Part shown: positions 1 to 64,000 of the stretch, one piece after another | Numbering within the stretch: the first letter of the stretch is position 1 | How the letters are laid out: each line of letters opens with the position of its first letter | Made by a program: the position numbers and the translations under genes | NCBI RefSeq assembly: GCF_057098645.1 | Contig: NZ_CM169472.1 | DNA: 64,000 nucleotides | Strand: one strand, 5' to 3' | The notes under the pieces: generated by a model | What the model was told of the DNA's origin: nothing | Database searches by the model: none | The model's input: the letters and a program-made list of their open reading frames with translations, nothing else

Positions 1-63
1 AGAGATGACAGGCGGACTTAACGACTGGCGGCAACAACAGAGTAACGGTTGCGAGGAAAGATG

Positions 64-291
64 ATGAAAACCGCAAAAGAGTACAGCGATACCGCAAAAC
101 GTGAGGTCAGCGTCGATGTCGATGCCCTGCTGGCGGCGATCAATGAAATTAGCGAAAGCGAAGTTCATCGCAGCCAGAACGATTCTGAACACGTTAGCGT
201 CGATGGACGTGAATATCATACATGGCGTGAATTGGCGGATGCCTTCGAACTGGATATTCATGACTTCAGCGTCTCTGAAGTGAATCGTTGA
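64..291 (+). CDS. yodD: Small stress-induced protein YodD
   Basis: 75-aa product MKTAKEYSDTAKREV... matches recalled YodD; position upstream of yedP as in K-12. ORF-track start at 49 is probably an upstream in-frame Met. Confidence 0.75.
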   Translation: MKTAKEYSDTAKREVSVDVDALLAAINEISESEVHRSQNDSEHVSVDGREYHTWRELADAFELDIHDFSVSEVNR

Positions 292-570
292 ATGCACAAT
301 AAAAAAATCCCGACCCTGAGGGGGTCGGGATGAAACTTGCTTAAGCAAGAAGCACTTAAAAAATTCGTTACACCAGGAAATCTGATGTGTTCATCACCTT
401 ATCCGCAATTTTTTTCGCTGACAAGAAAATATTCGCTATATGAATGATTAACGCTACTTATGAATAGAAATGTGACGCACGTCACCCCTTGGTGGCTCTG
501 GCGTCAGCGGGATCGCTCCCGAAAAAATCATCTTTGATTATTTGTGCTGTTTTGAGAATCATCCTGGTAA

Positions 571-3095
<2,525 letters not shown>

Positions 3096-3265
3096 CCTGA
3101 CGACTCCCCACCTGCTTTTTTATGATTCTGGCATAACCTGGCGATAGCGTACCGCAAAACAGCGATAATTTTATAATGGTGGCATGATAAGACGCGACTA
3201 TCATTCATTGCAGGCATTGGCACATCAGGCCGGATGTGATCCGGCCTGGTCTTAATGATACCCTT

Positions 3266-3448
3266 TCAAACTTCTTCCGCAGGACGACTCCCCTCCCCCG
3301 GAACAAGCTCGGTTTCATGAAAAGCTTCCCGCTTGACCCCGTAACCGTCATACCAACGACACTCAACCATACCGCTGGAGTATCCAGTGACAATCATCCG
3401 CGGGCCACCCTCTTTAACCGTAACTTCCTCACTAACCATAAAGCTCAT
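3266..3448 (-). CDS. yodC: Small protein YodC
   Basis: 60-aa ORF MSFMVSEEVTVKEGGPRMIVTGY... in the expected position between yedQ and yedI. Confidence 0.65.
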   Translation of the reverse strand: MSFMVSEEVTVKEGGPRMIVTGYSSGMVECRWYDGYGVKREAFHETELVPGEGSRPAEEV

Positions 3449-3526
3449 ACTCGCCTCCTTTTTTCGAGTGAAATTTGTTCACCTTAGTTGAAGATGGCGA
3501 ATTTTGCATAATAGCCTGTGCGAGTT

Positions 3527-4444
3527 TTAATGTGCCTGACCGCGCATTTTCTCTACGGCTTTCACTCCCAGCACCACGATGCCGCCGATGATAAATCCAA
3601 GAATCAGATTTAAAACAGTCGGTAATATCATCGCCACCACTGCACTTTGCTGCCCGGCGAAATGTTCAATGGCGTGATGCAGCGGCGCAATACCATGTAC
3701 CACAATCCCGCCGCCGACGAGGAACATCGCCAGCGTGCCGACAATCGATAACGCTTTCATCAGCCAGGGCGCAATGATCAATAACCCTTTACCTAATGCC
3801 TGCATCAGCGTGCTGGATTTTTCCGCCAGCCAATACCCCAGGTCATCAATCTTAACGATAACCCCTACCAGACCGTAGACGCCCACGGTCACTACCAGCG
3901 CGATGCCTGACAGTACCAGCACCTGATTAATCAACGGCGCTTCGGCCACAATCCCCAGCGTGATGGCGACGATTTCGGCAGACAATATAAAATCGGTACG
4001 AATCGCTCCTTTTATTTTGTCCTTTTCAAACTTCAGCGGATCCTGCGCCGCCAGCTTCTCCAGACGCTGCTGGCTCTGCGCCGGATCTTCCTTATGTTTA
4101 CGCGCCTCCAGCATATGCAGCACTTTCTCTACCCCTTCAAAGCAGAGAAACGCGCCACCAATCATCAACAGAGGCGTAATCGCCCACGGGATAAACGCAC
4201 TGATGATCAGCGCCAGTGGCACCAGAATCACTTTATTAATCAGCGATCCTTTCGCCACGCCCCAGACCACGGGAAGTTCCCGGTTGGCCCGCACGCCTGA
4301 AACTTGTTGCGCATTGAGCGATAAGTCATCCCCTAATACACCGGCGGTTTTCTTCGCCGCCAGTTTGCCCATCACGGAGATATCGTCCAGCAGTGTGGCG
4401 ATATCATCGAGCAACGTCAGTAAACTACTCCCGGCCAAAAGCAT
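3527..4444 (-). CDS. yedI: DUF808 inner membrane protein
   Basis: 305-aa ORF with several hydrophobic segments; conserved position. Confidence 0.8.
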
Positions 4445-4616
4445 TCCCTCTCATTTTTATTGTTGAAGGGTGTAAGTATGAAGCAAAAACGGCAGCTCTG
4501 ATACTTGCTTCACAGGTCAACATTTTTTTAACAATCAAGTGCAATTATATCTCTCGCCAGCAGAATGATTTTCACGTTTACTATGAACCACCTTTTTATT
4601 TCCACCGTGAGGGATT

Positions 4617-5537
4617 ATGCGTTTCCGCCAGTTATTACCGCTTTTTGGCGCGCTGTTTGCGTTGTATATCATTTGGGGCTCAACCTATTTTGTCATTCGG
4701 ATTGGCGTGGAAAGCTGGCCTCCATTAATGATGGCGGGCGTTCGATTCCTGGCAGCCGGTATTTTATTGCTGGCATTTTTGCTACTGCGCGGACACAAGC
4801 TCCCCCCGCTACGTCCGCTGCTCAATGCCGCGCTGATTGGCCTGTTATTGCTGGCTGTCGGTAATGGCATGGTGACGGTTGCCGAACATCAAAATGTTCC
4901 TTCCGGCATCGCCGCCGTAGTGGTTGCAACCGTGCCCCTCTTTACCCTGTGCTTCAGCCGCCTGTTTGGCATTAAAACGCGCAAACTGGAATGGGTGGGT
5001 ATCGCCATTGGGCTTGCCGGAATCATCATGCTCAATAGCGGTGGAAATTTAAGCGGCAATCCGTGGGGCGCGATTCTGATTTTAATCGGCTCGATTAGCT
5101 GGGCGTTTGGCTCAGTTTATGGCTCGCGCATTACCTTACCTGTAGGGATGATGGCGGGTGCGATTGAGATGCTGGCGGCAGGCGTGGTGTTAATGATCGC
5201 GTCGATGATTGCGGGTGAAAAACTGACGGCGCTCCCTTCCCTTTCAGGCTTCCTTGCGGTCGGCTATCTGGCGCTGTTTGGTTCGATTATCGCCATCAAC
5301 GCTTATATGTATTTAATCCGCAACGTCAGTCCGGCTCTCGCCACCAGCTACGCTTACGTTAACCCGGTGGTCGCGGTCTTGCTGGGTACGGGACTGGGCG
5401 GAGAGACGTTGTCGAAGATTGAATGGCTGGCGCTCGGCGTAATTGTCTTCGCGGTGGTACTGGTCACGTTGGGAAAATATCTCTTTCCGGCAAAACCCGT
5501 AGTTGCGCCAGTTATTCAGGACGCATCAAGCGAGTAA
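4617..5537 (+). CDS. yedA: EamA/DMT-family transporter
   Basis: 306-aa polytopic membrane protein (about 10 TM segments) in the expected position. Confidence 0.8.
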   Translation: MRFRQLLPLFGALFALYIIWGSTYFVIRIGVESWPPLMMAGVRFLAAGILLLAFLLLRGHKLPPLRPLLNAALIGLLLLAVGNGMVTVAEHQNVPSGIAAVVVATVPLFTLCFSRLFGIKTRKLEWVGIAIGLAGIIMLNSGGNLSGNPWGAILILIGSISWAFGSVYGSRITLPVGMMAGAIEMLAAGVVLMIASMIAGEKLTALPSLSGFLAVGYLALFGSIIAINAYMYLIRNVSPALATSYAYVNPVVAVLLGTGLGGETLSKIEWLALGVIVFAVVLVTLGKYLFPAKPVVAPVIQDASSE

Positions 5538-5996
5538 ATGAATCCCCTGCGTGTCGATCTGCGCGCTGGCACCTTCGCCGCAGATCCACTCTTCCAGACG
5601 CTCGCTAAGCGCTTCATCCGTCAGCTTCTCGCGCCCACGTAACGCGCACTCCCAGACAATCAATACGCGCCAGCCGAGTTCCTGCAAGCGACTGATATCG
5701 CGGCGATCGCGCTCAACATTTTTACCTATCTTCTCCAGCCAGAACTCGGTTCGAGTCGCAGGCACTTTAAACAGATAGCAGTGATGATGATGCCAGAAGC
5801 AGCCATGGGTAAATATCACGCAGCGATATTCATCAACGACAAAATCCGGGCGTCCGGGCAGACTGGCGTCCTGAACGCGAAACGCCAGGCCCTGCCCGGT
5901 TAACAGACTGGCGAGGCGCTTCTCAATCGCCGTATCACGCGTGGCAATCGCGCGCATATTTTTGCTGCGAGTGGCCTTATCGTGAACGTCGGCCAT
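5526..5996 (-). CDS. vsr: Very short patch repair endonuclease
   Basis: 156-aa product [25 protein letters not shown]...; start is internal to the 210-aa track ORF and overlaps the 3' end of dcm, the classic dcm-vsr overlap. Confidence 0.85.
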
Positions 5997-7395
5997 GTTG
6001 TGCCTCTTGCTGACGCAACGCCACCGCCTGTTTGATTTTTGGCTCAAGCAGTTTTGCCACCGCGGCAAAGACCGGCACGACCACCGAGTTACCGAACTGG
6101 CGATAGGCCTGAGTGTCCGAAACCGGAATGCGGAATTTCGCTTCTCCCGGCGCTTCAAAACCCATTAAGCGCGCGCATTCCCGAGGCGTTAACCGACGTG
6201 GACGATGTTGCTGATTCTGCGGATCGTCAAAGTCTTTCTCACCCGTGGCCATATCCCAGCCGCGATCGATTAAAATTTCCGCGCCATCTTTGTAATAACG
6301 CGCAGACAGCGTACGGGTGACGCTTTGCGGATTGTTCGGATAAACCATTCCATAACCGAAGCCGTTACCGCGCGCCTGATGTTTTTTCGCATATCGATAG
6401 AGGTACTTCCACAGCACCGGCGTCAGGATATATTTCGCCTCGACCATCGGGTCCAGCAGCTGCGCTAGCGTCACTCGCTGTCCAGGGAAACATTCGCTGA
6501 TATCACGCAGAGTAAAATCGGCTTTAAGATTCAGATCGCGACGAAAACCCACCAGCACGATGCGTTCACGGTGCTGCGGCAGAAAATGTTTACCATCGAT
6601 GATTTTCGGATCGTCCGGCCCGTTATCTTCTGCATCAGCCACGTCATAGCCCAGTTCGTCCAGCGTCTGCATGATGATGCGGAACGTTTTACCCTGGTCG
6701 TGGCTTTTCAGGTTTTTGACGTTTTCGAGCACAAACATCGCCGGACGACGCGCGTCGATAATGCGCACCACATCAAAGAACAGCGTGCCCTGAGTATCGC
6801 AGGCAAAACCGTGCGCCCGCCCGAGCGAGTTCTTTTTCGATACGCCAGCCAGCGAAAATGGCTGACAAGGGAAACCGGCCAGTAAAACATCGTGTTCAGG
6901 AATGTGTTGACGAATATGTTCCGCCGCCGCCTCATCACTCACGCCTTCTTTATGGCTGAGGGTGATGTCGCGGATATCTTCATTAAAATGATGCGTCGCC
7001 GGATCGCAATAATGGTTGGCTTTATAAGTGCGTACCGCATGTTTGTTCCATTCGCTGGTAAACACGCACTGTCCGCCAATCGATTCAAAACCGCGACGGA
7101 TGCCGCCAATTCCGGCGAATAGATCGATAAAGCGAAACGCATAATGCGGATGATGTGCCGGTGGTTTGGGTAACAACGTTTGCAGATGGGCGAACTCTTT
7201 CTCACTTAAACGGTGCCATGCCGAGTCATTCGCCAGCGCACGTTTTAAAATTGCCGCGCTCCAGTGATTCTCACCTACACCATTAAGCTGAGCCACCAGC
7301 GTTTTAACATCATAAATTTGCAGCAGTTTCTCCAGCATTGCCTGTGCGGCATTCCCGGTGCTGTATGAATCGGTTACTGATATATTTTCCTGCAT
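5977..7395 (-). CDS. dcm: DNA cytosine-5 methyltransferase
   Basis: 472-aa ORF with C5-MTase motifs ([17 protein letters not shown]). Confidence 0.9.
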
Positions 7396-7461
7396 AGATT
7401 TAACCGGCCATCTGAGATGGTCGACAGGTTAACATAATTACTGCCGTTTAGGGCCACGCGC

Positions 7462-8157
7462 TCAGCCCGCAGGTGAAAACGCATCTATCACCTTGTGATC
7501 GACACCTTCATTCTCCCCCGCCAGTTCGGCACTGAGCTTCGCCATAAACTCGACTAAAAATTGCGCGTTGTGCTGCGCCAGCTGCTTGCCTCTTACGGTT
7601 TGCATGGTTTGCGGTAGCTTCAGCAACTTAGTCTGGAAATGATCCAGCGCGTAGCGTTTATCATCAAGCGGGCGATACTGTGCGAACGGATCTTCGCCAT
7701 CAAACAGCGCCACGCCCAATGCCCCTGAAACGGCAAACACGCGCGCCAGGCCAATCGCCCCCAGGGCTTCCAGCCGATCCGCATCCTGGACGATTTTAGC
7801 TTCCGTGGTTAAGGGGGCGATTTGCGCGCTGAAACTGTGAGCGGCAATGGCATGACAAACGGCCTCGATTTTCTCCGCCGGAAATTGCTCGAACTCTTCA
7901 CGGAGCAGGCGACGCGTCTCTTCTGCCGCCAGGATTGAAGAACGCTGCCGTTGCGGATGATTTTTCGCCAAGCTCACAATATCGTGAAAATAACAGGCGG
8001 TTAAAATCACCAGCATATCGACGTCATCATCTGCCGCCAGCTTCTGTGCCGTAGCCCAGACGCGGCGAAAATGACACACGTCATGGGCCGCGTCCTGGTG
8101 CTGATGATGGTTTTTCAACCAGTTTTCGAACTCTGCCTGCCAGTGTTGTAAGTCCAT
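7462..8157 (-). CDS. yedJ: HD-domain phosphohydrolase
   Basis: 231-aa ORF with HD-domain His/Asp residues (CHFRRV... HD); conserved position. Confidence 0.8.
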
Positions 8158-8196
8158 ACGCGCTCCGTTGCCAAAGAGTCGCCACCTTAGCAGTTT

Positions 8197-8499
8197 TTAT
8201 TCATAGCGTCTGCTACGTGCGGGACGAGGTCGGGTGTACCAGGCAATGCTGCCTAACAATGCCCCGACCAGAGCCATAAATAAAAATCCGACCAGTGCCC
8301 CTAACCACTTTCCCGCGGTAGAGCCTAAATCGCTTTCAAATCCCGACACGGGGGCATCGGGGATCCGGCTCATCACCCAGATGTAACGCGCCATTGCCCA
8401 GACGAAATAGCCACACCATGTATAGAAAGCCCACAAAGCCAGTTTGCCACCAGGGCTGCGAGAGAGTCTCTCTTCCATCTTTGTCGAACCGTATTCCAT
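8197..8499 (-). CDS. yedR: Small inner membrane protein YedR
   Basis: About 100-aa product with two hydrophobic helices; start chosen at internal Met (MEYGSTKMEERL...) of the 127-aa track ORF. Confidence 0.65.
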   Translation of the reverse strand: MEYGSTKMEERLSRSPGGKLALWAFYTWCGYFVWAMARYIWVMSRIPDAPVSGFESDLGSTAGKWLGALVGFLFMALVGALLGSIAWYTRPRPARSRRYE

Positions 8500-8729
8500 T
8501 TTGAGATAACCCGGAAAATTCAGACTTAGTACTATTATGTGATAAAAATCACATTTTTCCACATTGAATGAGCCAGTCAAGACTCAATCATTTTTTGAAC
8601 AAATAGATAATTTTTGCGCAACGGCAGTGAATACAAGAAAAATCGTTTTGAGCGATTTTATTTATCTTTGATATCGGCTTTATTAATTCATTCAATCAAT
8701 ATATTAGCACTGATTACAATTATACCTTT

Positions 8730-8822
8730 TTATTATTCTGTGTCATGATGCCTCCGTTATTAGCCTTTTATCGTCTTGTTTATATTTTTTGGGCCGGCAT
8801 GATGCCGGCTTTTTTTTATGCC
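8730..8822 (+). ncRNA. Candidate small RNA with intrinsic terminator (position matches the RseX locus between yedR and yedS)
   Basis: GC hairpin gccggcATGATgccggc followed by T8 at 8793-8822 on the + strand, with no CDS upstream on that strand. 5' end not determinable by eye. Confidence 0.3.
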
Positions 8823-9127
8823 TTCATTAATGTGCGCGTGATCACACCAGCCGTTTAGCGCAACAATCATTGATGCCCCCTATCTTTCCGCTCAACTCAT
8901 AACATATTGATATACATTCATAATTTTCATGAATATTTATATTTAGAATTCATAATTCTGAATTATATTAAATGGATTGGAAACATTTTGAAATCTTTTA
9001 AATATATTTGTTACACGTAATCCTTAAAATAAAATGAACTTCATAGAATAGTATCCAAATGTGCTTTTTTTGGATAACGGCACTTATTGATATATTCATG
9101 AAGATTATAATCACAAGGGAATACATA

Positions 9128-10201
9128 ATGAAAAGAAAAGTTCTAGCAATGCTGGTCCCGGCGTTATTAGTTGCTGGCGCAGCAAATGCGGCTGAAATTT
9201 ATAATAAAGATGGCAATAAAGTTGATTTCTACGGCAAGATGGTTGGCGAACGCATCTGGTCAAATACTGATGATAATAACAGCGAAAACGAAGATACCTC
9301 CTATGCTCGTTTCGGTGTTAAAGGTGAAACCCAAATCACCAGCGAACTGACTGGTTTTGGTCAGTTTGAATACAACCTCGACGCCAGCAAGCCCGAAGGT
9401 GAAAACCAGGAAAAAACCCGTTTAACCTTCGCCGGTTTGAAATATAACGAGTTAGGATCATTTGACTATGGCCGTAACTACGGTGTTGCTTATGATGCCG
9501 CAGCTTATACCGATATGTTAGTTGAATGGGGTGGCGATTCCTGGGCTTCCGCTGACAACTTCATGAATGGTCGTACCAACGGTGTTGCAACCTACCGTAA
9601 CTATGATTTCTTTGGCCTGGTTGATGGTCTTGATTTTGCGATTCAGTACCAAGGCAAAAACAGCAACCGTAGCACTAAGAAACAAAATGGTGACGGCTAT
9701 GCGTTGTCTGTAGACTACAACATCGAAGGTTTTGGTTTTGTAGGTGCATATAGCAAATCTGATCGTACTAATGAACAAGCTAGTGACGGCTACGGTGATA
9801 ACGCTGAAGTGTGGTCATTAGCAGCCAAGTATGATGCAAATAATATCTATGCAGCAATGATGTACGGTGAAACCCGCAACATGACCGTTTTGGCTAATGA
9901 TCATTTTGCAAATAAAACCCAAAACTTTGAAGCTGTTGTACAGTATCAGTTCGACTTCGGTTTACGTCCGTCTTTAGGCTACGTATATTCCAAAGGCAAA
10001 GATCTTTATGCTCGTGATGGACATAAAGGTGTTGATGCTGACCGCGTAAATTATATCGAAGTTGGTACCTGGTACTACTTCAATAAGAACATGAACGTCT
10101 ACACAGCATACAAATTTAACCTGCTGGATAAAGACGATGCAGCGATTACCGATGCCGCAACTGATGACCAGTTTGCAGTTGGTATCGTCTACCAGTTCTA
10201 A
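9128..10201 (+). CDS. yedS: OmpC/OmpF-family general porin (yedS-like), apparently intact
   Basis: Signal peptide [21 protein letters not shown], porin-like beta-strand pattern, C-terminal ...VGIVYQF; an intrinsic terminator follows. Confidence 0.85.
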
Positions 10202-10240
10202 TCAGCCAACGCGCCGCGGCGTGTTACTGTAAAACTGAAC

Positions 10241-10282
10241 ACTAGCCTGAGTTCGTCCCTCATCGAACTCAGGCTTTTTTAT
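10241..10282 (+). terminator. Rho-independent terminator downstream of porin gene
   Basis: Inverted repeat agcctgagttcg...cgaactcaggc followed by TTTTTTATT. Confidence 0.55.
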
Positions 10283-10792
10283 TGGCATTTCATCTCCATC
10301 TGCGGCACACGCAATTGCCAAAGCTTATCGATACACCCCCTTACCCTGCCCCTCCTGGCACAATAACATCAACCAGCTACTCTTCAAGCTAACACCCAAA
10401 TGCATTTCTTTATGAATTAATCCGTAACAAACACGCTTCCCATATAGAAATTTTTGCAAAAATAGTGCATGAAATAAGCTTTTTCTCTACCAATCCGGGA
10501 TATAAATATTCATCAGCACCACAATATTCCACATCACTAAATCTCTCCCCGCCGCCCCGTACCTCTGATAATGGTCTAAAATCATTGAGGCCACTTGCGA
10601 CGACGTTGCTCAATAAGGAAAATTTGGCGTGAATAATATTCAACACCAGTGCAGCATCATCATTACATACTTACACCCGCCGACTACCGCTTTCGATATA
10701 TTGACTCAATTTTCCAGCCTGGTTAAAAATAGCGACCAGCTCAGTCGCAAATATAGTGACTACCCTAACTAAGCAACAATAAGGAATACACT

Positions 10793-11341
10793 ATGACTGT
10801 TCAAACAAGTAAAAATCCGCAGGTCGATATTGCTGAAGATAATGCATTCTTCCCTTCAGAATATTCGCTTAGCCAATATACCAGTCCTGTCTCTGATCTT
10901 GATGGCGTGGACTATCCAAAACCGTATCGCGGTAAACATAAAATTCTGGTGATCGCCGCGGACGAACGTTATTTGCCAACCGATAACGGAAAACTGTTCT
11001 CGACCGGTAACCATCCGATTGAAACGTTGCTGCCGTTGTATCATCTCCATGCTGCAGGTTTCGAATTCGAAGTGGCGACCATTTCCGGTCTGATGACCAA
11101 GTTTGAATACTGGGCTATGCCGCACAAAGATGAAAAAGTAATGCCATTCTTTGAGCAGCATAAATCGTTGTTCCGCAATCCGAAGAAACTCGCGGATGTT
11201 GTCGCCAGCCTCAACGCTGATAGCGAATATGCAGCAATCTTTGTTCCTGGTGGTCATGGCGCACTTATTGGTTTACCTGAAAGCCAGGACGTAGCTGCCG
11301 CTTTACAGTGGGCAATCAAAAATGGGTTTTTTGTTGCCTGA
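10793..11341 (+). pseudogene. hchA: hchA (Hsp31 glyoxalase) 5' fragment, interrupted by prophage integration
   Basis: First ~177 residues match HchA (MTVQTSKNPQVDIAEDNAFFPSEY... AAALQWAIKN), then the frame runs into phage DNA (GFFVA, stop). The missing C-terminus is found at 47701-48018. Confidence 0.85.
11316..11336. other. attL junction (host hchA / phage)
   Basis: hchA reading frame diverges after ...gcaatcaaaaatg; imperfect identity with the right junction (AAATGggTTTTtTGTT versus AAATGaccgTTTTGTT). Confidence 0.5.
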
Positions 11342-11390
11342 AATTTAAGCTGTTTAAAATCATGATGTTAGAAACACTATTTTTTAACGA

Positions 11391-11412
11391 TGGCGACAAA
11401 ATGGCGGCAGCG
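11391..11412. repeat. 22-bp direct repeat, putative integrase arm-type site (copy 1)
   Basis: TGGCGACAAAATGGCGGCAGCG, about 70 bp inside attL; near-identical copy at 47582-47603 inside attR. Confidence 0.4.
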
Positions 11413-11628
11413 TCAAAGAGAGAGCGCCACCTGTCCTGATTTCATTGGATGCGGCTGAACCGGATTTGACTCTTTTGGCGTTGCAATCGAACGAACAAAA
11501 GTTTCATGGGTAACAAAAGTATGGCTGCAGTTAATGTTCTGGCACTGGTTGTAACGCTCTTTGGTCAATGAAGATACCTGAAAACTGCTGCGAGTATGGG
11601 CGGCACTTCCACACAGTGGGCAAATCAT
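11413..11628 (-). CDS. ogr: Ogr-like zinc-finger late transcription activator
   Basis: MICPLCGSAAHTRSS...KERYNQCQNINCSHTF... resembles P2 Ogr (CPLC...C..C zinc finger); located between gene D and att as in P2. Confidence 0.8.
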   Translation of the reverse strand: MICPLCGSAAHTRSSFQVSSLTKERYNQCQNINCSHTFVTHETFVRSIATPKESNPVQPHPMKSGQVALSL

Positions 11629-11721
11629 CATTTTTCGAGTTCTCCCCATTTTTGCTAAATTCACAATAATGATACCGCATTATTCCATTTTGCAAACTTA
11701 AAAGTTCTCCATTGCGAAGAA

Positions 11722-12822
11722 TCATTCCATTTCGAAATCATCAATCCTCACTTCAAGCTCCAGACTGGTCGTAAAACCATTATCCGGGCTTACAGTATGC
11801 GTCAGAGTCGTAATGGTCCATTCCGCATCATCTATCGGCTGTTTAAAGCCACTGACTTTCACTGGCATTTCCGTGTAGAGATCTGCCCGCCCTTCCGCCA
11901 GTTGTAGCGAGAATGACGCAACGCCACGTTGCAGGCGTTCCCACTGCATTTTCGCTGCCCGTTCAGCGTTGCTCCGGTTGGCATAAGTGCGATTAAGTAC
12001 CAGCACGTTTTCATCCGTCCCCACCAGGTAATCGCCCTGCTTCGCTTCCGGCTCTTTCTTCTGCTTCTTAGTCCTGCGCTTACGCTTCACCGTAGTGCTT
12101 TCTTTCTTCGCGGGTTCGCGGGTATGCAACCAGCTGGCAATTACCCCCGTGTAGGCTCCGCGATCTGCCAGGGTAAAGCGGTGACTGTCGCCGTCCTTGC
12201 GTGTGATAGTGATCACCGGCAGTGGTTTACCAGTGGCGCTTTTGCCCTGTCCCTGCCGGATGAATAACAGATTGCCATTTTTCACCGACGCGATGGCACC
12301 GTACTGGCGCGCCAGCCGCATCAGAAAACTGCCGTCACTCTCATTAGTCTGGTCTATATGCTCTACGAGCTTATCCGACAGGTCTTTACCCAGTGCCATC
12401 TTCAGCTTGTGCCGCGAGGCTATTTCCTTCACCACTTCCCCGACGGTGGTCTTATGCCACGATTTTTCACGGCGGGTATTCAGCGTTTCCCGAAAATCAG
12501 CACTTCGCGCCCGGATAGTCAGGCGGTCCGGTGCGCCAGTGTGTTCAATCTCGTCCACCGTGAATGCCCCTTTCGGGAAAAGCGGCTGCCCCTTCCAACC
12601 CAGCGCCAGCGTAACGACCGCACCACGGCGCGGCAGCACGATTTTTCCGTCGGCGTCGTCCAGCTCCAGATCAAGCTGGTCTGCTTCAAAGCCCCGGTTA
12701 TCCGTCAGCGTCAGCCCCATCAGGCGGTTGTCCAGCACTGTGGTGATATCCCTGCCCTCAATACTGATGCTGAATGCGGGAGTTTTGTTGCCTTTGTTAA
12801 GCAGTTCAGAGCTGAAATTCAC
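11722..12822 (-). CDS. Tail protein gpD-like
   Basis: 366-aa ORF in the P2 gene D position, overlapping U stop; recalled similarity to P2 D. Confidence 0.75.
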   Translation of the reverse strand: MNFSSELLNKGNKTPAFSISIEGRDITTVLDNRLMGLTLTDNRGFEADQLDLELDDADGKIVLPRRGAVVTLALGWKGQPLFPKGAFTVDEIEHTGAPDRLTIRARSADFRETLNTRREKSWHKTTVGEVVKEIASRHKLKMALGKDLSDKLVEHIDQTNESDGSFLMRLARQYGAIASVKNGNLLFIRQGQGKSATGKPLPVITITRKDGDSHRFTLADRGAYTGVIASWLHTREPAKKESTTVKRKRRTKKQKKEPEAKQGDYLVGTDENVLVLNRTYANRSNAERAAKMQWERLQRGVASFSLQLAEGRADLYTEMPVKVSGFKQPIDDAEWTITTLTHTVSPDNGFTTSLELEVRIDDFEME

Positions 12823-13304
12823 GACAGCAGCCCTCCCACCGTTTTACTGATATCGCTTAAGACAGATGTTGCCGTGTCCTGAAGATTATTCAGTTGCGCA
12901 CTGAGATCACCGAACATATCGGACAGGGATTCATCCACGCGTTTGAGCGACAGGGTGAACTCAATCCGGCGCGGCATACCGTCGCGGAAAAACTCCGTTT
13001 TAGTCTGATTCAGTCCCTCAATCACATACATGCCGTAAATCGTGCCGCTGCCTTCAATCAGGGGCCATGCTTTCCCCTGTTCTGCCATCTGCTCCAGTGC
13101 CAGCAACGACAGCCTGCCGCCTGTTATCTCCGGCATAAGAACACCGGAAAGCGTCAGCATGTCGTTGTCCGGTCCCAGAAACTGCGTGGACGGACGACGA
13201 TTTACCCGGCTGTTTGCCGCATGTCGCCAGCTGCGTTGATACTGCAGTTCCTGATACGGAACGGTGCGCAGCATAAACACGTACAATCCCAGCACCATCA
13301 TCAT
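12819..13304 (-). CDS. Tail protein gpU-like
   Basis: 161-aa ORF between tape measure and D, with 4-bp overlaps typical of the P2 tail operon. Confidence 0.7.
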   Translation of the reverse strand: MMMVLGLYVFMLRTVPYQELQYQRSWRHAANSRVNRRPSTQFLGPDNDMLTLSGVLMPEITGGRLSLLALEQMAEQGKAWPLIEGSGTIYGMYVIEGLNQTKTEFFRDGMPRRIEFTLSLKRVDESLSDMFGDLSAQLNNLQDTATSVLSDISKTVGGLLS

Positions 13305-16300
13305 GCGTCGTATCCCCCCTGATCGCTGTAGTTACTCCTGGCTTTTGCCTTCAGCCTGCGTTCACGTTCATCAAGCTGGCGTGCCACCTCCCGCGCAATA
13401 TCCTGCGCACTTTGTCCTGGCTGCGTCTGAATGATGATCTGCGTCGGTGCCTCAATCCGTTGAACGGGCGGCACAGTGGCTGCGCGACTCACAATTGCTT
13501 CTCCACCTTTCGCGGGAAGTGCCAAAGGGTGCAACGGTGGAAGCTCTGCTGGCGCGGCAGCAACGCCCATCATTCCGGCAACAACGGCAGCCAGTGCAGC
13601 TGTATTTCTCCGGCTGGTCACATTTGCCGGGCCGTTAACAATTTCCGGCCCGTTTTCACCGACGATGCCAAACTGCCCGCGCGGGATATACCCGCCGCTG
13701 TCATACATCCCCGCAAAGCCATATCCCCATGACGGAAAACCACCCGATGGCATCATCACTTTACCGTCTGCATTCACCGTCGCAGGTTGCTGACGCGTCA
13801 CGCTTTCCGGCAGTTTTGCCTTTGCGGCCTCTTTACTGACAATGCCAAGTTTCTCCAGCAACCAGGAAACGCCGGATTTCAGGGAGTCCAGCGGATGCAT
13901 GACCATATTCAGCCCTTCCGCCAGTACCTCTCCGAATCGCCGCCCCATTGCCGCTGCACTCTGCAGTTCGGCAGAGGTCGACTTAACGGGCGTCAGCAGA
14001 TCAGTAAACCAGCCCCACAGCGCCTGTACTTTGTCGCCAATCCACTGGAACACGGGCTTAAGCGGTTCGAATGCTGCACTGACGGGACCTGCCGCCGCTT
14101 TGAATCCTTCCACCACGCCACCAAGAAATGCGGTGATGGGTTGCCAGTATTTCCAGACAACCAGCGCCACGCCCGCCAGTGCAGTAACCACAAGACCTAT
14201 CGGACTGAGTAGAGCACCTAACAGACCAGATACGGCATACAGGGCAACGCGCAGCATCGCCAGTGGACCAGATGCCAGTACTCGCAGCACCGTGCCTGCG
14301 GCGACCAGTCCACCGCGCAGTACCGCCAGAGGATTCATAAACATCACAGCAACAGCACGTAAACCGGATAATCCAGACCGCAAAAGTGCAACCGGCGCAC
14401 CTGCTACAGTTTTCAGGACATTTCCCGTCAGTGATGCCGTGCGGCGCAAAGACGACAACGGCGCAGTAAGTAAACCTGCGGCGTTGCCCGATGAAGCAAG
14501 CCCGCGTCGCAGCAGTGCAAGTGGTGCGCCAGCCAGCCAGGACAACGCGATGCTGGTTCGTGTTACTGCTGCCGTAACGGAAGGTAACGTTTTGATACCC
14601 AGCACAGAGAATCCCAGACGGATCACTGCCAGCGGCCCCAGCACTGCAGCCAGCGCCACCGCTAAGGTGCCGAGGCCTACGGTAACCGCAGCCACAACAG
14701 CCGCTACTTTCATCAGTGTGCCTGTCAGTTCCGGGTTAGCTTCCACCCAGCGGCGCAACGCCCCCGTGATGCTTTTCACCGTGTACAGAATATCCATCAG
14801 CGGCTGGCGCAGCGTTTCGCCCAGGCTGCTGAAGGTGTTCTGCGCTCCGGTTTTAACCAGCAACCACTGCGCAGAAAGTGAGTCCTTGTTAATGTCGGAT
14901 TCTTTCTGCATCGAACCGAGCGCATCATTGCCCGCTGTCAGTTTTAGCTGGCGCTGCAGTTCCGGCAGGTTGTTTGCCAGTTTCGCCGCATCATCGCCAA
15001 ACTCTTTACCAAACAACATGGTCATGGCAGACAGGCGCTTATCCTGCGGCAGTGCGTTCACCTTCTCCAGCACGCGCTGGATGGTTCCCATCGCATCCTT
15101 CGTCATCTGCTTTTCAATCACTTCAGGATTGAGTTTCAGCAGATTCATCCCTTCAAAAAAACTCTTGCTTTGCATGGTGGCAATGGACAATTCACGCACC
15201 ATCGCGTTTGCTGCACTGGCTGCAACCTCCGGCGCAGCGCCCAGTGTCAGGAAGGTGGAACCCAGCGCCGCCGCTTTACGATAATCCAGACGGTCAGCCA
15301 CACCGCCCAGACGTTGCATCACATCAATGATGTCTGCCCCTTTCGACATGGCGTTATCATCCAGATAATTCAGCGCATCACCGAGCTGTTCAATATTGCG
15401 GGTAGGGATTTTGTAGAGCTGGGCGATTTTCCCCAGACTTTCTGACAGTTCATCCGCTGGCAGCTCAAAGGCTGTTGCCGCCTTTGCTGCCGTACTGGCG
15501 AAGGCCAGCAGGTCACGTTTCTGATCTTCCCAGCTGTCGTCAGGGTTTGCGACGTTCATGCGCGCACCACCTTCAACCAGTGCAGCGAAGTCCACCGCAC
15601 CGTTTTCCATCGGCAACTGTTCGCTGGCAGCCTTGATGGCATCCTGCATTTCATAAAAACGTGCAGTGCGGTTGCCATTATCGTCACGCAGACCATTGAC
15701 CTGCTTTGCCACACCTTTCATGGCATCTTCCATGCTGGTATAGCTTTTTACTGCCGCCATCACTGGCGCACCCATTGCCAGCCCTGCAGCCGTGGTGGTG
15801 GCTCCGGCACCTGCAATACGATCACGCACCTCCAGCGAACGGGTATAACTGGCACGCGCTGCATTCATCCTGCGCTGAGCTTCCCCCAGTCGCTTCAGCC
15901 GCGCCTCCTGTTTCGAAAGTTCCTGGTTATAACGTGATGTTTCACGGGCTAAACGGGCAGTTGCTCCCGCATCGTCTTTCGCAGAAATTCCCGCCCGGTA
16001 CAGTTCAGCACGCACAAGCGCCGTCTGCTGCTGCAGCTTTTTCTGGCGTTCTTCCAGGCGCTGAATAGCCAGCCGTTGACGGCCCAGAGCAACAACCTGA
16101 CGTTGCGAAGGCGGCCCCATCGCTCCCAGTTCCTGACTGAGCAAATTTGCACGCTGGCGGGCATAGTTCAGCCTGTCGCCTAATTTCTGATTTTCTGCCT
16201 GCAGCTTTCGGAAGCTGTCCAGACTGCTCCCGGCCTGATCAAGCTGCTTTATTGCATCGCGGGATTTTTTGACAGCAGCAGCCAGTTCTCTTGAACTGGC

Positions 16301-16378
16301 CTGCGCAGATCGAAATGGGCGGGTGAGCTTGTCAACCGCATTAAGAATGACCTGCAGACGCAGGTTGTTATCACTCAT
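13301..16378 (-). CDS. Tail tape measure protein (gpT-like)
   Basis: 1025-aa Ala/Leu-rich coiled-coil protein with hydrophobic central segment, downstream of E/E'. Confidence 0.85.
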   Translation of the reverse strand: MSDNNLRLQVILNAVDKLTRPFRSAQASSRELAAAVKKSRDAIKQLDQAGSSLDSFRKLQAENQKLGDRLNYARQRANLLSQELGAMGPPSQRQVVALGRQRLAIQRLEERQKKLQQQTALVRAELYRAGISAKDDAGATARLARETSRYNQELSKQEARLKRLGEAQRRMNAARASYTRSLEVRDRIAGAGATTTAAGLAMGAPVMAAVKSYTSMEDAMKGVAKQVNGLRDDNGNRTARFYEMQDAIKAASEQLPMENGAVDFAALVEGGARMNVANPDDSWEDQKRDLLAFASTAAKAATAFELPADELSESLGKIAQLYKIPTRNIEQLGDALNYLDDNAMSKGADIIDVMQRLGGVADRLDYRKAAALGSTFLTLGAAPEVAASAANAMVRELSIATMQSKSFFEGMNLLKLNPEVIEKQMTKDAMGTIQRVLEKVNALPQDKRLSAMTMLFGKEFGDDAAKLANNLPELQRQLKLTAGNDALGSMQKESDINKDSLSAQWLLVKTGAQNTFSSLGETLRQPLMDILYTVKSITGALRRWVEANPELTGTLMKVAAVVAAVTVGLGTLAVALAAVLGPLAVIRLGFSVLGIKTLPSVTAAVTRTSIALSWLAGAPLALLRRGLASSGNAAGLLTAPLSSLRRTASLTGNVLKTVAGAPVALLRSGLSGLRAVAVMFMNPLAVLRGGLVAAGTVLRVLASGPLAMLRVALYAVSGLLGALLSPIGLVVTALAGVALVVWKYWQPITAFLGGVVEGFKAAAGPVSAAFEPLKPVFQWIGDKVQALWGWFTDLLTPVKSTSAELQSAAAMGRRFGEVLAEGLNMVMHPLDSLKSGVSWLLEKLGIVSKEAAKAKLPESVTRQQPATVNADGKVMMPSGGFPSWGYGFAGMYDSGGYIPRGQFGIVGENGPEIVNGPANVTSRRNTAALAAVVAGMMGVAAAPAELPPLHPLALPAKGGEAIVSRAATVPPVQRIEAPTQIIIQTQPGQSAQDIAREVARQLDERERRLKAKARSNYSDQGGYDA

Positions 16379-16504
16379 CGTTGGCCCCGCTTCTCTGAAT
16401 CGCTTTATACCGCCATTCCAGCACTTCGGTCAGCGGCATAACGTCAGTAACGGATGGCGGCCAGTGAAAGATGGTGGCGATATCTGCCACCAGATCGTCA
16501 ACCG

Positions 16505-16807
16505 TCAGGCTGTCGGTAAACCGGCAAGCACCGACTTCTTCAACAAAAAAGTGACAACCTCAACCGACATGGCAGTGAGATCTGCCGGGTCCATCTCTGC
16601 GATTTCCTGTGCAGTCAGTGCCGGACTGGAGATGCGGGGGATCACGGTCATCATCGCGTTCACATCCATATCCATAATGGCCTGCAGGCGTGTGCCGCGC
16701 AGCGCACCGGACTGCGGTTTACGCAGCACAATTTCGGTAATTTCTGTTTTACCGCGCATGATGGGAGTATCCAGTTTAATAGTCTTTTCAGTCTGCTTAT
16801 CGCTCAT
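16505..16807 (-). CDS. Tail assembly chaperone gpE-like (with E' frameshift extension)
   Basis: 100-aa ORF upstream of T; ends ...VVTFLLKKSVLAGLPTA with the T6G slippery heptamer inside. Confidence 0.75.
   Translation of the reverse strand: MSDKQTEKTIKLDTPIMRGKTEITEIVLRKPQSGALRGTRLQAIMDMDVNAMMTVIPRISSPALTAQEIAEMDPADLTAMSVEVVTFLLKKSVLAGLPTA
16541..16555 (-). other. Programmed -1 ribosomal frameshift site (TTTTTTG) for E+E' product
   Basis: Minus-strand sequence gtc act TTT TTT G ttg near the 3' end of gene E, the same slippery motif and position as P2 E/E'. Confidence 0.55.
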
Positions 16808-16861
16808 TTTGCTGTCCTGTAAATTGGGTTCTGGCGCGGCATTCCGCGCCGTTCAGATACA

Positions 16862-17377
16862 TCAGAGGCCGAGGGCGTTGCGGTGCGCTTCCATCAGGTC
16901 CACACCGTCCACAATTTCCACCATGTTGATAAGGTCCACTTCATAGAGCACCTCACCATTGATAGTCAGCTTCGCGTAGCTGTTGGTACTGGTCACTTTG
17001 GTGGTGTTGCTTTCGCCCGTCTTCCACTCGCCGGAATCCACTTCTTTGTGACGTCCACGCACCACAAGCTCCACGGCCTGCACTTCTCCGGTATCGTCAC
17101 GCTGGATAGAGCCGGTGAAGCGCAACTGGATGCCATCCACCGTGGCTTTGCCCATCTGTTTAAACAGCAGCAGTTCAGTACCACCAATGGAAAATTCTGT
17201 GTCCAGCGCACTGTCATCAAGCCCCAGATCCACATCCACTGCACCCGGCATTCCGCCGCCGCGATACTTCTCATATTTGCGGGTGAATTTCGGCAGCGTC
17301 AGCGACTCAACGATCCCCTGCCAGTTGTTCCCGTCATTAAACAGGTTCAGGTGTTTTAATTTGCGTGGTAAAGCCAT
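16862..17377 (-). CDS. Tail tube protein (gpFII-like)
   Basis: 171-aa ORF immediately downstream of the sheath gene; P2 synteny. Confidence 0.8.
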   Translation of the reverse strand: MALPRKLKHLNLFNDGNNWQGIVESLTLPKFTRKYEKYRGGGMPGAVDVDLGLDDSALDTEFSIGGTELLLFKQMGKATVDGIQLRFTGSIQRDDTGEVQAVELVVRGRHKEVDSGEWKTGESNTTKVTSTNSYAKLTINGEVLYEVDLINMVEIVDGVDLMEAHRNALGL

Positions 17378-17386
17378 GTTGTCCCC

Positions 17387-18559
17387 TTACGCGCTGACCT
17401 GGCTAGAGAAATTCACCAGGTACTGATCGGTGATGCGCTGACGCAGCATCAGGTTTTCAAGTGGCGGCACTGGCGTGTAGTCGTAGTCGATGGTGAGTTT
17501 TCCGGCTTTCAGCGTGTCTTTGTCGTTCACCGACTCATCCAGCCAGCAATCACCACCAATGAGATAGCCCTGACTGACCAGGCTGCGCATTTTGGCGCGG
17601 ATCCCCTCGATAATGTCGCGGGCCAGCGACGGGTTAAGCGGTTTATCCACCGCCCACATGTGTGCTTCTGCCATCGTGTCCATCAGCACCTGCGCCGTGC
17701 GGGTGTAGTTTTCGAAGGCAAAGAGCGGGTCATCACTCAGGCAGCGGGAACCCCAGAAGCGGAAACCGTCTTTACGCACAAGCGTGGTGACGTCGTTCTG
17801 GTTCAGCAGACCTGCATCGGTTGCCGGGTCCTGCAGATCCCAGAACACATCAGCAGAAATTCCGGTGACACCGTTCACGCCCACGTTGGACAGGCTTTTG
17901 TGCCATCCGGTCTGCTCGTCAATTTTGGCGCGCAGACCAAGCGCACGGGCGGTGGCATATGCCGTTGCTTCGGCATTCAGCACCGTGTCCCAGCCAGTAA
18001 AGTCAGGCCAGATCAGCATCCCTTCGCGCTGGCTGAAGTTTTCACGGTAAGTGATCGCCTCCTGTACCGTCTTGCAGCCATACGCTGACAGGTAAGCAAA
18101 TCCACGCAGGCTTTGCGCCACGCTCAGCAACTCAGTAGCTACCGCCTTGGTGTCGTGGCCTGGCACGCCGAGAATGCGCGGTTTAACGCCGAGCTGTGAC
18201 TGGGCAGATAACAGGGCTTTCATGCCTGTTTTTTTACCTTCAGCGGTCACTGCTCCGATGATATTGGTCGTGGTTTCTTCTTCCGTTTCACCCTGCGGCA
18301 CACGCACAACAACGGTCACGGGTTTTGCCTGGTCAGCGATGGCGTCCAGCGAACGGGCCAGCGTACCGGACTCACCCGCTTTACCGCTGGCAGTCAGCAC
18401 ATCAGTGATCAGCACGGGTTTATTAAGAGGAAACATTTTTGCATCGGCATCATCGCCCGTGCAGACCATACCCACGATGGCGGTGCTCACCGTGGTAATG
18501 GATCGGGTGCCTTCGTTGACTTCAACAACGCGCACTCCGTGGTGGTAATCCTGAGCCAT
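17387..18559 (-). CDS. Contractile tail sheath protein (gpFI-like)
   Basis: 390-aa ORF, P2 FI-like size and position. Confidence 0.85.
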
Positions 18560-18701
18560 AGTGGCGAACCTCCTGATTGGATTAGGCTTCGCCCTATGTT
18601 GAAGTGATTGTGCCTGACAAACAGCTAAGCGCAGTTGTGTCGTTATTCACACAAAATAACGGTATTTGTCCGCTTACAGGAAAAATCAAAATAATGCTGA
18701 C

Positions 18702-19268
18702 TCAGGGCGATTCATTGTTCTCATTCGCCGGAAATTTTCTATAAATGGTAGAAACGCCCACATCAAAAATCAGTGCAATACGCTGTCTTGATTCTCCGGC
18801 CTCGAGTAAACGTCCAATCTGTGCCCACTGTTCGGTAGTCAACTTAGGACGGCGTCCACCTACTCTGCCTTTAGCACGAGCTGCAGCCAGCCCTGCCCTG
18901 GTACGTTCAACTATCAGTTCGCGTTCCATTTCAGCCAGGGCACCCATGACATGAAAAAAGAAACGGCCCATTGGGGTACTGGTATCAATACTGTCAGTCA
19001 GACTTCTGAAATTCACGCCGCGCTGGCGCAACTCTTCTATCAGAGTAACAAGATGCCGCATACTGCGCCCCAACCTGTCCAGCTTCCAGACAACCAGTGT
19101 GTCACCTGCCGATAGTGTCCTGAGCAGTTTTTTAAGCCCCGGTCGGTCGGACTTCGTGCCGCTGATTTTATCCTCAAAAATCAGCTCACATCCTGCACAC
19201 TCCAGCGCGTTACGCTGCAATTCCGTATTCTGGTCATTTGTTGACACGCGGACATAGCCAATAAGCAT
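18702..19268 (-). CDS. Serine site-specific DNA invertase (Hin/Gin/Cin/Pin family)
   Basis: 188-aa ORF MLIGYVRVSTNDQNTELQ... with catalytic Ser region and C-terminal HTH (GVSTIYRKF); adjacent to the invertible tail-fibre segment. Confidence 0.85.
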   Translation of the reverse strand: MLIGYVRVSTNDQNTELQRNALECAGCELIFEDKISGTKSDRPGLKKLLRTLSAGDTLVVWKLDRLGRSMRHLVTLIEELRQRGVNFRSLTDSIDTSTPMGRFFFHVMGALAEMERELIVERTRAGLAAARAKGRVGGRRPKLTTEQWAQIGRLLEAGESRQRIALIFDVGVSTIYRKFPANENNESP

Positions 19269-19323
19269 GATGGATCCCCTGAATAAAAACCGGGGATGAT
19301 GCCAGTTAGCCGTAATCTCTGCA

Positions 19324-19349
19324 TTTTCTTAAACGTTGGTTTGGGAGAA
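19324..19349. repeat. Invertase crossover site (left), gix/hix-like
   Basis: TTTTCTTAAACGTTGGTTTGGGAGAA; about 20 of 26 positions match the inverted partner at 21269-21294. Confidence 0.5.
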
Positions 19350-19790
19350 GCGGCAAAACGAAATGTGGGCAACGGGGAAAACCAAATCCCTGATATGTCT
19401 TTCTGGACGGTTACTGGTGGCAATGGAAATTTTGTGATTCGTCAACCTGACGGACTAATCATTCAGATGGTTACTGTAAGTATAAGCGGTCCAGTGGCGA
19501 TGAATGGAATGACTGATAATGCTTATGCCATTACAGGTTCTAATAAGTCTTATATTGCCACAGCCACATTGCCCTTTGTATTTCCTAATAAGGTGCTGGG
19601 CGTTATCCCTCTGGTATCAACAACAGCTTATGGTGGTGTATCCAGTAATATTACAGGTTCATACGCGACGGCGGTTTGTTCTTTTGCCGCTGTCAGGGGG
19701 AATAATACGATTGTGTTCAAAGTCGACAAACCACTGAATGCAGCCTTTCCTTCAGATACCAGCGTCTCAGCGTTAATCATTGGACGGTAA
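19350..19790 (+). CDS. Alternative tail-fibre C-terminal segment (Hc'), expressed only after inversion
   Basis: ORF begins at the crossover site, lacks an N-terminal domain, and is followed by a tail-fibre assembly gene; mirrors the Mu G-segment S'/U' arrangement. Confidence 0.55.
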   Translation, partial: AAKRNVGNGENQIPDMSFWTVTGGNGNFVIRQPDGLIIQMVTVSISGPVAMNGMTDNAYAITGSNKSYIATATLPFVFPNKVLGVIPLVSTTAYGGVSSNITGSYATAVCSFAAVRGNNTIVFKVDKPLNAAFPSDTSVSALIIGR

Positions 19791-19792
19791 GA

Positions 19793-20236
19793 ATGAACTC
19801 AGTATTCTTTTCACCCGCAAGTAAAAGTTTTTATCTGCAAGAATTGTTTCCAGAATATGAGGATGCGGGAACGCTTCCTGATGATGTTATTGAAATTACC
19901 AGAGAAACATATGAGCAATTTCTTGGGCTGCATCCAGAAGGGAAAGAAATTGGCGCTGACAGTTCAGGACGGCCAATATGGATTAATTCCCCGCCGCCTT
20001 CAAAAGAGGATGAGATGCTGGCGGCTGAAATGAAAAAGATATCTTTGGTTTCAGAAGTCAATACCTACATCAATACCCATCAGTGGCCTGGCAAAGCTGC
20101 TATTGGTCGTCTGAAAGGTTACGAGCTGGAACAATATAATTTATGGCTGGATTATCTGGACGCACTGGAACTGGTTGATACCGCCAGTGCTCCAGATATT
20201 GAATGGCCTACGCCTCCGGTAGTTCAGGCCAGATGA
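19793..20236 (+). CDS. Alternative tail-fibre assembly chaperone (G'-like)
   Basis: 147-aa ORF with the conserved Tfa C-terminus ...LWLDYLDALELVDTASAPDIEWPTPP. Confidence 0.75.
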   Translation: MNSVFFSPASKSFYLQELFPEYEDAGTLPDDVIEITRETYEQFLGLHPEGKEIGADSSGRPIWINSPPPSKEDEMLAAEMKKISLVSEVNTYINTHQWPGKAAIGRLKGYELEQYNLWLDYLDALELVDTASAPDIEWPTPPVVQAR

Positions 20237-20813
20237 CATCCGGCGCGGTGCTGGTATCTGTTGCAGTCACCGCGTCAATGTAATCCAGCACAGCGTTAAG
20301 CCGGGTTGTTTCTGCCTGCGTCAGCTTCCGCCCGGCCTGCAATTTCAGCTGAATCAGACTAATGGAAGCCATAGCAGCATCAATCAGTGACTGGCGCCGT
20401 ACTTCTGCCGCGTCTACTGCGGCGTTATGCTGTGCCTCAGTATCGGTCACCCATTTCTCACCATCCCATTTATCGTATGACGTTAACGGGGCGATAGTGG
20501 TTGTATTTTCAGGGTAATCACCCGGAACTGTGATTTCTTTTGATTTTCCTGTTTCGGTGCTATAGACGATTTCACCGCGATGGTCTGGCACATATTCCCA
20601 TGAGTTAAAATCTGCAGAACGGCAAATTGCATAACCAGCTTTATATGAGCCAGGAGCATCTAAACAGGAACATGCCGGGATACCGACACCCACAGCAAGA
20701 TATTCAGTTGATGTGGAAATATATTCCCGTGTTTCACCATCATAATTATAAACGGTAATGTCTCCGGCCTTTGTGGCGATGAGTTCATTATTTAATACAG
20801 CTTTACTTATCAT
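20208..20813 (-). CDS. Tail-fibre assembly chaperone (gpG-like)
   Basis: 201-aa ORF with Tfa C-terminal motif ...LNAVLDYIDAVTATDTSTAPDVIWPELP; downstream of H. Confidence 0.75.
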   Translation of the reverse strand: MISKAVLNNELIATKAGDITVYNYDGETREYISTSTEYLAVGVGIPACSCLDAPGSYKAGYAICRSADFNSWEYVPDHRGEIVYSTETGKSKEITVPGDYPENTTTIAPLTSYDKWDGEKWVTDTEAQHNAAVDAAEVRRQSLIDAAMASISLIQLKLQAGRKLTQAETTRLNAVLDYIDAVTATDTSTAPDVIWPELPEA

Positions 20814-22330
20814 GCAGCCCTCACAATATAATTAAAGGCGATGTTACGGGAGCGGGTTTCAGATGCTGTGCGAACTGAGCGAGATGCGTCGAATGTCCAG
20901 TTATAAGCGCCATAACCCTCAATAATTTCGGCTTCCTTTAGACCTGTAGATAATACTTGCCCATGTTGACTAAATGGCCCTGAACTAAGTACGTCTCTAA
21001 AAAGCTGGGTACGCCCAAAAGAACCAACAATATTCTGAATTGCATCATTCTGTGCAGATAATAAGTTACGACCAGAGTCAATCCCGCGCCCATCATCCCA
21101 GCCACGAATAAATTCACCGCGTAAATCTGGTAATTTTAATGTTGGGTAAGCCTTTGCCAGATTTGGGTACTTTTCAGAAGAAAATGCTGCTCCGTTACAT
21201 TTTAGCCAGCCCGTTGGTGGTGTTTCTAAGGGCCACGGAACGGGCACACCAACAGGCAGTGCAGAGCCTTCCCCCAAACCAAGGTATGCGAGAAGACCAG
21301 CTACATCCTTTCCACTCAAATGAGTCAGCGTCTCATCCAGCGGTTGTTTACCTGCCAGCGCATTAAGCATTGTCGTGGCAAAGTTCGGGTCATTCCCCAG
21401 CGCTGCCGCCAGTTCGTTCAGTGTATCCAGTGCCGCAGGTGCAGAACCCACCATTGCCGCAATCGCCGATTTCACAAATGCCGTGGTGGCAATCTGTGTA
21501 TTGTTGACCGACTGTGCCGCAGTAGGTGCGGTTGGCGTTCCGGTGAGTGCCGGACTCGACAGCGGCGCTTTCAGTGCCAGCGCATTGTTAATGGTGGTAC
21601 TGAATTTCGGATCATTGTTAATGGCTGCGGCTATTTCTTTCAGCGTGTCCAGCGTGGCTGGCGCACCATTAATAAGAGCCGTCAGAGCCGCCTGAACAAA
21701 CGCGGTGGTCGCAATCTGCGTGGTGTTATTCCCTGCGGCTGGCGTTGGCGCTTTGGGTGTCCCGGTAAACGTCGGACTTTCTTTGGGTGCATACTGTGAA
21801 TGCGGGTCCGGTGCGGCAAGATGTTTTGCCATCTGATCATCCGCGTACACCTTCAGCTCCAGTGCCTTGTCATCCACATACTTGCGGGTTGCCAGCACTA
21901 CGGCAGGGTCGATTTTCAGGGTGATATTGTCCGTGCTGCTGGTAATCAGCACCATGCGCACGGTCTGAGTGCGCCCGCTACCTTCAGCCAGTTGCGGCTT
22001 ATAGCTTTCCGGGCAGTTGCCCACGGCAATCAATGCCCCGGACTCATCAAACAAGCCCACTTCACGTATCCACCAACCGCCCTCGTTTTCAGGGATCACC
22101 TGTTCGGCAATAATCTGGCTGCTGTTCTGCAGGTCGATATAGAGCATATTCAGCGCAGCCCGGCGTTTCTCATTTACCAGTGCAGTCTGCTTTGAGTCTG
22201 GCGTTGGCAATACTCCGCCGCCATCGCCGACCGCCATATGGGTAATTTTTAGCGGCACACCGAGCGCGGCGGCGCTGGCAAGTTTCGCCGCGCCAATATC
22301 CGTCAGCAGGGTATAAAATTTTGTGCTCAT
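20810..22330 (-). CDS. Tail fibre protein (gpH-like); C-terminal ~160 aa lie inside the invertible segment
   Basis: 506-aa ORF with repeated tail-fibre-type motifs (TTQIATTAFV... twice); a crossover site lies inside it. Confidence 0.8.
   Translation of the reverse strand: MSTKFYTLLTDIGAAKLASAAALGVPLKITHMAVGDGGGVLPTPDSKQTALVNEKRRAALNMLYIDLQNSSQIIAEQVIPENEGGWWIREVGLFDESGALIAVGNCPESYKPQLAEGSGRTQTVRMVLITSSTDNITLKIDPAVVLATRKYVDDKALELKVYADDQMAKHLAAPDPHSQYAPKESPTFTGTPKAPTPAAGNNTTQIATTAFVQAALTALINGAPATLDTLKEIAAAINNDPKFSTTINNALALKAPLSSPALTGTPTAPTAAQSVNNTQIATTAFVKSAIAAMVGSAPAALDTLNELAAALGNDPNFATTMLNALAGKQPLDETLTHLSGKDVAGLLAYLGLGEGSALPVGVPVPWPLETPPTGWLKCNGAAFSSEKYPNLAKAYPTLKLPDLRGEFIRGWDDGRGIDSGRNLLSAQNDAIQNIVGSFGRTQLFRDVLSSGPFSQHGQVLSTGLKEAEIIEGYGAYNWTFDASRSVRTASETRSRNIAFNYIVRAA
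21269..21294. repeat. Invertase crossover site (right), inside gene H
   Basis: TTCCCCCAAACCAAGGTATGCGAGAA, inverted relative to the site at 19324-19349; central AAACCAAGGT resembles hix/gix. Confidence 0.5.
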
Positions 22331-22932
22331 GGATTCACTCTCATTGTGTCAATAACATGGACCGCCCCGCCTTCATGCGCGGTGCCGCCAGAAATAATTG
22401 TTTCGTTGATATACGGATAGATCGTGATTTCTTCGCCAAGATAGCTGGCGGCCCCCACCCAATGCGGACCGCTGGTCTGCAGATTGATGGACATGCCGAT
22501 CATGTGACGGCTACATGGTTTGGCATCGCTTATCAGCCGCTCAAGTTCCAGATAGGTATCTTCAGTGATGCCCTGGTCCTGCACGCCGATATCCAGGCGA
22601 AACGTGCCCGGTGTTTCTCCGGTCTGCCACCACTCAATAATGCGGATCAGGAATCCGAACGGTTCCACCACCCGCCGCACGGCACTGGTGGTTCCTTTAT
22701 GCTGATGAATATAAAAAGCATCCTTCACTACCTGGCGTTTGACGCTTTCTGTCCAGCCCTCGTCCCAGCGATCCACAGAGAACGCCCAGGCGAGATAAGG
22801 CAGGAAGCTGACCGGACAGGTAGCCGGACTCCACAAGTCACGCAGCGGCACCTGCAGATCAGAAATCCCGCTACAGGTTTGCGCCAGTCGGCGCTCCAGT
22901 GAAGTTGAACCCGGTGGCAGCAGACTATTCAT
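22327..22932 (-). CDS. Baseplate protein gpI-like
   Basis: 201-aa ORF between J and H; P2 synteny. Confidence 0.75.
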   Translation of the reverse strand: MNSLLPPGSTSLERRLAQTCSGISDLQVPLRDLWSPATCPVSFLPYLAWAFSVDRWDEGWTESVKRQVVKDAFYIHQHKGTTSAVRRVVEPFGFLIRIIEWWQTGETPGTFRLDIGVQDQGITEDTYLELERLISDAKPCSRHMIGMSINLQTSGPHWVGAASYLGEEITIYPYINETIISGGTAHEGGAVHVIDTMRVNP

Positions 22933-23833
22933 CCGTTCCTCCGTTGGTTACGCTCCACTGCGTACATGATGCCGCCTGTGTTTTGTTCAGGACCACATCC
23001 GCCAGAGGAGAAGCCAGCTCCACACGCTGCACACCCTCAACATGCAGGGCGGCAAAGATGGCGCTACGGCGAATATCCCGACCAAGACGCGTCTGACTGG
23101 CGATGTACTTCTGCAGGCTGGCTTTTGCCGCTGCCATTACCGGCTCTGCTTCCGGTCCCGGATAGAGAAAAATGGTGGCTTCCACGCGATACGGGATGAT
23201 TTCTGCGCTGCGAACCGTCAGACGGTCAGCCACCGGGCGGACGTTCTCACTGTTCAGAGCTTTTTCCACCACGTCCAGCAGGTCTTTTTCTGCAGTTCCA
23301 TCGCCTTCGCGGCTAAGGACAGTCAGCACCACCTCTGCAGGTGCCGGGCTGGTTGCACTGGCATCCGCCACCCGACCGTCGGCGCTTCGGGCATGAAATT
23401 CATAAGCTGCAGTTGGCCCCGCAACAGAAAGCCCTTCAAAGGCTGCAGGCACACGCAGGCGTAACGCTTCATCGCTTTCCATCACAGCTGCAACGGGCGG
23501 CACAGCATCATTATCAGCAGGCGTCACCGTCAGGCGTGTCACGTTGTAGTTGGCAGCGAGCTGGTCAAGATCGCCGCCCATCGCGTAAGCCACCATCACC
23601 GCCTGCGCGGCTTCGTTAATGCGCTGGCGCAGAAGCAACTCACGGTAAGCGTTCTCCTGCAACAATTTAGTGACGGGTTCAGATTCCAGTTCCAGCGTGC
23701 GGATCATGGCTTCCTGCTCATCTTTCGGATGAAACGCCACAAATTCTGCCTTGCGTTCGGCAAGCAGCGTCTCAAAGTCCGGCACATCCACAATCTGCGG
23801 TGCAGGCAACTGCGAAAGGTCAATCACTGCCAT
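22925..23833 (-). CDS. Baseplate protein gpJ-like
   Basis: About 302-aa product; start chosen at the Met just after the W stop (track ORF extends to 23872). Confidence 0.75.
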   Translation of the reverse strand: MAVIDLSQLPAPQIVDVPDFETLLAERKAEFVAFHPKDEQEAMIRTLELESEPVTKLLQENAYRELLLRQRINEAAQAVMVAYAMGGDLDQLAANYNVTRLTVTPADNDAVPPVAAVMESDEALRLRVPAAFEGLSVAGPTAAYEFHARSADGRVADASATSPAPAEVVLTVLSREGDGTAEKDLLDVVEKALNSENVRPVADRLTVRSAEIIPYRVEATIFLYPGPEAEPVMAAAKASLQKYIASQTRLGRDIRRSAIFAALHVEGVQRVELASPLADVVLNKTQAASCTQWSVTNGGTDE

Positions 23834-24179
23834 TCTCTGCTCCTGTTGATACGGAAAGGGACACAGGCACACCGTTATTCCGCCGCCCGGTCAGCTCCAC
23901 CACCATAGAACCGTCAAAGTTGCTGTTGATGGTGATGGAATCCAGCGTCAGCCGTGGCTCCCAGCGACTCAGCGCCACATACACTGCCGACATGACCTGC
24001 AGGCGTAATGCCGGATTTTGTGGCTGATCTATCAGTGCCGACAGTAGGGAACCATATTCCCGACGGGCAATGCGGCTACCCTGCGGCGTCAGCAGAATGT
24101 CCCGCACCGACTGGCGCAGATGGTCAATATCAGTAATGACTTTGCCGCTGGTATTGTTCATCCCGCTATAAAGCGTCAT
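23820..24179 (-). CDS. Baseplate wedge protein gpW-like
   Basis: 119-aa ORF, P2 W-like size and position. Confidence 0.75.
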   Translation of the reverse strand: MTLYSGMNNTSGKVITDIDHLRQSVRDILLTPQGSRIARREYGSLLSALIDQPQNPALRLQVMSAVYVALSRWEPRLTLDSITINSNFDGSMVVELTGRRNNGVPVSLSVSTGAENGSD

Positions 24180-24754
24180 ACCGGGCCTCCGGTTGTGTCG
24201 CCGCCTTTCAGGACGCCAGTATGCTGATGTGCATCAACCACAATTCCGTTAGAACTCATTGCACCGCCGCCCTGGGTAACGCCACCATTGATCACCACTT
24301 CGCTGTTAATGCGCGTGCGGTCAGCCTCCAGTACAAACTCATTGGTTTTCATGGTGATGTTGTCAGCGGCCTCAATGACCATTGATTTGATGCCCCTGAC
24401 ATACCAGCGCCCGGTGGCGGGTTCGTATTCAAACCAGCCACCGTCAGGATGTTCTGTCACGCAGGCGTCCGCCGACGTCGACGGTGGCGCGAACTGATTC
24501 GAATAGATGGCGGGCAGCGCAAACGCGGTTTCCAGATTGCCTCCCAGACTCAGCAGCACCACCTGCTCACCTTCCGATGGTTTCCACCATGTGCAGGCAT
24601 TACCCGCGCGCAGCGTCAGCCAGTTAATCCAGTTGGTTTCAAGGTCGCCCGTTTTCACCCGACAAAGCCAGTTTTCCCGGTCCACTTCGGTGACTACACC
24701 TGTGCGGATCAGATTGGTGATAAGGCGCATGATTTCGGTTAATTGTGCGTTCAT
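24176..24754 (-). CDS. Baseplate spike/assembly protein gpV-like
   Basis: 192-aa ORF upstream of W. Confidence 0.75.
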   Translation of the reverse strand: MNAQLTEIMRLITNLIRTGVVTEVDRENWLCRVKTGDLETNWINWLTLRAGNACTWWKPSEGEQVVLLSLGGNLETAFALPAIYSNQFAPPSTSADACVTEHPDGGWFEYEPATGRWYVRGIKSMVIEAADNITMKTNEFVLEADRTRINSEVVINGGVTQGGGAMSSNGIVVDAHQHTGVLKGGDTTGGPV

Positions 24755-24822
24755 AGGGAAAGGTTGCCATCAGGGGAAGAAAGGCGGCAGTGCTGCAACT
24801 TGTATCAGTGCTGATACAAAGA

Positions 24823-25269
24823 TCACCCCGCCAGCCATTGCAGAATCATGTCGCGGGTCATTGCCTCAACATCATCATTTACACCCAGCAGGCGGCGCTC
24901 TGCGTAACGAACCTCCGGTCCTTTGCGACTGACGCGATCACGCAGGCCGTAATGGTGAACACGGGCAATACGCTGCACCTTGCCTTCAAACTGTACGCTG
25001 GCAGAGTCGGCGCTGGCGGCAGTTTTCAGGTATTTTGTGGTGCGCAGCTTTGCAAACATCTGACGTTTGATGCGCCCCTTCTTGCTGCGTGCTGTTACCC
25101 TGCGCGGTTCATAACTGCTGCCATCTGGATTGCGCTGCATCCTGATATTCTGCTGCTGTGTCCGGCGCAGTTCCTGCGCCAGCTGGCGCATCATACGGCT
25201 TCTTGCGGCTGGCTCCAGATTCGCCAGCAAGGCACTCAGCCAGTCGTCCACCTTCTGCAATTCAGCCAC
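24823..25269 (-). CDS. Tail completion protein gpS-like
   Basis: 148-aa ORF overlapping the R stop. Confidence 0.7.
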   Translation of the reverse strand: MAELQKVDDWLSALLANLEPAARSRMMRQLAQELRRTQQQNIRMQRNPDGSSYEPRRVTARSKKGRIKRQMFAKLRTTKYLKTAASADSASVQFEGKVQRIARVHHYGLRDRVSRKGPEVRYAERRLLGVNDDVEAMTRDMILQWLAG

Positions 25270-25714
25270 GTTTCACCGTCCACATTTCTTCAGGTTTATC
25301 GGGTTCCGCTACAGCTTCAACACTCGACACACTGCCGTCAGTACTGACCAGCACACGCTCCGTCAGTTGCAGGTTAAGGCTGATATCACAGACATCGTTG
25401 CGCACAATATCCACCTCAAAGGTGAATAGTTTTTCCCGTAACGCCGGGTTATTGATGGCATCGGGCTGGTTATCACGCAGCCACAGCAAAACCGGGGCCA
25501 TCAGCAGATTCTGGTCGCCGCTGAAATCCTCAATCACCACGTTGAGGGTATAATGGTACTCCCATGACATGGAGCTGGCCCCCGTGGCAACCAGCGAACC
25601 GTTATCCACAAACAGATGCAGTTTGTCCGGGTTATTGCGGACATAAGGCACTGCTTTATTGAGGGCGTGGCGCAGGGACTGTGGTTTGTTCACTGTTTCG
25701 CTCCTGACACGCAA
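25262..25714 (-). CDS. Tail completion protein gpR-like
   Basis: 150-aa ORF downstream of the lysis cassette. Confidence 0.7.
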   Translation of the reverse strand: MRVRSETVNKPQSLRHALNKAVPYVRNNPDKLHLFVDNGSLVATGASSMSWEYHYTLNVVIEDFSGDQNLLMAPVLLWLRDNQPDAINNPALREKLFTFEVDIVRNDVCDISLNLQLTERVLVSTDGSVSSVEAVAEPDKPEEMWTVKRG

Positions 25715-25946
25715 TAATCATGTCCACTTTGTCTGCACAGACCGCCCAGGCGGCCTCCGTTTCATCCAGCAACGCATTCAGATCACCGTTAGTGCGCGGT
25801 GCTGCCTGCTCCAGCCGACACGGCGTCACTCGCGGACAACCACTGACGGTAAGCTGCACCTCCGGTGAGTGCCGGACGTTCCCGCAGCCGGATAATGTCA
25901 GCAGGCAAAGGAGTATCAGCCCAGCGGCGTAAATCCTCGTTCTCAC
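25656..25946 (-). CDS. LysC / Rz1-like outer-membrane lipoprotein spanin
   Basis: 96-aa ORF with lipobox (LLCLLTLSGC), starting in an alternate frame inside lysB and extending past its stop. Confidence 0.6.
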   Translation of the reverse strand: MRTRIYAAGLILLCLLTLSGCGNVRHSPEVQLTVSGCPRVTPCRLEQAAPRTNGDLNALLDETEAAWAVCADKVDMIIACQERNSEQTTVPAPRPQ

Positions 25947-26217
25947 GTTTCAGTTCCTCGATCCGGCGTTGTCGTTGTCTCAGCTGTGCGCTGGTCTGTT
26001 CTGCTTCGGCATAGAGCCGCGCCTGCTCCCGGTTATTGGTTTCAGTCAGAATGGACAGGCTGATAAGCTGGCTGTTGCTCTTTGCCAGTGCCTGGCTTTT
26101 GCTCTGCAGCTCGTCTGCCTGCGTGCTGATGGTCTGGCTGGCATCAGCCAGCCGCCACGTCTGCCAGCCCAGCGCCGCCAGTAATAACGCCAGCACAACC
26201 AGCAGCAACCGGTTCAT
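25789..26217 (-). CDS. LysB / Rz-like inner-membrane spanin
   Basis: 142-aa ORF with N-terminal TM helix and charged coiled-coil region. Confidence 0.65.
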   Translation of the reverse strand: MNRLLLVVLALLLAALGWQTWRLADASQTISTQADELQSKSQALAKSNSQLISLSILTETNNREQARLYAEAEQTSAQLRQRQRRIEELKRENEDLRRWADTPLPADIIRLRERPALTGGAAYRQWLSASDAVSAGAGSTAH

Positions 26218-26663
26218 GCTGCTACCTGTTGCGCCATCTGATTACGGGTGATCCAGAAGGCAATAACGGTCAGTAGATAAAAGACCAGGGTAATAGCCCA
26301 CCCCGTCCAGGCGAGACTTACAACAATCAGCAATCGCATCACCCAACTGGTAAATACGTTTTCTTTTCGGGTAATTGTCTTCAGCAAAGATGCCCTTAAC
26401 TCCTGCCAGAGCGGGCCATTCTTAATTAACGCAGCCAGTGCTACCGGAATTACCGCCCATGTCAGCAAACAGGCTACCCAAACGCCGGACGCTGCCAGTA
26501 CCGGAAAAATCCCCTGCGGATACACCATTGCTGCGATTAACAGCGCCATCCATAACATCAGAAACAGTCCGCTGATTAATTTCTTTTTCATTTCAGTTTG
26601 CTCCCTGTAAACACCAGGCCATCTCCCGCGCACGGCGGTTATCCAGCCCCTGATTAAAAACAC
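26214..26663 (-). CDS. LysA-like membrane protein (lysis regulator / antiholin candidate)
   Basis: 149-aa ORF with about 4 hydrophobic helices, between endolysin and lysB as in P2. Confidence 0.55.
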   Translation of the reverse strand: MFLIRGWITAVRGRWPGVYREQTEMKKKLISGLFLMLWMALLIAAMVYPQGIFPVLAASGVWVACLLTWAVIPVALAALIKNGPLWQELRASLLKTITRKENVFTSWVMRLLIVVSLAWTGWAITLVFYLLTVIAFWITRNQMAQQVAA

Positions 26664-27105
26664 CTTTCACATAAACCCAGCGCGGCAACTGTCGGCACGC
26701 ATCTGCCCAGCGCCGCTGATTGAGTAATTTCACCAGCGTGGAACTGCAGGCATTGCCCGTTCCCACGTTGAAGGCAAACGACACCGCAGCGTCATACACC
26801 TTCTGCGGCGGCTGTTGCTTCACACACCTTTCCAGCGCCCGCTCCACACGCAGCACGTTGGAGATCAGCCCTTCTGCTGCCTGTCGCTCCGTAATGGTTT
26901 TGCCGGGAATGACGCCTGACGTATTACCAATGCCGTCGGTCCAGACACCCGCGCTGCACTGATACGGCTGCAGACGACAACCTTCGTAATCGGCAATCAG
27001 TTTCAGCCCCTCCACGGAGGTGTGAAGCTGCTGAAAACCCGGCAGCGTGGCAGCAATAGCCAGCACGGCCCCGACAAGGCAGCGTTTAACGATTGATGGA
27101 TTCAT
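26593..27105 (-). CDS. Endolysin (lysozyme-like), possibly signal-anchor-release type
   Basis: 170-aa ORF with hydrophobic N-terminus (LVGAVLAIAATLP) and lysozyme-like body; occupies the P2 K position. Confidence 0.7.
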   Translation of the reverse strand: MNPSIVKRCLVGAVLAIAATLPGFQQLHTSVEGLKLIADYEGCRLQPYQCSAGVWTDGIGNTSGVIPGKTITERQAAEGLISNVLRVERALERCVKQQPPQKVYDAAVSFAFNVGTGNACSSTLVKLLNQRRWADACRQLPRWVYVKGVFNQGLDNRRAREMAWCLQGAN

Positions 27106-27301
27106 AGTCCTCCCGCGAGATCTGCCCGTCGCGCAGAAGCTGGTAGGCTTTGTGTTTGTAGTACCAGTTGATAGCCAGCATCAGCACACCAATCATCAGG
27201 CCGCCCAGCGTTGAGGCATCCTTGATGGACAAATCGCCCAGCCAGGCCAGCACGACGGCGATGCAATACGTGATAAAGGCGCTGATTCGCTCAAGCGTCA
27301 T
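27086..27301 (-). CDS. Holin (small two-TM protein)
   Basis: 71-aa ORF with two hydrophobic helices and charged C-terminus, immediately upstream of the endolysin. Confidence 0.65.
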   Translation of the reverse strand: MTLERISAFITYCIAVVLAWLGDLSIKDASTLGGLMIGVLMLAINWYYKHKAYQLLRDGQISREDYESINR

Positions 27302-27304
27302 AAT

Positions 27305-27508
27305 TCAGTCCCATAGCTGGACGGTCTGCACGGTGGTGGTGGTCGGAATGTCCGGCAGCTCCACCTGCAGCCCGTGAGGTAAAAAGGGGCCGTATTCGGC
27401 AAGCCCCGGATTTGCCTTCAGTACCTGCTCCGTGACACCCTGCGTGCGCCCGTAATGACGCCAGCAAAGCGCGTCCACCGTGTCATACTGATGCGCACGC
27501 ACTTTCAT
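27305..27508 (-). CDS. Tail protein gpX-like
   Basis: 67-aa ORF between L and the holin, as in P2. Confidence 0.7.
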   Translation of the reverse strand: MKVRAHQYDTVDALCWRHYGRTQGVTEQVLKANPGLAEYGPFLPHGLQVELPDIPTTTTVQTVQLWD

Positions 27509-28035
27509 CAGATAAGCTCCACTGTGCAGTGCGGCGCATCCTGCACCCGGCTGATGGCCCAGCGGGCGTCACGCCACAAATCACCGCTGGCTTCTGCCAG
27601 TTCTTCGCCCCGCTTCACACCGGATGCCGTGGCGTCATAGTCCTGGTAACGTTCGTTGAGCATGGCGCGTGCCCAGCAGTAAACCGCGTTGAAATAGTGC
27701 TGAATGCGCTCGCTTTTGCCGTCCAGTTGTTCCGCCGGGACTTCTGCCAGCGAGGCATACCCCAGCATCTGCTGGCGTCTGCGAAACTCATACAGCTCTG
27801 CGTTGACCTCCGAAATTGCCGACAGCGCAACCTGCTTTAAACGCGGCTGCGTCACCGTGCCATCAGTGCGCATCACGCTGCGAAACTCCGACAGGTCCAC
27901 ATCAGGCCAGAACGGCGTATTTCTGATGATTTCCGCCTGTTCCGGTGCCTGTTCTGGCGCAACAAACTTCATGCTGCTTTCTCCTGAAATAAAGGGCGGT
28001 GGACGGGGTTTTGATGTGGCAGTGCCTTTCGCCAC
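27508..28035 (-). CDS. Head completion protein gpL-like
   Basis: Central motif ...NAELYEFRRRQ... and C-terminal WRDARWAISRVQ resemble P2 L; true start may be the internal Met (MKFVAPEQ). Confidence 0.75.
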   Translation of the reverse strand: MAKGTATSKPRPPPFISGESSMKFVAPEQAPEQAEIIRNTPFWPDVDLSEFRSVMRTDGTVTQPRLKQVALSAISEVNAELYEFRRRQQMLGYASLAEVPAEQLDGKSERIQHYFNAVYCWARAMLNERYQDYDATASGVKRGEELAEASGDLWRDARWAISRVQDAPHCTVELI

Positions 28036-28067
28036 CCCGTGCCGCCCGTGCGCGGGGGCACGTTCTG

Positions 28068-28706
28068 TCAGCGGCTGTCATTGCGCAGTCTGCGCTCCAG
28101 CTGCTGTTTGTCTTTTTTCACGCCACAGCGGGGATCGAGCTGTAACGCATGGTTGAGATGATTAAGGGCGGAAGCCGGATTGCTTTCACTCAGAACAGCG
28201 CCAATCGCTTTATGCAGACGCGCCCGTGACTGGTCCGGCATATCCAGACCGTCTGTCAGCTCCAGCGTCTGCAGCAACAGATCGGCATCAAAGCCGGTGG
28301 CGGCAAGCATTGCGCTCTGCGCTGCATCTGCCATTTCCTCTGCCAGCACGGTCTGCACATTGCGGTTACCCAGCGGCATCACCCAGCCATGACGCAGGGC
28401 ATGACGCCCGATCTCCAGCGCTCCGGCATCAATGCGCCACAGCATCACGTACATCAGCACGTCATCCTGTTGAGCGCCTCCGGCAGCCAGGACGCCCTCC
28501 GCCCAGGCGGCATATTTCGGCAGCAGCTCCACCTTTATTTCCGCTTTTTTGACCGTGGACTGAACGCCCTTGAGACGGCGGCGGTCTTCCGCCAGTTGCA
28601 GCAGCATCAGGTCATAGCCAGATGCGTGGCGAACGCTGCCGCCCTCGCGGGCGGCCTGTTCAGCCTGAACGCGCAGGCGATGCTGCCGTGCGGGACTCAG
28701 GCTCAT
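28068..28706 (-). CDS. Terminase small subunit gpM-like
   Basis: 212-aa ORF between N and L. Confidence 0.75.
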   Translation of the reverse strand: MSLSPARQHRLRVQAEQAAREGGSVRHASGYDLMLLQLAEDRRRLKGVQSTVKKAEIKVELLPKYAAWAEGVLAAGGAQQDDVLMYVMLWRIDAGALEIGRHALRHGWVMPLGNRNVQTVLAEEMADAAQSAMLAATGFDADLLLQTLELTDGLDMPDQSRARLHKAIGAVLSESNPASALNHLNHALQLDPRCGVKKDKQQLERRLRNDSR

Positions 28707-28709
28707 AGG

Positions 28710-29768
28710 TTACGCTCCGGCTTCTGCTGCAGCGGCGCTGAAATCGCCAATCTGGATGTTTTCCACCAGTGCGGCGCAGCGGTAGTCCTCAACCACATAG
28801 GCTTCGTTAACGGATTCAAAGTTTTCAATCCGGTCACGTTTCGGGTTGTCGATAACTGAACGGCGGCGGGTGTCTTCCTGCCAGTAGATGGACAGGTTAT
28901 CCAGACGGGTGATTAGCAGCGCATTCGGCGGGAAGAACGGCGCACGCACGGCCTGCAGGCCACCCATGCGTTTCTGACTGATGATCATATCGGCAGCCAG
29001 TTTTTCACTGTTTTCCTGCTCTTTGTTGACCAGCGGGAAATACTTGTCAGACAGCAGTTCACGCCCGCAAATAACCACCAGATCGTCATCGTCCTGGTAA
29101 ACCACGTCGATAAGCTCATTGACGGCATCCATCACTACGGCGTCCAGGTTGGCATATTCGCCACCTTTCCCGACTTTCACCGCACCCGGTGTAGTTTCAC
29201 CGCCCGTGGTGGTGCTGCCCATGACGTGATCCGGTGCATCCTCACGGATTTTCTGCAGCCAGCCTTTATTCACATCCTGCAGCAGCGGGTTTTCGCTACG
29301 GTTGGAGGTTTTCGCACGCTTCACGCCGTTAAAGCCGATCATGATGCGGTCCAGTGCCTGACGTTTCACGATGGCGTCACGGATACGCACCTGGAAATCC
29401 TGAAACTTCGCCCACAGGTCCAGCTTCGCGTAGGTCAGCACCGTGTCAAAGTTGGTCTGCTCGCATTTATATTCCACATCGACCATCAGCGTCGGATCGA
29501 CAGGTTCACGCTCTTTCGCGGTGGTATCAGTGGTTCCGGCAATGGTGCTGCCAACACCCAGCCCCAGCAACTGACCGGACTGCTCAGTCACTGGCGTGAC
29601 GTTAATCAGTGTCAGGAAAGCGGCGGACTGCTGGATCTGGTCTTCCAGCGTCTGCTGCACGGACGGTTCGACGGTGAACTTGCTGGACAGTTCTTCAACT
29701 GCAACACCGTTCAGACGCGCCAGCTGCTGCAGGTAAGCGTTAAAAGCAAAGCGGGTATTCTTCTTCAT
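28710..29768 (-). CDS. Major capsid protein gpN-like
   Basis: 352-aa ORF downstream of the scaffold gene. Confidence 0.85.
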   Translation of the reverse strand: MKKNTRFAFNAYLQQLARLNGVAVEELSSKFTVEPSVQQTLEDQIQQSAAFLTLINVTPVTEQSGQLLGLGVGSTIAGTTDTTAKEREPVDPTLMVDVEYKCEQTNFDTVLTYAKLDLWAKFQDFQVRIRDAIVKRQALDRIMIGFNGVKRAKTSNRSENPLLQDVNKGWLQKIREDAPDHVMGSTTTGGETTPGAVKVGKGGEYANLDAVVMDAVNELIDVVYQDDDDLVVICGRELLSDKYFPLVNKEQENSEKLAADMIISQKRMGGLQAVRAPFFPPNALLITRLDNLSIYWQEDTRRRSVIDNPKRDRIENFESVNEAYVVEDYRCAALVENIQIGDFSAAAAEAGA

Positions 29769-29784
29769 CGGGTTTTGTGCTCCA

Positions 29785-30618
29785 TCAGCAATTGGTCAGA
29801 GTGTCAGCGGGGGCGTTACCGCCTGTTGCACGCTGGCGGTAGTCCTGGCGGCTGTCTTCATGACTCAGCTTGTCCACCAGTTCGTTAAAGGCGGTCTGCT
29901 GTGCCTGCAGGGCAGTCTCCAGCTCAGACAGGCGTTCTTCCTGCTCAGACAGGGATTTTTCGGTGCGTGCGCTCAGGTTCTGCTGCTCTGTGGCGACCAG
30001 CTCCACGGCCTTATGCACATCAGAGAACCGGGCGTCATCGGACTGCTCTTTTTTGGTAAACAGCGCCGTGACGCGGGCAAACAGGGACGGTTTGTCGTCC
30101 TGGATTTCTTCCAGTTCGATCACCGTTTCCTCTGCAGCGGTAAAGAGATTGGCAGGATTCTGCTTGCGGTTTGCCAGCGGGTTATGGGCTGCACTGGCGC
30201 TGAATGTCAGCATTTCCGTACCCAGACTGGCGGGATCATCAGTGGCAGCCAGGCCGACCAGGTAGGCTTTGCCCGTATCAGCGAACTTCGGGCTGACTTC
30301 CATAGAGGTGAATAATTTCTGGCCTTTTTTCACCAGTTCCACCAGGGACTCCGTTGGCTCAACGTCGGCATACAGCGCCATCTTGCCTGCCAGCGGACCT
30401 TCCGTGATTTCTTCAGCAAACAGCGCCGTCACCTTGCCGTAGCGGTTAAAGGTGCTGTCCGGCAGATAAGACTTGATGTGCTCAAGGTTAATCAGCGCGG
30501 TATACACCGCCGGGTTGTAGCTGGCTGCCATCTGTTCCAGCCATTCACGCTGGATTTCGCGTCCGTCGGTGGTGGCACCTTCCACCCCGATGCGAAAACG
30601 CTTTGCTTTCACTGTCAT
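29785..30618 (-). CDS. Capsid scaffolding protein gpO-like
   Basis: 277-aa ORF with acidic/coiled-coil C-terminal half, divergent from P. Confidence 0.8.
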   Translation of the reverse strand: MTVKAKRFRIGVEGATTDGREIQREWLEQMAASYNPAVYTALINLEHIKSYLPDSTFNRYGKVTALFAEEITEGPLAGKMALYADVEPTESLVELVKKGQKLFTSMEVSPKFADTGKAYLVGLAATDDPASLGTEMLTFSASAAHNPLANRKQNPANLFTAAEETVIELEEIQDDKPSLFARVTALFTKKEQSDDARFSDVHKAVELVATEQQNLSARTEKSLSEQEERLSELETALQAQQTAFNELVDKLSHEDSRQDYRQRATGGNAPADTLTNC

Positions 30619-30760
30619 GAGCCGTGCTCCGTTAGAAAAAACTTACTGGAGCCTTATGGTTGCGGTGATGGGGGCAGTGAAACAATGCGCGGTATTTGTA
30701 CCGACAACCACACAAACCGCAGGCGGGGAAAGCCTTCATTCAAGGCTGTAGGTTTGTGCC

Positions 30761-32527
30761 ATGAACACCACACTGACACCCGCAGATCTCGATCCCCGTC
30801 GGCAGGCCATGCTGCTGTACTTTCAGGGATACCGCGTAGCCCGCATTGCTGAAATGCTGGGCGAGAAAGTTGCAACCGTTCACAGCTGGAAAAAACGCGA
30901 CAAGTGGGGTGACTATGGGCCGCTGGATCAGATGCAGCTCACCACCGCCGCACGCTACTGCCAGCTCATTATGAAGGAGCACAAAGAAGGGAAAGATTTC
31001 AAAGAGATTGACCTGCTGGCGCGCCAGTCTGAGCGCCACGCGCGGATCGGCAAGTTTAACAATGGCGGCAACGAAGCCGACTTAAACCCTAACGTCGCCA
31101 ACCGCAACAAAGGCCCACGCCGTCAGCCGGAAAAGAATGTTTTCACCGATGAACAGATTGAGAAGCTGGAAGAAATCTTCCATTCCTCCATGTTCAACTA
31201 CCAGCGCCACTGGTGGGAAGCCGGAAAAACCAACCGCATCCGCAACCTGCTGAAGTCACGCCAGATCGGCGCGACCTTCTATTTTGCCCGTGAAGCCCTG
31301 ATTGACGCCCTGCTGACCGGACGTAACCAGATTTTCCTTTCTGCCAGTAAGGCACAGGCCCACGTCTTCAAACAGTACATCATCGACTTTGCCAAAGAAG
31401 TAGAGGTGGAGCTGAAAGGCGATCCGATGGTGCTTCCCAACGGGGCCACACTGTATTTCCTCGGCACCAATGCCCGCACGGCCCAGAGTTATCACGGCAA
31501 CCTGTATCTGGATGAATATTTCTGGATACCAAAATTCCAGGAGCTGCGCAAAGTGGCTTCCGGTATGGCTATTCACAAAAAATGGCGACAAACCTATTTT
31601 TCCACGCCATCCAGTCTGACACACAGTGCTTATCCGTTCTGGTCCGGTGCGCTGTTCAACCGTGGGCGCAACAAAGCCGATAAGGTGGACATCGACCTGT
31701 CCCACAGCAATCTGGCCCCCGGCCTGCTGTGCGCAGACGGGCAATACCGCCAGATAGTCACCGTGGAAGATGCGGTGCGCGGCGGCTGTAACCTGTTCGA
31801 CCTCGACCAGCTACGCATGGAGTACAGCCCGGACGAATACCAGAACCTGCTGATGTGCGAGTTTGTGGACGATCTCGCGTCCGTGTTTCCGCTCAGCGAG
31901 CTGCAGGCGTGCATGGTGGACAGTTGGGAAGTCTGGACCGACTTTCATGCACTGGCGCTGCGCCCGTTTGGCTGGCGCGAAGTGTGGATCGGTTATGACC
32001 CGGCAAAAGGCACGCAAAACGGCGACAGCGCCGGATGCGTGGTGGTGGCACCGCCAGCCGTGCCGGGTGGTAAGTTCCGCATTCTTGAGCGTCACCAGTG
32101 GCGCGGGATGGACTTCCGCGCCCAGGCTGACGCCATCAAAAAACTGACCGAACAGTACAACGTGACCTATATCGGTATCGACTCAACCGGCGTTGGTCAC
32201 GGGGTTTACGAGAACGTGAAAGCGTTTTTTCCTGCCGTCCGGGAGTTTGTCTACAACCCCAACGTTAAAAACGCCCTGGTACTCAAGGCCTACGACATTA
32301 TCAGCCACCGCCGTCTGGAGTTTGACGCCGGACACACCGACATAGCGCAGTCCTTTATGGCAATACGTCGCGCCACCACCGCCAGTGGCAACCGCCCGAC
32401 CTATGAAGCCAGCCGCAGCGAAGAAGCCAGCCACGCCGATCTGGCCTGGGCAACAATGCACGCACTGTTTAACGAACCGCTGCAGGGCGAATCCGCCAAT
32501 ACCAGCAATATTGTGGAGATTTTTTGA
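30761..32527 (+). CDS. Terminase large subunit (ATPase) gpP-like
   Basis: 588-aa ORF divergent from the capsid operon, overlapping Q start. Confidence 0.85.
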   Translation: MNTTLTPADLDPRRQAMLLYFQGYRVARIAEMLGEKVATVHSWKKRDKWGDYGPLDQMQLTTAARYCQLIMKEHKEGKDFKEIDLLARQSERHARIGKFNNGGNEADLNPNVANRNKGPRRQPEKNVFTDEQIEKLEEIFHSSMFNYQRHWWEAGKTNRIRNLLKSRQIGATFYFAREALIDALLTGRNQIFLSASKAQAHVFKQYIIDFAKEVEVELKGDPMVLPNGATLYFLGTNARTAQSYHGNLYLDEYFWIPKFQELRKVASGMAIHKKWRQTYFSTPSSLTHSAYPFWSGALFNRGRNKADKVDIDLSHSNLAPGLLCADGQYRQIVTVEDAVRGGCNLFDLDQLRMEYSPDEYQNLLMCEFVDDLASVFPLSELQACMVDSWEVWTDFHALALRPFGWREVWIGYDPAKGTQNGDSAGCVVVAPPAVPGGKFRILERHQWRGMDFRAQADAIKKLTEQYNVTYIGIDSTGVGHGVYENVKAFFPAVREFVYNPNVKNALVLKAYDIISHRRLEFDAGHTDIAQSFMAIRRATTASGNRPTYEASRSEEASHADLAWATMHALFNEPLQGESANTSNIVEIF

Positions 32528-33552
32528 TGGGAAAGAGTAAGAAGAACCGCACTGCGGCGACGAAACAGATCCAGCTTAAAAGTCAAACTACAGCCGAAGC
32601 ATTCAGCTTCGGCGATCCCGTTCCTGTTCTGGACCGCCGAGAACTGCTGGATTATGTGGAATGCGTACAGATGGACCGCTGGTATGAGCCGCCCGTCAGC
32701 TTTGACGGACTGGCGCGCACCTTCCGCGCTGCCGTGCATCATAGTTCCCCGATTGCAGTAAAGTGCAACATTCTGACCAGCACCTACATCCCTCACCCGC
32801 TGCTCAGCCAGCAGGCTTTTTCGCGTTTTGTGCAGGACTATCTGGTATTTGGTAACGCCTACCTGGAGAAACGCACGAACCGCTTCGGTGAAGTTATCGC
32901 CCTTGAACCTGCCCTGGCAAAATATACCCGACGCGGGTTAGACCTGGATACCTACTGGTTTGTGCAATACGGTATGACCACGCAGCCATATCAGTTCACG
33001 AAAGGCAGCATCTTTCATCTGATGGAACCGGACATCAACCAGGAGATCTACGGCCTGCCCGGTTATCTTTCTGCCATTCCGTCAGCCCTGCTCAACGAGT
33101 CCGCCACGCTGTTCCGCCGAAAGTATTACATTAACGGCAGTCATGCTGGCTTCATCATGTACATGACCGATGCTGCGCAGAACCAGGAGGATGTGAACAA
33201 CCTCCGCAACGCAATGAAAAGCGCCAAAGGTCCAGGCAACTTCCGCAACCTGTTTATGTACTCACCTAACGGCAAAAAGGATGGTCTTCAGATTATCCCG
33301 TTGTCAGAAGTCGCGGCGAAGGATGAATTTCTGAATATCAAAAATGTCAGCCGCGACGACATGATGGCTGCGCACCGTGTACCACCACAAATGATGGGGA
33401 TAATGCCTAATAATGTTGGGGGATTTGGGGATGTGGAGAAAGCCTGCAAAGTATTTGTTAGAAATGAGTTAACAGTATTACAAAAAAAAATACTGGAACT
33501 GAACACTTGGTTAGATGATGATGTAATTAATTTTAATGAGTATATGCTTTGA
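32524..33552 (+). CDS. Portal protein gpQ-like
   Basis: 342-aa ORF following P, as in the P2 P-Q operon. Confidence 0.85.
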   Translation: MMGKSKKNRTAATKQIQLKSQTTAEAFSFGDPVPVLDRRELLDYVECVQMDRWYEPPVSFDGLARTFRAAVHHSSPIAVKCNILTSTYIPHPLLSQQAFSRFVQDYLVFGNAYLEKRTNRFGEVIALEPALAKYTRRGLDLDTYWFVQYGMTTQPYQFTKGSIFHLMEPDINQEIYGLPGYLSAIPSALLNESATLFRRKYYINGSHAGFIMYMTDAAQNQEDVNNLRNAMKSAKGPGNFRNLFMYSPNGKKDGLQIIPLSEVAAKDEFLNIKNVSRDDMMAAHRVPPQMMGIMPNNVGGFGDVEKACKVFVRNELTVLQKKILELNTWLDDDVINFNEYML

Positions 33553-33579
33553 TGAAATAGGGGGCTAACGCCCCTATTT

Positions 33580-34362
33580 TTAATCATTTTCTGGTTTGTT
33601 TGAAGTTTCATTTACAGGCTGGATCACATCCTTATTAAAATGGCGCGTTTGTTCGACTTTACCTTTTCTAGAAAGGCCTGCACCTTCTAAAATTGAATCG
33701 ATTTTATCGCCACCATTAGCTAAGAAATGCTTAAAATTTTCCGATGATAACATTTCCATTATAGGCGATGAATGGGTAGCTTCTTCAACAAATCTTAATG
33801 GCGGCTCCTCCAGTCGAGTAAGTGCATTACCAAATAACCTTTGGGTAAAGTCGCTATCAAGTTGGACAGCTTCTCTTCTATATCCCTCATAAGCTTTGGA
33901 TACTGAGGCCTTGAATTCATAATCCTCTGCCAATCTGAATCGCTGACCAATTTGTTTCGTTGCTAACCAAGCAAACCATAATGGTGCTCCAACACTTAAA
34001 ATGGAGAGTAAAAGTTGAATAGCTAACTTTATACCTGATGCGTCAGGGTTTGACAGATATGCTTCGAGAGCATGTAAACGCGTATAACCAACAGCAGCAC
34101 CTGCAACCAAAGCACCTATTAGTCCACATACCCACCAACGTATGCTCCGGTTTAATTTTTCTGCTTTATCTTGAAATGCCCCAGCCAAACCTTTTGAAGT
34201 AGTAGTTCTAAATGCCTCTTCACATTTATTAATATAACCCTGAGCTTCTTCACGGAGAGATTGTAAATAATCTTTTGCATCCTTGCTTGCATTCTGTTTC
34301 AGCGCCAAAATTTCTTGTCTGGCCTCATCTACGATTTTGGAGTTCTCTTCAGTCTCTTTAAG
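33580..34362 (-). pseudogene. 3' part of an IS1-disrupted cargo gene (two-TM protein of unknown function)
   Basis: Frame continues from the 8-bp IS1 target duplication; encodes two hydrophobic helices (WWVCGLIGALVAGAAVGY, LLLSILSVGAPLWFAWLA) and a C-terminal soluble domain. Confidence 0.6.
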
Positions 34363-34377
34363 GGTAATGACTCCAAC

Positions 34378-34881
34378 TTATTGATAGTGTTTTATGTTCA
34401 GATAATGCCCGATGACTTTGTCATGCAGCTCCACCGATTTTGAGAACGACAGCGACTTCCGTCCCAGCCGTGCCAGGTGCTGCCTCAGATTCAGGTTATG
34501 CCGCTCAATTCGCTGCGTATATCGCTTGCTGATTACGTGCAGCTTTCCCTTCAGGCGGGATTCATACAGCGGCCAGCCATCCGTCATCCATATCACCACG
34601 TCAAAGGGTGACAGCAGGCTCATAAGACGCCCCAGCGTCGCCATAGTGCGTTCACCGAATACGTGCGCAACAACCGTCTTCCGGAGCCTGTCATACGCGT
34701 AAAACAGCCAGCGCTGGCGCGATTTAGCCCCGACGTATCCCCACTGTTCGTCCATTTCCGCGCAGACGATGACGTCACTGCCCGGCTGTATGCGCGAGGT
34801 TACCGACTGCGGCCTGAGTTTTTTAAATGGCGGAAAATCGTGTTGAGGCCAACGCCCATAATGCGGGCGGTTGCCCGGCAT
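34378..34881 (-). CDS. insB: IS1 transposase InsB
   Basis: 167-aa [21 protein letters not shown]... matches IS1 InsB. Confidence 0.9.
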
Positions 34882-35075
34882 CCAACGCCATTCATGGCCA
34901 TATCAATGATTTTCTGGTGCGTACCGGGTTGAGAAGCGGTGTAAGTGAACTGCAGTTGCCATGTTTTACGGCAGTGAGAGCAGAGATAGCGCTGATGTCC
35001 GGCGGTGCTTTTGCCGTTACGCACCACCCCGTCAGTAGCTGAACAGGAGGGACAGCTGATAGAAACAGAAGCCAC
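34800..35075 (-). CDS. insA: IS1 InsA
   Basis: 91-aa ORF with zinc-finger [16 protein letters not shown]... matches IS1 InsA. Confidence 0.9.
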
Positions 35076-35130
35076 TGGAGCACCTCAAAAACACCATCAT
35101 ACACTAAATCAGTAAGTTGGCAGCATCACC

Positions 35131-35747
35131 TCTTTAAGCATGCCATTAATATTTCTGCAATGCTCAACTGCGCTATTGTAAACATTTTTAACTTCATCAT
35201 TTGTTTCACGAAGCATTTTTACTGTTGTCGGTAGATTCTCGGCTGCATCATATGCTTCATTTATAGTTTTAATTTTCTCTTCTATATTACCAGTTTCAGC
35301 TGCAATTGCAGATATACCTGAATTATATAATTCTAATCTGCGTAAAATTTGCTTTGGTAATAAATTTCTATCTTTCAGCCTCTCAAATGAAAAAAGGTCA
35401 TTAATCCTATGAGAGATATATAACATTGAAATAACATAAGATGGTATAGCGGTCTGTTGAACTGATGCGTTACCATTGTTTATATGATTAATATTTTGCT
35501 GAGCATGATCCAGAGTGTAAATGAGCGCATCAATTACTGCAATGTCATCTGAAGATGGTACAAATTCCTGCATCTGATTAATTCTATCAGATAACATTTT
35601 TGGTAGTTCTATCAGATCCTCTTTATGTAAAAAAGGAAATGTGTACGGCCCAAGGTTTATAAAATCTTCCACAGGGAATACAAGACCATTAAGTGTTGTA
35701 TGTAAATTATCTAGTTTCTCTTTTAATTCAGTTAGTTTTTCGTTCAT
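35131..35747 (-). pseudogene. 5' part of the IS1-disrupted cargo gene (N-terminal helical domain)
   Basis: About 205 native codons (MNEKLTELKEKLDNL...NINGMLKE), then the reading frame enters the IS1 inverted repeat. Confidence 0.6.
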
Positions 35748-35841
35748 TAAAAAAATCCTTTATGACGCTATAGAACTTCCAGAGTAATCCGATAAAGATA
35801 TCATAAGACAATATTTTGGTATAAACACTTATTGCGCGCGC

Positions 35842-35860
35842 TCGTATCCCCGCCACGCCT
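35842..35860. other. Candidate phage cos site (186-like cohesive end)
   Basis: Minus-strand GGCGTGGCGGGGATACGAG shares its first 13 nt with the recalled 186 cohesive end and resembles that of P2. Confidence 0.45.
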
Positions 35861-36032
35861 GCCCGCTTTATGTAGTGGTTTTCATGCACCTGCATGATCT
35901 ACGCAAAAGCCCGCCAGAACTGGCGGGCCTTAACACAAAAGATCCTCAAACGATCATGCGATCTCATGCAGCATAGACATGCGCGCTTATGCAGAATGTG
36001 CAAAATCGTAACATACTCAGTAAGCGTGAAAA

Positions 36033-36710
36033 CTAGAACGTGACAGCCTTGTCAAAGCCAGAAATAATTGTATAAGAAATAGACGAGTTATCAGCCTTGT
36101 TCACTTTGAACTTGGCACCTTTGTAAGCGATAACGTCACTTCCCTTAGAATCTACAGAAAAATCTGTTGTAAATGCTGCACGAGCCATATCGTTTGCAAA
36201 TTCACGATAGGTGAACTTCATTACACCGCCTGCATTTCCATTGTATTCGATAGTCTTAACCAATGAGTTACTAACTCGACACAGCCCATCAGGAACACGT
36301 TTGATAGAAATTTCTGATGCAGTATAAGAAGTACCATTTGGCGGTGATATCTCATTTTTTGCAGCATCGTAACTAACATAATCAACATAGTTACCGATTT
36401 GCCCATAGAGATTTTTTAACGCAACAGCTTGAGGGTTATGATAATTGCGGTAAATTCCATTCCCCTCACTGCAATATGTACCAGCAGCGATAGAAGACAA
36501 TGCACCATTAGCCGCACCAAGTTCTAGTACGTCCGTTTTAAATCCAGTAGCAGATGTGATAATGGGATCGCCCATGTAGGCGGTAGCACTTTGCCCAATA
36601 GCAGGCTTCACCACTTCAATAGCAGTGATATTTCGGTTAGAAGCATGTGGCACGCAACCAGTTAGGATTACAGCAAGAGATATTGGTAACGCTACATTAT
36701 TAATTTTCAT
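36033..36710 (-). CDS. Lipoprotein of unknown function (prophage cargo next to cos)
   Basis: Signal peptide with lipobox MKINNVALPISLAVILTGC and a Gly/Ser/Thr-rich mature domain; AT-rich. Confidence 0.7.
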   Translation of the reverse strand: MKINNVALPISLAVILTGCVPHASNRNITAIEVVKPAIGQSATAYMGDPIITSATGFKTDVLELGAANGALSSIAAGTYCSEGNGIYRNYHNPQAVALKNLYGQIGNYVDYVSYDAAKNEISPPNGTSYTASEISIKRVPDGLCRVSNSLVKTIEYNGNAGGVMKFTYREFANDMARAAFTTDFSVDSKGSDVIAYKGAKFKVNKADNSSISYTIISGFDKAVTF

Positions 36711-36823
36711 TTTTAGCCTATTATTCTTTTCTTGACAAAAAACAAGGCGATATCCGATTGACATCGCCTCTCACTCATATGTAACCCTTTTTGATTAGTA
36801 AAAACAAGCGTCTATTGACAAAA

Positions 36824-37057
36824 TCAATGCAGCCAGCTGTCGTCTTCCCACACCTTCTGCATAATTTTCATCACTTGTTTTCTTTCTTCGTCCAGTTGCA
36901 GTCCGGTCAGTTCCACACCGTTAGAGCTACCTTTACGGATACGGATTACCGTTTTGGGATACAGGGGGCGCAGATTGCGGTAAAGCTCGGATTCAAGGGC
37001 GTCCAGGGTAGACTGGCTAATCTTCTGCTCTTTATCGATCATTATTTCAATGCGCAT
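36824..37057 (-). CDS. DinI-family protein
   Basis: MRIEIMIDKEQKISQSTLDALESEL...QKVWEDDSW resembles DinI (MRIEVTIAK...ETWESADDW). Confidence 0.7.
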   Translation of the reverse strand: MRIEIMIDKEQKISQSTLDALESELYRNLRPLYPKTVIRIRKGSSNGVELTGLQLDEERKQVMKIMQKVWEDDSWLH

Positions 37058-37067
37058 AAAAGTCACC

Positions 37068-37256
37068 TCAGCTGATGACATCCATTGAGCGGTTGTATTC
37101 GTGGCTTCTGATTTTTGCCATGAGTTCATCAGTCAATTCAGAAACCCACTGCAGAGCCAGCCCCTTCTCTTCATCACTACACTCACTAGCCGCTACAAGC
37201 TTAAGAAAAAAATCAATGCGCTGGAGCTTCAAAGACTCCAAAAAATAGTCCTGCAT
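37068..37256 (-). CDS. Small SOS-controlled protein, possible Tum-like antirepressor
   Basis: 62-aa ORF directly downstream of a LexA box and upstream of the dinI-like gene, the arrangement of the 186 tum operon. Sequence similarity not confirmed. Confidence 0.35.
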   Translation of the reverse strand: MQDYFLESLKLQRIDFFLKLVAASECSDEEKGLALQWVSELTDELMAKIRSHEYNRSMDVIS

Positions 37257-37299
37257 CTTTCCTCCTATGACACCACAAGAAATACTGTATGTATAACCA

Positions 37300-37315
37300 C
37301 TGTTTATATTTACAG
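37300..37315. promoter_or_regulatory. LexA operator (SOS box)
   Basis: CTGTTTATATTTACAG matches the CTGT-N8-ACAG consensus, about 45 bp upstream of the tum-like ORF. Confidence 0.6.
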
Positions 37316-37410
37316 TATATAATAATCTTACTGATGTAAAACGTTTTTTTTACGCTTATCAGCTTGATATGCCTGGTATTATTAAGAGCACGAATTGTTA
37401 ACCAGCGTAA

Positions 37411-39416
37411 TTAATACAGGTTCCGCCACTTATCATCTTCCTGCAAACGCTGGTTCCGATAGAAGATACGCAGGCCTGCTCCTGACGGAATACTGCCGCC
37501 GCGAAGGAGTAAATCGACCTCTTTCTCGCTGCCATCAAATCCTCTGGATTTCAGTTCATAGACGAGCTGCTGTCGTTGATGGTCTGTAATTCGCTGTTTG
37601 TAGTCTCTACGCCGTTTCGGTTTCACCAGACGTAACCTTGCAGCCAGTTCCCGGCGCTCCTTTTTGTTCATACTGTGCAGGTAATCGTGCAACTCCTTGT
37701 CATCCATGCGGGTAAAGTCCGTTCTGGGGTCCCCATCAGCTGATTTATCTTTCTCCTGTTGGTTCAAATTTTCAGCAAGGGGACAGTTATTGCCACGAGT
37801 CCAAGGGGCGCAAGCGCCCTGGTCGGCTGCCGCCTCCTGAACGTCAACGGCCTTACGAACCATTTTCCACTTCACTGCATGAGTACAAATCTTGCCCTCT
37901 GCAATGGGTGACCAGATGCCATAAATACGAATACCGTGATCGCCATAGGCGGTCGGCTCTTCGTTAATTTCATAAGCTGTTCTGATAAGGTGATATTTGC
38001 GGGGAACCAGTACGCCGCCCTGCTTCATAATGTAGGTGGCAAAACAACCAGCATCAGCAGCAGCCAGAATGGCATCAAGGCGCGGGTTATCCAGTACCGG
38101 CGCACCTGCTTTTTTGTCACCCTGTTGCCTTGCCGCCTGACCAGCCAGCAATCGCAATTCACGGTACGCCTGACGCCCCGGAATACCAAAGAAGCGAAAT
38201 TGCTGAACACGATGCAGAGACGCCCAGGCATTAACGTATTCAGCGTTATCACGCAGGGATTTACCCGTTTCCTTGCTGATTTCGCCAGCCAGACCACGCC
38301 CATCAATGTTCTTACTGATGTATTTCGCGATGTAGCTTGTCGGCGTTCCTTTTCGCGGGTTAATCAGCTCAGACTTAAAGCGCGGCCCCGTGTTATTGCC
38401 CAGCTCCTCACGGTCTTCACGGATAGCAAACTTACGCAACAATGCAGTAATGGCGCGGCGGTCTTTTTTGCGCATGAAACACAACAGGTGCCAGTGAACT
38501 GTGCCGTCATGATGCGGCTCAGCCACCCGCACGCCATACCAGCGCAACCCGGCTTTGTGCATCGCCTTACGAAATGCAGCAAACATACCGACCAGATAAT
38601 CGCTGCTTTGTCTTACCGTCGCATTTGTCCATGTCGGGTTGGGTCTGCCGTTATTGAGCGTGGAATGGAAACGTGACGGACAGGTAATGGTGTAGAAAAC
38701 GGCGCAGTCACCGCGCATTTCCGCGATAAGCTCCAGACCTTTAACACAGGCCATCATCTCATTGCGACGATGCGCCGGGTTGCTGCTGCTGGCGTTTACC
38801 ACATCTTCCATATCCAGCGCGTCTCCGTCTTCGTTCACCAGTTCATGAGAACGGAAAAACTCCAGTGACTTACGGCGCTGCTCACGTTTATGCATCACGG
38901 CTTCATAGCTGACATAGGGAGATGCTTTTTTGCTGACCAGGCAGACAGCACGCAACTGCTCTTCCCGCCATTCGCAACGCATCTTCCACAATTTCCGATA
39001 CCACCAGTCGGCGCACAGCATACGCGCCAGCGAACCCGGAATGAGTTCATAGGGCACGGGTTTACGGCGGTTTCTTTTCCGACGGAGTTGCTCAAACGCA
39101 GGCGGGATGACATCCAGACGCAGGGTTTCCGCTGCCACCTTTTCCCATGTCTTGCGGATTTCTTCTGGCTTAACGTCATCGGTGGCATACAAATCACCAC
39201 AAGCTGCATCAAGGCACATACTCATATGCGCAGCTACCAAGGTGGACAGGCGTTTCACCTGATCCTGACTCATTTCAGGCAGGATCAGCAGGCCGTCCAG
39301 CCCTTCATGGCTTGCCATAAAGCGAAAAGATGCAGATAGCTGACTGTCGCGTACATGCTCCAGTCGTTCCAGACATGGCTTAATCGTCTCACGTAAATAG
39401 CGGGAATAAGCCTTTG
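37411..39416 (-). pseudogene. Replication initiation endonuclease gene A, 3' portion (split by IS21-family insertion)
   Basis: 635-aa ORF with rolling-circle initiator motif ([11 protein letters not shown]); frame stays open upstream of the annotated Met as far as the IS boundary. Confidence 0.8.
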
Positions 39417-39515
39417 TGCGTATTCCGCTCTATTCGATCACGGATTGGCATCGAAGTCCGATCAGCGATTCGCATCCATTCGATCAACCGGGAACTTAAC
39501 TTTTTCTACCGCTTT

Positions 39516-40271
39516 TTAACGCGTTTTTTCGCTGCTTTCCACTACCGGGGGATTTTTCCTCAGTGACTCTCCCTGAAGGACCACTCGGTGTGAGTTATGT
39601 ACCAGTCTGTCCAGGATGGCATCTGCTGTTGTTGGGTTCTCCATCAGACCATGCCATTTATCTACCGGGAACTGGCTTACCACTATCGTGCTGCTTTGTC
39701 CGTAACGATCCTCTATGAGCTCCAGAAGGTCATTACACTGGGCGTTACTTAACTGTTCCAGCCCCAGATCGTCCAGGATTAGAACCTGTATTTTTTGCAA
39801 CTGTTTCAGATATTTCAGCCAGCTGCCATCAACACGTCCCTGAGCCAGTTGTTCCAGTAATCGCCCGGTTCTACAGTACCGGACGCTGTGTTTCTGTCGA
39901 CATGCCTGTTCGCCCAGCGCATTGGCTATCCAGCTCTTGCCACATCCTGTCGGACCGGTTATCAGCAGGTTTTTCCTGTGGGTTATGTAGTGGCCGTTCA
40001 GCAGTTCTCTCATCTGTTCAGCCCGCAGACCTCTTGAGGCCGGATAGCGCAGCCCTTCCGGTGTTGCCTGGTATTTCAGGCCGGCATTTTTTCTCAACCG
40101 TGCCACACGGCTGTTTTCCCTGCTCAGAAGCTCGTCATCAACCAGCAGCGTCAGCCTTTCCTCGAACGACAGTTCGTCGTAGGTCTGAGGCGTTTCCCGC
40201 TGCCGTATCAGGCTCCCGGCCATCGCCGGGAGTTTCAGTTGGGTCAGTTTGTTTAACAGGTTATCACTCAT
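39516..40271 (-). CDS. istB: IS21-family helper ATPase IstB
   Basis: Walker A (GPTGCGKS) and Walker B (LILDDLG) motifs; start chosen at MSDNLLNKL. Confidence 0.8.
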   Translation of the reverse strand: MSDNLLNKLTQLKLPAMAGSLIRQRETPQTYDELSFEERLTLLVDDELLSRENSRVARLRKNAGLKYQATPEGLRYPASRGLRAEQMRELLNGHYITHRKNLLITGPTGCGKSWIANALGEQACRQKHSVRYCRTGRLLEQLAQGRVDGSWLKYLKQLQKIQVLILDDLGLEQLSNAQCNDLLELIEDRYGQSSTIVVSQFPVDKWHGLMENPTTADAILDRLVHNSHRVVLQGESLRKNPPVVESSEKTR

Positions 40272-40287
40272 ACTGTTGTTCCTTCTG

Positions 40288-41823
40288 TCAGTGGTAGTAG
40301 CCCGGACCACGCAGGTTTTCATGCTCTGAAGCATATGCCGGATGTTGTTCGCCCTGGCGGGATAATGGAAGCTCCAGGTTCTCCCGATGGTGACGCAGCA
40401 GATTGTCGATAAAGCGTCTGTCAGGGGCGTTATAGTGCAGGGCAACGTAACAGGCCTTTTCCAGCCGTTCCGGGCCGTATTTTTTCTGAAGTGCCAGCAG
40501 CCCCAGAACTGCACGATAAGCCAGTTCCGGATGGGGTTTTGCCTTCAGCATGGATTCAACCACCCGGCCTGTGGACGGGCCCGTACGTTTTCCCTGCTCG
40601 ATCAGGCGTTCCGGTGTCCATGTCCCGTGCTGCCGGTGGCGCTCTGGCATGTGAAGCGGATTGGTTGTGTGTTTATATTCATGTGTGCTGCGCGGATGTT
40701 GCGCCACACACTGCCCCTTGTGCCAGAGCTGTACCACCGACTGCCCCGCCTTCAGTGACAGACGCTGACCGACCAGTTCGTGTGGAACGGAGTACCAGTG
40801 ACGGGCATATTCAACGTGGTAGTCAGGGCCAACCTTCACAGCTTTGTATTCCGTGTATTCATAAGGTGCCAGAGGCAGCGGAGAGAGTGCTGGCGCATCC
40901 AGTATGCGGAAGCGTTCTGCACGGGTTTGATTGCCGTACCCCTTCATTGGCCGGTTATTCATGTCTGTCAGTAACTCCCTAAGGCGCGCATTCAGCGCCC
41001 TGAGCGTGTGGAAGGTTTCATTACGGATGCGGGCAAGAAGCCATCGTTCAACGATGAGGACGCCGTTTTCTGCTTTTGGTTTATCTTTAGGTTTGCGTGG
41101 TCGGGCCGGGATGATAACCGTGCCATAGTGCTCAGCCAGTGCCTGATAACTGTCGTTGATGACAGGCTCATATCGATCGGCCTTTTTCACTGCGCTTCTG
41201 AGGTTATCGGGGATGAGCAGCTTCGGTACGCCGCCCAGGAAGGTCAGGCAACGGCTGTGGGCATTTAACCATGACATCATGTCCTGACCTTCGCACGCTT
41301 CAACGTAGGTATAGTTGGACGCCCCCATTACGGCCACGAAGATTGCCACGCGGCGTATCTCACCGGTGTCCGGATTAATAACAGGAACCGTAGGACCACA
41401 GAAGTCGATAAAAAGCTTTTCGCCGGCACGATGCTCCTGGCGCATGGAGAGACGTCGCGTTTTTTTCCACTCCCGGTAGCAACGGCAGAAGTGCGAGTAT
41501 CCCATCGCTTTGTTACCCGCCTGTGCCTTGTATTCCATCCACAACAGTTGCCGCGTCACACCTGGTTTTCTCATTTCCGTATCGAAGTACAACATGTCAG
41601 GCATTACAAGCTCTGATGCAAAGGTGTCTTTGGGCGGAAAAATGAGTTTCTCCAGCGTGTCATGGGATATATCAGCAGGTAATGGCCATGACAGAGAAGA
41701 GGCTTTGAAGCGGGCAAGAACCTCAAAAACGGTTGAGGCGCTGATGTGTAACGTCAGTCCGATACAACGGTTAGTCAGCTTCTTGTCGAACTTGAGCTGA
41801 AGGATCTTAAAACAGGTTTCCAT
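40288..41823 (-). CDS. istA: IS21-family transposase IstA
   Basis: About 512-aa product with integrase-type catalytic core; start chosen at METCFKILQL. Confidence 0.8.
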   Translation of the reverse strand: METCFKILQLKFDKKLTNRCIGLTLHISASTVFEVLARFKASSLSWPLPADISHDTLEKLIFPPKDTFASELVMPDMLYFDTEMRKPGVTRQLLWMEYKAQAGNKAMGYSHFCRCYREWKKTRRLSMRQEHRAGEKLFIDFCGPTVPVINPDTGEIRRVAIFVAVMGASNYTYVEACEGQDMMSWLNAHSRCLTFLGGVPKLLIPDNLRSAVKKADRYEPVINDSYQALAEHYGTVIIPARPRKPKDKPKAENGVLIVERWLLARIRNETFHTLRALNARLRELLTDMNNRPMKGYGNQTRAERFRILDAPALSPLPLAPYEYTEYKAVKVGPDYHVEYARHWYSVPHELVGQRLSLKAGQSVVQLWHKGQCVAQHPRSTHEYKHTTNPLHMPERHRQHGTWTPERLIEQGKRTGPSTGRVVESMLKAKPHPELAYRAVLGLLALQKKYGPERLEKACYVALHYNAPDRRFIDNLLRHHRENLELPLSRQGEQHPAYASEHENLRGPGYYH

Positions 41824-42055
41824 AGTGCTCCTGGATTTTCTCTTTCTGGACATTGACGTCTCCACTGGTTTAAACACGGCAATGGAGACTGTGGTGAAAA
41901 GAGTTAATTCCCGGAGTGACTGGCAGGATGCCAATCAATGATCGGAAGCATGCCAAATCGTGATCGATTGTGATGCCAAACTGTGATCGGAGATGGATGC
42001 CAAATCATGATCGATTCGAATGCCAAACTGCGATCGATTCAGATGCCATTTTGCA

Positions 42056-42470
42056 CCTTTGGCCTGCCCAGGCTGCTGAAGTATTCAATACGTTGCATCA
42101 GCGGCTTGCTGATATGGGAAGGCTGGGCGTTGACGTCCGCCAGAATGACCATGTCTGAATTAAAACGCTGCTGCTCATGCGCCAGCTTTGCCCGGCTAAT
42201 GAGCTTATCCTGCTCCATTTCGCGCTGGACAGGATCACGTGATTCATTAAAGAAATAACGCTCCCAGACCTGATCACTCAGTGCCTCGCGGCGCAACTGT
42301 TCCTGCTCGTTATCGGCAGCGTACAGAGTGATCAGGTTTGAAAGCGTAGAAACCGGCGCAACTTCCGCCGGGTCCAGATAAGGGTTAATGGCCTTTTTCG
42401 GGCTGTTCCATGAGAACGCTGCGGCAGCCTCGTTAAAGCCGCAGCAGTTGTTCATATCGGCATGACTCAT
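42056..42470 (-). pseudogene. Replication gene A, 5' portion (upstream of IS insertion)
   Basis: ORF is in frame with 37411-39416 once the IS and one copy of the target duplication are removed; its last 8 codons in the track come from the IS end. Confidence 0.6.
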
Positions 42471-43324
42471 GCACGTACTCCGTACACGGCAGAACTATCC
42501 ACGCCACGCGAATAATCAAATCCCATCCAGCAGCGCGGCCCGGAAACAGCAATGATTTCTGTTGCTGATTTACCCTCGCCAGCTGCCACACCGATGCTGC
42601 GTTTTACCTTGATATAGTGGTGAGTAAAATTGCGATACAGCGAACGGATCAGGGATGTGTCACTGTTAGAAACAATGACCGGATGTCCTTCTGATGACCG
42701 ATGTTCAAGAACGGATGCCAGGTGATACTGGTCATCTTCAGTGAAACCATCAGTGTGATAGCCGGAAAACGTACCGTCATACGGCGGATCGCAATACACC
42801 ACATCTCCCGCCTTCAACATCGCCAGCGTTTCATCAAAGCTGGCGCAGATAAACGTTGCTCGCTGGGCCTTTTCTGCAAATGCGCGAATTTCTTTTTCAG
42901 GGAAATACGGATTTTTATAATTACCGTAGGGAATGTTGAAATGCCCGCTCTTGTTATAGCGACATAAACCACGGTAACCGTGACGATTGAGATACAGGAA
43001 ATATACCGCTTTCATGAAATCAGTAATTTCAGTTGAGTAATTAAACTCCTGCCTTATGTTGTAATAAGCCACCTCCCTGTTTGCGATCTCAAATAAAACT
43101 CTGGCGCGAGATATAAACGATTCACAATCAGCGGCAACCTTTTTATAGAGGTTGATTAAATCAGGATTAATATCCGCAACCAGATAGCTGGGATAATCCG
43201 TCTCCATCATCACAGCACAGGACCCCGCGAAAGGTTCAACCAGTCGCGGGCCAGCAGGAAGATGTTTTTTCAGTTCGGACATAATGGCGGTTTTATTTCC
43301 CGCCCATTTCAGGATGGTGCTCAT
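42467..43324 (-). CDS. Dam-family DNA N6-adenine methyltransferase (phage-encoded orphan)
   Basis: [11 protein letters not shown]... N-terminus, SAM-binding FAGS motif and catalytic DPPY motif; stop overlaps the gene A start. Confidence 0.75.
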
Positions 43325-43548
43325 ACAACACCTCCGTTGTAATGTTTGCCTTTCAGCTCTGCGATTTCCTGACAGGTAATGCAAAGCTGCACACCCGGAA
43401 TGGCGCGGCGGCGTGCTGGCGGAATTGGCGCTTCACATTCAATACAAAGCACGCGAGACACGCCCGGTGTTTTGGCACGGGCAGCACGGATATGGCGCTG
43501 GCGTTCTTCTTCAACGCGCTGCTGTACGAGATCCATTGCATCAGCCAT
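43321..43548 (-). CDS. TraR/DksA-type C4 zinc-finger protein
   Basis: 75-aa ORF with CIECEAPIPPARRRAIPGVQLCITCQ. Confidence 0.6.
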   Translation of the reverse strand: MADAMDLVQQRVEEERQRHIRAARAKTPGVSRVLCIECEAPIPPARRRAIPGVQLCITCQEIAELKGKHYNGGVV

Positions 43549-43787
43549 TAGTGGATCTCCTGCGCTTCGCTCTGGATTGCTTCAGCAGTCACACGCAGCA
43601 GTTCTGCTGCTTCGACGTGGTTTAGCTGGCGGGATGTGATATGACACGCCAGGCTATCAAGGCGAGCTGCCATTGCTTCAGCCCTTGCCCGGCGTTCTTC
43701 CAGACGAGCCTCTGTCAGTAAAATATTAAGCCCTGCGTCATCCGGTCCGGTTTTAGTCGTGAGGATTTCAATATTACGCATAATCAA
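43548..43787 (-). CDS. Hypothetical early-region protein
   Basis: 79-aa ORF in the B-A interval; no recognisable motif. Confidence 0.4.
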   Translation of the reverse strand: MIMRNIEILTTKTGPDDAGLNILLTEARLEERRARAEAMAARLDSLACHITSRQLNHVEAAELLRVTAEAIQSEAQEIH

Positions 43788-43848
43788 TTCTCCTGAATTT
43801 AGATAAAGGGATGCCCGGCGGGTTTACGCCATTAATTTCATTAGTTGG

Positions 43849-44190
43849 TTAATTCGGCATGGTTAGCCGTCTGGGAAATAAGCTCACCACTGCACGAAAA
43901 TGATTCATTGCTTTAATCAACTCCCGCTTTTCGTCAGTGGTCAGCTCATTAATGCTGGTGCTATGACGTTCAGCTGGAATTTTTGCCATAAAGAATATGG
44001 CAGCCAGTGCCCTTTTATTTTGTTCATTATTGATATCCCATGGATCACGCATATCTTTAATAAACCGCTCAAGCTCTGACTCAATATTCAGGCCAAAAAC
44101 TTTCGCCCTTAATTCCGCAATGTGATTAAGTCCATTCAGGCGTTCACCGGGGCTTAATGGAACAGTCGCCGCAGTGCCTTCAATAGCCAT
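43849..44190 (-). CDS. Hypothetical early-region protein
   Basis: 113-aa ORF in the B-A interval. Confidence 0.4.
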   Translation of the reverse strand: MAIEGTAATVPLSPGERLNGLNHIAELRAKVFGLNIESELERFIKDMRDPWDINNEQNKRALAAIFFMAKIPAERHSTSINELTTDEKRELIKAMNHFRAVVSLFPRRLTMPN

Positions 44191-44384
44191 TTGTTCCCCC
44201 GTTTTTTCGTAGATAGTTCTGCCAGCAATTCATCTTGTGAACGGCACGGATGCCAGCGTTTACCATCCTCACCCATGATCCAGCCGTGACCGTAGTGCAT
44301 TGCCGGGCTTTGTTTTACCAGCAGCGATGCAAATGATGGTTCTTTCGTCAGCATAAGCACCTCACAGCAAACCGAATGAAGCAC
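44154..44384 (-). CDS. Hypothetical small protein
   Basis: 76-aa ORF overlapping both neighbours; coding status uncertain. Confidence 0.3.
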   Translation of the reverse strand: MLHSVCCEVLMLTKEPSFASLLVKQSPAMHYGHGWIMGEDGKRWHPCRSQDELLAELSTKKRGNKWLLKALRRLFH

Positions 44385-44877
44385 CGAGGCCAGTCACGGT
44401 ATCAACTGCACTCGCCATCGCAGGATTAGCCTGTAAACGGGCCTGCAATGAAACAGCCGCCAGCGCCATCAGTCGTGTTACAGAGTTAATGCTGCTGATA
44501 GCATCACGACGACCGGCACAGGTTTTTACATCGCCAGATACCGCACCTGCAGCAACACGCCCGATCTCTGCGGTTGCACTCATGACGTAATGTGGCAGTT
44601 TCTCTTTTGCCACCTCATTAATCGGTACACATGGCAGACAATGAATCTGTGCCAGAAAACCATCTACCAGCGTTGAATCTTCAGTCAGATCGGTAAGCAG
44701 CCAGATTTCTGGTGCGGTTAATAAATGAGGTTGAGCTGGGTTCAGCTTGTTCCGCAGAATCTGCACATTCATGCCAGCACGTTCTGCCAGTTGCACCAGG
44801 TTGTGGCGCAATGCGAATGCACGACAGGCTTCATCAAAATGTGGATGTTTGGAAACTTGGTAATCAAACATGGTCAA
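44362..44877 (-). CDS. Replication protein gpB-like
   Basis: 171-aa ORF downstream of cox, upstream of A, as in P2/186. Confidence 0.55.
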
Positions 44878-44903
44878 TGCCTCTGATGTATCTCAGAATC
44901 GAA

Positions 44904-45125
44904 CTAATTAAGGTTTAGATTGCATTCTGAAAGCGCATCAACGGTCATTGCTGCTATGTTGATCATCACTTTTTCGCGTTTTTTATCTTTGCGCAGACGG
45001 TGACGGATAAGGCGTCCATCAGCCAACATGTCATTGATGGTATCGATGGATAGCCCTGTCAGCTCGCTATAGCGTTCAATAGTCACATGAGGCGTGGTAA
45101 GAGTGATTGAAATGTTAGGTCTCAT
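44904..45125 (-). CDS. Cox/Apl-like excisionase and switch regulator
   Basis: 73-aa HTH protein divergent from the repressor gene (...[22 protein letters not shown]...). Confidence 0.55.
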
Positions 45126-45244
45126 GATGCAACATTCCTCGTTTAATGATGATTAATCAGGACGAATACGGATCGTTTGTATTTTGTGAACACCATAAAC
45201 ATACGATCGCACAGTGAAATCTTCAAGATAAAAGTTCACTTGGA

Positions 45245-45820
45245 GTGACCATGAATTTGGAGAAAGGCGGACGAGGCGCTATAGAGCGCATGGTAGAAGC
45301 TTATGGATTCAAGACTCGACAGGCGTTGTGCGATCATTTAGGAATCTCTAAAAGTACACTCGCCACACGCTACATGCGTGACTCATTCCCAGCAGAATGG
45401 GTAATCCAGTGCGCCCTTGAAACAGGCACCTCGCTTAATTGGCTCACAACCGGGCATGGTTCAAAGCAAACTTCAGGTAATACAAATACTATGGAAGTTG
45501 CTAAATATGTATTATCTGATGGGGCCTTGTGTGAAGACGGTTTTTATATTTTCGATAGAGAATTTCTACCGTCGGCATTCAAGAATCTTTTTGTAATCAC
45601 AGATAATAATTCTGAATTTATTTGTGATAAGGAATTTGATGATATACGTGATGGTAAATGGGTAATAAGTATTGATGGCGAAATAACGATCCGTGACATT
45701 ACTCGTTTACCCGGTGGAAGAATCTTCGTCGAGGGTGGAAACAGAGCCTTCGAATGCAAGATAGAAGACATTGAAATAATTGGTAAAATTATAAGCTTAA
45801 CAGTCAAGTATGTTAAATAG
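45245..45820 (+). CDS. 186-type CI immunity repressor
   Basis: 191-aa ORF; N-terminus ...MVEAYGFKTRQALCDHLGISKSTLATRYMRD...CALETGTSLNWLTTGHG resembles 186 CI; followed by int on the same strand. Confidence 0.7.
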   Translation: MTMNLEKGGRGAIERMVEAYGFKTRQALCDHLGISKSTLATRYMRDSFPAEWVIQCALETGTSLNWLTTGHGSKQTSGNTNTMEVAKYVLSDGALCEDGFYIFDREFLPSAFKNLFVITDNNSEFICDKEFDDIRDGKWVISIDGEITIRDITRLPGGRIFVEGGNRAFECKIEDIEIIGKIISLTVKYVK

Positions 45821-45835
45821 TACCGGGAGGAAATT

Positions 45836-46027
45836 ATGCTTGGTAAGGTATTTTTTGTGGTTTTGTCATGTTCTTTGTTATTAAACCCACTAGCTACCTA
45901 TGCTAGAAATTATCCCTGCTCAGGGAAAAAGGGAGGTGTTTCTCACTGTACCTCTGATGGCAAATTCGTTTGCAATGATGGAACTATTAGTAAATCCAAA
46001 AAAATCTGTACTAAAAACTCACGATAA
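45836..46027 (+). CDS. Small secreted cysteine-rich peptide (lysogenic-operon cargo)
   Basis: 63-aa ORF with signal peptide ([19 protein letters not shown]) and about 40-aa mature part with 5 Cys and many Lys/Gly; RBS ggagg upstream. Confidence 0.45.
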
Positions 46028-46215
46028 CTTTTGCTTTTATATCTGCGCCTAAAATAAAAATGAGCCACAGGTTAACCGCAAAAGTTACATGCTCACATAG
46101 CAAAAAGAATAGCCTACTTCATTATGGCTTCAGTGAGATGTATGGTCGCAGGATTTCATACATTGAAACTGGTTATACATACAGTAAAAATGCTCTCTAT
46201 TGGAGGGCATTTTTT

Positions 46216-47247
46216 ATGGCTGTACGAAAACTCACCACAGGAAAATGGCTTTGCGAATGTTACCCCGCCGGACGTAGTGGGCGTCGTGTGCGTAAACAAT
46301 TCGCCACCAAAGGCGAAGCACTGGCTTTTGAGCGTCACACGATGGAAGAAACCGAAGCAAAGCCCTGGCTGGGTGAATCAGTGGATCGTCGAACACTGAA
46401 AGACGTGGTTGAGCTATGGTTCAAACTACATGGTAAATCACTGACTGCTGGGCAGCATGTCTATGACAAATTGCTGCTGATGGTTGACGCTCTGGGCAAT
46501 CCCCTTGCAACTGATCTCACATCTAAAATGTTTGCCCACTATCGAGATAAACGCCTGACAGGTGAGATCTACTTCAGCGAGAAATGGAAGAAAGGAGCAA
46601 GCCCGGTCACCATTAACCTGGAGCAAAGCTATCTAAGTAGTGTTTTTAGCGAACTATCCCGCCTGGGCGAATGGTCGTATCCGAACCCACTGGAGAACAT
46701 GCGAAAATTCACCATCGCAGAAAAAGAGATGGCATGGCTTACCCATGAGCAGATTGTTGAATTGCTGGCTGATTGCAAACGTCAGGACCCAATTCTGGCA
46801 CTGGTAGTTAAGATATGCTTAAGCACAGGCGCACGTTGGCGTGAAGCCGTAAATCTTACCCGCTCACAGGTGACCAAATACCGAATTACCTTTGTAAGAA
46901 CGAAGGGGAAGAAAAACAGAAGCATCCCTATCAGTAAAGAGCTTTACGAAGAGATCATGGCGCTTGATGGGTTCAATTTCTTTACAGACTGCTATTTTCA
47001 ATTTTTATCCGTGATGGAAAAAACGTCTATCGTGCTCCCTCGCGGTCAACTGACACACGTTCTGCGCCATACGTTTGCGGCGCACTTCATGATGTCGGGT
47101 GGAAATATCCTGGCCTTACAAAAAATTCTCGGGCATCACGATATAAAAATGACTATGCGTTACGCACATCTGGCACCGGATCACCTGGAAACTGCATTAC
47201 GGTTTAATCCGCTGGCAACACTACCAACATCAATAGCAAGTTTTTGA
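46216..47247 (+). CDS. int: Tyrosine integrase (P2/186 family)
   Basis: 343-aa product from MAVRKLTTGKW...; C-terminal catalytic region (HVLRHTFA...MRYAHL) with conserved R/H/Y residues. Confidence 0.85.
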   Translation: MAVRKLTTGKWLCECYPAGRSGRRVRKQFATKGEALAFERHTMEETEAKPWLGESVDRRTLKDVVELWFKLHGKSLTAGQHVYDKLLLMVDALGNPLATDLTSKMFAHYRDKRLTGEIYFSEKWKKGASPVTINLEQSYLSSVFSELSRLGEWSYPNPLENMRKFTIAEKEMAWLTHEQIVELLADCKRQDPILALVVKICLSTGARWREAVNLTRSQVTKYRITFVRTKGKKNRSIPISKELYEEIMALDGFNFFTDCYFQFLSVMEKTSIVLPRGQLTHVLRHTFAAHFMMSGGNILALQKILGHHDIKMTMRYAHLAPDHLETALRFNPLATLPTSIASF

Positions 47248-47305
47248 AAATGCGTATTTTGCCCTGTTGAGCTAATATTCTTTTTTTTCACATGGAGCAC
47301 TATCA

Positions 47306-47575
47306 ATGAATAAGTTTCAGCATCAGGGAGCGGAATTGCGCAACAGAGCCAAAGAATTGGCTTTATCCGTACTTAAAACTCACCCAGATGCCCAAAAAAA
47401 CGGCAACGGCGTTAAGCAAGCTGAGGTATTTCGTCTAAGCGGCCTCGATTGGGGAGAAAAACGGAAAGCAACAAGTTCGAACCAACAATATTGGGTTGTT
47501 GCACTATTGCGTGAACTAGAAGAGGAGGGGTTAGTCGAACAGATTGAAGATAGAGGCCCCTGGCGTCTAAGGTAA
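47306..47575 (+). CDS. Hypothetical protein between int and attR, possible winged-helix regulator
   Basis: 89-aa ORF; C-terminal YWVVALLRELEEEGLVEQIEDRGPWRL resembles a winged-helix recognition element. Confidence 0.35.
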   Translation: MNKFQHQGAELRNRAKELALSVLKTHPDAQKNGNGVKQAEVFRLSGLDWGEKRKATSSNQQYWVVALLRELEEEGLVEQIEDRGPWRLR

Positions 47576-47581
47576 AACAAG

Positions 47582-47603
47582 TGGCGACAAAGTGGCGGCA
47601 GCG
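47582..47603. repeat. 22-bp direct repeat, putative integrase arm-type site (copy 2)
   Basis: TGGCGACAAAGTGGCGGCAGCG, 21 of 22 identical to 11391-11412. Confidence 0.4.
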
Positions 47604-47691
47604 GTTGGCATTACCCCGTAATAACCACCACTGACCACCAACCCAACTTATTGTTTTTACTCTAACTTATTGTTTTCATTAACCCATTTAC

Positions 47692-47712
47692 ATAAATGAC
47701 CGTTTTGTTATC
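47692..47712. other. attR junction (phage / host hchA)
   Basis: hchA frame resumes exactly here (..aaatgac cgt ttt gtt atc = N D R F V I). Confidence 0.5.
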
Positions 47713-48018
47713 TCCCTTTGCCACGGCCCGGCGGCTTTTCTGGCGCTTCGCCACGGCGATAACCCACTGAATGGTTATTCCATTTGCGCATTCCCAGACG
47801 CCGCAGACAAACAAACGCCAGAGATAGGCTATATGCCGGGTCATCTCACCTGGTACTTCGGCGAAGAGCTGAAGAAAATGGGCATGAACATTATTAATGA
47901 CGACATCACCGGGCGAGTACATAAGGACCGTAAAGTTCTCACCGGCGACAGTCCTTTCGCAGCGAATGCGTTGGGTAAACTGGCGGCGCAGGAAATGCTG
48001 GCAGCTTACGCGGGTTAA
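47701..48018 (+). pseudogene. hchA: hchA 3' fragment
   Basis: Encodes RFVISLCHGPAAFLALRHGDNPLNGYSICAFPDAADKQTPEIGYMPGHLTWY...AAYAG, the HchA C-terminus including the catalytic Cys region. Confidence 0.85.
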
Positions 48019-48125
48019 TCCCTGTTACGTTTTAATGTAAGCGCATAATCAATCGCAGCCGCGTTAGTATTCACGACGTGGCTGCGTTTTTTCACGGTTA
48101 ATTTATGGCGTACTGAAGCCCTATG

Positions 48126-49484
48126 TTAATTTCTTTGCGGCAACGTAATCCGGAACACATTATGCTTATTGAGATAGTGATACGTAGCACTTCCCCCATG
48201 TAATTCGGCAATCGCTTTGACTAAAGAAAGGCCTAGTCCCTGACCTACGGAATGACGCGAATTATCTCCCCGCCAAAATCTACGGAAGAGTTTTTCAGGC
48301 TCATTAATTTTCGTTCCAGGGCTGGCGATATCAATATTAAGAGATCCGTTAGTATCAAGAAAACTGGTTATATGAATGCGCGATTTTTCTGGTGAATATC
48401 GAATGGCGTTAACAATAAGATTCGATAACATTCGTTGCAGTAAAATTTTATCCGCATAAATTTGCTGATTGCACTCGACCTTAAAGCAAATCTCTTTCTC
48501 GTCTGAAAGGTATTCAAGATAGTCCAACAAATTTTCGACTTCCTTATTGAGAGAAAGCGATTCCAGTTTCACCAAAACATTATTTTTATCTGCCCTGGCA
48601 AGAAACAGTATGTTCTCTGTTAACCGCGAAATATTTTCCAGCTCTTCAATGTTTCCGGCAATTGTTTTTTGATATTCAGCGATACTTCTGGTTTGACTGA
48701 GCGTAACCTGATTCTGACCCAGTAATGCATTAATTGGCGTTCTAAGTTCATGAGCGAGATCGTCAGCAAACTGACTTAGACGCTCAAAATCTTTGACTAA
48801 AGCATGATGCATTTTATTCAACGCCTGCCCAAGCGGTTTTAGTTCTCTCGGTAATGCGCTAACCTCAACAGGCTCTCGGCTATCGTTATAATTCAGCGCT
48901 TCCGTTACACCACTCAACTTTTTGATCTCTCGTAACCCCGTTCGGATTAACAGCGGACTTAATACTGAGCACAGTATAATGGCGACAATGCAAATTATAA
49001 TGCTATTGATTTTATACTGTTCAAGCATGTTATGTCTGGCTGAAGCCAATTTAGCCACAGTAACCGTTAATGATGGCGAAACTTCATCAATATTAATTCG
49101 TAAAGCATCTATCTCTGTATCATTAATAATGCTTCTGTAAATGCCAGCTGCACTGATTGTCTCACTAGCAGGTATGTTATTTAACATGCCATCACTGACA
49201 TTTGTCCGGTTAACAATTTTATTGATGCTATCACCATGAATGATCAAGATATCCTGACTAACATCCATCATCCGGTTAAAGTACACAGGTAACGTATCTG
49301 GATTTACCCCATCAATTAACAACTGCTTGATCTGTGCTGTCCGGTTAATGAGTGTTGTATCATCGCGCCATTTCAACTCACTTGCCAGGCCATTATAGAG
49401 AGTCCAGACAATTCCAGCGCCAGCAACAGACAGCAGCAATATAAAAAGCAAGGTTAAACGGACGGTTATAGACAATCTTTTCAT
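48126..49484 (-). CDS. hprS: Two-component sensor histidine kinase HprS (YedV)
   Basis: 452-aa ORF with N-terminal TM, HAMP, H-box (LAHELRTP) and ATPase G-boxes. Confidence 0.85.
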   Translation of the reverse strand: MKRLSITVRLTLLFILLLSVAGAGIVWTLYNGLASELKWRDDTTLINRTAQIKQLLIDGVNPDTLPVYFNRMMDVSQDILIIHGDSINKIVNRTNVSDGMLNNIPASETISAAGIYRSIINDTEIDALRINIDEVSPSLTVTVAKLASARHNMLEQYKINSIIICIVAIILCSVLSPLLIRTGLREIKKLSGVTEALNYNDSREPVEVSALPRELKPLGQALNKMHHALVKDFERLSQFADDLAHELRTPINALLGQNQVTLSQTRSIAEYQKTIAGNIEELENISRLTENILFLARADKNNVLVKLESLSLNKEVENLLDYLEYLSDEKEICFKVECNQQIYADKILLQRMLSNLIVNAIRYSPEKSRIHITSFLDTNGSLNIDIASPGTKINEPEKLFRRFWRGDNSRHSVGQGLGLSLVKAIAELHGGSATYHYLNKHNVFRITLPQRN

Positions 49485-50155
49485 TATTTTTTTACCGCTA
49501 CGAACGAATATCCCATCCCACGGATTGTGGCAATTAGCTTTTCAGGAAAAGGATCATCAACTTTTGCGCGGAGCCTGCGAATGGCGACATCCACCGTATT
49601 GGTATCACTATCAAAGTTGATTCCCCAAATTTCACTCGCAATAACCGTTCTGGGTATAATTTCGCCAGCTCTGGAGGCCAGTAGCCAAAGTAACTGAAAC
49701 TCCTTGCGCGTCAGTGTAATACTGATATTGTCCCTGCTCACACTTTGACTAACAGAGTCCATTCTTAAGCCGCTGATTTCTAATATTGAATTCAAAGCGT
49801 GATGTTGCCTTAATTGTGCCCGAACCCTTGCCAGCAACTCAGAAAATGAAAAAGGTTTTACCAGATAATCATTTGCTCCACTGTCCAGCCCTCTGACTCT
49901 GTCATCGACAGAATCCCTTGCAGTAAGGCAAATAACAGGGGTTTGCTTTGCCGTTCTTAACGTTTGTAAGATCTGCCAGCCATCCATACCCGGAAGCATA
50001 ATATCCAGAATGATCAATGCATAATCATCCTTCAGCGCAAGATAAAGCCCATCTCTGCCATCAGAAACGGCATCAATGACATAACCCGCTTCGGAAAGCC
50101 CCTGCGTTACCCACTCCTGGGTCCTTTGATTATCTTCAATAAGTAAAATCTTCAT
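49484..50155 (-). CDS. hprR: OmpR-family response regulator HprR (YedW)
   Basis: 223-aa product from MKILLIEDN...; receiver domain plus winged-helix output. Confidence 0.85.
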   Translation of the reverse strand: MKILLIEDNQRTQEWVTQGLSEAGYVIDAVSDGRDGLYLALKDDYALIILDIMLPGMDGWQILQTLRTAKQTPVICLTARDSVDDRVRGLDSGANDYLVKPFSFSELLARVRAQLRQHHALNSILEISGLRMDSVSQSVSRDNISITLTRKEFQLLWLLASRAGEIIPRTVIASEIWGINFDSDTNTVDVAIRRLRAKVDDPFPEKLIATIRGMGYSFVAVKK

Positions 50156-50287
50156 GAAAATAATATGCCATAAATCATATGTTATAGAAACAGCCTGGTT
50201 CATTACAAAATTGTAATGCTGCTGTAAGGTTACCCTGGACGCTTTTTCGCTATCCTCAAAACTCATTCACATGACAAGGATATAAAC

Positions 50288-50701
50288 ATGTTAAAGCGTT
50301 ATTTAGTACTCTCCGTAGTAACGGCTGCATTTTCATTACCTTCTTTGGTCTATGCTGCACAACAAAACATTCTTAGCGTGCACATTTTGAACCAGCAAAC
50401 AGGAAAACCCGCTGCCGACGTGACAGTCACTCTTGAAAAGAAAGCGGACAACGGCTGGTTACAACTTAATACCGCCAAAACAGATAAGGATGGACGAATT
50501 AAGGCACTGTGGCCCGAGCAAACTGCAACTACGGGCGATTACCGTGTCGTATTTAAAACCGGGGACTATTTCAAGAAACAAAATCTTGAAAGTTTCTTCC
50601 CTGAGATCCCCGTTGAATTTCATATTAATAAAGTGAACGAGCATTATCATGTGCCTTTATTACTTAGCCAATATGGGTATTCAACCTATCGTGGCAGTTA
50701 A
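50288..50701 (+). CDS. hiuH: 5-hydroxyisourate hydrolase (transthyretin-like periplasmic protein)
   Basis: 137-aa ORF with signal peptide and C-terminal YRGS motif typical of HIU hydrolases. Confidence 0.85.
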
Positions 50702-50803
50702 TGCATAAATATGTAAAAGCAGATCTCTGCTACTGTTAGGGAGGACACTCCCTGACAGATTAACAGTAAACGGCTCTTGCTGGCTAACGACAAAAAAGTG
50801 TGA

Positions 50804-51814
<1,011 letters not shown>

Positions 51815-52450
51815 ATGCGTCTGACAGCAAAACAGGTGACATGGCTGAAAGTTTGCCTGCATCTTGCCGGATTGTTGCCGTTTCTCTGGCTGGTCTGGGC
51901 GATCAATCACGGTGGACTGGGTGCCGATCCGGTGAAAGATATTCAGCATTTTACCGGTCGCACTGCACTGAAATTTTTGCTGGCGACCTTGTTAATCACA
52001 CCTCTGGCACGCTACGCAAAACAGCCGTTATTGATACGCACTCGCCGCCTGTTAGGATTATGGTGCTTTGCCTGGGCGACACTGCATTTAACAAGTTACG
52101 CATTGCTGGAGCTGGGCGTGAATAATCTGGCGTTATTAGGTAAGGAGTTAATTACCCGGCCTTATTTAACGTTAGGTATTATCAGCTGGGTAATTTTGCT
52201 TGCTTTAGCGTTCACTTCAACCCAGGCGATGCAGCGAAAACTCGGCAAGCACTGGCAACAGTTGCATAATTTCGTCTATCTTGTCGCGATCCTGGCCCCA
52301 ATACATTATCTGTGGTCAGTGAAGATTATTTCACCGCAGCCGCTCATCTACGCTGGGCTGGCTGTACTGCTTTTAGCCTTACGGTATAAGAAGTTGCGTT
52401 CCCTTTTTAACCGGTTACGCAAGCAGATTCACAACAAATTATCTGTATAA
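51815..52450 (+). CDS. msrQ: Haem-binding membrane subunit MsrQ (YedZ)
   Basis: 211-aa polytopic membrane protein, translationally coupled to msrP. Confidence 0.85.
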
Positions 52451-52649
52451 CTTCATATTGCCGACAAAGTACGCGTTATCCCTGCCGGATGTGGCGCTAG
52501 CGCCCTATCCGGCATACACAGATCGCATCAGGTTATGTTTCGTTTGTCATCAACCTCAAATCACCAAAATAATTTATTTTATTTCAATAAGATAGATAAG
52601 TAGAACTGAGAAAGCCATGCTCTCGTTTCCTAAGAGTTGTTGCATTTTG

Positions 52650-52672
52650 CTATATGTTACAATATAACATTA
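52650..52672. promoter_or_regulatory. Candidate Zur operator upstream of zinT
   Basis: TATGTTACAATATAACATTAC, a near-palindrome resembling the Zur box (GAAATGTTATAWTATAACATTTC), about 35 bp upstream of zinT. Confidence 0.45.
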
Positions 52673-52706
52673 CACATCATATACATTAACTCTGGAGGAA
52701 ACTGTT

Positions 52707-53357
52707 TTGGCGATTCGTCTTCACAAACTGGCTGTTGCTTTAGGTGTCTTTATTGTTAGCGCTCCTGCCTTTTCGCATGGTCATCACTCACACGGCAAAC
52801 CCTTAACAGAGGTCGAACAAAAAGCTGCTAATGGTGTTTTTGATGATGCCAATGTACAAAACCGAACGCTCAGTGACTGGCATGGAGTCTGGCAATCCGT
52901 TTATCCTTTACTGCAAAGTGGCAAACTTGACCCCGTCTTTCAGAAGAAAGCGGATGCAGATAAAACTAAAACATTTGCTGAAATTAAAGATTATTATCAC
53001 AAAGGTTATGCAACAGATATCGAGATGATTGGCATTGAGGACGGCATTGTTGAATTCCATAGAAATAATGAAACAACATCCTGTAAATATGATTACGATG
53101 GATACAAAATACTCACCTATAAATCAGGCAAGAAAGGCGTTCGTTACTTATTCGAATGTAAAGATCCTGAAAGCAAAGCCCCTAAATATATACAATTTAG
53201 CGATCATATAATTGCACCACGAAAATCATCTCATTTTCACATTTTTATGGGTAATGATTCACAGCAATCTTTATTAAATGAAATGGAAAACTGGCCAACG
53301 TATTATCCATATCAGTTGAGTAGCGAAGAAGTGGTCGAGGAAATGATGTCTCATTGA
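52707..53357 (+). CDS. zinT: Periplasmic zinc/cadmium-binding protein ZinT (YodA)
   Basis: 216-aa ORF with signal peptide and His-rich N-terminus (HGHHSHGK). Confidence 0.85.

Positions 53358-64000: not shown

What the first reader, a model, noticed from the sequence alone, without database searches (positions are those of the whole stretch)
36033..36710. Cos-adjacent lipoprotein gene, candidate superinfection-exclusion or defense cargo
Between cos and the SOS-controlled tum/dinI operon lies a stand-alone, AT-rich gene for a lipoprotein of about 225 aa with a clear lipobox (LAVILTGC). It has no role in P2 morphogenesis or replication. Known prophage-encoded surface lipoproteins (for example Cor, T5 Llp) block receptors of competing phages. 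Together with the IS1-split gene it makes a two-gene cargo block across cos.
Basis: partly seen in the sequence, partly recalled or inferred. Interest (0 to 1): 0.6.

Follow-up and report, generated by a model that had tools for sequence, protein, structure and literature searches.

The report
Orphan prophage lipoprotein gene beside cos
This is a real, well-conserved accessory gene of a P2/Fels-2-type prophage that encodes an outer-membrane-type lipoprotein from a large, uncharacterised family found in temperate phages; blocking other phages at the cell envelope is the best guess for its job, but that is untested.

Summary
Window 36033-36710 (-) encodes a 225-aa prolipoprotein (lipobox LTG|C19). 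It is the last gene before cos of a Fels-2/186-like prophage and is identical to E. coli HS WP_000700647 and 99% identical to Fels-2 STM2726.

It is a discrete, AT-rich cassette of about 1 kb. Homology to phages that lack it stops exactly at the dinI stop codon and just past cos. Hairpin terminators flank the ORF. It is under strong purifying selection (dN/dS 0.04-0.15).

It matches phrog_1353 over its full length. It matches nothing in Pfam, NCBIfam, PADLOC or the PDB, and the predicted all-beta fold has no informative structural neighbour.

The family is large (2434 clusters at 50% identity). Nearly every context I examined was a temperate phage or mobile island:
- P2-like phages, next to cos
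- lambda-like prophages, near OLD/AbiC-like genes
- SSU5-like phage-plasmids
- many siphoviruses, directly upstream of the tape-measure gene, which is the slot of the HK97 gp15 exclusion moron

The lipoprotein does not co-vary with its phage's tail fibre or tape measure. The gene across cos differs in 21 of 37 loci, so there is no two-gene system. Superinfection exclusion or defence is plausible but unproven, and no canonical promoter was found. A published microarray shows the STM2726-2728 unit rising after SOS induction.

The parts
36033..36710 (-). Coding sequence of the 225-aa prolipoprotein. Identical to WP_000700647 / EcHS_A0921 and 99% identical to Fels-2 STM2726. Member of phrog_1353.
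   Evidence: dN/dS 0.04-0.15
36654..36710 (-). Signal peptide (residues 1-18) and the lipid-modified Cys19 (codon 36654-36656). Lipobox L-T-G-C. The +2 residue is Val, not Asp, so outer-membrane sorting is predicted by the E. coli Lol rule (established knowledge).
36711..36823 (-). 113-nt cassette leader between the dinI stop codon and the ATG. It travels with the lipoprotein gene and holds no canonical promoter for the ORF.
   Evidence: homology break at 36826; promoter scan; alignment
36735..36770 (-). Terminator-like hairpin (11 pairs, 36744-36770) followed by a T-run. It lies 33 nt upstream of the ATG. It is conserved with a compensatory change in an 88%-identical relative.
   Evidence: dG -16.7 kcal/mol, z -3.8
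35901..35931 (-). Intrinsic terminator hairpin plus U-run downstream of the lipoprotein ORF, before cos.
   Evidence: dG -23 kcal/mol, z -4.6
35841..35859 (-). cos cohesive-end core, GGCGTGGCGGGGATACGAG. The cassette ends here. Homology to Fels-2 and Klebsiella phages stops at about 35834.
36824..37256 (-). Context: the upstream tum-like (62 aa, 37068-37256) and DinI-like (77 aa, 36824-37056) genes.
37300..37315 (-). Context: LexA box (CTGT-N8-ACAG) in front of the tum-dinI genes. It may drive read-through expression of the lipoprotein.
   Evidence: microarray in PMC2225428

Best explanation
The gene is a moron: a self-contained accessory cassette of about 1 kb at the extreme right end of a Fels-2/186-type prophage genome. 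Its product is exported, lipid-modified at Cys19 and, from the +2 Val, sorted to the outer membrane. A conserved Cys80-Cys144 pair probably forms a disulphide. I infer that it works at the cell envelope of the lysogen, or of the induced cell, to hinder infection by other phages, either at adsorption or at DNA entry through the periplasm. It would do so by acting on a conserved host envelope component or on incoming tail proteins, and not by masking its own phage's receptor. Shown here: the gene, the lipobox, the cassette boundaries, purifying selection, restriction of the family to temperate elements, and its recurrent placement in moron and defence slots. Inferred: membrane location, time of expression, and the anti-phage activity itself.
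For: 1. The lipobox and Cys19 are invariant across the family.
2. The cassette boundaries fall exactly at the dinI stop codon and at cos. GC is 41% against 55% for the structural genes. Hairpins flank the ORF.
3. dN/dS is 0.04-0.15.
4. The gene lies in the published P2 gpA-gpQ defence hotspot and is listed there with changing partners. The neighbour across cos is AbiU in Fels-2 and in a Klebsiella phage.
5. Relatives at 54-57% identity sit in other prophages or islands beside OLD-like nuclease, AbiC-like and nSTAND genes.
6. In a distant subfamily, 42 of 60 evaluable viral loci (10 of 16 sequence clusters) place the gene directly upstream of the tape-measure gene. All eight downstream ORFs tested were tape-measure proteins. 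This is the slot of the HK97 gp15 superinfection-exclusion moron (PMC3594210). Those copies have promoter-like and terminator-like sites and a GC dip.
7. Among 50,697 GenBank phage records, the full-length matches are all to P2-like phages, Acinetobacter Vieuvirus phages or Moraxella Mcat28. I take these to be temperate from general knowledge. The only other hit was a partial one in a Microcystis phage. Copies also occur in SSU5/pHCM2-like phage-plasmids, as a lone gene on the opposite strand.
Against: - No experiment or homology links this family to phage exclusion.
- There is no PADLOC, Pfam or NCBIfam match.
- Hotspot or moron position is guilt by association. Morons also encode virulence and fitness factors.
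- No canonical promoter was found, and a terminator-like hairpin sits just upstream, so expression in the uninduced lysogen is unproven.
- The only expression data show SOS-linked induction of the STM2726-2728 unit. That fits a role during induction at least as well as a role in the lysogen.
- At least one family member lies in a context not obviously phage-derived.
Confidence: 0.4

Rival explanations
1. It is a lysogenic-conversion factor unrelated to phages. The outer-membrane lipoprotein would change host surface properties such as serum or complement resistance, adhesion, or tolerance of envelope stress, as lambda Bor and plasmid TraT do.
For: It has the same gene class and moron architecture as bor (cites Bor and Lom as moron products). 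The lipoprotein is 99-100% conserved across E. coli, Klebsiella and Salmonella phages whatever their tail fibre or tape measure, which fits a host-directed or environment-directed target. The family is restricted to temperate elements.
Against: There is no similarity to any Pfam family, Bor and TraT included, even at E<=10. The gene is repeatedly placed next to tape-measure genes and among defence genes. The family is widespread in environmental bacteria such as Shewanella, Acinetobacter soli and marine metagenomes, where serum resistance is irrelevant.
Confidence: 0.28
2. It helps the phage's own lytic cycle after induction. Made by read-through from the LexA-controlled tum-dinI promoter, it would protect the induced cell or the progeny, for example by preventing superinfection or re-adsorption of progeny to debris as T5 Llp does, or by modulating the envelope before lysis.
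For: The gene order is LexA box, tum, dinI, hairpin, lipoprotein, with no separate canonical promoter. In MX-treated Salmonella all three genes of the predicted unit STM2726-2727-2728 rose, from 14.8-fold for the best gene to 2.6-fold for the weakest, all with p<=0.01 (PMC2225428). In siphovirus relatives the gene sits inside the late tail operon.
Against: No full-length homologue was found in a virulent phage among 50,697 records. The gene does not co-vary with the phage's receptor-binding protein. The P2-type lysis genes (holin, lysozyme, LysB) are present elsewhere. The paper does not give the fold change for STM2726 itself, and prophage replication could explain part of the rise.
Confidence: 0.17
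3. It is one half of a two-gene system with the IS1-split gene on the other side of cos.
For: The two genes are adjacent in the prophage, and both are AT-rich cargo. The intact 463-aa partner exists in E. coli HS.
Against: The partner across cos falls into 21 unrelated types among 37 lipoprotein-bearing loci, and none of them carries the HS/window type. It is AbiU in Fels-2 and in a Klebsiella phage. Here the lipoprotein stays intact while the partner is destroyed by IS1. Family members elsewhere are single genes.
Confidence: 0.03
4. It is a decaying or functionless passenger ORF.
For: The host prophage is degraded: IS21-family and IS1 insertions. No promoter was found.
Against: dN/dS is 0.04-0.15 with saturated synonymous divergence. 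There are 0 nonsynonymous against 8 synonymous differences to the Klebsiella phage copy. The family has 2434 clusters with invariant Cys, Gly and Tyr positions.
Confidence: 0.02

Closest known systems
HK97 gp15 superinfection-exclusion moron (Cumby et al. 2012; reviewed in PMC3594210)
   Same: It is a prophage accessory gene for an envelope protein. Distant members of the lipoprotein family occupy the same slot, between the tail assembly chaperone and tape-measure genes, with their own promoter-like and terminator-like signals.
   Different: gp15 is a small inner-membrane protein of the YebO family, not a lipoprotein, and there is no sequence relationship. The window copy lies next to cos in a myovirus, not in a tail operon.
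Cor (phi80/N15/HK022) and T5 Llp, phage outer-membrane lipoproteins that inactivate FhuA
   Different: From memory, Cor and Llp are several-fold smaller, their genes are linked to the receptor-binding protein, and they target the phage's own receptor. Here there is no Pfam or sequence similarity. The gene is independent of tail-fibre type. T5 is virulent, whereas this family was found only in temperate elements.
P2 old and tin, and other cargo of the P2 gpA-gpQ cos-proximal hotspot (Rousset et al. 2022, PMC9122126)
   Same: Same genomic position. The protein itself appears in that paper's hotspot table.
   Different: Old, Tin, AbiU, retrons and the like are cytoplasmic nucleic-acid-directed or abortive-infection systems. 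This is a secreted lipoprotein with no match to a defence model, and I found no record that it was tested.
Lambda Bor/Iss and plasmid TraT lipoproteins
   Same: They are outer-membrane lipoproteins carried by mobile elements as lysogenic-conversion or surface-exclusion factors.
   Different: No sequence similarity: no Pfam match at E<=10. The size and the predicted two-part all-beta architecture differ, and no solved structure resembles the model.
Ltp of Streptococcus phage TP-J34, a lipoprotein that blocks DNA injection through the tape measure protein
   Same: It is a prophage lipoprotein acting outside the cytoplasmic membrane. The adjacency of this family to tape-measure genes invites the analogy.
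   Different: Ltp is from a Gram-positive host, has an unrelated sequence and fold, and its gene lies in the lysogeny module (from memory). Here the lipoprotein does not co-vary with its own phage's tape measure (31-64% identity against 99-100%).

Membership tests
Bacterial lipoproteins (signal peptidase II substrates) | N-terminal signal peptide ending in a lipobox [LVI][ASTVI][GAS]C with an invariant Cys | tested here: met
   The N-terminus MK-INNVALPISLAVI-LTG-C19 fits. Gly18 and Cys19 are invariant in 22 homologues, and Cys19 in 61. About 115 of 148 representatives carry a lipobox.
Bacterial lipoproteins (signal peptidase II substrates) | Actual lipid modification and membrane localisation | not testable with these tools
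   This needs globomycin or palmitate labelling and cell fractionation. Outer-membrane sorting is only inferred from Val at +2.
PHROG phrog_1353 (phage proteins of unknown function) | Full-length match to the family profile | tested here: met
   E = 3.1e-105, residues 1-223 on profile positions 1-230 of 230.
Moron (Juhala/Hendrix sense) | Extra DNA between genes or sites that are adjacent in related phages | tested here: met
   Phages that lack it lose homology exactly at the dinI stop codon (window 36826). Phages that carry it keep homology to about 35834, just past cos. It is present in 53 E. coli genomes against 1280 with tum/dinI.
Moron (Juhala/Hendrix sense) | Base composition different from the surrounding phage genes | tested here: met
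   41% GC against 55%.
Moron (Juhala/Hendrix sense) | Own promoter and terminator allowing expression from the repressed prophage | tested here: inconclusive
   A downstream terminator is present. There is no canonical sigma-70 promoter for the ORF: the one promoter-like site overlaps the ATG. Distant relatives do have promoter-like sites.
P2-like cos-proximal defence-hotspot cargo (Rousset 2022) | Located between gpA and gpQ next to cos, and variable between phages | tested here: met
P2-like cos-proximal defence-hotspot cargo (Rousset 2022) | Anti-phage activity, or homology to a known defence protein | tested here: not met
   No PADLOC family at E<=0.01. Activity itself cannot be tested here.
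Cor/Llp-type receptor-masking exclusion lipoproteins | Sequence or profile similarity to Cor or Llp | tested here: not met
   No Pfam family matched at E<=10 for the query. None reached E<=0.001 in any of 61 family members. The only PHROG hit was phrog_1353.
Cor/Llp-type receptor-masking exclusion lipoproteins | Genetic linkage or co-variation with the phage's own receptor-binding protein | tested here: not met
   The tail fibre H of the Klebsiella phage is unrelated to those of the window and Fels-2. The window and Fels-2 fibres share only their N-terminal parts. The lipoprotein is 99-100% identical in all three.
Cor/Llp-type receptor-masking exclusion lipoproteins | Blocks adsorption or uptake through a defined outer-membrane receptor | not testable with these tools
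   Needs adsorption assays.
GfcB/YjbF (YmcC) group 4 capsule lipoproteins | Sequence or structural similarity to YjbF/YmcC | tested here: not met

The most novel reading that the evidence does not exclude
The protein is a founding, experimentally tractable member of a very large, unannotated family of temperate-phage lipoproteins (at least 2400 clusters at 50% identity, with no Pfam model and no solved structure resembling the model). On this reading the family acts from the periplasmic face of the outer membrane to stop incoming phage tails from delivering DNA. That would be a general Gram-negative counterpart of Ltp or HK97 gp15, and it would explain why the gene so often sits next to tape-measure genes.
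Probability: 0.15. Interest if true: 0.75.

Novelty: new member of a known kind. Interest (0 to 1): 0.45.

Why it matters
Prophage genes that remodel the cell envelope decide which other phages can infect a strain. That matters for phage therapy against Klebsiella, Salmonella and E. coli. This exact protein is carried, 100% identical, by prophages of epidemic K. pneumoniae clones (ST11, ST258, ST512) and, 99% identical, by Salmonella Fels-2. The family is large, restricted to temperate elements in the phage records and most contexts I looked at, and has no annotation, no domain model and no informative structural neighbour. A single expression-and-challenge experiment could therefore assign a function to thousands of 'hypothetical' phage genes. 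If it is not anti-phage, it is still a widespread lysogenic-conversion candidate.

Tried and rejected
- Pfam (query and 61 diverse members), NCBIfam, PADLOC and PDB sequence profiles gave no match.
- Literature searches for STM2726, WP_000700647, Fels-2 lipoprotein and prophage lipoprotein exclusion found no functional study. They found only a microarray operon listing and a hotspot table entry.
- Rfam found nothing credible for the leader hairpin.
- The promoter search in the 113-nt leader gave only a site overlapping the start codon and weak hand-read candidates. None is conserved in the 88%-identical relative.
- My first LexA pattern was mis-specified and was corrected.
- A broad alignment (A2) was too diverse to seed a locus search, so I used sub-alignments instead.
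- The 243-aa start codon used in the Fels-2 annotation was rejected, because it lies inside the hairpin and is not conserved.

Full report
**What is there**

The ORF at window 36033-36710 on the minus strand encodes 225 aa beginning MKINNVALPISLAVILTGC. This is a classical prolipoprotein N-terminus: Lys2, an uncharged hydrophobic core, and lipobox L-T-G-C19. Gly18 and Cys19 are invariant in 22 close homologues, and Cys19 is invariant in 61 diverse ones. About 115 of 148 family representatives have a lipobox at the same place. Residue +2 is Val. By the E. coli Lol rule (established knowledge) this predicts outer-membrane sorting. Two further cysteines (C80, C144) are invariant among close homologues, which suggests a periplasmic disulphide; this is inference. 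The 243-aa reading annotated in Fels-2 starts inside an upstream hairpin and is not conserved, so I use the 225-aa form, as NCBI's pipeline does for E. coli HS.

**Identity and host element**

The DNA is 100% identical over 1.6 kb to E. coli HS (EcHS_A0921 / WP_000700647). The protein is 100% identical in many Klebsiella pneumoniae Peduoviridae prophages and 99% identical to Fels-2 STM2726. The surrounding window is an HS-type P2/186-like prophage. On the minus strand the order is:
- gpA
- LexA box (37300-37315)
- a 62-aa tum-like gene
- a 77-aa DinI-like gene
- the lipoprotein
- cos
- a 463-aa cargo gene
- the portal gene Q

The cos core at 35841-35859 aligns with the annotated cohesive ends of PSP3/186 and P2. 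Compared with HS, this copy has two insertions. An IS1 (about 34363-35129, with a 9-bp duplication) lies in the 463-aa gene. A 2.6-kb IS21-family element (39417-42055) lies in gpA. The prophage is therefore probably defective, while the lipoprotein gene remains intact.

**A discrete cassette**

Phages that have tum and dinI but not the lipoprotein lose homology exactly at the dinI stop codon (query position 227, window 36826). Phages that carry the lipoprotein keep homology down to about 35834, a few bases beyond cos. The cassette therefore runs from about 35834 to 36823 and consists of:
- a 113-nt leader
- the ORF
- a 3' terminator hairpin (about 35901-35931, dG -23 kcal/mol, z -4.6)
- cos

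The leader contains a second terminator-like hairpin with a T-run (36735-36770, dG -16.7 kcal/mol, z -3.8). This hairpin is kept, with a compensatory change, in an 88%-identical relative. GC content is 41% against 55% for the structural genes.

The gene evolves under strong purifying selection. dN/dS is 0.15 against Fels-2, 0.065 against a 96%-identical copy and 0.04 against a 79%-identical copy. Against the Klebsiella phage copy there are 0 nonsynonymous and 8 synonymous differences.

**Expression**

I found no canonical sigma-70 promoter for the ORF. The one promoter-like site overlaps the start codon. The only expression data are from a microarray of MX-treated (SOS-inducing) Salmonella. 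There the predicted unit STM2726-2727-2728 had all three genes up. The change was 14.8-fold for the best gene, the DinI homologue STM2727, and 2.6-fold for the weakest, with p<=0.01 for all (PMC2225428). Partial read-through of the leader hairpin from the LexA-controlled promoter is thus a reasonable inference. The value for STM2726 itself is not printed, and prophage replication is a confounder.

**Not a two-gene system**

In 47 IMG/VR loci the tum-dinI-lipoprotein spacing is fixed, but the distance to the portal gene varies from 1.0 to 3.6 kb. Clustering the DNA between cos and the portal gene gives 21 unrelated cargo types among 37 loci. None of them shares the HS/window gene. In Fels-2 and in a Klebsiella phage the neighbour is AbiU. 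In Rousset's table one arrangement includes an AIPR-domain protein. In virion DNA the two genes lie at opposite ends of the genome.

**Not tied to the phage's own receptor or tape measure**

I compared the window prophage, Fels-2 and Klebsiella phage ST11-OXA245phi3.1. The Klebsiella tail fibre H has no detectable similarity to the other two. The window and Fels-2 fibres share only their N-terminal portions. The tape measures are 31-64% identical. The lipoprotein is 99-100% identical in all three. This argues against a Cor/Llp-style mask of the phage's own receptor.

**The family**

The query matches phrog_1353 (unknown function) end to end. It matches nothing in Pfam (even at E<=10), NCBIfam, PADLOC or PDB sequence profiles. 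None of 61 diverse members hits a Pfam family at E<=0.001.

A profile search of 1.84 billion cluster representatives finds 2434 proteins at E<=1e-3 and 1256 at E<=1e-10. Almost all are 210-240 aa. The best-conserved part is a C-terminal module of about 75 aa (...YNGK.G..L.F.YREF...AR.AFT....D......YKGA..EV..A.N..I.YKV..NF). This module also ends some 340-380-aa secreted proteins that are not lipoproteins.

AlphaFold2 gives an all-beta model with mean pLDDT 80. It has no informative structural neighbour:
- AFDB50 neighbours are unnamed 'Lipoprotein' entries.
- The best Z in an AFDB sample is 9.5, again an unnamed lipoprotein.

**Where family members live**

| Element type | Placement of the gene |
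|---|---|
| P2-like phages | Next to cos |
| Lambda-like prophages or islands with serine recombinases (54-57% identity; E. coli, Citrobacter, Klebsiella, Pantoea) | Near the terminase end, beside OLD-like nuclease, AbiC-like or nSTAND genes |
| SSU5/pHCM2-like phage-plasmids (about 37% identity) | A lone gene on the opposite strand |
| Siphovirus prophages of Acinetobacter, Moraxella, Shewanella and metagenomes | In or near tail modules, most often directly upstream of the tape-measure gene |

For the siphovirus subfamily, 175 IMG/VR contigs encode a relative. Of the 60 evaluable loci, 42 place the gene directly upstream of a tape-measure-sized ORF, representing 10 of 16 sequence clusters. 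All eight downstream ORFs tested were tape-measure proteins. These copies have promoter-like and terminator-like flanks and a GC dip. This is the slot of the archetypal HK97 gp15 moron, a superinfection-exclusion protein (PMC3594210).

Among 50,697 GenBank phage records, the full-length matches are all to P2-like, Vieuvirus or Moraxella Mcat28 phages, which I take to be temperate from general knowledge. The only other hit was a partial one in a Microcystis phage. One metagenomic member sits in a context that is not obviously phage-derived.

**Interpretation**

The safe conclusion is that this is an accessory (moron) gene for an envelope lipoprotein of a large, uncharacterised family associated with temperate phages. 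Confidence is about 0.9.

For mechanism, I commit to superinfection exclusion at the envelope, by adsorption block or periplasmic DNA-entry block, aimed at something other than the phage's own receptor. Confidence is about 0.4. The basis is:
- the envelope location
- restriction to temperate elements
- the published defence hotspot
- defence-gene neighbours
- the recurrent gp15-type slot

All of this is association, not demonstration.

The main rivals are:
- a Bor/TraT-like host-fitness factor (about 0.28)
- an induction-time helper expressed from the SOS promoter (about 0.17)
- a two-gene system with the split neighbour (largely refuted)
- a functionless ORF (refuted by the selection data)

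**Novelty and score**

The gene is already in the databases as 'hypothetical protein', and its location is a published hotspot. No functional study surfaced in my searches. I file it as a new, sequence-unrelated member of the known kind 'prophage-encoded envelope lipoprotein moron'. Interest is moderate (0.45). It is not surprising to a specialist, but it is a cheap and well-defined experimental target, and the answer would annotate a very large family.

Noticed in passing
window 39417-42055: A 2.6-kb IS21-family element (IstA/IstB) is inserted in the replication endonuclease gene gpA, with a 6-bp overlap relative to the intact E. coli HS prophage. The prophage is probably replication-defective.
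   Followed up: partly
window 34363-35129 (flanking ORFs 33580-34308 and 35109-35747): An IS1 with a 9-bp target duplication splits a 463-aa cargo gene (phrog_34659) that is intact in E. coli HS as WP_001003256. The protein looks like a coiled-coil or membrane protein. It has no solid Pfam or PADLOC match, only a weak JetC-like coiled-coil hit.
   Followed up: partly
window 36735-36770: A terminator-like hairpin plus T-run belongs to the lipoprotein cassette and not to the generic tum-dinI unit. It sits 33 nt before the ATG and is conserved with a compensatory base change. It may attenuate read-through from the LexA promoter, much as colicin lysis lipoprotein genes lie behind a terminator.
   Followed up: partly
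L001 5946-7643 (Fels-2 STM2723.1) and L002 5954-7696 (Klebsiella phage ST11-OXA245phi3.1): The gene across cos in these phages, annotated 'hypothetical protein', matches the PADLOC AbiU model (E = 2.7e-112 and 1.8e-34).
   Followed up: partly
L001 4947-5678 (Fels-2 STM2726 annotation): The Fels-2 record annotates a 243-aa product whose start codon lies inside the upstream hairpin. The 225-aa start that gives a proper signal peptide is the conserved one.
   Followed up: yes
L157 6956-7633; L158 5926-6603: Homologues at about 37% identity occur on 95-128 kb 'non-mobilizable' IncFIB plasmids of E. coli, Shigella and Citrobacter. From their primase, DnaB, ligase and tail-fibre genes these look like SSU5/pHCM2-type phage-plasmids. 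The gene is a lone insert on the opposite strand.
   Followed up: partly
L066 5091-5857 and 11436-12023 (Acinetobacter phage Ab1656-2): The gap between the chaperone and tape-measure genes also holds a pair of genes (DUF4258 and HTH) that looks like a toxin-antitoxin module. A second, unrelated lipoprotein gene follows the tape-measure gene. The tail operon there is a multi-moron site.
   Followed up: no
protein collection, cluster of the query: The 90%-identity cluster holding this lipoprotein is wrongly merged with branched-chain amino acid transaminases, and a 308-aa IlvE is its representative. This is why the exact protein did not appear among the word-indexed search hits.
   Followed up: no
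P0101, P0154, P0158, P0166: Secreted proteins of 340-380 aa that lack a lipobox carry the same conserved C-terminal module of about 75 aa. The module therefore behaves as an independent domain.
   Followed up: no
L156 9591-13766: A metagenomic family member lies next to HxsD and radical-SAM genes and directly upstream of a 1391-aa ORF with no Pfam match. It is unclear whether that ORF is a tape measure.
   Followed up: no

What the first reader, a model, noticed from the sequence alone, without database searches (positions are those of the whole stretch)
36824..37320. LexA-controlled tum-like/dinI-like operon: a 186-style SOS induction module
A perfect CTGT-N8-ACAG LexA box (37300-37315) precedes a 62-aa ORF and a DinI-family gene, both pointing towards cos. 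In 186, prophage induction runs through a LexA-repressed antirepressor (Tum) rather than RecA-mediated CI cleavage. The 62-aa protein is much shorter than 186 Tum, so its function is uncertain.
Basis: partly seen in the sequence, partly recalled or inferred. Interest (0 to 1): 0.45.

Follow-up and report, generated by a model that had tools for sequence, protein, structure and literature searches.

The report
Split Tum SOS induction switch, known
This is the DNA-damage switch of a P2/186-like prophage: a LexA-repressed promoter drives a 62-residue antirepressor (TumA) and a DinI-like protein (TumB), and the identical gene has already been shown in E. coli HS to be required for prophage induction, so the finding is correct but ordinary.

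Summary
A strong LexA box (20-mer 37298-37317, minus strand) overlaps the -10 of a promoter. That promoter drives a 62-aa ORF (37256..37068) and a 77-aa DinI-family ORF (37057..36824). Next come a terminator, a lipoprotein gene, a second terminator and cos (35859..35841).

186 Tum (146 aa) is an N-terminal antirepressor half fused to a DinI-like half. Here, as in PSP3 (tumA/tumB) and Fels-2, a stop codon splits the two. The 62-aa protein is homologous to the Tum N-half (hhalign 96%, E 3.8e-9).

The region is about 100% identical to the E. coli HS prophage "DuoHS". The published delta-tum primers match the window exactly and delete precisely this ORF. That deletion, and lexA(Ind-), abolish mitomycin C induction. 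A 186-type CI is present.

Three further points:
- The operator is a colicin-type pair of overlapping LexA boxes.
- TumA often occurs without DinI.
- In this window replication gene A is split by an IS21-family element, so this copy is probably defective.

Verdict: already known; low interest.

The parts
37335..37340 (-). -35 hexamer TTTACA of the p95-like SOS promoter
   Evidence: Read. It lies 17 nt upstream of TACTGT. TT(T/C)ACA at 17-18 nt spacing is conserved in Fels-2, SopEPhi, a Klebsiella phage and ESSI-2-type phages. The layout matches the annotated p95 of 186. The generic promoter scan did not list it, because TACTGT matches TATAAT at only 3 of 6 positions.
37312..37317 (-). -10 hexamer TACTGT, which is also the left arm of LexA box 1
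   Evidence: The hexamer and its overlap with the LexA box are the same as at the annotated 186 p95 -10.
37298..37317 (-). LexA box 1, TACTGTAAATATAAACAGTG (core CTGT-N8-ACAG at 37315..37300)
   Evidence: it is the only 20-mer in the window within 3 mismatches of the consensus, with 0.01 expected by chance. A perfect-core box sits upstream of tum/tumA in all 14 other loci examined, at 32-100% protein identity.
37283..37302 (-). Putative LexA box 2, CAGTGGTTATACATACAGTA (core GTGG-N8-ACAG at 37300..37285), sharing one base with box 1
   Evidence: It has 5 mismatches to the consensus. The 43-nt operator is 84% identical to the ColE1 colicin E1 operator. Colicin operators bind two LexA dimers (PMC2994835). 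Among 79 close loci the ACAG arm is nearly invariant while three spacer positions vary freely. LexA binding was not tested.
37261..37266 (-). Shine-Dalgarno AGGAGG of tumA
   Evidence: it lies 4 nt before ATG 37256.
37068..37256 (-). tumA: the 62-aa antirepressor, homologue of the N-terminal half of 186 Tum
   Evidence: It matches phrog_698 at 5.9e-38, and the 186 Tum N-half hits the same family. hhalign gives 96% probability, E 3.8e-9, aligning residues 2-46 with 2-46. AlphaFold2 predicts a two-helix hairpin, pLDDT 88. The published HS delta-tum junction is this ORF's ATG fused to its TGA.
36824..37057 (-). tumB: the 77-aa DinI-family protein, homologue of the C-terminal half of 186 Tum
   Evidence: Pfam DinI at 6.6e-23. 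It is 41% identical to Tum residues 71-145, 100% to the Fels-2 protein and 78% to PSP3 TumB. It matches E. coli DinI 1GHH at 2.7e-06. The GAGG ribosome-binding site overlaps the tumA stop codon.
36744..36770 (-). Intrinsic terminator-like hairpin plus T-run after tumB, in the position of 186 t95a
   Evidence: 186 has a partial terminator, t95a, at the same place.
36033..36710 (-). Lipoprotein-like gene (225 aa, signal peptide ending LTGC) in the position of 186 orf97
   Evidence: phrog_1353, function unknown. It is annotated as a 678-nt CDS in HS. It is not homologous to 186 Orf97.
35905..35928 (-). Second terminator-like hairpin GCCCGCCAG..CTGGCGGGC plus TTTT, in the position of 186 t95b
   Evidence: Read directly. 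It lay across the edge of the region scanned.
35841..35859 (-). cos cohesive-end sequence GGCGTGGCGGGGATACGAG
   Evidence: The first 13 nt are identical to the annotated 186 cos, GGCGTGGCGGGGAAAGCAT. The preceding CATAAAGCGGGCA is identical to the right end of PSP3.
45245..45820 (+). 186-type CI immunity repressor, the inferred target of TumA
   Evidence: 33% identity to 186 CI over 175 residues, E 7e-38. HS annotates it as phage repressor protein CI.

Best explanation
The region is the SOS operon of a Fels-2/186-like (Peduoviridae) prophage, with the tum gene in its split form.

**Repressed state.** In the lysogen, LexA occupies an operator that overlaps the -10 and the start region of a promoter just downstream of replication gene A. 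The operator is one strong box, probably joined by a second box that overlaps it by one base, as in colicin operators.

**Induction.** DNA damage activates RecA and LexA cleaves itself. The operon is then transcribed: tumA, tumB and, by read-through, a lipoprotein gene, ending just before cos.

**TumA.** This 62-residue helical hairpin is homologous to the N-terminal half of 186 Tum. It binds the 186-type CI repressor and stops it binding its operators. That derepresses the early lytic operon without any cleavage of CI.

**TumB.** This DinI-like protein is homologous to the C-terminal half of Tum. It probably tunes the RecA filament, and so the course of the SOS response, rather than acting on CI.

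**Shown and inferred.**
- Shown here: the anatomy, the homologies, the conservation of LexA control, and sequence identity with the E. coli HS prophage.
- Shown by others on the identical sequence: induction requires this ORF and cleavable LexA.
- Inferred by homology with 186: direct TumA-CI binding.
- Inferred only: LexA occupancy of the second box, the role of TumB, and read-through into the lipoprotein gene.
For: **LexA control**
- The box is unique in the window and is not a chance match.
- A perfect-core LexA box lies 35-68 nt upstream of the start codon in all 15 tum/tumA loci compared. The 9 from named phages span at least 6 Peduoviridae genera.
- The -35, spacer and -10 layout is the same as the annotated LexA-controlled p95 of 186.

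**Homology**
- The 62-aa protein and the 186 Tum N-half hit the same PHROG families reciprocally.
- They align profile to profile at 96% probability, E 3.8e-9.
- The DinI-like ORF aligns with Tum residues 71-145 at 41% identity.
- PSP3 is annotated tumA ("similar to 5' end 186 tum; UV induction of prophage") and tumB.

**Literature**
- Lemire 2011 states that Fels-2 and PSP3 have tum split by a stop codon, and that in PSP3 the upstream gene carries the antirepressor activity.
- Their deletion junction and confirmation primers match the window exactly and delimit this ORF. The 3.4-kb region is about 100% identical to HS.

**Other support**
- A 186-type CI is present.
- TumA occurs without any DinI gene in 7 of 13 loci checked, so the small protein is the autonomous unit.
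- Both ORFs are under purifying selection.
Against: - No direct biochemical evidence exists for this TumA binding this CI. The only published binding data are for fused 186 Tum. TumA is only about 20% identical to that N-half, and pairwise BLASTP finds nothing.
- The PSP3 antirepressor assignment rests on a personal communication cited second-hand.
- The primary paper on Fels-2 (Bunny et al. 2002) was not available to me.
- In this window gene A is interrupted by an IS21-family element. Here the switch may no longer lead to phage production.
Confidence: 0.9

Rival explanations
1. The DinI-like protein (TumB) is the real inducer, for example by stimulating RecA-dependent inactivation of CI. The 62-aa ORF would then be an accessory or leader peptide.
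For: In 186 both halves sit in one polypeptide, and shorter DinI-only products are made from internal starts. TumB is the more conserved of the two proteins: 78% identical to PSP3 TumB, against about 22% for TumA.
Against: - The HS delta-tum allele removes only the 62-aa ORF in frame and keeps tumB with its ribosome-binding site, yet it abolishes induction.
- Seven of 13 related loci have LexA-controlled tumA and no DinI gene.
- In PSP3 the upstream gene is reported to carry the antirepressor activity.
- The 186 record annotates the DinI-only products as modulators.
Confidence: 0.03
2. In this particular genome the module no longer serves induction. The prophage is crippled, and the LexA-controlled tumA-tumB-lipoprotein operon persists as a host-beneficial SOS accessory: a DinI paralogue that modulates RecA, plus a surface lipoprotein.
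For: Gene A is split by an IS21-family insertion and a cargo gene by IS1, relative to the intact HS prophage. DinI-like genes under LexA control are common prophage cargo, as in the Gifsy phages.
Against: The module is about 100% identical to that of the functional HS phage, so nothing shows it has been adapted to a new role. The IS insertions look recent, with intact target duplications. This reading describes the fate of one copy, not what the module is.
Confidence: 0.05
3. The LexA box is a chance palindrome in AT-rich intergenic DNA, and the operon is transcribed constitutively or by read-through from gene A.
For: CTGT-N8-ACAG occurs three times in the window and two of those are probably chance. 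The generic sigma-70 scan did not call a promoter here.
Against: The 20-mer match is expected 0.01 times per window. The box is kept in all 15 loci compared although the flanking sequence has diverged. lexA(Ind-) blocks induction of the identical prophage.
Confidence: 0.01

Closest known systems
tum of the E. coli HS P2-like prophage "DuoHS" (Phollow papers, PMC11195241 and PMC12055606)
   Same: The 3.4 kb spanning gene A (3' part), promoter, tumA, tumB and lipoprotein gene is about 100% identical. The published deletion and confirmation primers match the window exactly. Induction requires tum and cleavable LexA.
   Different: The window's prophage carries an IS21-family insertion in gene A and an IS1 in the cargo gene between cos and the portal gene. 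Its right-hand host flank also differs. It is therefore a different, probably defective, copy.
Fels-2 (STM2728 / STM2726.1) and PSP3 tumA/tumB: the split tum genes
   Same: The architecture is the same: gene A, LexA box, a small tumA of about 60 aa, a stop codon, a 77-aa DinI-like tumB. The region is about 97% identical in DNA to Fels-2. TumB is 78% identical to PSP3 TumB.
   Different: TumA is only about 22% identical to PSP3 TumA. PSP3 has a single LexA box and a 3-nt gap between the genes; here there are two overlapping boxes and a 10-nt gap.
Coliphage 186 SOS operon (p95-tum-t95a-orf97-t95b)
   Same: The position is the same, between gene A and cos. The LexA box overlaps a TACTGT -10 in both. 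Both have an antirepressor domain, a DinI-like domain, two terminators and a 186-type CI as target.
   Different: 186 Tum is one 146-aa polypeptide with internal starts; here there are two genes. The N-half identity is about 20%. The gene in the orf97 position is unrelated. 186 has one LexA box.
Colicin operators (two overlapping SOS boxes, e.g. ColE1 cea)
   Same: The 43-nt operator is 84% identical to the ColE1 operator upstream of the colicin E1 start codon. Both share the CTGT-N8-(A/C)CAG|TGG-N8-ACAG layout with one shared base. The literature describes two LexA dimers and very tight repression at these sites.
   Different: The gene controlled is a prophage antirepressor, not a toxin and lysis operon. 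LexA binding to the second box has not been tested here.
Gifsy-type LexA-controlled dinI-antirepressor operons (GfoA, GftA)
   Same: The logic is the same: LexA represses an operon that encodes a small antirepressor plus a DinI homologue, and the repressor is not cleaved.
   Different: The gene order is reversed, with dinI first, and the hosts are lambdoid prophages with different repressors. Homology between TumA and GfoA/GftA was not tested.

Membership tests
186-type Tum SOS induction module | LexA operator overlapping the promoter of an operon located between replication gene A and cos | tested here: met
   Box at 37298-37317 overlaps the -10 TACTGT. Gene A ends at 37411. cos is at 35841-35859. 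The layout matches 186 p95.
186-type Tum SOS induction module | Protein homologous to the N-terminal (antirepressor) half of 186 Tum | tested here: met
   hhalign 96% probability, E 3.8e-9, residues 2-46 against 2-46. Reciprocal PHROG hits. Pairwise BLASTP alone finds nothing.
186-type Tum SOS induction module | DinI-like domain homologous to the C-terminal half of Tum | tested here: met
   41% identity to Tum 71-145, E 3e-24. Pfam DinI at 6.6e-23.
186-type Tum SOS induction module | Both halves in one 146-aa polypeptide with internal starts, as in 186 itself | tested here: not met
   A TGA at 37070..37068 and a 10-nt gap separate the two ORFs. This is the split tumA/tumB form of PSP3 and Fels-2. 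Most database relatives of the Tum N-half are also stand-alone proteins of 60-90 aa.
186-type Tum SOS induction module | Cognate 186-type CI repressor in the same prophage | tested here: met
   The product of 45245..45820 is 33% identical to 186 CI, E 7e-38.
186-type Tum SOS induction module | The protein binds CI and prevents operator binding; induction depends on SOS and on tum | not testable with these tools
   The genetic requirement is published for the identical sequence in E. coli HS (with primers mapped). Binding has been shown only for 186 Tum (Shearwin et al. 1998, as cited).
186-type Tum SOS induction module | orf97 homologue downstream in the operon | tested here: not met
   The 243/225-aa ORF in that position shows no similarity to 186 Orf97. 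It belongs to phrog_1353.
DinI family (PF06183) | Sequence match above the Pfam gathering score over the full domain | tested here: met
   81.3 bits against a cut-off of 24.2, profile positions 1-63 of 63. It aligns end to end with E. coli DinI 1GHH.
DinI family (PF06183) | Binding to and modulation of the RecA filament | not testable with these tools
   Inferred from family membership only.
Colicin-type double SOS operator | Two 16-bp LexA cores overlapping by one base | tested here: met
   CTGTAAATATAAACAG and GTGGTTATACATACAG share G37300. The operator is 84% identical to the ColE1 operator.
Colicin-type double SOS operator | Occupancy by two LexA dimers | not testable with these tools
   Only indirect support: the ACAG arm of box 2 is nearly invariant among 79 close loci while the spacer varies. 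The arrangement is kept in Fels-2, SopEPhi and a Klebsiella Gegevirus.

The most novel reading that the evidence does not exclude
The Fels-2/HS clade has replaced the single LexA box of 186 and PSP3 with a colicin-type pair of overlapping boxes. That would set a much higher damage threshold and a later, all-or-none timing for prophage induction. On this reading the operator, not the antirepressor, tunes how readily these widespread E. coli, Salmonella and Klebsiella prophages fire. I found no paper stating this, but I could not read the primary Fels-2 paper.
Probability: 0.45. Interest if true: 0.3.

Novelty: already known. Interest (0 to 1): 0.12.

Why it matters
This module decides when a very common family of P2/186-like prophages in E. 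coli, Salmonella and Klebsiella switches to lytic growth after DNA damage, including damage from antibiotics. That affects phage-mediated gene transfer and lysis in the gut. The mechanism is established for 186, the split gene form is recognised in PSP3 and Fels-2, and the very same sequence has been tested genetically in E. coli HS. The practical value here is therefore mainly annotation. TumA homologues are labelled "hypothetical protein" or wrongly "levan regulatory protein" in nearly all records. The colicin-like double operator is a testable detail about the induction threshold.

Tried and rejected
- Pairwise BLASTP of the 62-aa protein against 186 Tum found nothing. Homology appeared only with profiles.
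- PADLOC gave no hits for the lipoprotein or the ORFs between cos and the portal gene.
- Pfam gave no family for the 62-aa protein, and PDB sequence search found no relative.
- Foldseek of the AlphaFold2 model against the PDB gave only generic helical hairpins, none at E <= 0.001, so it is not informative.
- A search for the P2 cos 19-mer, recalled from memory, with up to 3 mismatches found nothing. cos was then found by homology to the 186 and PSP3 ends.
With the single protein it returned only near-identical loci. Diversity was obtained through the look-up of encoding contigs instead.
- The generic promoter scan did not list the SOS promoter, because its -10, TACTGT, is a poor TATAAT match. 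The annotated 186 p95 uses the same hexamer.
- Bunny et al. 2002 (PMC151935), the primary Fels-2/lexA paper, is not held.
- I did not compute a heterology index for the boxes, because I do not have the published matrix.

Full report
**What is in the sequence**

All features lie on the minus strand, listed here in the 5'-to-3' direction.

| Feature | Coordinates | Note |
|---|---|---|
| -35 hexamer TTTACA | 37340..37335 | 17-nt spacer follows |
| -10 hexamer TACTGT | 37317..37312 | also the left arm of LexA box 1 |
| LexA box 1, TACTGTAAATATAAACAGTG | 37317..37298 | strong site |
| Second core, GTGGTTATACATACAG | 37300..37285 | shares its first G with box 1 |
| Shine-Dalgarno AGGAGG | 37266..37261 | 4 nt before the ATG |
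| 62-aa ORF | 37256..37068 | |
| 77-aa ORF | 37057..36824 | 10-nt gap; GAGG overlaps the upstream TGA |
| Hairpin plus T-run | 36770..36744 | |
| Lipoprotein-like gene | 36710..36033 | |
| Second GC-rich hairpin plus TTTT | 35928..35905 | |
| cos | 35859..35841 | |

That pattern alone is weak evidence: 3 matches against 0.8 expected. The 20-mer is another matter. It is the only site in 64 kb within three mismatches of the consensus, with 0.01 expected by chance.

I placed cos by homology. The first 13 nt are identical to the annotated 186 cohesive end. The preceding 13 nt are identical to the right end of PSP3.

**Are the ORFs genes?**

Yes, both are.
- The downstream ORF is a full-length DinI-family protein. 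It matches Pfam PF06183 at 81 bits against a cut-off of 24. It aligns end to end with E. coli DinI, PDB 1GHH.
- The 62-aa ORF has no Pfam family, but it belongs to phrog_698 at E 5.9e-38.
- It has hundreds of database relatives in Enterobacterales, nearly all stand-alone proteins of about 60-100 aa named "hypothetical".
- Both ORFs are under purifying selection, with dN/dS of about 0.06-0.15 in four comparisons.
- Among 80 near-identical IMG/VR loci, 20 distinct DNA versions encode only 2 proteins. Variable columns by codon position are 2/1/15.
- AlphaFold2, run on a 28-sequence alignment, predicts a two-helix hairpin (helices 2-23 and 28-61, mean pLDDT 88). The fold is too simple to give meaningful structure matches.

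**Context**

The window holds a P2/186-like (Peduoviridae) prophage. The 721 bases around the finding are 96.8% identical to Fels-2 and 98% to many Klebsiella prophages. The 3.4 kb from the lipoprotein gene through the 3' part of gene A is about 100% identical to E. coli HS and a few other E. coli genomes.

Immediately upstream is replication gene A (Pfam Phage_GPA). Downstream of cos are the portal and terminase genes on the opposite strand. A 186-type CI repressor lies at 45245..45820, 33% identical to 186 CI at E 7e-38.

**Why the 62-aa protein is "too short"**

The 186 record annotates p95, which is SOS-dependent. Its -10, TACTGT, overlaps a LexA site and is followed by tum (146 aa). Internal starts give DinI-only products, and then come t95a, orf97 and t95b.
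- The window's DinI-like ORF aligns with Tum residues 71-145 at 41% identity.
- Pairwise BLASTP finds nothing between the 62-aa ORF and the N-terminal 70 residues.
- The Tum N-half does hit the 62-aa protein's PHROG family (E 6.7e-6). Both also hit phrog_8554 and phrog_1993.
- A profile-profile comparison of the two families gives 96% probability, E 3.8e-9. It aligns residues 2-46 with 2-46 and includes the conserved Cys26 and Ala-Leu 34-35.

So 62 + 77 residues here correspond to the 146 residues of 186 Tum, with a stop codon between the halves.

This is a known arrangement.
- PSP3 is annotated tumA ("similar to 5' end 186 tum; UV induction of prophage") and tumB.
- The Fels-2 record points its DinI gene to PSP3 TumB.
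- Lemire et al. 2011 state that Fels-2 and PSP3 have tum split by a stop codon. They add that in PSP3 the upstream gene carries the antirepressor activity, citing Bunny et al. 2002 and a personal communication.
- Most relatives of the 186 N-half are also stand-alone proteins of 63-91 aa, some named "Tum protein". The fused 186 form is therefore the exception.

**Direct experimental evidence on this sequence**

The Phollow preprint and paper (PMC11195241, PMC12055606) built a delta-tum and a lexA(Ind-) strain of E. coli HS. Neither lyses nor forms viral foci after mitomycin C, although delta-tum still shows normal SOS reporter activity.
- The junction primer is ATAGGAGGAAAGATG|TGAGGTGACTTTTATGCGCATTG.
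- Its two halves match the window exactly at 37268..37254 and 37070..37048. That is the start codon of the 62-aa ORF fused to its stop codon, with tumB left intact.
- Both confirmation primers also match exactly.

**LexA control is a family invariant**

I compared 15 tum/tumA loci: the window, 186, Fels-2, PSP3, SopEPhi, a Klebsiella Gegevirus, two ESSI-2-type phages, a Yersinia phage and six metagenomic or genomic relatives. Their protein identity to the window ranges down to 32%.
- Every locus has a perfect-core LexA box 35-68 nt upstream of the start codon.
- Every one of these loci long enough to show its neighbours has the gene directly after gene A.
- Seven of 13 loci checked have no DinI gene next to tumA.

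This fits TumA being the autonomous switch and TumB an add-on. TumB is 78% identical to PSP3 TumB, whereas TumA is only about 22% identical to PSP3 TumA. That is what one expects if TumA tracks its own divergent CI while TumB acts on conserved host RecA. This last point is inference.

**The double operator**

In the window, Fels-2, SopEPhi and the Klebsiella Gegevirus, box 1 is followed by GTGG-N8-ACAG, which shares one base with it. 186, PSP3 and the more distant lineages have a single box.
- A 45-nt query hits 989 plasmid records, mostly small mobilizable plasmids.
- In ColE1 the match is 84% identical over 43 nt (TGCTGTATATAAAACCAGTGGTTATATGTACAGTATT). It lies just upstream of an ATG that opens METAVAYYKDG. 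I recognise that as colicin E1 from memory; the PLSDB gene table does not list the gene.
[quoted passage not shown] They show no detectable basal expression (PMC2994835).
- Among 79 close loci the ACAG arm of box 2 is almost invariant, while three spacer positions vary freely.

I therefore think two LexA dimers bind here and make repression tighter than in 186. This is not shown, and I could not check whether the primary Fels-2 paper already says so.

**Mechanism, with status of each step**

1. LexA represses the promoter. This is inferred from the sequence and the 186 annotation, and supported genetically by lexA(Ind-) in HS.
2. DNA damage leads to LexA cleavage and transcription of tumA-tumB. 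This is established for 186 and genetically supported in HS.
3. TumA binds CI and blocks operator binding, without cleaving CI. This is inferred by homology with 186 Tum. The requirement for the gene is shown in HS.
4. TumB modulates RecA. This is inferred from DinI family membership and from the 186 annotation of the DinI-only products as modulators.
5. Read-through past the first terminator expresses the lipoprotein gene. This is inferred by analogy with t95a and orf97. The gene is not an orf97 homologue and its function is unknown.

**State of this particular prophage**

Compared with HS, the window carries two insertions.

| Insertion | Size | Approximate position | Target duplication | Effect |
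|---|---|---|---|---|
| IS1 | 768 bp | 34363-35129 | 9 bp | Splits the 463-aa cargo gene between cos and the portal gene |
| IS21-family element (IstA- and IstB-like ORFs) | about 2.64 kb | 39417-42055 | 6 bp | Splits gene A into a 143-aa 5' piece and a 635-aa 3' ORF |

The SOS module is intact, but induction here probably cannot yield phage.

**Verdict**

The open question is answered by existing knowledge: this is tumA/tumB, already annotated in PSP3, described for Fels-2, and genetically tested on identical sequence in E. coli HS. The novelty class is "already known".

What remains of interest is small. First, the colicin-type double operator may act as a threshold setter. Second, TumA is poorly annotated across databases.

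Noticed in passing
window 39417-42055: An IS21-family element is inserted in replication gene A, relative to the otherwise near-identical E. coli HS prophage. It carries an IstA-like ORF at 40288..41934 and an IstB-like ORF at 39516..40514, with a 6-bp target duplication. Gene A is left as a 143-aa 5' fragment (42039..42470) and a 635-aa 3' ORF (37411..39318). The prophage is probably replication-defective.
   Followed up: partly
window 34363-35129: An IS1 copy (768 bp, InsB ORF 34378..34881, 9-bp target duplication) splits the 463-aa gene of unknown function between cos and the portal gene. That gene is intact in E. coli HS (ECHS_RS04510). Here it appears as ORFs 33580..34308 and 35109..35747. 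Neither half has a Pfam or PADLOC hit.
   Followed up: partly
window 36033-36710: A lipoprotein-like gene (signal peptide ending LTGC; phrog_1353, function unknown) occupies the position of 186 orf97 between the two terminators of the SOS operon. It is not homologous to orf97. It is conserved in Fels-2 (STM2726) and HS. In 186, orf97 expressed from a plasmid blocks infection, so a superinfection-exclusion role is a guess worth testing.
   Followed up: partly
window 36824-37256, compared with L003 (PSP3) 7135-7554: The operon is a mosaic. TumB is 78% identical to PSP3 TumB, but TumA is only about 22% identical to PSP3 TumA. This fits TumA co-diverging with its cognate CI, and TumB being held constant by host RecA.
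   Followed up: partly
window 41150-41165 and 56778-56793: There are two further CTGT-N8-ACAG matches, CTGTCGTTGATGACAG and CTGTTCGAACGAACAG. The first lies inside the IS21-family IstA-like ORF and the second inside ORF 56330..57034. Both have GC-rich spacers and neither comes within 3 mismatches of the 20-mer consensus, so they are probably chance.
   Followed up: no
one of loci L010-L089 (IMG/VR), 20-75 nt upstream of tumA: One of the 80 near-identical loci has unrelated sequence in place of the -35, -10 and LexA box 1, keeping only the right part of box 2 (GGGGTATCCGG...GACTATACATACAGTG). It may be a rearranged copy whose tumA has lost LexA control.
   Followed up: no
window 47713 onwards: Homology to the E. 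coli HS chromosome stops at 47713, just past the integrase and a small ORF. The right-hand host flank is therefore not the rcdA-ybjJ region that flanks the HS prophage. The integration site or a neighbouring island differs.
   Followed up: no
database records for TumA homologues (e.g. P0021; Klebsiella phage MK422454.1): TumA homologues are annotated "hypothetical protein", or wrongly "levan regulatory protein", in RefSeq, UniRef and most phage records. Only relatives of the 186-type N-half sometimes carry the name "Tum protein".
   Followed up: no

Follow-up and report, generated by a model that had tools for sequence, protein, structure and literature searches.

The window, by which we mean the whole 64-kb stretch of DNA analysed here, contains a P2/186-like (Elveevirus-type) prophage in an E. 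coli chromosome, at approximately 11322-47713. Its replication gene A lies in two pieces on either side of a complete insertion sequence (IS) that has the same orientation as the gene (Table 1). On its left, the flanking DNA matches O145:H28 strains with 100% identity; in those strains hchA is intact and the site is free of any prophage. No perfect att direct repeats of at least 8 bp were found at the prophage ends, where only an imperfect core some 20 bp long is present.

Table 1. Features of the interrupted gene A and of the inserted element (positions in the window)
Feature	Position	Strand	Remarks
3' fragment of gene A	37411..39416	-	from within codon 137 to codon 804, plus stop
Probable nick region of ori, within A	37783..37811	-	GCGCCCCTTGGACTCGTGGCAATAACTGT; assigned by similarity only
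Target-site duplication CCTTTG, istB-distal copy	39411..39416
IS21-family insertion sequence, complete	39417..42055	-	2,639 bp; TG...CA termini
17-nt motif ATGCCAA-N5-GATCG, istB-distal end	39435..39475	-	two copies, inverted
istB, IS21-like helper AAA+ ATPase	39516..40271	-	251 aa; from NF038214 and annotated CDS coordinates in identical copies
istA, IS21-family DDE transposase	40288..41823	-	511 aa; start from RefSeq annotation of identical copies
17-nt motif ATGCCAA-N5-GATCG, istA-proximal end	41928..42036	+	five direct copies at intervals of about 23 bp
Target-site duplication CCTTTG, istA-proximal copy	42056..42061
5' fragment of replication gene A	42057..42470	-	codons 1-138; 100% identity with residues 1-138 of HS A

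The inserted element and its boundaries

The two genes of the element are consecutive and co-oriented, with istA preceding istB as is usual for the IS21 family, and both are intact. IstA scores 284.6 bits against the NCBIfam model NF033546 (transpos_IS21; curated cutoff 160) and IstB 257.8 bits against NF038214 (IS21_help_AAA; curated cutoff 200). The element begins with TGCGTATTCC and finishes with ATTTTGCA, and its ends, written TGCGTATT... and ...TTTTGCA, form the 5'-TG...CA-3' terminal inverted repeats of the family. Target duplications of IS21-family elements are 4-8 bp long in the ISfinder family description; the perfect 6-bp CCTTTG duplication found here agrees with this, as does the length of the element with the ~2-2.7 kb typical of the family. 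The 17-nt repeats near both ends are the multiple subterminal repeats typical of IS21 elements, and with up to two mismatches allowed the rest of the 64-kb window holds merely four weak matches to the motif, each with two mismatches. Thus, judged by its sequence, the inserted element is an IS21-family IS, as had been proposed in a preliminary description of this DNA.

Over all 2,639 bp it is 100% identical to the element that RefSeq labels 'IS21-like element ISSso4 family' (IstB WP_001282653.1, IstA WP_045147483.1), and we use the 'ISSso4 family' name as a RefSeq label. The two share the istA-istB layout, the TG...CA ends, the subterminal repeats and a short target duplication, and show no structural difference; the insertion site alone is peculiar to the present genome. 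Full-length copies with 100% identity occur in many E. coli chromosomes and plasmids, at up to 29 places in a single chromosome record. This identity to many copies elsewhere points to a recently active element and suggests that the insertion is recent.

The boundaries of the element can be read from the empty site. The BLAST alignment with the uninterrupted prophage of E. coli HS stops at 39416 (position 10460 in the HS locus, L004) and restarts at 42056 (10465), and this 6-bp overlap means that the empty site carries CCTTTG once. Further, when the same IS was examined at six sites in other genomes, each copy had identical TG...CA ends and its own duplication of 4-7 bp. Together with the placement of the two gene fragments on a single profile (PHROG 91, below), the empty site and the six copies confirm the boundaries in three independent ways. 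Some BLAST matches began at query position 189-195, as if one IS end reached 6-8 nt further; we rejected this longer end because in the alignment of the six copies the similarity stops at the TG...CA ends, with unrelated sequence on the flanks. The arrangement of the IS and gene A is no chance pattern.

Reconstruction of gene A and the origin of the split

The IS and one copy of CCTTTG amount to 2,645 bp. When they are deleted, the ORF that starts at 42470 joins the region upstream of the ATG at 39318 in frame and without a stop, giving a minus-strand gene of 804 codons (804 aa plus stop) whose product is identical at 803 of 804 residues to the intact 'replication endonuclease' of the HS prophage. 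The length of the insertion and the in-frame fusion are exactly as stated in the preliminary description, which had also put the initiator at about 805 aa. As the sequence now stands, the 5' ORF begins at an ATG (42470) that forms an ATGA overlap with the stop codon of dam, which lies upstream, and extends to 42039, taking up five IS-derived codons (VQNGI) and a stop for a total of 143 aa. The 3' fragment begins inside the duplicated CCTTTG. The 635-aa ORF listed for this region starts at the ATG at 39318, which the alignment with intact homologues identifies as the internal Met170; it aligns with residue 118 of P2 A and residue 119 of 186 A, in keeping with the earlier surmise that P2 A extends about 120 aa beyond the listed start.

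The two pieces fall on successive stretches of one profile, PHROG 91 ('nicking at origin of replication'; E 2e-268), with the N-terminal fragment covering positions 16-103 and the C-terminal fragment 141-759. NCBIfam models gave no match to either fragment, and Pfam and PHROGs were used in their place. The Pfam domain Phage_GPA (PF05840) spans residues 188-510 of A (model positions 1-321 of 321, E 3.8e-127) and lies wholly in the 3' fragment, as do a HUH-type motif (HWH) and the tyrosine motif YIAKYISK. The HUH-type region aligns with P2 EPHHDGTPHWHMM and the Y-x-x-x-Y region with its P2 counterpart; these aligned motifs we take to be the catalytic residues (Odegrip and Haggard-Ljungquist 2001). 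The P2 and 186 records annotate a nick site within A, and 37783-37811 aligns at the corresponding codon (~675) with the annotated nick regions of P2 (GCGCCTCGGAGTCCTGTCAATAACTGT) and 186, which makes it a putative ori by similarity.

These alignments bear directly on whether one gene or two occupied the site. A small upstream gene followed by a 635-aa A starting at the Met at 39318, with the IS lying harmlessly between them, is what a mechanical ORF list alone would suggest, given that the 635-aa ORF does start at an ATG. However, where the gene is intact, in sequenced phages as in 1,230 E. coli genomes, it is one CDS of 804 aa, the P2 and 186 A proteins align through the junction, and the empty site falls within the HS CDS. 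With the two ORFs also sharing the PHROG 91 profile, the two-gene reading is refuted, and we give it a negligible chance. P2-type gpA is encoded by an uninterrupted ORF and the present gene is split after codon 138; A as it stands is a pseudogene of the P2-type gpA family and no functional member of it.

Among the complete E. coli genomes that carry A, 1,230 of 1,234 have the insertion site uninterrupted, with A annotated as a single 'replication endonuclease' CDS overlapping dam; since only four lack a contiguous copy, the site is no hotspot. The junction of A with the IS was found in 0 of 5,426 complete E. coli genomes, and its exact 30-mer GGGAATAAGCCTTTGTGCGTATTCCGCTCT is absent from the GTDB species-representative genomes. 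The interrupted gene is thus the derived state. A junction found in no other genome searched could also arise from a repeat-induced misjoin that placed an IS copy into an intact A, and assemblers do err at repeats, of which this multicopy IS is one. Yet both junctions are exact at canonical TG...CA ends and flank a perfect 6-bp duplication of an empty-site sequence that is single-copy; such ends and duplications are the signature of real transposition and would not be produced by a misjoin. The window also has other clean IS insertions (an IS1 with an 8/9-bp duplication), fitting an IS-rich genome. We accordingly regard an assembly artefact as highly improbable.

Predicted consequences for the prophage

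The explanation we favour, to which we assign a probability of about 0.88, is that transposition of an IS21-family element into the prophage gene A split the gene, so that no full-length A is made and the prophage is replication-dead. More specifically, an active element would have entered codons 137-139 of the rolling-circle initiator gene, creating the 6-bp target duplication. The first product would be a 143-aa N-terminal stub made from the native, dam-coupled start, and the second piece, a 3' fragment with no promoter, would have Met170 as its first in-frame start and lack a ribosome-binding site; full-length A would not be made from such a split gene. A is predicted to nick ori within its own gene, preferentially in cis. 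With no full-length A, rolling-circle replication after derepression should fail, and hence no phage should be formed. According to Liu, Saha and Haggard-Ljungquist (1993), as cited in PMC5694545, gene A of P2 acts in cis and contains ori.

Several features of the 3' fragment are consistent with this loss of function. No in-frame ATG, GTG or TTG lies between Met170 and the stop within the end of the IS, and no match to a Shine-Dalgarno sequence precedes the ATG at 39318 (TCTTTTCGCTTT). A consensus-only scan, which is weak negative evidence and was aimed also at an outward promoter carried by the IS or formed at its junction, detected no consensus sigma-70 promoter in 39000-42600. Further, the 186 record states that A is translated only if ribosomes read the ORF before it through to its end. 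Being without a Shine-Dalgarno sequence and decoupled from dam, the 3' fragment most likely leaves A null and the prophage replication-dead, a phenotype that we infer from the sequence. Here we assume that the first 138 codons of A are needed.

That assumption is where a different outcome might enter. The insertion would not be null if the 635-aa fragment were read through from the early operon or from istAB, translated from Met170, and able to retain nicking and joining at ori, leaving replication partly possible. Since the IS and A point the same way, and a search of the IS for minus-strand terminator-like sites, hairpins included, found none, read-through RNA over the 3' fragment is plausible, and low-level translation from Met170 may occur; the product would carry the Phage_GPA domain and the HUH and tyrosine motifs, and the ori homologue too lies in this fragment. 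The N-terminal ~140 residues are, moreover, the most variable part of A and partly missing from P2 and 186 A, and the first 138 codons are its least constrained part, with 12 synonymous against 15 non-synonymous codon differences relative to one copy with 93% DNA identity. Against this, the reading frame is open, with no indel or stop, over the first 272 codons in the two 93%-identical copies checked, and the truncated protein would lack what corresponds to P2 A residues 1-117, among them a W-N-x-P-R block conserved across P2, 186 and this clade. Beyond the missing Shine-Dalgarno sequence, alternative in-frame start and promoter-like site, translational coupling to dam, of which an analogous case is known in 186, is gone, and about 200 nt of untranslated RNA after the istB stop may invite Rho-dependent polarity. 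We therefore consider a functional truncated A unlikely.

Quite unlikely, in our estimate, is the broader proposal that the insertion is no simple knockout, with expression of truncated A driven by the co-oriented IS or the insertion kept by the lineage. If it were true, constitutive, repressor-independent read-through would yield a catalytically complete A (residues 170-804) nicking the ori in its own gene, and the result would be either a prophage that is 'leaky' or replicates in situ at a low level, or chronic site-specific nicks; alternatively, the lineage would have kept the insertion since it leaves the prophage 'grounded' while its immunity and tail genes are preserved.

Under the favoured loss of A, the putative ori would still be intact, as would the genes for regulation and integration and those morphogenesis genes that can be compared directly. 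The int, apl/cox-like, cI and cII genes are 100% identical to those of the HS prophage, and with them intact excision should remain possible; thus, of the earlier suggestion that the prophage is locked in as replication-defective, the replication defect remains the prediction, but the locking in goes too far. The other HS prophage CDSs all have full-length counterparts in the window with 97-100% identity, except for A, an IS1-split cargo gene and a replaced tail-fibre H/G module that is without a close HS counterpart. It had likewise been suggested that the structural and cargo genes look intact: the morphogenesis genes comparable with HS are all full length, but a 463-aa cargo gene in the variable region between A and the portal gene is split by the IS1 at 34363-35130. 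PADLOC, run on this gene and the neighbouring lipoprotein-like gene, returned no credible defence system, with only a noise-level match to JetC.

In annotation, the 635-aa 'A' ORF and the upstream ORF of 143 aa are best treated as one IS-interrupted pseudogene, and the prophage, although nearly all of its genes are present, is best classed as probably non-inducible and defective. The insertion is real but ordinary and recent, and raises no new biological question.

Comparison with known phages and prophages

The gpA proteins of the HS prophage (ECHS_RS04490) and of two sequenced phages, Escherichia phage Cartapus (CARTA_43) and Klebsiella phage 4LV2017 (gp08), are 804 aa long, as is the reconstructed A, to which they are 99.9%, 98.9% and 98.1% identical, respectively. 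P2 A and 186 A are more distant, at ~31% and ~35% identity, and the present clade has a longer N-terminus. The reconstructed protein shares with Peduoviridae gpA the Phage_GPA domain and both the HUH-type and the Y-x-x-x-Y motif; its gene also contains an ori-like sequence, a putative nick region by similarity. The gene order dam-A-orf-dinI-like is the same as in these P2-like phages, and the early genes are 186-like. In contrast to these relatives, the present A has a 2.6-kb IS following codon 138.

The closest parallel to the state of the prophage lies among the IS-disrupted 'defective' prophages of pathogenic E. coli, such as the prophage pool of O157 Sakai (Asadulghani et al. 2009, PMC2669165); shared features are inactivating lesions in key genes and an IS-rich genome related to EHEC/EPEC lineages. 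In that pool, the P2-like Sp13 is without most morphogenesis genes and still replicates, and prophages judged defective from their sequence can still be mobilised via other prophages (PMC2669165). By contrast with the Sakai prophages, the damage here is minimal and recent, limited to the IS in A and a single IS1 in a cargo gene, and the interrupted A offers a clean, datable case of the first step in prophage decay in an IS-rich E. coli.

Gene A and the element that divides it

The ORF list places a 143-aa ORF (42470-42039) and a 635-aa ORF (39318-37411) on the minus strand, with two long ORFs of the same orientation between them; IstA, the IS21-family transposase, scores 284.6 bits (NCBI curated cutoff 160), and IstB, the helper ATPase, 257.8 bits (cutoff 200). 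Reading the junctions confirmed every number that the preliminary description gave for the splitting of replication gene A, namely an IS of 2,639 bp and a 6-bp CCTTTG duplicate, together 2,645 bp. Once 39417-42061 is removed in silico, a single reading frame, 804 codons long before its stop, runs open from the ATG at 42470 to 37411, in agreement with the in-frame fusion of 'about 805 aa' proposed there. The alignment to intact A genes that it recommended gave a concordant result: in tblastn searches with the reconstructed protein, sequenced phages matched with single, full-length 804-aa proteins, such as Cartapus gpA (98.9% identity; annotated as 'replication endonuclease gpA, P2 GpA homolog') and Klebsiella phage 4LV2017 gp08 (98.1%), and in the related prophage of E. 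coli HS the 2,415-bp 'replication endonuclease' CDS is intact and differs at one residue (M414T). On the PHROG 91 profile ('nicking at origin of replication'), the small ORF covers positions 16-103 and the large one 141-759.

The DNA alignment to HS breaks at window position 39416 (HS locus 10460) and restarts at 42056 (HS locus 10465), and HS thus represents an empty site with a single CCTTTG. A probe made of the initial 816 nt of reconstructed A, which spans the insertion point, occurs in 1,234 complete E. coli genomes and is contiguous in 1,230, where A is annotated as one CDS overlapping dam; the A::IS junction is found in none of 5,426 complete E. coli genomes and is absent from the GTDB species-representative genomes. 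The interrupted A is thus a derived and rare state. The insertion is also recent, because the IS is 100% identical to other copies, its duplication is perfect and A bears no secondary lesion.

The entire element is 100% identical to full-length copies, labeled 'IS21-like element ISSso4 family' in RefSeq, that occur across many chromosomes and plasmids of E. coli; a single chromosome record can carry it at as many as 29 places. All six other copies retrieved with flanks (L008-L013) start with TGCGTATT and finish with TTTTGCA, and their direct duplications measure 4, 5, 6, 6, 7 and 7 bp amid otherwise unrelated flanks. As these copies share ends, each with its own duplication, the ends assigned here are exact, and the 6-bp CCTTTG represents a true target duplication. 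The six sites have no obvious target consensus; several of these copies disrupt phage- or defense-related genes (large terminase, a dynamin-family gene, a DEAD/DEAH helicase and a TOTE-system primase).

Features of the prophage, gene A and the neighboring DNA
Feature	Position	Details
Tail-fiber module	18560-21270	Differs from HS prophage
DNA invertase	18702-19268	188 aa; PHROG 125
Tail-fiber-assembly cassettes	19296-20236 (+) and 20208-20813 (-)	Opposed
Fiber gene	20810-22330	506 aa
Halves of IS1-split 463-aa gene	33583-34362 and 35130-35747	Minus strand
IS1	34363-35130	768 bp; canonical ends GGTAATGACTCC... and ...GGCAGCATCACC; 8/9-bp duplication CTCTTTAAG
Candidate ori nick region	37783-37811	Aligns with the annotated nick sites within A of P2 and 186
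CCTTTG duplicates	39411-39416 and 42056-42061	Directly abutting IS ends
IS21-family element	39417-42055	2,639 bp; starts TGCGTATTCC..., ends ...ATTTTGCA
Pfam Phage_GPA domain	A residues 188-510	
HUH-type (HWH) and YIAKYISK motifs of A		Aligned with P2 and 186 counterparts
Two adjacent IS3-family elements	57734-60060	orfB 288 aa; then orfA 108 aa and orfB 296 aa

Predicted output of the divided gene

The insertion falls between A codons 138 and 139, corresponding to residues 82/83 of P2 A and 69/70 of 186 A. The Met at 39318, residue 170 of A, aligns with residue 118 of P2 A and residue 119 of 186 A, which bears out the earlier statement that P2 A extends beyond the annotated start. Since the Phage_GPA domain, both motifs and the nick-region match all lie in the 3' fragment, this fragment appears to hold everything catalytic together with the candidate cis-acting ori.

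The native start codon of A shares bases with the stop of dam (ATGA at 42467-42470), and, according to the 186 record, A translation needs the upstream ORF to be translated to its end. Past the IS, a stop within the end of the element closes the A frame, and between this stop and Met170 there is no in-frame ATG, GTG or TTG; the bases upstream of the ATG at 39318 (TCTTTTCGCTTT) have no Shine-Dalgarno match, and a scan of 39000-42600 detected no consensus promoter. Judged from the sequence, full-length A cannot be produced from the split gene, and efficient synthesis of truncated A would be unlikely. A is essential for replication by the annotation of the P2 record, and P2 gene A is cis-acting with ori inside it (Liu, Saha and Haggard-Ljungquist 1993, as cited in PMC5694545). 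Our best reading is that the prophage is probably replication-dead (probability about 0.88). As the main alternative, read-through from the co-oriented istAB could express a residually active 170-804 fragment, in keeping with the lack of any detected minus-strand terminator-like hairpin within the IS; we regard this as very improbable.

Directly downstream of A (36033-36764 and 36824-37256) are a 62-aa ORF, a DinI-like gene (77 aa in HS) and a lipoprotein-like gene (225-243 aa; PHROG 1353, unknown function), each 100% identical to HS. Polar transcription past the IS, if present, may reduce their early-operon expression.

The prophage, its site and known systems

Most of the prophage (~11322-47713) matches the HS prophage at 99-100% identity. 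A search for all 44 annotated HS prophage CDSs recovered them at full length and 97-100% identity, including int, cI, an apl-like gene, cII, fil, dam, portal, terminase, capsid, lysis, baseplate, sheath, tube, tape measure, D and ogr, with three exceptions. These are A itself; a 463-aa gene in the A-portal variable region (intact in HS, WP_001003256.1; PHROG 34659, unknown function; no credible PADLOC hit), whose division by IS1 contradicts the view that the cargo genes look intact; and the HS tail-fiber H/G module, replaced by a different fiber gene, a DNA invertase and oppositely oriented tfa cassettes. The description of the prophage as 'locked in' likewise goes too far, since its excision machinery is intact; in Sakai, prophages that are defective by sequence retain the ability to excise, and even to be packaged, helped by other prophages (PMC2669165).

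The prophage sits in mid-gene within hchA (glyoxalase III/Hsp31; sites 10793-11341 and 47691 onward), which is left as a 182-aa truncated ORF with the remainder restarting at 47691, whereas the near-identical HS prophage lies between rcdA and ybjL. The att core is imperfect here, with no exact repeat of at least 8 bp. O145:H28 RM12761 has an uninterrupted hchA and an 11.3-kb left flank 100% identical to the window. The IS3-family pair stands in place of ~21 kb of its lambdoid prophage (L005, the RM12761 segment, 14003 to 35140), a stretch that begins at nleB2, takes in the tail and head genes and ends within the large terminase; the loss looks like an IS-mediated deletion.

The IS and A both belong to well-described families and display their testable features, save that the present A lacks an uninterrupted ORF and is consequently a gpA-family pseudogene. 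The A::IS allele is new to the collections searched, though nothing in it is new in kind: an IS21-family element common in enterobacteria has inactivated a prophage gene by ordinary insertion. The 17-nt motif ATGCCAA-N5-GATCG, in five direct copies at the istA end and two inverted at the istB end, reproduces the multi-repeat end architecture of such elements, and the tail-fiber module resembles an invertible host-range switch of the Gin/Cin type.

Follow-up and report, generated by a model that had tools for sequence, protein, structure and literature searches.

An intact orphan Dam-family methyltransferase gene as accessory cargo in the early lytic operon of an IS-disrupted 186-like prophage

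In a 64,000-nucleotide stretch of contig NZ_CM169472.1 (assembly GCF_057098645.1; this whole stretch is hereafter called the window), a 186-like (Peduoviridae) prophage carries, directly ahead of replication gene A in its early lytic operon, an intact gene for a Dam-family adenine methyltransferase, dam. The explanation that we favor, and in which we have good confidence, is that this gene encodes a functional, GATC-specific orphan Dam that is accessory cargo of the phage, would play a protective role during lytic growth and would be silent in the lysogen. In the strain studied here, the intact dam is most likely unexpressed cargo. The coordinates of all the features discussed below are collected in Table 1.

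Table 1. Features of the prophage region, numbered from the first nucleotide of the window.
Feature	Position	Strand	Remarks
186-like prophage (approximate limits)	11325..47690		about 36.4 kb including two IS; between hchA and hprS
IS1	34363..35129		splits the gene for a 463-aa protein (intact form)
cos core GGCGTGGCGGGG	35848..35859	-	with its A-proximal flank, spans 35848..35963
cos-flank GATC sites	35896, 35941, 35952, 35960		between the orf97-like gene and the cos core
Terminator-like hairpin	35909..35929		in the cos flank
Gene A, 3' part (Phage_GPA)	37411..39416	-	PF05840, E 1.2e-127; colinear with the intact HS/TL012 gene
ISSso4-family IS21-like element	39417..42055	-	2639 bp; 6-bp target duplication CCTTTG
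istB	39516..40514	-	within the ISSso4-family element
istA	40288..41934	-	within the ISSso4-family element
Gene A, 5' fragment	42056..42470	-	about 138 native codons; reading runs into the IS and stops at 42039
dam	42467..43324	-	285-aa orphan Dam-family N6-adenine DNA methyltransferase; ORF and family matches
TraR/DksA-type C4 zinc-finger gene	43321..43548	-	directly upstream of dam; PF01258, TIGR02419
Remaining early lytic genes upstream of dam, whole span	43548..45125	-
DUF2732 gene	43548..43781	-	Pfam / HS RefSeq annotation
DUF5347 gene	43849..44190	-	Pfam / HS RefSeq annotation
fil	44154..44354	-	PF10893
cII	44362..44871	-	PF06892
apl-like gene	44904..45125	-	early operon upstream of dam; HS RefSeq annotation, 186 order
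CI repressor gene	45251..45820	+	lysogeny module, divergent from the early operon
Integrase gene	46216..47247	+	lysogeny module (45251..47247), with a small ORF between CI and integrase

The dam reading frame runs from an ATG at position 43324 to a stop codon at 42469-42467 and encodes 285 residues. An alternative TTG start would give a protein of 305 residues; the ATG is the start annotated in identical prophages, and homologues begin there too. The first-pass annotation had given no strand for the gene, which lies on the minus strand. The product matches the Pfam family of D12-class N6-adenine methyltransferases, PF02086, over the whole profile (positions 1-253 of 253; E 2.7e-76; 257 bits for a cut-off of 22), and likewise matches NCBIfam TIGR00571 'dam' (321 bits for a cut-off of 114.85); its best PADLOC model is that of an orphan methyltransferase (E 1.7e-111). 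Among solved homologues it matches the EcoDam, DpnM (2dpm) and T4 Dam families, with an E value of 5.5e-74 to the E. coli Dam structures (PDB 2G1P and 4GOL), and it shares 48% identity with EcoDam over 258 aligned residues. With 289.2 bits against the housekeeping-Dam equivalog NF008152, whose cut-off is 441, the protein is a phage paralogue and not the orthologue of the chromosomal dam.

The catalytic motif IV, DPPY, lies at residues 179-182 (YCDPPYDG) and is found in 115-116 of the 117 homologues of the family alignment. AdoMet motif I, FAGS, lies at residues 32-35 (EPFAGSCAV), where F32-A-G-S35 pairs with F35-V-G-A of EcoDam, and the acidic residue of motif II, D51, pairs with EcoDam D54; the phenylalanine of motif I (EcoDam F35) and the aspartate of motif II are invariant across the family. 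The C-terminal tail is longer than that of EcoDam and poorly conserved. The gene is intact and 100% identical to copies from undisrupted prophages. The first-pass annotation had proposed a Dam-family enzyme from DPPY and FAGS, and had named a mutated catalytic motif as one of the observations that would overturn this proposal; both motifs are present, the two family profiles are matched in full, and the careful alignment leaves DPPY and the AdoMet motif intact.

The prophage occupies a site between hchA and hprS that is uninterrupted in E. coli O145:H28 strains, the sequence of which matches the prophage flanks. The same prophage is found in E. coli HS and TL012, with 99.9-100% identity over the early region, the HS and TL012 copies adjoining rcdA, unlike the hchA-hprS insertion here. 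Its interior is colinear with the TL012 prophage with the exception of two IS elements, and compared with the HS and TL012 copies there are exactly two extra segments in the window, an IS21-like element and an IS1. The IS21-like element splits gene A at about codon 138 of 804, 804 residues being the length of the intact A of E. coli HS. The 143-residue reading frame at 42039..42470 is thus the start of A running into the IS, and the 635-residue reading frame at 37411..39318 is the remainder of A. Because the IS21-family element interrupts replication gene A and IS1 interrupts another gene, the prophage, which carries no intact copy of A, is probably replication-defective. Both insertions had been missed in the first-pass annotation.

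The early region is organized as a 186-like early lytic operon: apl, cII, fil, (DUF2732), the zinc-finger gene, cargo and A follow one another divergently from cI-int, an order that agrees both with the curated phage 186 record and with the RefSeq annotation of the identical prophage. The genes at its end are tightly packed. The stop codon of the zinc-finger gene overlaps the start codon of dam (ATGA at 43324-43321), and the stop codon of dam overlaps the start codon of A (ATGA at 42470-42467). A dam stop/A start overlap, as ATGA or GTGA, is found in 85 related dam-positive loci, and 54 further dam-positive loci have a gap of about 8 nucleotides; a tight dam-A coupling is therefore the rule. 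In the phage 186 record, translation to the end of the gene that precedes A appears to be necessary for A translation. Coupling of dam to gene A had already been claimed; the ATGA overlap on which it depends is present, but the A concerned is a 5' fragment only.

The slot that dam occupies is variable. Among the relatives surveyed, which were IMG/VR loci recruited with A proteins and a Dam homologue, the zinc-finger gene and A lie between 0 and about 3.3 kb apart. The slot holds either nothing or, depending on the locus, an ASCH/DUF3850 protein, an RNase_T-type (DnaQ-like) exonuclease, DUF5405, a PAPS-reductase domain protein, a second, different D12 methylase, a C5-cytosine methylase or proteins that match no family. 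Enzymes that modify DNA or act on nucleic acids are thus frequent in this slot, and dam is one among its several alternative cargos. In phage 186 the same position, between A and a zinc-finger homologue annotated as a non-essential DksA-like zinc-finger protein, is taken by orf82-orf84, which are also non-essential and the last of which is also translationally coupled to A; however, these genes comprise an exonuclease-like gene, DUF5405 and a PAPS-reductase-like gene in place of dam. A comparable operon has been described in a related Klebsiella prophage, in which ORFA, CII, DUF2724, DUF5347, DUF2732 and TraR/DksA are found in this order together with a DNA adenine methylase gene (PMC7826664), a gene order that matches the early operon of the window. 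The Yersinia phage vB_YenM_42.18, considered as a further and independent case of dam preceding A, was dropped, as its Dam-like match is not annotated as one gene.

The position of dam suggests when it would be expressed. In the phage 186 record, pR is repressed by CI, and a consensus scan, which is a weak test, found no sigma-70-like promoter on the coding strand within the early operon. Because dam lies inside this CI-repressed operon and no promoter of its own was found, we infer that it would be silent in the lysogen and made together with A on entry to lytic growth, whether by induction or by infection; this timing is taken from phage 186, whose immunity region does not align with that of the present prophage. 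A promoter-like match antisense to dam (42894..42921, plus strand) is meaningless, with 3 sites found against 5.0 expected from shuffled sequences, and the GATC sites at 45171 and 45205 could not be placed relative to the 186 operators, as the pR/pL regions are heteroimmune and unalignable.

During lytic growth, the phage enzyme would keep the fast-replicating phage DNA fully GATC-methylated once the host Dam becomes limiting, and such a limitation of the host Dam has been reported for higher-copy DNA. Genomes packaged in this state would resist methylation-sensitive restriction enzymes that cut at GATC in the next host, and replicating phage DNA would be spared the processes, such as those of SeqA and MutH, that target GATC in its hemimethylated or unmethylated form. 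Phages commonly encode Dam homologues; the Dam of phage P1 methylates GATC in vivo, and that of T4 blocks restriction in vitro, its role in vivo being described as unclear. This protective role is a generic one and only a candidate for P2-like phages, and it presupposes that a second Dam is of benefit in Dam-positive E. coli.

A more specific role may be suggested by the sequence beside cos. The sites at 35952 and 35941 form a GATC-N7-GATC pair, about 85-95 bp from the cos cut, within the densest GATC cluster of the window once the IS21 ends are excluded; the conserved form of the pair is GCAT-GATC-N5-AG-GATC-G. The comparison covered 255 related loci whose cos flank is of this type; they represent 174 distinct sequences. 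The pair is kept in 159 of the 174, with 32 different spacers, and the eight GATC columns are 94-99% conserved (mean 0.965), as against 0.67-0.77 for the first five spacer columns and an overall mean of 0.78. Where dam status is known, the pair is present in 111 distinct dam-positive flanks and absent from 13, and present in 4 distinct dam-negative flanks and absent from 64, an association that is confounded by lineage, the loci having been recruited with three queries and belonging to a few clades. No GATC occurs in the equivalent 146 bp of phage 186, a phage devoid of dam. The two sites of the pair are about one helical turn apart, a spacing that suits SeqA binding. Phage P1, which controls pac cleavage through its own Dam, needs Dam methylation at pac for its packaging. 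The cos-adjacent pair is a side lead, as a candidate target in cis of Dam methylation: dam and the pair may form a functional unit in a large P2/186-like group, full methylation or SeqA binding to hemimethylated sites gating cutting by terminase or transcription termination.

This proposal would add to the protective role rather than replace it, and we regard it as unlikely. Within the cos-flank type of the window, 4 of 6 dam-negative loci keep the pair (9 of 9 under a looser criterion), whereas 5 of the 6 dam-positive loci with other flank types are without it; the pair goes with the sequence type of the cos flank and not with dam as such. In addition, a repeated GCATGA motif, conserved in its own right, overlaps the first GATC of the pair, and the host Dam could methylate these sites as well. 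A literature search for Dam or GATC at cos sites returned nothing relevant. In P1 the link between methylation and packaging is established, whereas in the present prophage it is a lead only.

The residues of the enzyme speak strongly for GATC as its target. The dam product was aligned with 116 homologues (117 family members), using EcoDam numbering. K9, W10, F35, D54, R95, Y119, L122, R124, N126, N132, P134, Y138 and DPPY are conserved in the product and in at least 97% of the 117 proteins, and six of the seven residues by which EcoDam reads GATC (K9, Y119, N120, L122, R124, P134 and Y138) are kept. In EcoDam, the guanine of the fourth (G:C) base pair is read by R124, a discrimination that is lost in R124A; the first base pair is recognized by K9 and Y138, and the inner ones are contacted by L122 and P134, with Y119 intercalated between the inner A:T pairs and N120 making a hydrogen bond to a base (PMC4417163). 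The exception is N120, which corresponds to R118 in the dam product, a change fixed across the 117 family members. Equally fixed is the replacement by N135 of R137, which we take to be a further DNA contact. Given the 48% identity to EcoDam and the conservation of all the GATC-reading residues checked except N120, GATC is a strong default, and we consider it very probable that the enzyme would recognize this sequence. The first-pass annotation had held that specificity could not be read from the sequence, which is true in the strict sense but too pessimistic in view of this conservation.

A recognition sequence other than GATC, or broader than it, would allow the enzyme to protect against restriction outside the coverage of the host Dam. 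The fixed N120R and R137N changes, the first of which affects a base-contacting residue, point in this direction, as do the score below the housekeeping-Dam cut-off and the fact that the D12 family is not uniformly GATC-specific, M.EcoRV being an example. However, the discriminating residues R124, L122, P134, K9, Y138 and Y119 are invariant or nearly so, and EcoDam, DpnM and T4 Dam are all GATC enzymes, although the last two are far more distant relatives of the dam product. We therefore judge a different or broader target to be quite improbable. An altered flank preference or a relaxed specificity is conceivable given N120R and R137N; a weaker variant is that these family-wide changes may confer a flank preference or a processivity unlike those of the host Dam. 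In the literature searched, no measured recognition site was found for any enzyme of this exact subfamily.

The methylase might instead be expressed in the lysogen and alter host gene expression, a form of epigenetic lysogenic conversion that the first-pass annotation had suggested. Orphan methylases can regulate genes, and Dam overproduction has phenotypes: Dam that is made in excess or by a phage methylates the msDNA of a retron toxin-antitoxin system and thereby triggers it, so that such a Dam can be a liability. But the reading frame of dam overlaps those of its neighbours within the early lytic operon, no promoter of its own could be detected, and the host Dam already methylates more than 99% of the GATC sites. 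Likewise, a different prophage Dam homologue of E. coli EC958 is transcribed at a low level and has no assignable motif; this enzyme, M.EcoMIV, is a 254-residue protein from a Mu-like prophage and was rejected as direct evidence, serving as an analogy only. With host GATC sites methylated to this extent and the gene in a CI-repressed operon, an effect on host expression is very unlikely. For the same two reasons, a comparison of the methylomes of the lysogen and of a cured strain would probably show nothing.

That dam belongs to a restriction-modification system can be practically dismissed: Dam-family methylases do serve GATC restriction systems, DpnII for example, but (i) both neighbours of dam, the zinc-finger gene and A, are phage genes joined to it by overlapping stop and start codons, so that the cognate endonuclease expected beside a type II methylase is not there, (ii) the identical annotated prophage has no endonuclease besides terminase and replication proteins, (iii) the reading frames of unknown function in the cargo regions have no nuclease or restriction match, and (iv) the best PADLOC model is of the orphan class. 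In RefSeq, the identical but intact prophage is annotated with only the standard P2/186 morphogenesis, lysis and regulatory genes and a few hypothetical ones. No restriction gene was found within the prophage in this annotation or in family scans, in agreement with the earlier statement that no cognate restriction gene lies nearby. For the unknown cargo frames (the IS1-split gene both as it stands and in its intact 463-residue form, the orf97-like gene and small ORFs), scans for nuclease and defence domains gave no nuclease or restriction match, the sole hits being a weak MukB/JetC-like coiled-coil (E 6e-4) and a sub-threshold DUF4126. As it has no partner endonuclease, dam is an orphan. GATC is not avoided in the prophage, with 3.21 sites per kb compared to 3.2-3.3 per kb in the host flanks.

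The favored reading, that of a phage-borne, GATC-specific orphan Dam, places the enzyme among known systems. It shares with EcoDam the fold family, the linear order of motifs and the AdoMet site in addition to the DPPY motif and the conserved DNA-reading residues; it differs in being non-orthologous, with R and N at the positions of N120 and R137 and a longer tail, and in being carried by a phage, where its operon can be repressed and its translation is linked to that of a replication gene. The Dam enzymes of P1 (Dmt) and T4 are, like it, orphan GATC methylases from phages of Dam-positive hosts, but they are distant in sequence (E 5e-18 and about 25% identity for T4 Dam) and differ in context and timing. 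Closer at hand is the retron Ec67 prophage. One member of the 90%-identity cluster of the dam product is labelled by its source as 'retron EC67 DNA adenine methylase', and the prophage setting is of the same 186-related kind, although that prophage carries a retron whereas the one described here does not. Dam activity was reportedly observed for the retron Ec67 prophage methylase by Hsu, Inouye and Inouye in 1990, and Dodd and Egan are said to have placed retron Ec67 in a 186-related prophage in 1996.

The family is widespread. An annotated protein of E. coli HS (ABV05271.1 / WP_000104158.1) is identical to the dam product, the exact sequence is present on 132 contigs of the public protein collection, and its 90%-identity cluster, named 'DNA adenine methylase', has 4038 members. 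A copy of dam at least 80% identical at the DNA level is found in 1229 of 5426 complete E. coli genomes, all but two of these at 90% or more, and in nearly every case the annotation places the copy between a TraR/DksA gene and one for a replication endonuclease. More widely, over 6000 database proteins across the Enterobacterales match the dam product at E <= 1e-40; 54 phage records, with hosts in Escherichia, Klebsiella, Salmonella and Yersinia and including a Felsduovirus, carry this dam at 80-99% identity, and 1118 phage records encode some Dam homologue. A literature search for WP_000104158 or STM2730 returned nothing relevant. Already known and annotated as a matter of routine, the prophage dam is an accessory gene belonging to a very common family of prophages.

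Since the phage-borne orphan Dam is a textbook category, the finding as such matters little. Its use is at the level of the strain, in which the prophage is crippled by two IS and its methylase would contribute no further motif to the methylome. Possible novelty is confined to the GATC pair beside cos: if the methylation state of the pair were shown to be read, phages of Dam-positive hosts would have a concrete reason for keeping a Dam of their own, and methylation-gated packaging would extend from P1 to cos-type phages.

The interval between the zinc-finger gene and gene A, in which the prophage dam gene lies, proved to be a variable cargo slot in the related IMG/VR loci (L007-L366), ranging from 0 to ~3.3 kb. 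The alternative occupants of this slot include ASCH/DUF3850, DUF5405, an RNase_T exonuclease, a PAPS-reductase-like protein, a second D12 methylase type, a C5-cytosine methylase and unknown proteins. Other arrangements of this Dam were also encountered. In three of the matching database proteins (P0022, P0023 and P0094; 456-496 aa) this Dam (PF02086) is fused to the phage late-control D domain (PF05954); these fusions probably represent what deletions have left of such prophages in other E. coli genomes. Yersinia phage vB_YenM_42.18 (L006, 3501..4280) carries a Dam-like sequence with 53% identity immediately 5' of gpA. The record does not annotate it as one gene, which may reflect either a gap in the annotation or a pseudogene.

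The prophage studied here is located between hchA and hprS, with host dcm in the left flank. The near-identical copies of E. coli HS and TL012 adjoin rcdA, and this phage therefore occurs at two distinct chromosomal locations. The gene split by IS1 (uninterrupted in E. coli HS: WP_001003256.1) is positioned between the portal gene and cos, and its product yielded only weak MukB/JetC-like coiled-coil and sub-threshold DUF4126 family matches. Dodd and Egan are said to have placed, in 1996, the retrons of 186-related prophages at the portal-cos position. The late region contains a resolvase/invertase-family recombinase gene, which the TL012 copy likewise has; as this gene adjoins tail-fibre-like segments, its location suggests an invertible host-range segment.

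Features of the prophage and its flanks (window coordinates)
Feature	Position	Remarks
Left flank	1..11324	dcm within 5000..11324
Prophage	11325..47690	
Resolvase/invertase-family recombinase	18702..19790	late region; adjoins tail-fibre-like segments
IS1	34363..35129	interrupts 463-aa hypothetical protein gene; flanking ORFs 33580..34308 and 35109..35747
cos core GGCGTGGCGGGG and flank	35848..35963	four GATC sites within adjoining 110 bp
GATC-N7-GATC pair	35952, 35941	
ISSso4-family IS21-like element	39417..42055	interrupts replication gene A; target duplication CCTTTG
GATC sites in its end repeats	39436, 39460, 39482; 41940, 41962, 41985, 42009, 42032	
apl-like/cI intergenic region	45126..45250	GATC at 45171 and 45205
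Right flank	47691..64000	

GATC is the presumed target of the prophage Dam. The GATC-N7-GATC pair beside cos is conserved: among 174 distinct related cos flanks, 159 retain it, although the spacer comes in 32 different versions. The pair and dam occur together, an association confounded by lineage. The apl-like/cI intergenic region (~120 bp), which constitutes the lysis-lysogeny switch, contains two GATC sites versus ~0.4 expected. This region did not align with the phage 186 switch. Finally, each end of the IS21-like element carries 3-5 tandem repeats of ~22-24 bp, with one GATC per repeat. As every terminal repeat carries the site, the transposase-binding repeats of this element may be Dam-sensitive.

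What the first reader, a model, noticed from the sequence alone, without database searches (positions are those of the whole stretch)
43548..44384. Three small uncharacterised ORFs in the B-to-A early interval
In P2 this interval holds small ORFs (orf80-83) of unknown function. Here there are ORFs of 79, 113 and 76 aa plus a TraR-like zinc finger and dam. Such early-expressed small proteins often take over host functions or counter host defenses.
Basis: inference. Interest (0 to 1): 0.35.

Follow-up and report, generated by a model that had tools for sequence, protein, structure and literature searches.

The report
Fil, half-B and Orf80 prophage genes
The three small ORFs are real, conserved early genes of a 186/Fels-2-type P2-family prophage: a Fil cell-division inhibitor, a one-module relative of the P2 helicase-loader protein B (DUF5347), and a P2 Orf80-family protein, so they are ordinary for this phage group, though the B link is little documented.

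Summary
The ORFs exist where stated. With the start codons supported by homologues they are 66 aa (44154-44354), 113 aa (43849-44190) and 77 aa (43548-43781), all on the minus strand. All three are under purifying selection (dN/dS 0.07-0.24).

The gene upstream is 186-type cII, not P2 B, and the prophage has 186-type CI/Apl/CII immunity. So this is a cII-to-A interval.

- **66-aa ORF:** a Fil homologue, 82% identical to 186 Fil over 50 aa. Overexpressed 186 Fil blocks cell division.
- **77-aa ORF:** DUF2732, the P2 Orf80 family. Function unknown; non-essential in 186.
- **113-aa ORF:** DUF5347, the most informative. It is a distant but significant homologue of one repeat of P2 protein B, a reported DnaB helicase loader (P2 B hits the DUF5347 PHROG at E 1e-9). 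It sits exactly in B's slot in P2-type loci and never co-occurs with B in 94 loci. P2 B itself proves to be an internal duplication of this module.

I infer that DUF5347 is a B-like DnaB-binding accessory protein. It is probably dispensable, because it is frameshifted in phages PSP3 and Cartapus.

The prophage's replication gene A is split by an IS21-family element. Overall this is ordinary, with one modest new insight.

The parts
45198..45226 (-). Putative early lytic promoter (pR equivalent): TTGAAG, 17-nt spacer, TATGTT, lying between cI and apl
   Evidence: Read from the sequence. Its position corresponds to pR of phage 186. It was not picked up by the consensus promoter scan. Inferred only.
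44904..45125 (-). Apl/Cox-like excisionase-repressor gene (73 aa), first gene of the early operon
   Evidence: phrog_575 'Cox-like excisionase and repressor', E 6e-31.
44362..44871 (-). cII (169 aa), the 186-type lysogeny activator.
   Evidence: PF06892 Phage_CP76, 144 bits. RefSeq annotates it 'phage regulatory CII family protein'.
44154..44354 (-). fil (66 aa), homologue of the 186 Fil cell-division inhibitor.
   Evidence: PF10893, 85 bits; phrog_816 'cell division inhibitor', E 2e-38. 82% identity to 186 Fil over residues 1-50. dN/dS 0.07.
43849..44190 (-). DUF5347 gene (113 aa): a single-module relative of P2 replication protein B. It overlaps fil by 37 nt.
   Evidence: PF17282, 114 bits. 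P2 B hits phrog_602 (this family) at E 1.1e-9. hhalign against the B family scores 33.4, versus a maximum of 19.8 in 200 shuffles. It occupies the B slot in P2-type loci. AF2 model pLDDT 87. dN/dS 0.18.
43805..43830 (-). tR1-like terminator element, GGCGTAAACCCGCCGGGCATCCCTTT, between the DUF5347 and DUF2732 genes
   Evidence: Matches the annotated 186 tR1 (GGCGTAAACCCGCCGGGCATTCTTTT) at 24 of 26 positions. P2 has a terminator at the same place after B. The T-run is weakened here, the fold is not exceptional (z 0.2), and the generic terminator scan did not call it.
43548..43781 (-). DUF2732 gene (77 aa), the P2 Orf80 family. Its stop codon overlaps the start codon of the next gene (TAATG).
   Evidence: PF10809, 98 bits; phrog_128. 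44% identity to the 186 homologue and 35% to P2 Orf80. dN/dS 0.24.
43321..43548 (-). TraR/DksA-type C4 zinc-finger gene (75 aa), counterpart of P2 Orf82
   Evidence: PF01258, 43.5 bits; phrog_54.
42467..43324 (-). dam, a D12-class N6-adenine DNA methyltransferase (285 aa with the ATG start)
   Evidence: PF02086, 257 bits. RefSeq coordinates.
42056..42470 (-). 5' part of replication gene A (rolling-circle nickase), cut off by an IS element
   Evidence: phrog_91 'nicking at origin of replication'. Phage homology stops at about 42056.
39411..42055 (-). IS21-family element (ISSso4-like; istA and istB) inserted into gene A. Boundaries are approximate to within about 10 bp.
   Evidence: The phage sequence is contiguous across the insertion point: MK416020 positions 28922/28923.
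37411..39410 (-). 3' part of replication gene A
   Evidence: ORF 37411-39318. 97% identity to the 'replication endonuclease' of Klebsiella phages.

Best explanation
The three ORFs are genuine genes of the CI-repressed early lytic operon of a 186/Fels-2-type P2-family prophage. The operon order is apl, cII, fil, DUF5347, tR1-like terminator, DUF2732, traR-like, dam, A.

1. fil encodes a Fil-family protein that, as in phage 186, blocks host cell division when made in quantity.

2. The DUF5347 protein is one copy of the helical module that is duplicated in P2 protein B, the phage protein reported to bind DnaB and act as its loader.
   - It occupies B's genomic slot. In phage 186 the same slot holds dhr.
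   - I infer that it acts, probably as a dimer mimicking the two-module B, by binding host DnaB helicase and diverting it to the A-nicked phage origin for lagging-strand synthesis.
   - I expect this to be an accessory role rather than an essential one.

3. The DUF2732 protein is the P2 Orf80 orthologue: a small, non-essential protein. Its gene follows the terminator and its stop overlaps the start of the next gene, here the TraR-like gene. Its role is unknown.

Shown here: the gene identities, conservation, synteny, the homology of DUF5347 to B, and the internal repeat in B. Inferred: DnaB binding, dimerisation, and timing of expression.

In this particular prophage gene A is split by an IS element, so the operon can no longer drive replication.
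For: Identities:
- Pfam and PHROG hits are far above threshold for all three ORFs.
- RefSeq gives the same names to the identical E. coli HS segment.
- Fil is 82% identical to 186 Fil. The 186 record says of fil 'overexpression blocks cell division'.

Real genes:
- dN/dS is 0.07-0.24, with intact frames in nearly all alleles.

Homology of DUF5347 to P2 B:
- BLASTP E 6e-5.
- hhalign of the two family profiles: P 1e-4 to 3e-5, score 33.4, against a column-shuffled mean of 12.6, sd 2.3, maximum 19.8.
- P2 B as a single sequence hits phrog_602, the DUF5347 family, at E 1.1e-9 over B residues 30-83.
- Bridging families exist: P2 B hits phrog_14551 (E 1.2e-11) and phrog_5349 (E 1.7e-5), and DUF5347 members hit phrog_14551 (E 1.6e-4 and 0.13).

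Internal repeat:
- B residues 32-86 against 94-151: hhalign probability 81%, P 1.2e-5, z 7.8.
- DUF5347 matches both halves in the same register (z 9.7 and 4.2).
- An independent tandem-duplicated DUF5347 protein exists (P0245, 213 aa).

Synteny:
- In P2-type C/Cox loci the order is cox, small ORF(s), DUF5347, DUF2732, TraR-like, then (after dam and other small genes) A.
- The same slot is used in CI/CII-type loci and in loci with other HTH-type repressors.
- 0 of 94 DUF5347 loci carry a B gene. P2 has B but no DUF5347.
- A conserved terminator follows B, Dhr and DUF5347 alike.
- Against 186, the segment running from the 3' part of fil through the downstream gene (dhr in 186, the DUF5347 gene in MHG51) is a non-homologous cassette between conserved flanks.

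Structure:

Other support:
- P2 B is listed among the helicase loaders in PMC12661323.
- The depositors of Yersinia phage MHG51 label this gene 'P2 B homolog'.
Against: - DUF5347 has only one of B's two modules, so transferring B's function to it is an inference. Which part of B contacts DnaB is not known to me.
- The gene carries frameshifts in two deposited phage genomes, PSP3 (at least two shifts) and Cartapus (one shift). It therefore cannot be essential the way B is for P2.
- Phage 186 replicates with neither B nor DUF5347.
- Foldseek against BFVD did not retrieve P2 B.
- No experimental data exist for DUF5347 or DUF2732 in the searchable literature.
- The molecular target of Fil is unknown. 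The C-terminal third of Fil here differs from 186 Fil.
- Nothing here shows that the genes are translated.
Confidence: 0.55

Rival explanations
1. DUF5347 is a functional analogue of 186 Dhr. On this view it binds DnaB (or another replisome part) to shut down host chromosome replication rather than to load helicase for the phage. Together with Fil it forms a host shut-off pair.
For: It sits exactly where dhr sits in 186, as an alternative cassette between conserved flanks. From my own recollection of Odegrip et al. 2000 (the paper is not held), P2 B was reported to inactivate DnaB in the way lambda P does. Dispensability in PSP3 and Cartapus fits an accessory take-over role.
Against: There is no sequence or profile similarity to Dhr. 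The only detectable homologue with a known function, B, is required for phage lagging-strand synthesis according to the P2 record. In true P2-type loci DUF5347 replaces B with no other B-like gene present, which suggests it supplies B's positive role there.
Confidence: 0.2
2. One reading: the DUF5347 and DUF2732 proteins are anti-defence or other host take-over factors unrelated to replication.
For: They are small, early-expressed and non-essential, and they lie in a region where cassettes are exchanged. No function is documented for either family.
Against: Both families are conserved at a fixed position across many Enterobacterales P2-family phages. They are under purifying selection rather than showing the rapid turnover typical of anti-defence loci. 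DUF5347 has significant homology to a replication protein. No similarity to any solved structure or to PADLOC models was found.
Confidence: 0.15
3. The ORFs are decaying, non-functional remnants in a dead prophage.
For: Replication gene A is split by an IS21-family element, so this prophage cannot replicate.
Against: All three frames are intact. The segment 43300-44900, which holds all three ORFs, is identical to one in E. coli HS whose prophage has an intact A gene. The families show dN/dS well below 1.
Confidence: 0.03

Closest known systems
Phage 186 Fil (Pfam PF10893, phrog_816)
   Same: 82% identity over residues 1-50, including the HYGHGWI.G.DGKRWHPCRSQ core. Same position directly after cII. 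Same overlap with the downstream gene.
   Different: 66 aa against 75 aa. The C-terminal third is unrelated, because the cassette boundary with 186 lies inside fil. The phenotype has not been tested for this allele.
Phage P2 replication protein B (PF26815, phrog_235), a DnaB-binding helicase loader
   Different: DUF5347 has one module of 113 aa, whereas B has two fused modules in 166 aa. Identity is about 12-30%. DUF5347 is dispensable in at least two phages, while the P2 record calls B essential. DnaB binding is untested.
Phage 186 Dhr (depresses host replication)
   Same: Same slot: overlapping the end of fil and followed by tR1.
   Different: No detectable sequence similarity. 66 aa against 113 aa.
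P2 Orf80 and its 186 homologue (DUF2732, PF10809, phrog_128)
   Same: The 77-aa ORF is a full-length member: 44% identity to the 186 protein and 35% to P2 Orf80. It has the same position after the terminator.
   Different: Nothing notable. The function of the whole family is unknown; the 186 record says 'not essential'.

Membership tests
Phage_186_Fil (PF10893) | Pfam HMM score above the gathering threshold | tested here: met
   85.1 bits against a cut-off of 25. phrog_816 E 2.4e-38.
Phage_186_Fil (PF10893) | Gene lies directly downstream of cII in the early lytic operon | tested here: met
   cII is at 44362-44871 and fil at 44154-44354. The order is the same in 186.
Phage_186_Fil (PF10893) | Overexpression causes filamentation (block of cell division) | not testable with these tools
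DUF2732 / P2 Orf80 (PF10809) | Pfam HMM score above the gathering threshold, matched over the full length | tested here: met
   97.9 bits against a cut-off of 25, profile positions 1-75 of 75.
DUF2732 / P2 Orf80 (PF10809) | Position after the early-operon terminator and upstream of the TraR-like gene and A | tested here: met
DUF5347 (PF17282) | Pfam HMM score above the gathering threshold, matched over the full length | tested here: met
   113.8 bits against a cut-off of 25, profile positions 1-100 of 101.
P2 gpB replication protein (PF26815 / phrog_235) | Significant sequence similarity to B | tested here: met
   P2 B against phrog_602 gives E 1.1e-9. hhalign z of about 9 against shuffles. 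The similarity covers one module only.
P2 gpB replication protein (PF26815 / phrog_235) | Full two-module architecture of about 166 aa | tested here: not met
   DUF5347 is 113 aa and aligns to B residues 19-100 only. B residues 94-151 are a second copy of the module. The B-family HMM finds no hit in the window at E <= 1e-3.
P2 gpB replication protein (PF26815 / phrog_235) | Genomic slot between the cox block and the terminator plus orf80 | tested here: met
   Loci L086 and L089, both with P2-type C/Cox immunity. The same relative position holds in the window.
P2 gpB replication protein (PF26815 / phrog_235) | Essential for lytic growth | tested here: inconclusive
   The gene is frameshifted in PSP3 and Cartapus. 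This argues against essentiality, but sequencing errors and the viability of those stocks could not be checked.
P2 gpB replication protein (PF26815 / phrog_235) | Binds E. coli DnaB helicase | not testable with these tools
   Needs an interaction assay or multimer modelling.
186 Dhr | Sequence similarity to Dhr | tested here: not met
   BLASTP E 0.13. hhalign probability 0.5%.
   The upstream gene is CII. The repressor is 186-type CI (PF07022 plus PF16452).

The most novel reading that the evidence does not exclude
DUF5347 would be the ancestral, single-copy form of a previously unrecognised DnaB-binding helical module. Acting as a homodimer, it would be among the smallest replicative-helicase loaders or adaptors that I know of. 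P2 B would be its fused pseudo-dimer. The fil-proximal slot would be an exchange site where P2-family phages swap alternative devices for capturing or shutting off the host replisome: B, DUF5347 or Dhr.
Probability: 0.3. Interest if true: 0.5.

Novelty: new member of a known kind. Interest (0 to 1): 0.3.

Why it matters
The practical result is corrected annotation. This very common Enterobacterales prophage type is present in about 1,300 of 5,426 complete E. coli genomes. It has a cII-fil-DUF5347-orf80 early block, not a P2 B-orf80-83 block.

The one point of wider interest is that 'DUF5347' can be tied to P2 protein B, and that B is an internal duplication of this module. That gives a testable handle on how 186/Fels-2-type phages that lack a full B gene engage the host DnaB helicase. 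It also bears on how non-homologous helicase-loader solutions are swapped among phages.

No effect on host phenotype is expected from this copy, because the prophage's replication gene is broken.

Tried and rejected
- **Dhr homology of DUF5347:** rejected. tblastn of DUF5347 against the 186 locus found nothing.
- **P2 Orf81 homology of DUF5347:** none.
- **Structure-based function for DUF5347:**
  - Foldseek against BFVD found only a fragment of its own family.
  - The afdb50 library was unavailable.
- **PDB sequence searches for all three proteins:** nothing below E 0.1.
- **NCBIfam:** no hits.
- **PADLOC:** one chance-level hit only.
- **Literature:**
  - DUF5347 and DUF2732 occur only in gene lists.
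  - Nothing was found for Fil/Dhr of 186, orf80-83, STM2733 or 'P2 B homolog'.
  - Odegrip et al. 2000 is not held.
  - Nothing was found on the dnaC dependence of 186.
- **The search for related loci:** it failed with the diverse alignment. With the narrower alignment it returned only near-identical loci. Distant contexts were therefore taken from the look-up of encoding contigs.
- **Generic promoter/terminator scan:** it found neither pR nor the tR1-like element. The intergenic RNA fold is unexceptional.

Full report
**1. Observation**

The window region 42-47.3 kb holds the control and early region of a P2-family prophage, read on the minus strand.

Window 43300-44900, which contains all three ORFs, is 100% identical to a segment of E. 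coli HS. There RefSeq annotates CII, a Fil-family protein (201 nt), a DUF5347 protein (342 nt), a DUF2732 protein (234 nt), a TraR/DksA-family protein and Dam.

Using those starts, the Pfam/PHROG match boundaries and the Shine-Dalgarno sequences visible, the genes are:
- fil, 44154-44354 (66 aa)
- the DUF5347 gene, 43849-44190 (113 aa)
- the DUF2732 gene, 43548-43781 (77 aa)

All three hit curated families far above threshold (85, 114 and 98 bits against a cut-off of 25).

Among 80 related viral contigs plus phage records, the frames are intact in 29/29, 57/57 and 38/39 unique alleles. dN/dS against the window copy is 0.07, 0.18 and 0.24, comparable with cII (0.07) and the TraR-like gene (0.09). 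They are real protein-coding genes.

**2. Context**

The repressor is 186-type CI (PF07022 plus PF16452). It is followed, divergently, by an Apl/Cox-like gene and by CII (PF06892).

A profile of the P2 B family finds nothing in the window.

The closest phages are Klebsiella 4LV2017-type phages, Escherichia phages Cartapus and vB_EcoM-813R9, Salmonella RE2010 and Fels-2.

Between the DUF5347 and DUF2732 genes lies GGCGTAAACCCGCCGGGCATCCCTTT (43830-43805). It matches the annotated 186 terminator tR1 at 24 of 26 positions. P2 has a terminator at the same place after B.

**3. The 66-aa ORF**

It is 82% identical to 186 Fil over the first 50 residues. The 186 record states that fil overexpression blocks cell division. 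The C-terminal third differs.

The reason is visible in a DNA comparison of a Yersinia Eganvirus (MHG51, same gene set as the window) with 186. Homology runs to the middle of fil and resumes exactly at tR1. The segments in between are unrelated: the Fil C-terminus plus DUF5347 in one, the Fil C-terminus plus Dhr in the other. DUF5347 and dhr are thus alternative cassettes at one site.

**4. The 77-aa ORF**

It is a full-length DUF2732 protein, 44% identical to the 186 homologue and 35% to P2 Orf80. The 186 record calls it non-essential.

No solved-structure relative, NCBIfam model or paper gives a function. Its stop codon overlaps the start codon of the TraR-like gene (TAATG). In P2, however, Orf81 lies between the two, so a dedicated partnership is only a guess.

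**5. The 113-aa ORF (DUF5347)**

Sequence searches find a compact Enterobacterales prophage family: 357 clusters in one database, and 54 representatives at the 50% identity level in another.

*Homology to P2 B.* Several independent results tie it to P2 replication protein B:
- Pairwise BLASTP against P2 B gives E 6e-5.
- Profile-profile comparison of 22 diverse DUF5347 proteins with 23 B-family proteins gives P 1e-4 to 3e-5. The score is 33.4, whereas 200 column-shuffled controls gave a mean of 12.6, sd 2.3 and a maximum of 19.8.
- P2 B as a single query hits the DUF5347 PHROG (phrog_602) at E 1.1e-9 over residues 30-83. There are bridging families as well: P2 B also hits phrog_14551 and phrog_5349, and DUF5347 members hit phrog_14551.

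*B is an internal duplication.* Splitting B shows that residues 32-86 and 94-151 match each other (hhalign probability 81%, P 1.2e-5, z 7.8). DUF5347 matches both halves in the same register (z 9.7 and 4.2). A 213-aa metagenomic protein is an independent tandem duplication of DUF5347.

*Synteny.* In loci with true P2-type C/Cox immunity, the order is cox, small ORF(s), DUF5347, DUF2732, TraR-like, then (after dam and other small genes) A (L086 and L089). DUF5347 keeps the same slot in loci with CI/CII-type or other HTH-type repressors.

*Exclusivity.* None of 94 DUF5347 loci has a B gene within the fetched flanks. P2 has B but no DUF5347, and 186 has neither. About 80 of those loci are near-identical, so this amounts to roughly eight independent lineages. 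In the phage collection, 82 records carry DUF5347 and 76 carry B; the records listed for the two (40 each) do not overlap.

*Existing annotation.* Some depositors already label the gene 'replication protein; P2 B homolog'. Pfam and RefSeq call it DUF5347, and I found no paper on it.

**6. Mechanism**

P2 B is counted among the replicative-helicase loaders (PMC12661323, citing Odegrip et al. 2000). From my own recollection of that paper, which could not be read here, B binds DnaB and P2 does not need DnaC. My recollection that 186 needs host dnaC could not be verified either.

I therefore infer that DUF5347 is a one-module, probably dimeric, B-like protein that engages DnaB for phage lagging-strand synthesis.

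Two points weigh against an essential role. The gene carries at least two frameshifts in PSP3, where it is unannotated, and one frameshift in Cartapus. Phage 186 also manages with Dhr in that slot instead.

A rival reading is that DUF5347, like Dhr, mainly disables host replication. The two readings are not exclusive if the protein sequesters DnaB. An anti-defence role has no support from any test here.

**7. State of this copy**

Gene A is interrupted by an IS21-family element (ISSso4-like; istA and istB) at about 39411-42055. The phage sequence is otherwise contiguous across the insertion, so the prophage cannot replicate by itself.

The prophage lies inside hchA. The 5' part of hchA is at 10793-11341, and host homology resumes at about 47691 with the 3' end of hchA and then hprS. 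No complete E. coli genome in the collection has this configuration, and the IS type suggests a Shigella-like host.

**8. Verdict**

The ORFs are Fil, a half-B-like DUF5347 protein and an Orf80-family protein. They form a standard, very widespread early block of 186/Fels-2-type prophages.

Novelty is low overall. The link between DUF5347 and B, and the internal repeat in B, are a modest insight that I did not find in the searchable literature and that can be tested.

Noticed in passing
window 39411-42055 (IS), 37411-39410 and 42056-42470 (gene A halves): An IS21-family element (ISSso4-like; istA and istB) is inserted into replication gene A of the prophage. The phage sequence is contiguous across the insertion point, so this is a simple insertion that should make the prophage replication-defective.
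   Followed up: partly
window 10793-11341 and about 47691-48018: The prophage is integrated inside hchA (glyoxalase III). The 5' 182 codons of hchA lie at the left end next to ogr, and its 3' end lies at the right end next to hprS. No complete E. coli genome in the collection shares this junction, and the ISSso4-type IS hints at a Shigella-like host.
   Followed up: partly
L002 2459-2959 (P2 gene B): P2 protein B is an internal duplication. Residues 32-86 and 94-151 match each other at hhalign probability 81%, P 1.2e-5, z 7.8 against shuffles. I found no mention of this in the searchable literature.
   Followed up: yes
L094 5001-5642, L095 1251-1892 (protein P0245): A 213-aa metagenomic protein consists of two tandem DUF5347 domains. 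This is an independent duplication that parallels the two-module architecture of P2 B.
   Followed up: partly
L097 3786-4132 (phage PSP3) and L005 4294-4634 (phage Cartapus): The DUF5347 gene is broken by frameshifts in two deposited phage genomes. In PSP3 it is unannotated and split into at least three pieces. In Cartapus it is flagged as a pseudogene.
   Followed up: partly
L098 about 3966-4334 against L001 3082-3365: Between a Yersinia Eganvirus (MHG51) and phage 186, DNA homology breaks in the middle of fil and resumes at tR1. The Fil C-terminus plus DUF5347, and the Fil C-terminus plus Dhr, are therefore exchangeable cassettes.
   Followed up: yes
window 45836-46027 (+): A 63-aa ORF lies between cI and int. 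It has a hydrophobic N-terminus and several cysteines, which looks like a small secreted or lipoprotein-like moron. It is annotated 'hypothetical' in E. coli HS.
   Followed up: no
window 47306-47575 (+): An 89-aa ORF lies just outside int at the prophage end. It is also present, as a hypothetical protein, in the E. coli HS prophage. Function unknown.
   Followed up: no
L004 3753-4049 (vB_EcoM-813R9) and L096 5257-5661 (Fels-2): The stretch between fil and the DUF5347 gene varies between phages. 813R9 has a longer, 98-aa Fil. Fels-2 carries an extra 134-aa hypothetical gene between the two.
   Followed up: no

Follow-up and report, generated by a model that had tools for sequence, protein, structure and literature searches.

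Does the short reading frame that sits between the repressor and integrase genes of a 186-like prophage encode a protein, and if it does, what might that protein do for the lysogen? The frame (hereafter ORF63) lies in a 64,000-nt stretch of DNA, which we call the window, and an initial annotation had proposed that it encodes a secreted, cysteine-rich mini-protein expressed in lysogens, to act as a lysogenic-conversion factor, an exclusion peptide or a toxin- or bacteriocin-like molecule. The locus is laid out as follows:

44362..44877, minus strand: cII (Pfam Phage_CP76)
44904..45125, minus strand: Apl/Cox-like gene of the 186-like immunity region
45251..45820, plus strand: cI repressor of a 186-like (Peduoviridae) prophage (Pfam Phage_CI_repr, E=2.8e-33; Phage_CI_C, E=2.7e-27)
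45825..45830, plus strand: Shine-Dalgarno sequence GGGAGG, 5 nt ahead of the ORF63 ATG (sequence reading)
45836..46027, plus strand: ORF63 coding region, ATG at 45836, stop codon at 46025-46027, 63 aa
45836..45904, plus strand: predicted signal-peptide codons of ORF63 (M1-A23), from n/h/c-region anatomy
45905..46027, plus strand: mature YdcA-family peptide (R24-R63) and stop codon (family profiles, dN/dS)
46216..47247, plus strand: int, tyrosine integrase (Pfam Int_N and Phage_integrase)

The 63-aa frame stands exactly where it had been drawn, behind its Shine-Dalgarno sequence, and the Pfam assignments of cI and int on its two sides bear out its placement between repressor and integrase. cI is the opening gene of the lysogenic operon, and only 15 nt, which include the Shine-Dalgarno sequence, separate its stop codon (45818-45820) from the ATG of ORF63. 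The junctions of the prophage were read from the interrupted hchA gene; a direct-repeat search for att sites gave no useful result.

A frame as short and AT-rich as this one (~37% GC) might be a chance ORF, or the cI-int interval a non-coding spacer, but this explanation, whose probability we regard as practically nil, is ruled out by an HMM match of E ~1e-33, by substitutions that are exclusively synonymous relative to the BL21 copy, and by a family that an exhaustive profile search resolved into 477 clusters at 50% identity. Against the NCBIfam model NF007463 (PRK10040.1-2), for which the curated cut-off is 93 bits, ORF63 scored 114.6 bits (E=1.3e-33); it covered the full profile of phrog_6000 (E=3e-34), and the Pfam family PF27300 "YdcA" is precomputed on a protein identical to it (P0001). 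With the K-12 equivalog model NF007462 the score was 68.5 bits, below the cut-off of 118, and the identity to YdcA of E. coli K-12 (b1419) is 57%. Clustering at 90% identity groups the public identical copy of ORF63 into a set of 355 sequences, seen on at least 1000 contigs, and of the 5426 complete E. coli genomes about 589 (~11%), BL21 among them, have cI, ORF63 and int in this arrangement. Relatives occur on 527 viral contigs of IMG/VR, where the 80 loci among the matches listed are all 98-100% identical to the query and so do not amount to a census of diverse contexts. By any of these counts the gene is common. A tblastn search of cultured phages (INPHARED) found no enterobacterial phage carrying ORF63; the matches were in Moraxella, Acinetobacter, Haemophilus and Pseudomonas phages. 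ORF63 is thus a member of a catalogued family and not a new entity: RefSeq already labels the prophage frame as "YdcA family protein" or "hypothetical protein", while the UniRef name of the identical protein, "Conjugal transfer protein", is the product of automatic naming. The papers found on the YdcA family give its function only as unknown. The name "ydcA" in the gonococcal-island, F-plasmid and Bacillus literature appears to mean other genes, and one apparent E. coli "plasmid" match (H93) turned out to be the chromosomal ydcA locus.

The initial annotation had made its claim hang on conservation in related prophages and at the codon level, and both kinds of conservation were found. Over the 32 codons of the mature core (96 nt positions), the window differs from BL21 at 8 positions, all of them synonymous (dN 0, dS 0.54), and against alleles from other prophages dN was 0.013-0.03 with dS saturated, so that dN/dS is far below 0.1. 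When the proteins of the lysogeny module were compared between the window and the 186-like prophages of five enterobacterial genera plus Haemophilus phage HP2, the mature peptide was 76-94% identical, as against 27-44% for cI, 48-54% for Int and 14-38% for the signal peptide (65% in Enterobacter). Three of these comparisons illustrate the range:

Yersinia prophage: cI 35%, Int 49%, signal peptide 32%, mature peptide 88%
Enterobacter prophage: cI 42%, Int 54%, signal peptide 65%, mature peptide 94%
Haemophilus phage HP2: cI 38%, Int 51%, signal peptide 25%, mature peptide 76%

The mature ORF63 peptide is by far the best-conserved protein of the lysogeny module. Such near-invariance from Haemophilus to Yersinia suggests that the peptide recognizes a universal ligand, not a phage-specific partner. 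ORF63 is a true gene of the YdcA family, held under extreme purifying selection and fixed in its place after cI.

The N-terminus of ORF63 has the anatomy of a Sec-type leader, with an n-region MLGK and a 12-residue hydrophobic core followed by NPLATYA|R, and we strongly infer a signal peptide that signal peptidase I is predicted to cleave at TYA|RN, after Ala23. The Ala at the -1 position of this site is invariant in all 30 aligned homologues, and together with the n/h/c anatomy it upholds the prediction of a signal peptide in the initial annotation. The predicted mature peptide has 40 residues, as had been estimated, and a net charge of +7. The count of five cysteines needs amending, since only C28, C38, C46 and C58 belong to the mature peptide, where all four are invariant; the fifth, C12, is a non-conserved residue within the signal peptide's hydrophobic core. 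The other residues invariant in the 30 sequences are A23, P27, S29, K32, G33, G34, F44, D48, G49, S52, S54 and K55. This agrees with the family consensus derived from 141 domains, CSGxKGGishC..FvCnDGsxSxSKkxC, whose cores have a mean charge of +3 (+4 in ORF63), and ORF63 itself has the signal peptide, the core of ~31 residues, the four cysteines and the motif CSGxKGGxSHC...FxCxDGxxSxSKxxC by which the family is defined.

An exclusion lipoprotein of the Cor/Llp type was also considered and rejected, as the signal peptide does not end in a lipobox [LVI][ASTVI][GAS]C. The sequence V-L-S-C12 has just 7 hydrophobic residues ahead of its Cys, and homologues with a Cys at this position have F or I at -1.

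The AlphaFold2 model of ORF63, built on the 30-sequence alignment, has a mean pLDDT of 79 (83-91 over residues 31-60) and predicts a small beta-rich knot behind a signal helix. The best profile match in the PDB is Dis2 (Lpg0823; 7MUC/7MUD, chain AN; hmmsearch E=1.3e-4), a component of the Legionella Dot/Icm system and the only solved structure with this fold. Foldseek paired the ORF63 model with Dis2 at a probability of 0.98, with 38% identity and a TM-score of ~0.43, and hhalign gave an alignment over 20 columns (probability 61%, E=8e-5); a Foldseek search of viral structures (BFVD) gave no match below E=1. Dis2-like sequences carry PF27300, and each of their lobes, CCSK-MGGVNYC-DSSAGRLVC-NNGFYSTC and CCLWRGGV...GLVLCNDGSISEEC, aligns with YdcA, the likeness residing in a Cys-pinned mini-domain with the common motif GG..C....VCNDG.xS. 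In the published structures (7MUC/7MUD) Dis2 consists of two similar lobes with five disulfides and every Cys paired, and is located in the periplasm just beneath the outer membrane, where it contacts the lipoproteins DotC, DotD and DotK. It was published as a Legionella-specific protein without structural relatives, and is dispensable for assembly, its deletion giving only subtle phenotypes in which translocation is mildly affected.

The disulfides and the periplasmic site of Dis2 support the view of the whole family as periplasmic and disulfide-bonded. Taken together with the leader anatomy, they make the small, exported, Cys-stabilised peptide of the initial annotation a sound description, and we regard export and disulfide formation of ORF63 as strong inferences. 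The function of Dis2 cannot be transferred in the same way. Dis2 is a stoichiometric secretion-system subunit with two tandem lobes, whereas ORF63 has a single lobe and no co-occurring Dot/Icm system. Moreover, Dis2 lacks the basic patches SKSKK and GKKGG (its lobes have charges of +1 and -3, against +4 for the ORF63 core), and a common fold therefore does not imply a common ligand.

The initial annotation had placed ORF63 on a cI-int transcript expressed in lysogens. Membership of the repressor operon is well founded: ORF63 follows cI at a distance of 15 nt, the plus strand between the two showed nothing resembling a promoter or a terminator, and for these reasons ORF63 is almost certainly transcribed in lysogens. 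The continuation of that transcript through int is questionable, given the following elements between ORF63 and int, among them a promoter-like pair of its own and a hairpin:

46025..46087, plus strand: long imperfect hairpin right after the ORF63 stop (RNA fold of 46020-46225, z=-4.5)
46163..46191, plus strand: promoter-like pair, -35 TTGAAA at 46163 and -10 AAAAAT at 46186-46191 (promoter scan)
46167-46186, plus strand: LexA-box-like site AACTGGTTATACATACAGTA, overlapping the promoter-like pair, 16 of 20 consensus positions
46186..46215, plus strand: hairpin and T6 run, containing the int Shine-Dalgarno sequence GGAGGG (RNA fold)

The first hairpin is kept in the BL21 and L018 copies and has no U-run behind it, and may possibly be a 3' stabiliser of the mRNA. 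The promoter-like pair with its overlapping LexA-like box is probably an SOS-controlled int promoter. Sites with this score number 2 in the 64 kb, against 0.005 expected, and the CTG..CAG of the box is invariant across 6 loci with different upstream cargo. The second site, at 37298, is upstream of the DinI-like genes of the prophage, where phage 186 has tum, the gene of its SOS-controlled antirepressor, and this position suggests that the scan detects real sites. The arms of the hairpin at 46186-46215 covary, being GCCCTC/GAGGGC in phage 813R9 and GTCCTC/GAGGAC in L006, and this hairpin likely terminates, or translationally silences, read-through from cI-ORF63 into int. A transcript from the int promoter would start inside the 5' arm and leave the int Shine-Dalgarno sequence free, whereas read-through from cI-ORF63 would fold the full hairpin, resulting either in termination or in a hidden Shine-Dalgarno sequence. 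The final ~60 nt before int belong to the int module, as homology to Klebsiella phages begins at ~46156. Judged by the promoter, the LexA-like box and the hairpin, the message made in lysogens probably covers cI and ORF63, and int is probably controlled separately, by the SOS response, which strengthens the idea of ORF63 as a dedicated lysogeny-phase gene.

The position after cI is a recurrent one. The search for homologues in other 186-like prophages that the initial annotation had called for located the gene in five enterobacterial genera (Escherichia, Klebsiella, Enterobacter, Hafnia and Yersinia), always as the first gene after cI and on the same strand, although the cI alleles differ. Haemophilus phage HP2, a distantly related member of the Peduoviridae, and the HP2-like S2 have an unannotated 60-aa family ORF right after cI and on its strand, whose ATG overlaps the cI stop in HP2; the next gene in HP2, orf1(S), codes for a secreted protein with an OB fold and a match to a "Sie-like" PHROG, and is followed by int. 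In a megablast of the cI-ORF63-int segment against cultured phages, the int part alone matched (Klebsiella KP12 and 4LV2017, Escherichia 813R9), with 96% nucleotide identity of int to KP12 and others.

The slot between cI and int varies in its cargo. It is empty in SopEPhi, holds a PD-Lambda-1 homologue in phage vB_EcoM-813R9, YdcA together with a PDC-S20/KAP NTPase gene in L006 and L010, and YdcA together with a gene for a 347-aa protein in a Hafnia prophage. The slot of the 186-like phages corresponds to the integrase-primase hotspot of P2-like phages, which a published survey lists as a minor P2 defence hotspot (bioRxiv 10.64898/2026.02.27.708500). The PD-Lambda-1 homologue and the PDC-S20/KAP NTPase share with ORF63 this variable place after cI, but the slot NTPases are large, cytoplasmic proteins that match defence models, whereas ORF63 is a predicted periplasmic peptide of 40 residues, and where both occur the ORF63-type gene is always ahead of the NTPase gene.

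Outside this slot, YdcA-family genes are found inside the tail-gene clusters of Moraxella Mcat phages, beside an antirepressor gene in an Acinetobacter phage, and on 58 plasmids, including mobilisable ones of 3.9-5.4 kb from Acinetobacter and Psychrobacter, where the flanks are a TraD-like or lipoprotein gene on one side and a membrane-protein gene on the other. A plasmid-borne type VI secretion cluster encodes a 133-aa YdcA-domain protein between tssE and a GIY-YIG protein. The family also recurs beside envelope-spanning conduits for DNA or protein, as the Dis2 subunit, in this type VI cluster and next to plasmid transfer genes.

What, then, would such a peptide bind? The clues are indirect, and we ranked them by weight as nuclease fusions, basic loops, repeats and basic tail, conduit neighbours and defence slot. 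Twenty long members were scanned, and 5 of them have a secreted nuclease fused behind a signal peptide and a YdcA domain at the N-terminus; the nuclease is of the Endonuclease_NS type in P0172, P0173 and P0210, a staphylococcal-type SNase in P0119 and a PLD domain in P0179 (best PDB match the periplasmic endonuclease Nuc, 1BYR, E=4e-19). These three nuclease families have mutually unrelated folds. The invariant Gly/Ser/Lys-rich loops SGKKGG and SKSKK look to be of the phosphate-contacting kind, and the YdcA domain is also found as two or three tandem repeats, some members having a C-terminal basic tail that resembles "PBCV_basic_adap". An anchoring or retention role could equally account for the nuclease fusions.

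On these clues we hypothesize the following pathway. ORF63 would be translated from the cI mRNA, and since the message is the same as that of the repressor, it would be made continuously in lysogens. The product would be exported by Sec, cleaved after Ala23, and folded in the periplasm into a strongly basic mini-domain of 40 residues with two disulfides, most likely to serve as a small binding module where the outer membrane faces the periplasm. The ligand would be a conserved polyanion, with DNA as the leading candidate, or alternatively an outer-membrane lipoprotein machine, and the pay-off would be protection of the lysogen at the envelope against incoming foreign DNA or phage, i.e. a lysogenic conversion of the superinfection-exclusion type. 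Of this reading, the parts concerning the gene, the family and export are highly probable or better. The exclusion step is doubtful, our confidence in both the ligand and the exclusion role is low, and the whole chain, from a lysogen-made periplasmic binding module to exclusion at the envelope, is plausible at somewhat less than even chances.

A phage precedent exists in T4 Spackle, a small, Sec-exported periplasmic protein that mediates superinfection exclusion. Spackle and ORF63 are both small and phage-encoded, ORF63 is likewise predicted to be exported by Sec, and a functional likeness is possible; no sequence or fold similarity was detected between ORF63 and the periplasmic superinfection-exclusion proteins. 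A PADLOC scan of ORF63 gave no match, nor was there homology to described Sie or defence families. During injection, phage DNA is as a rule kept from contact with the periplasm, and a soluble DNA binder would therefore have no obvious mechanism of exclusion.

The main rival to the exclusion reading is a housekeeping role, in which ORF63 would serve host fitness or the response to envelope stress and have no anti-phage activity, supplying an extra, diverged dose of the host's own YdcA function, e.g. in tolerance of acid or organic-acid stress. This we hold to be somewhat unlikely. K-12 YdcA, a predicted periplasmic protein of 57 aa and of unknown function (PMC11340327), shares with ORF63 the signal peptide, the four cysteines, the motif CSGxKGGxSHC...FVCNDGxxSxSKKxC and the predicted location, the difference being that ydcA, which adjoins rydC and cybB in K-12, is a core chromosomal gene and the founding member of PF27300/PRK10040, while ORF63 belongs to the cargo of a phage, within the cI operon. 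The existence of such a paralogue in the core genome, present in 5415 of the 5426 complete E. coli genomes, points to a housekeeping envelope role over a phage-specific one. Furthermore, E. coli W with ydcA deleted is sensitive to 300 mM 3-hydroxypropionate, ydcA is reported to be upregulated at pH 5 via YdcI (PMC7642389 for both), and other family members reside in non-mobile chromosomal loci, e.g. adjoining hom and cysS in L019-L022. However, a housekeeping role would leave unexplained why a phage should carry a second copy of a function present in every host, and it sits poorly with the recurrence of the gene at cargo positions (after cI, in the Moraxella tail clusters, on mobilisable plasmids of 4-5 kb) and with a slot shared with defence genes. 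The conduit neighbours bring up an unlikely alternative, that ORF63 is not a nucleic-acid binder at all but acts, like Dis2, as an adaptor by docking on lipoprotein assemblies of the outer membrane or on machines that span the envelope, whether to exclude conjugative entry, to modify type IV or type VI secretion, or to modify a phage receptor complex. Such an adaptor would be in keeping with the contacts of Dis2 to DotC, DotD and DotK, with the 133-aa protein of the type VI cluster, with the TraD-like transfer gene beside the family gene on small MOBQ plasmids and, for what an automatic name is worth, with the "Conjugal transfer protein" label. Yet ORF63 is surrounded by the genes of a 186-like prophage, none of which belongs to a secretion system; Dis2 is two-lobed and devoid of the conserved basic patches; and the near-invariance of the peptide between Haemophilus and Yersinia favours a universal ligand over a lineage-specific protein partner.

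The toxin, bacteriocin or microcin-like molecule directed at competitors, as suggested in the initial annotation, is very improbable. ORF63 is small, cationic, Cys-stabilised and, by prediction, exported, and a preprint on Pseudomonas protegens lists a YdcA-family gene among the loci of antimicrobial-positive strains, although as an association only. Against this, a Sec signal peptide reaches no further than the periplasm, and ORF63 has neither the double-glycine leader nor the immunity and export genes that define bacteriocins and microcins: no immunity, export or lysis gene adjoins it, its flanks being cI and int only. In addition, the paralogue with 57% identity is a single-copy core gene of nearly all E. 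coli with no immunity partner, and the YdcA domain serves as the N-terminal module of larger enzymes.

The exclusion reading can be extended to the family as a whole, in a form that we consider decidedly unlikely. The YdcA mini-domain would then be a universal periplasmic module that recognizes DNA or the conduits that carry it across the envelope, and temperate phages from Haemophilus to Escherichia would have placed it behind their repressors as a constitutive envelope barrier against phage, plasmid and transforming DNA, the same fold having been recruited as Dis2 and by at least three secreted nuclease families, in which it would be the targeting domain. If true, ORF63 would represent a new and very small class of superinfection-exclusion factor, and a core y-gene of E. 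coli would gain a function.

In the literature searched on the YdcA family, we found no link to Dis2, no nuclease fusions and no fixed place behind cI across the Peduoviridae, and likewise neither the unannotated HP2 gene nor any mention that the peptide outranks every other protein of the lysogeny module in conservation. If its function proves to be mundane, ORF63 is a hypothetical protein that was correctly spotted and had already been catalogued. The fold link to Dis2, the nuclease fusions and the defence slot next to cI are leads, not proof, but they make a long-standing y-gene family experimentally approachable; the three links suggest binding of DNA or the envelope and exclusion of phage or DNA, and could assign a function to the core gene ydcA.

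The 186-like prophage, of about 36.4 kb, is inserted within the coding sequence of hchA (Hsp31), and its right-hand end, together with the other window features discussed here, is placed as follows.

305-391, minus strand: DsrA small RNA
8727-8816, plus strand: RseX small RNA
10793..11341 and 47695..48018: the parts of hchA split by the prophage (junctions ~11330 and ~47695)
37298-37317: LexA-box match CACTGTTTATATTTACAGTA, 17/20 consensus positions
46163-46215: LexA-box-like site, promoter-like -35/-10 pair and hairpin/T6, just upstream of int
47306-47575, plus strand: 89-aa ORF in the stretch from int to the prophage's right end
59612-59728, minus strand: ALIL pseudoknot, an insertion-sequence frameshift element

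A short foreign tail (…IKNGFFVA*) terminates the 5' part of hchA; on the opposite side of the prophage, the reading frame picks up again at NDRFVISLCHG. The core common to both junctions is merely an imperfect AAATG…TTTTGTT, and arm-type repeats GGCGACAAARTGGCGGCAGCG lie just within each prophage end, at 11392 and 47585. The 89-aa ORF, which had no match in Pfam, NCBIfam, PHROG or PADLOC, occupies the 'integrase-att' position, which a 2026 survey (bioRxiv 10.64898/2026.02.27.708500) counts among the minor hotspots for cargo in P2-like phages. Both small RNAs and the pseudoknot are Rfam matches at the gathering score.

Genes of the YdcA family, to which the 63-codon ORF63 between cI and int belongs, were also found on other mobile elements. 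Haemophilus phage HP2 (L001, NC_003315) carries at 2944-3126 a 60-aa member, unannotated in the reference genome; its ATG and the stop codon of cI overlap. Directly after this gene comes orf1(S) (3136-3900), whose product is secreted, has an OB fold (tRNA_anti-like) and gives a match to a 'superinfection exclusion Sie-like' PHROG. Three further members are on plasmids.

L031 (Citrobacter plasmid NZ_CP053574), 4926-5327: YdcA domain at the N-terminus of a 133-aa protein
L016 (Acinetobacter pittii 3.9-kb plasmid), 728-904: YdcA-family gene
L017 (Psychrobacter 5.4-kb plasmid), 2932-3105: YdcA-family gene

The Citrobacter gene sits within a type VI secretion gene cluster, its neighbours being tssE and a gene for a GIY-YIG/T5orf172 protein. 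The other two plasmids are very small and mobilisable, with just ~5 genes each including the YdcA-family gene, which has a TraD-like or lipoprotein gene on one side and a membrane protein gene on the other; the two membrane proteins have a short region of similarity in common.

Window positions 45500-46200, spanning the C-terminal half of cI, ORF63 and the spacer, form an AT-rich island (33-37% GC vs 46-52% in int and cII), consistent with these three segments travelling jointly as one mosaic module.

Besides the site upstream of int, CACTGTTTATATTTACAGTA is the only strong LexA-box match in the 64-kb window. Small minus-strand ORFs lie downstream of it, one encoding a DinI-like protein (36824..37129), and site and ORFs together are probably the prophage's Tum-like module for SOS induction. 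The int-upstream site, AACTGGTTATACATACAGTA (16/20 consensus positions), is placed within the promoter-like -35/-10 pair, and downstream of it a covarying hairpin followed by T6 contains the int Shine-Dalgarno sequence. This layout is kept in six 186-like loci despite differing upstream cargo. At the level of sequence, it suggests an SOS-repressed promoter dedicated to int, with read-through from cI-ORF63 into int being terminated or silenced at translation.
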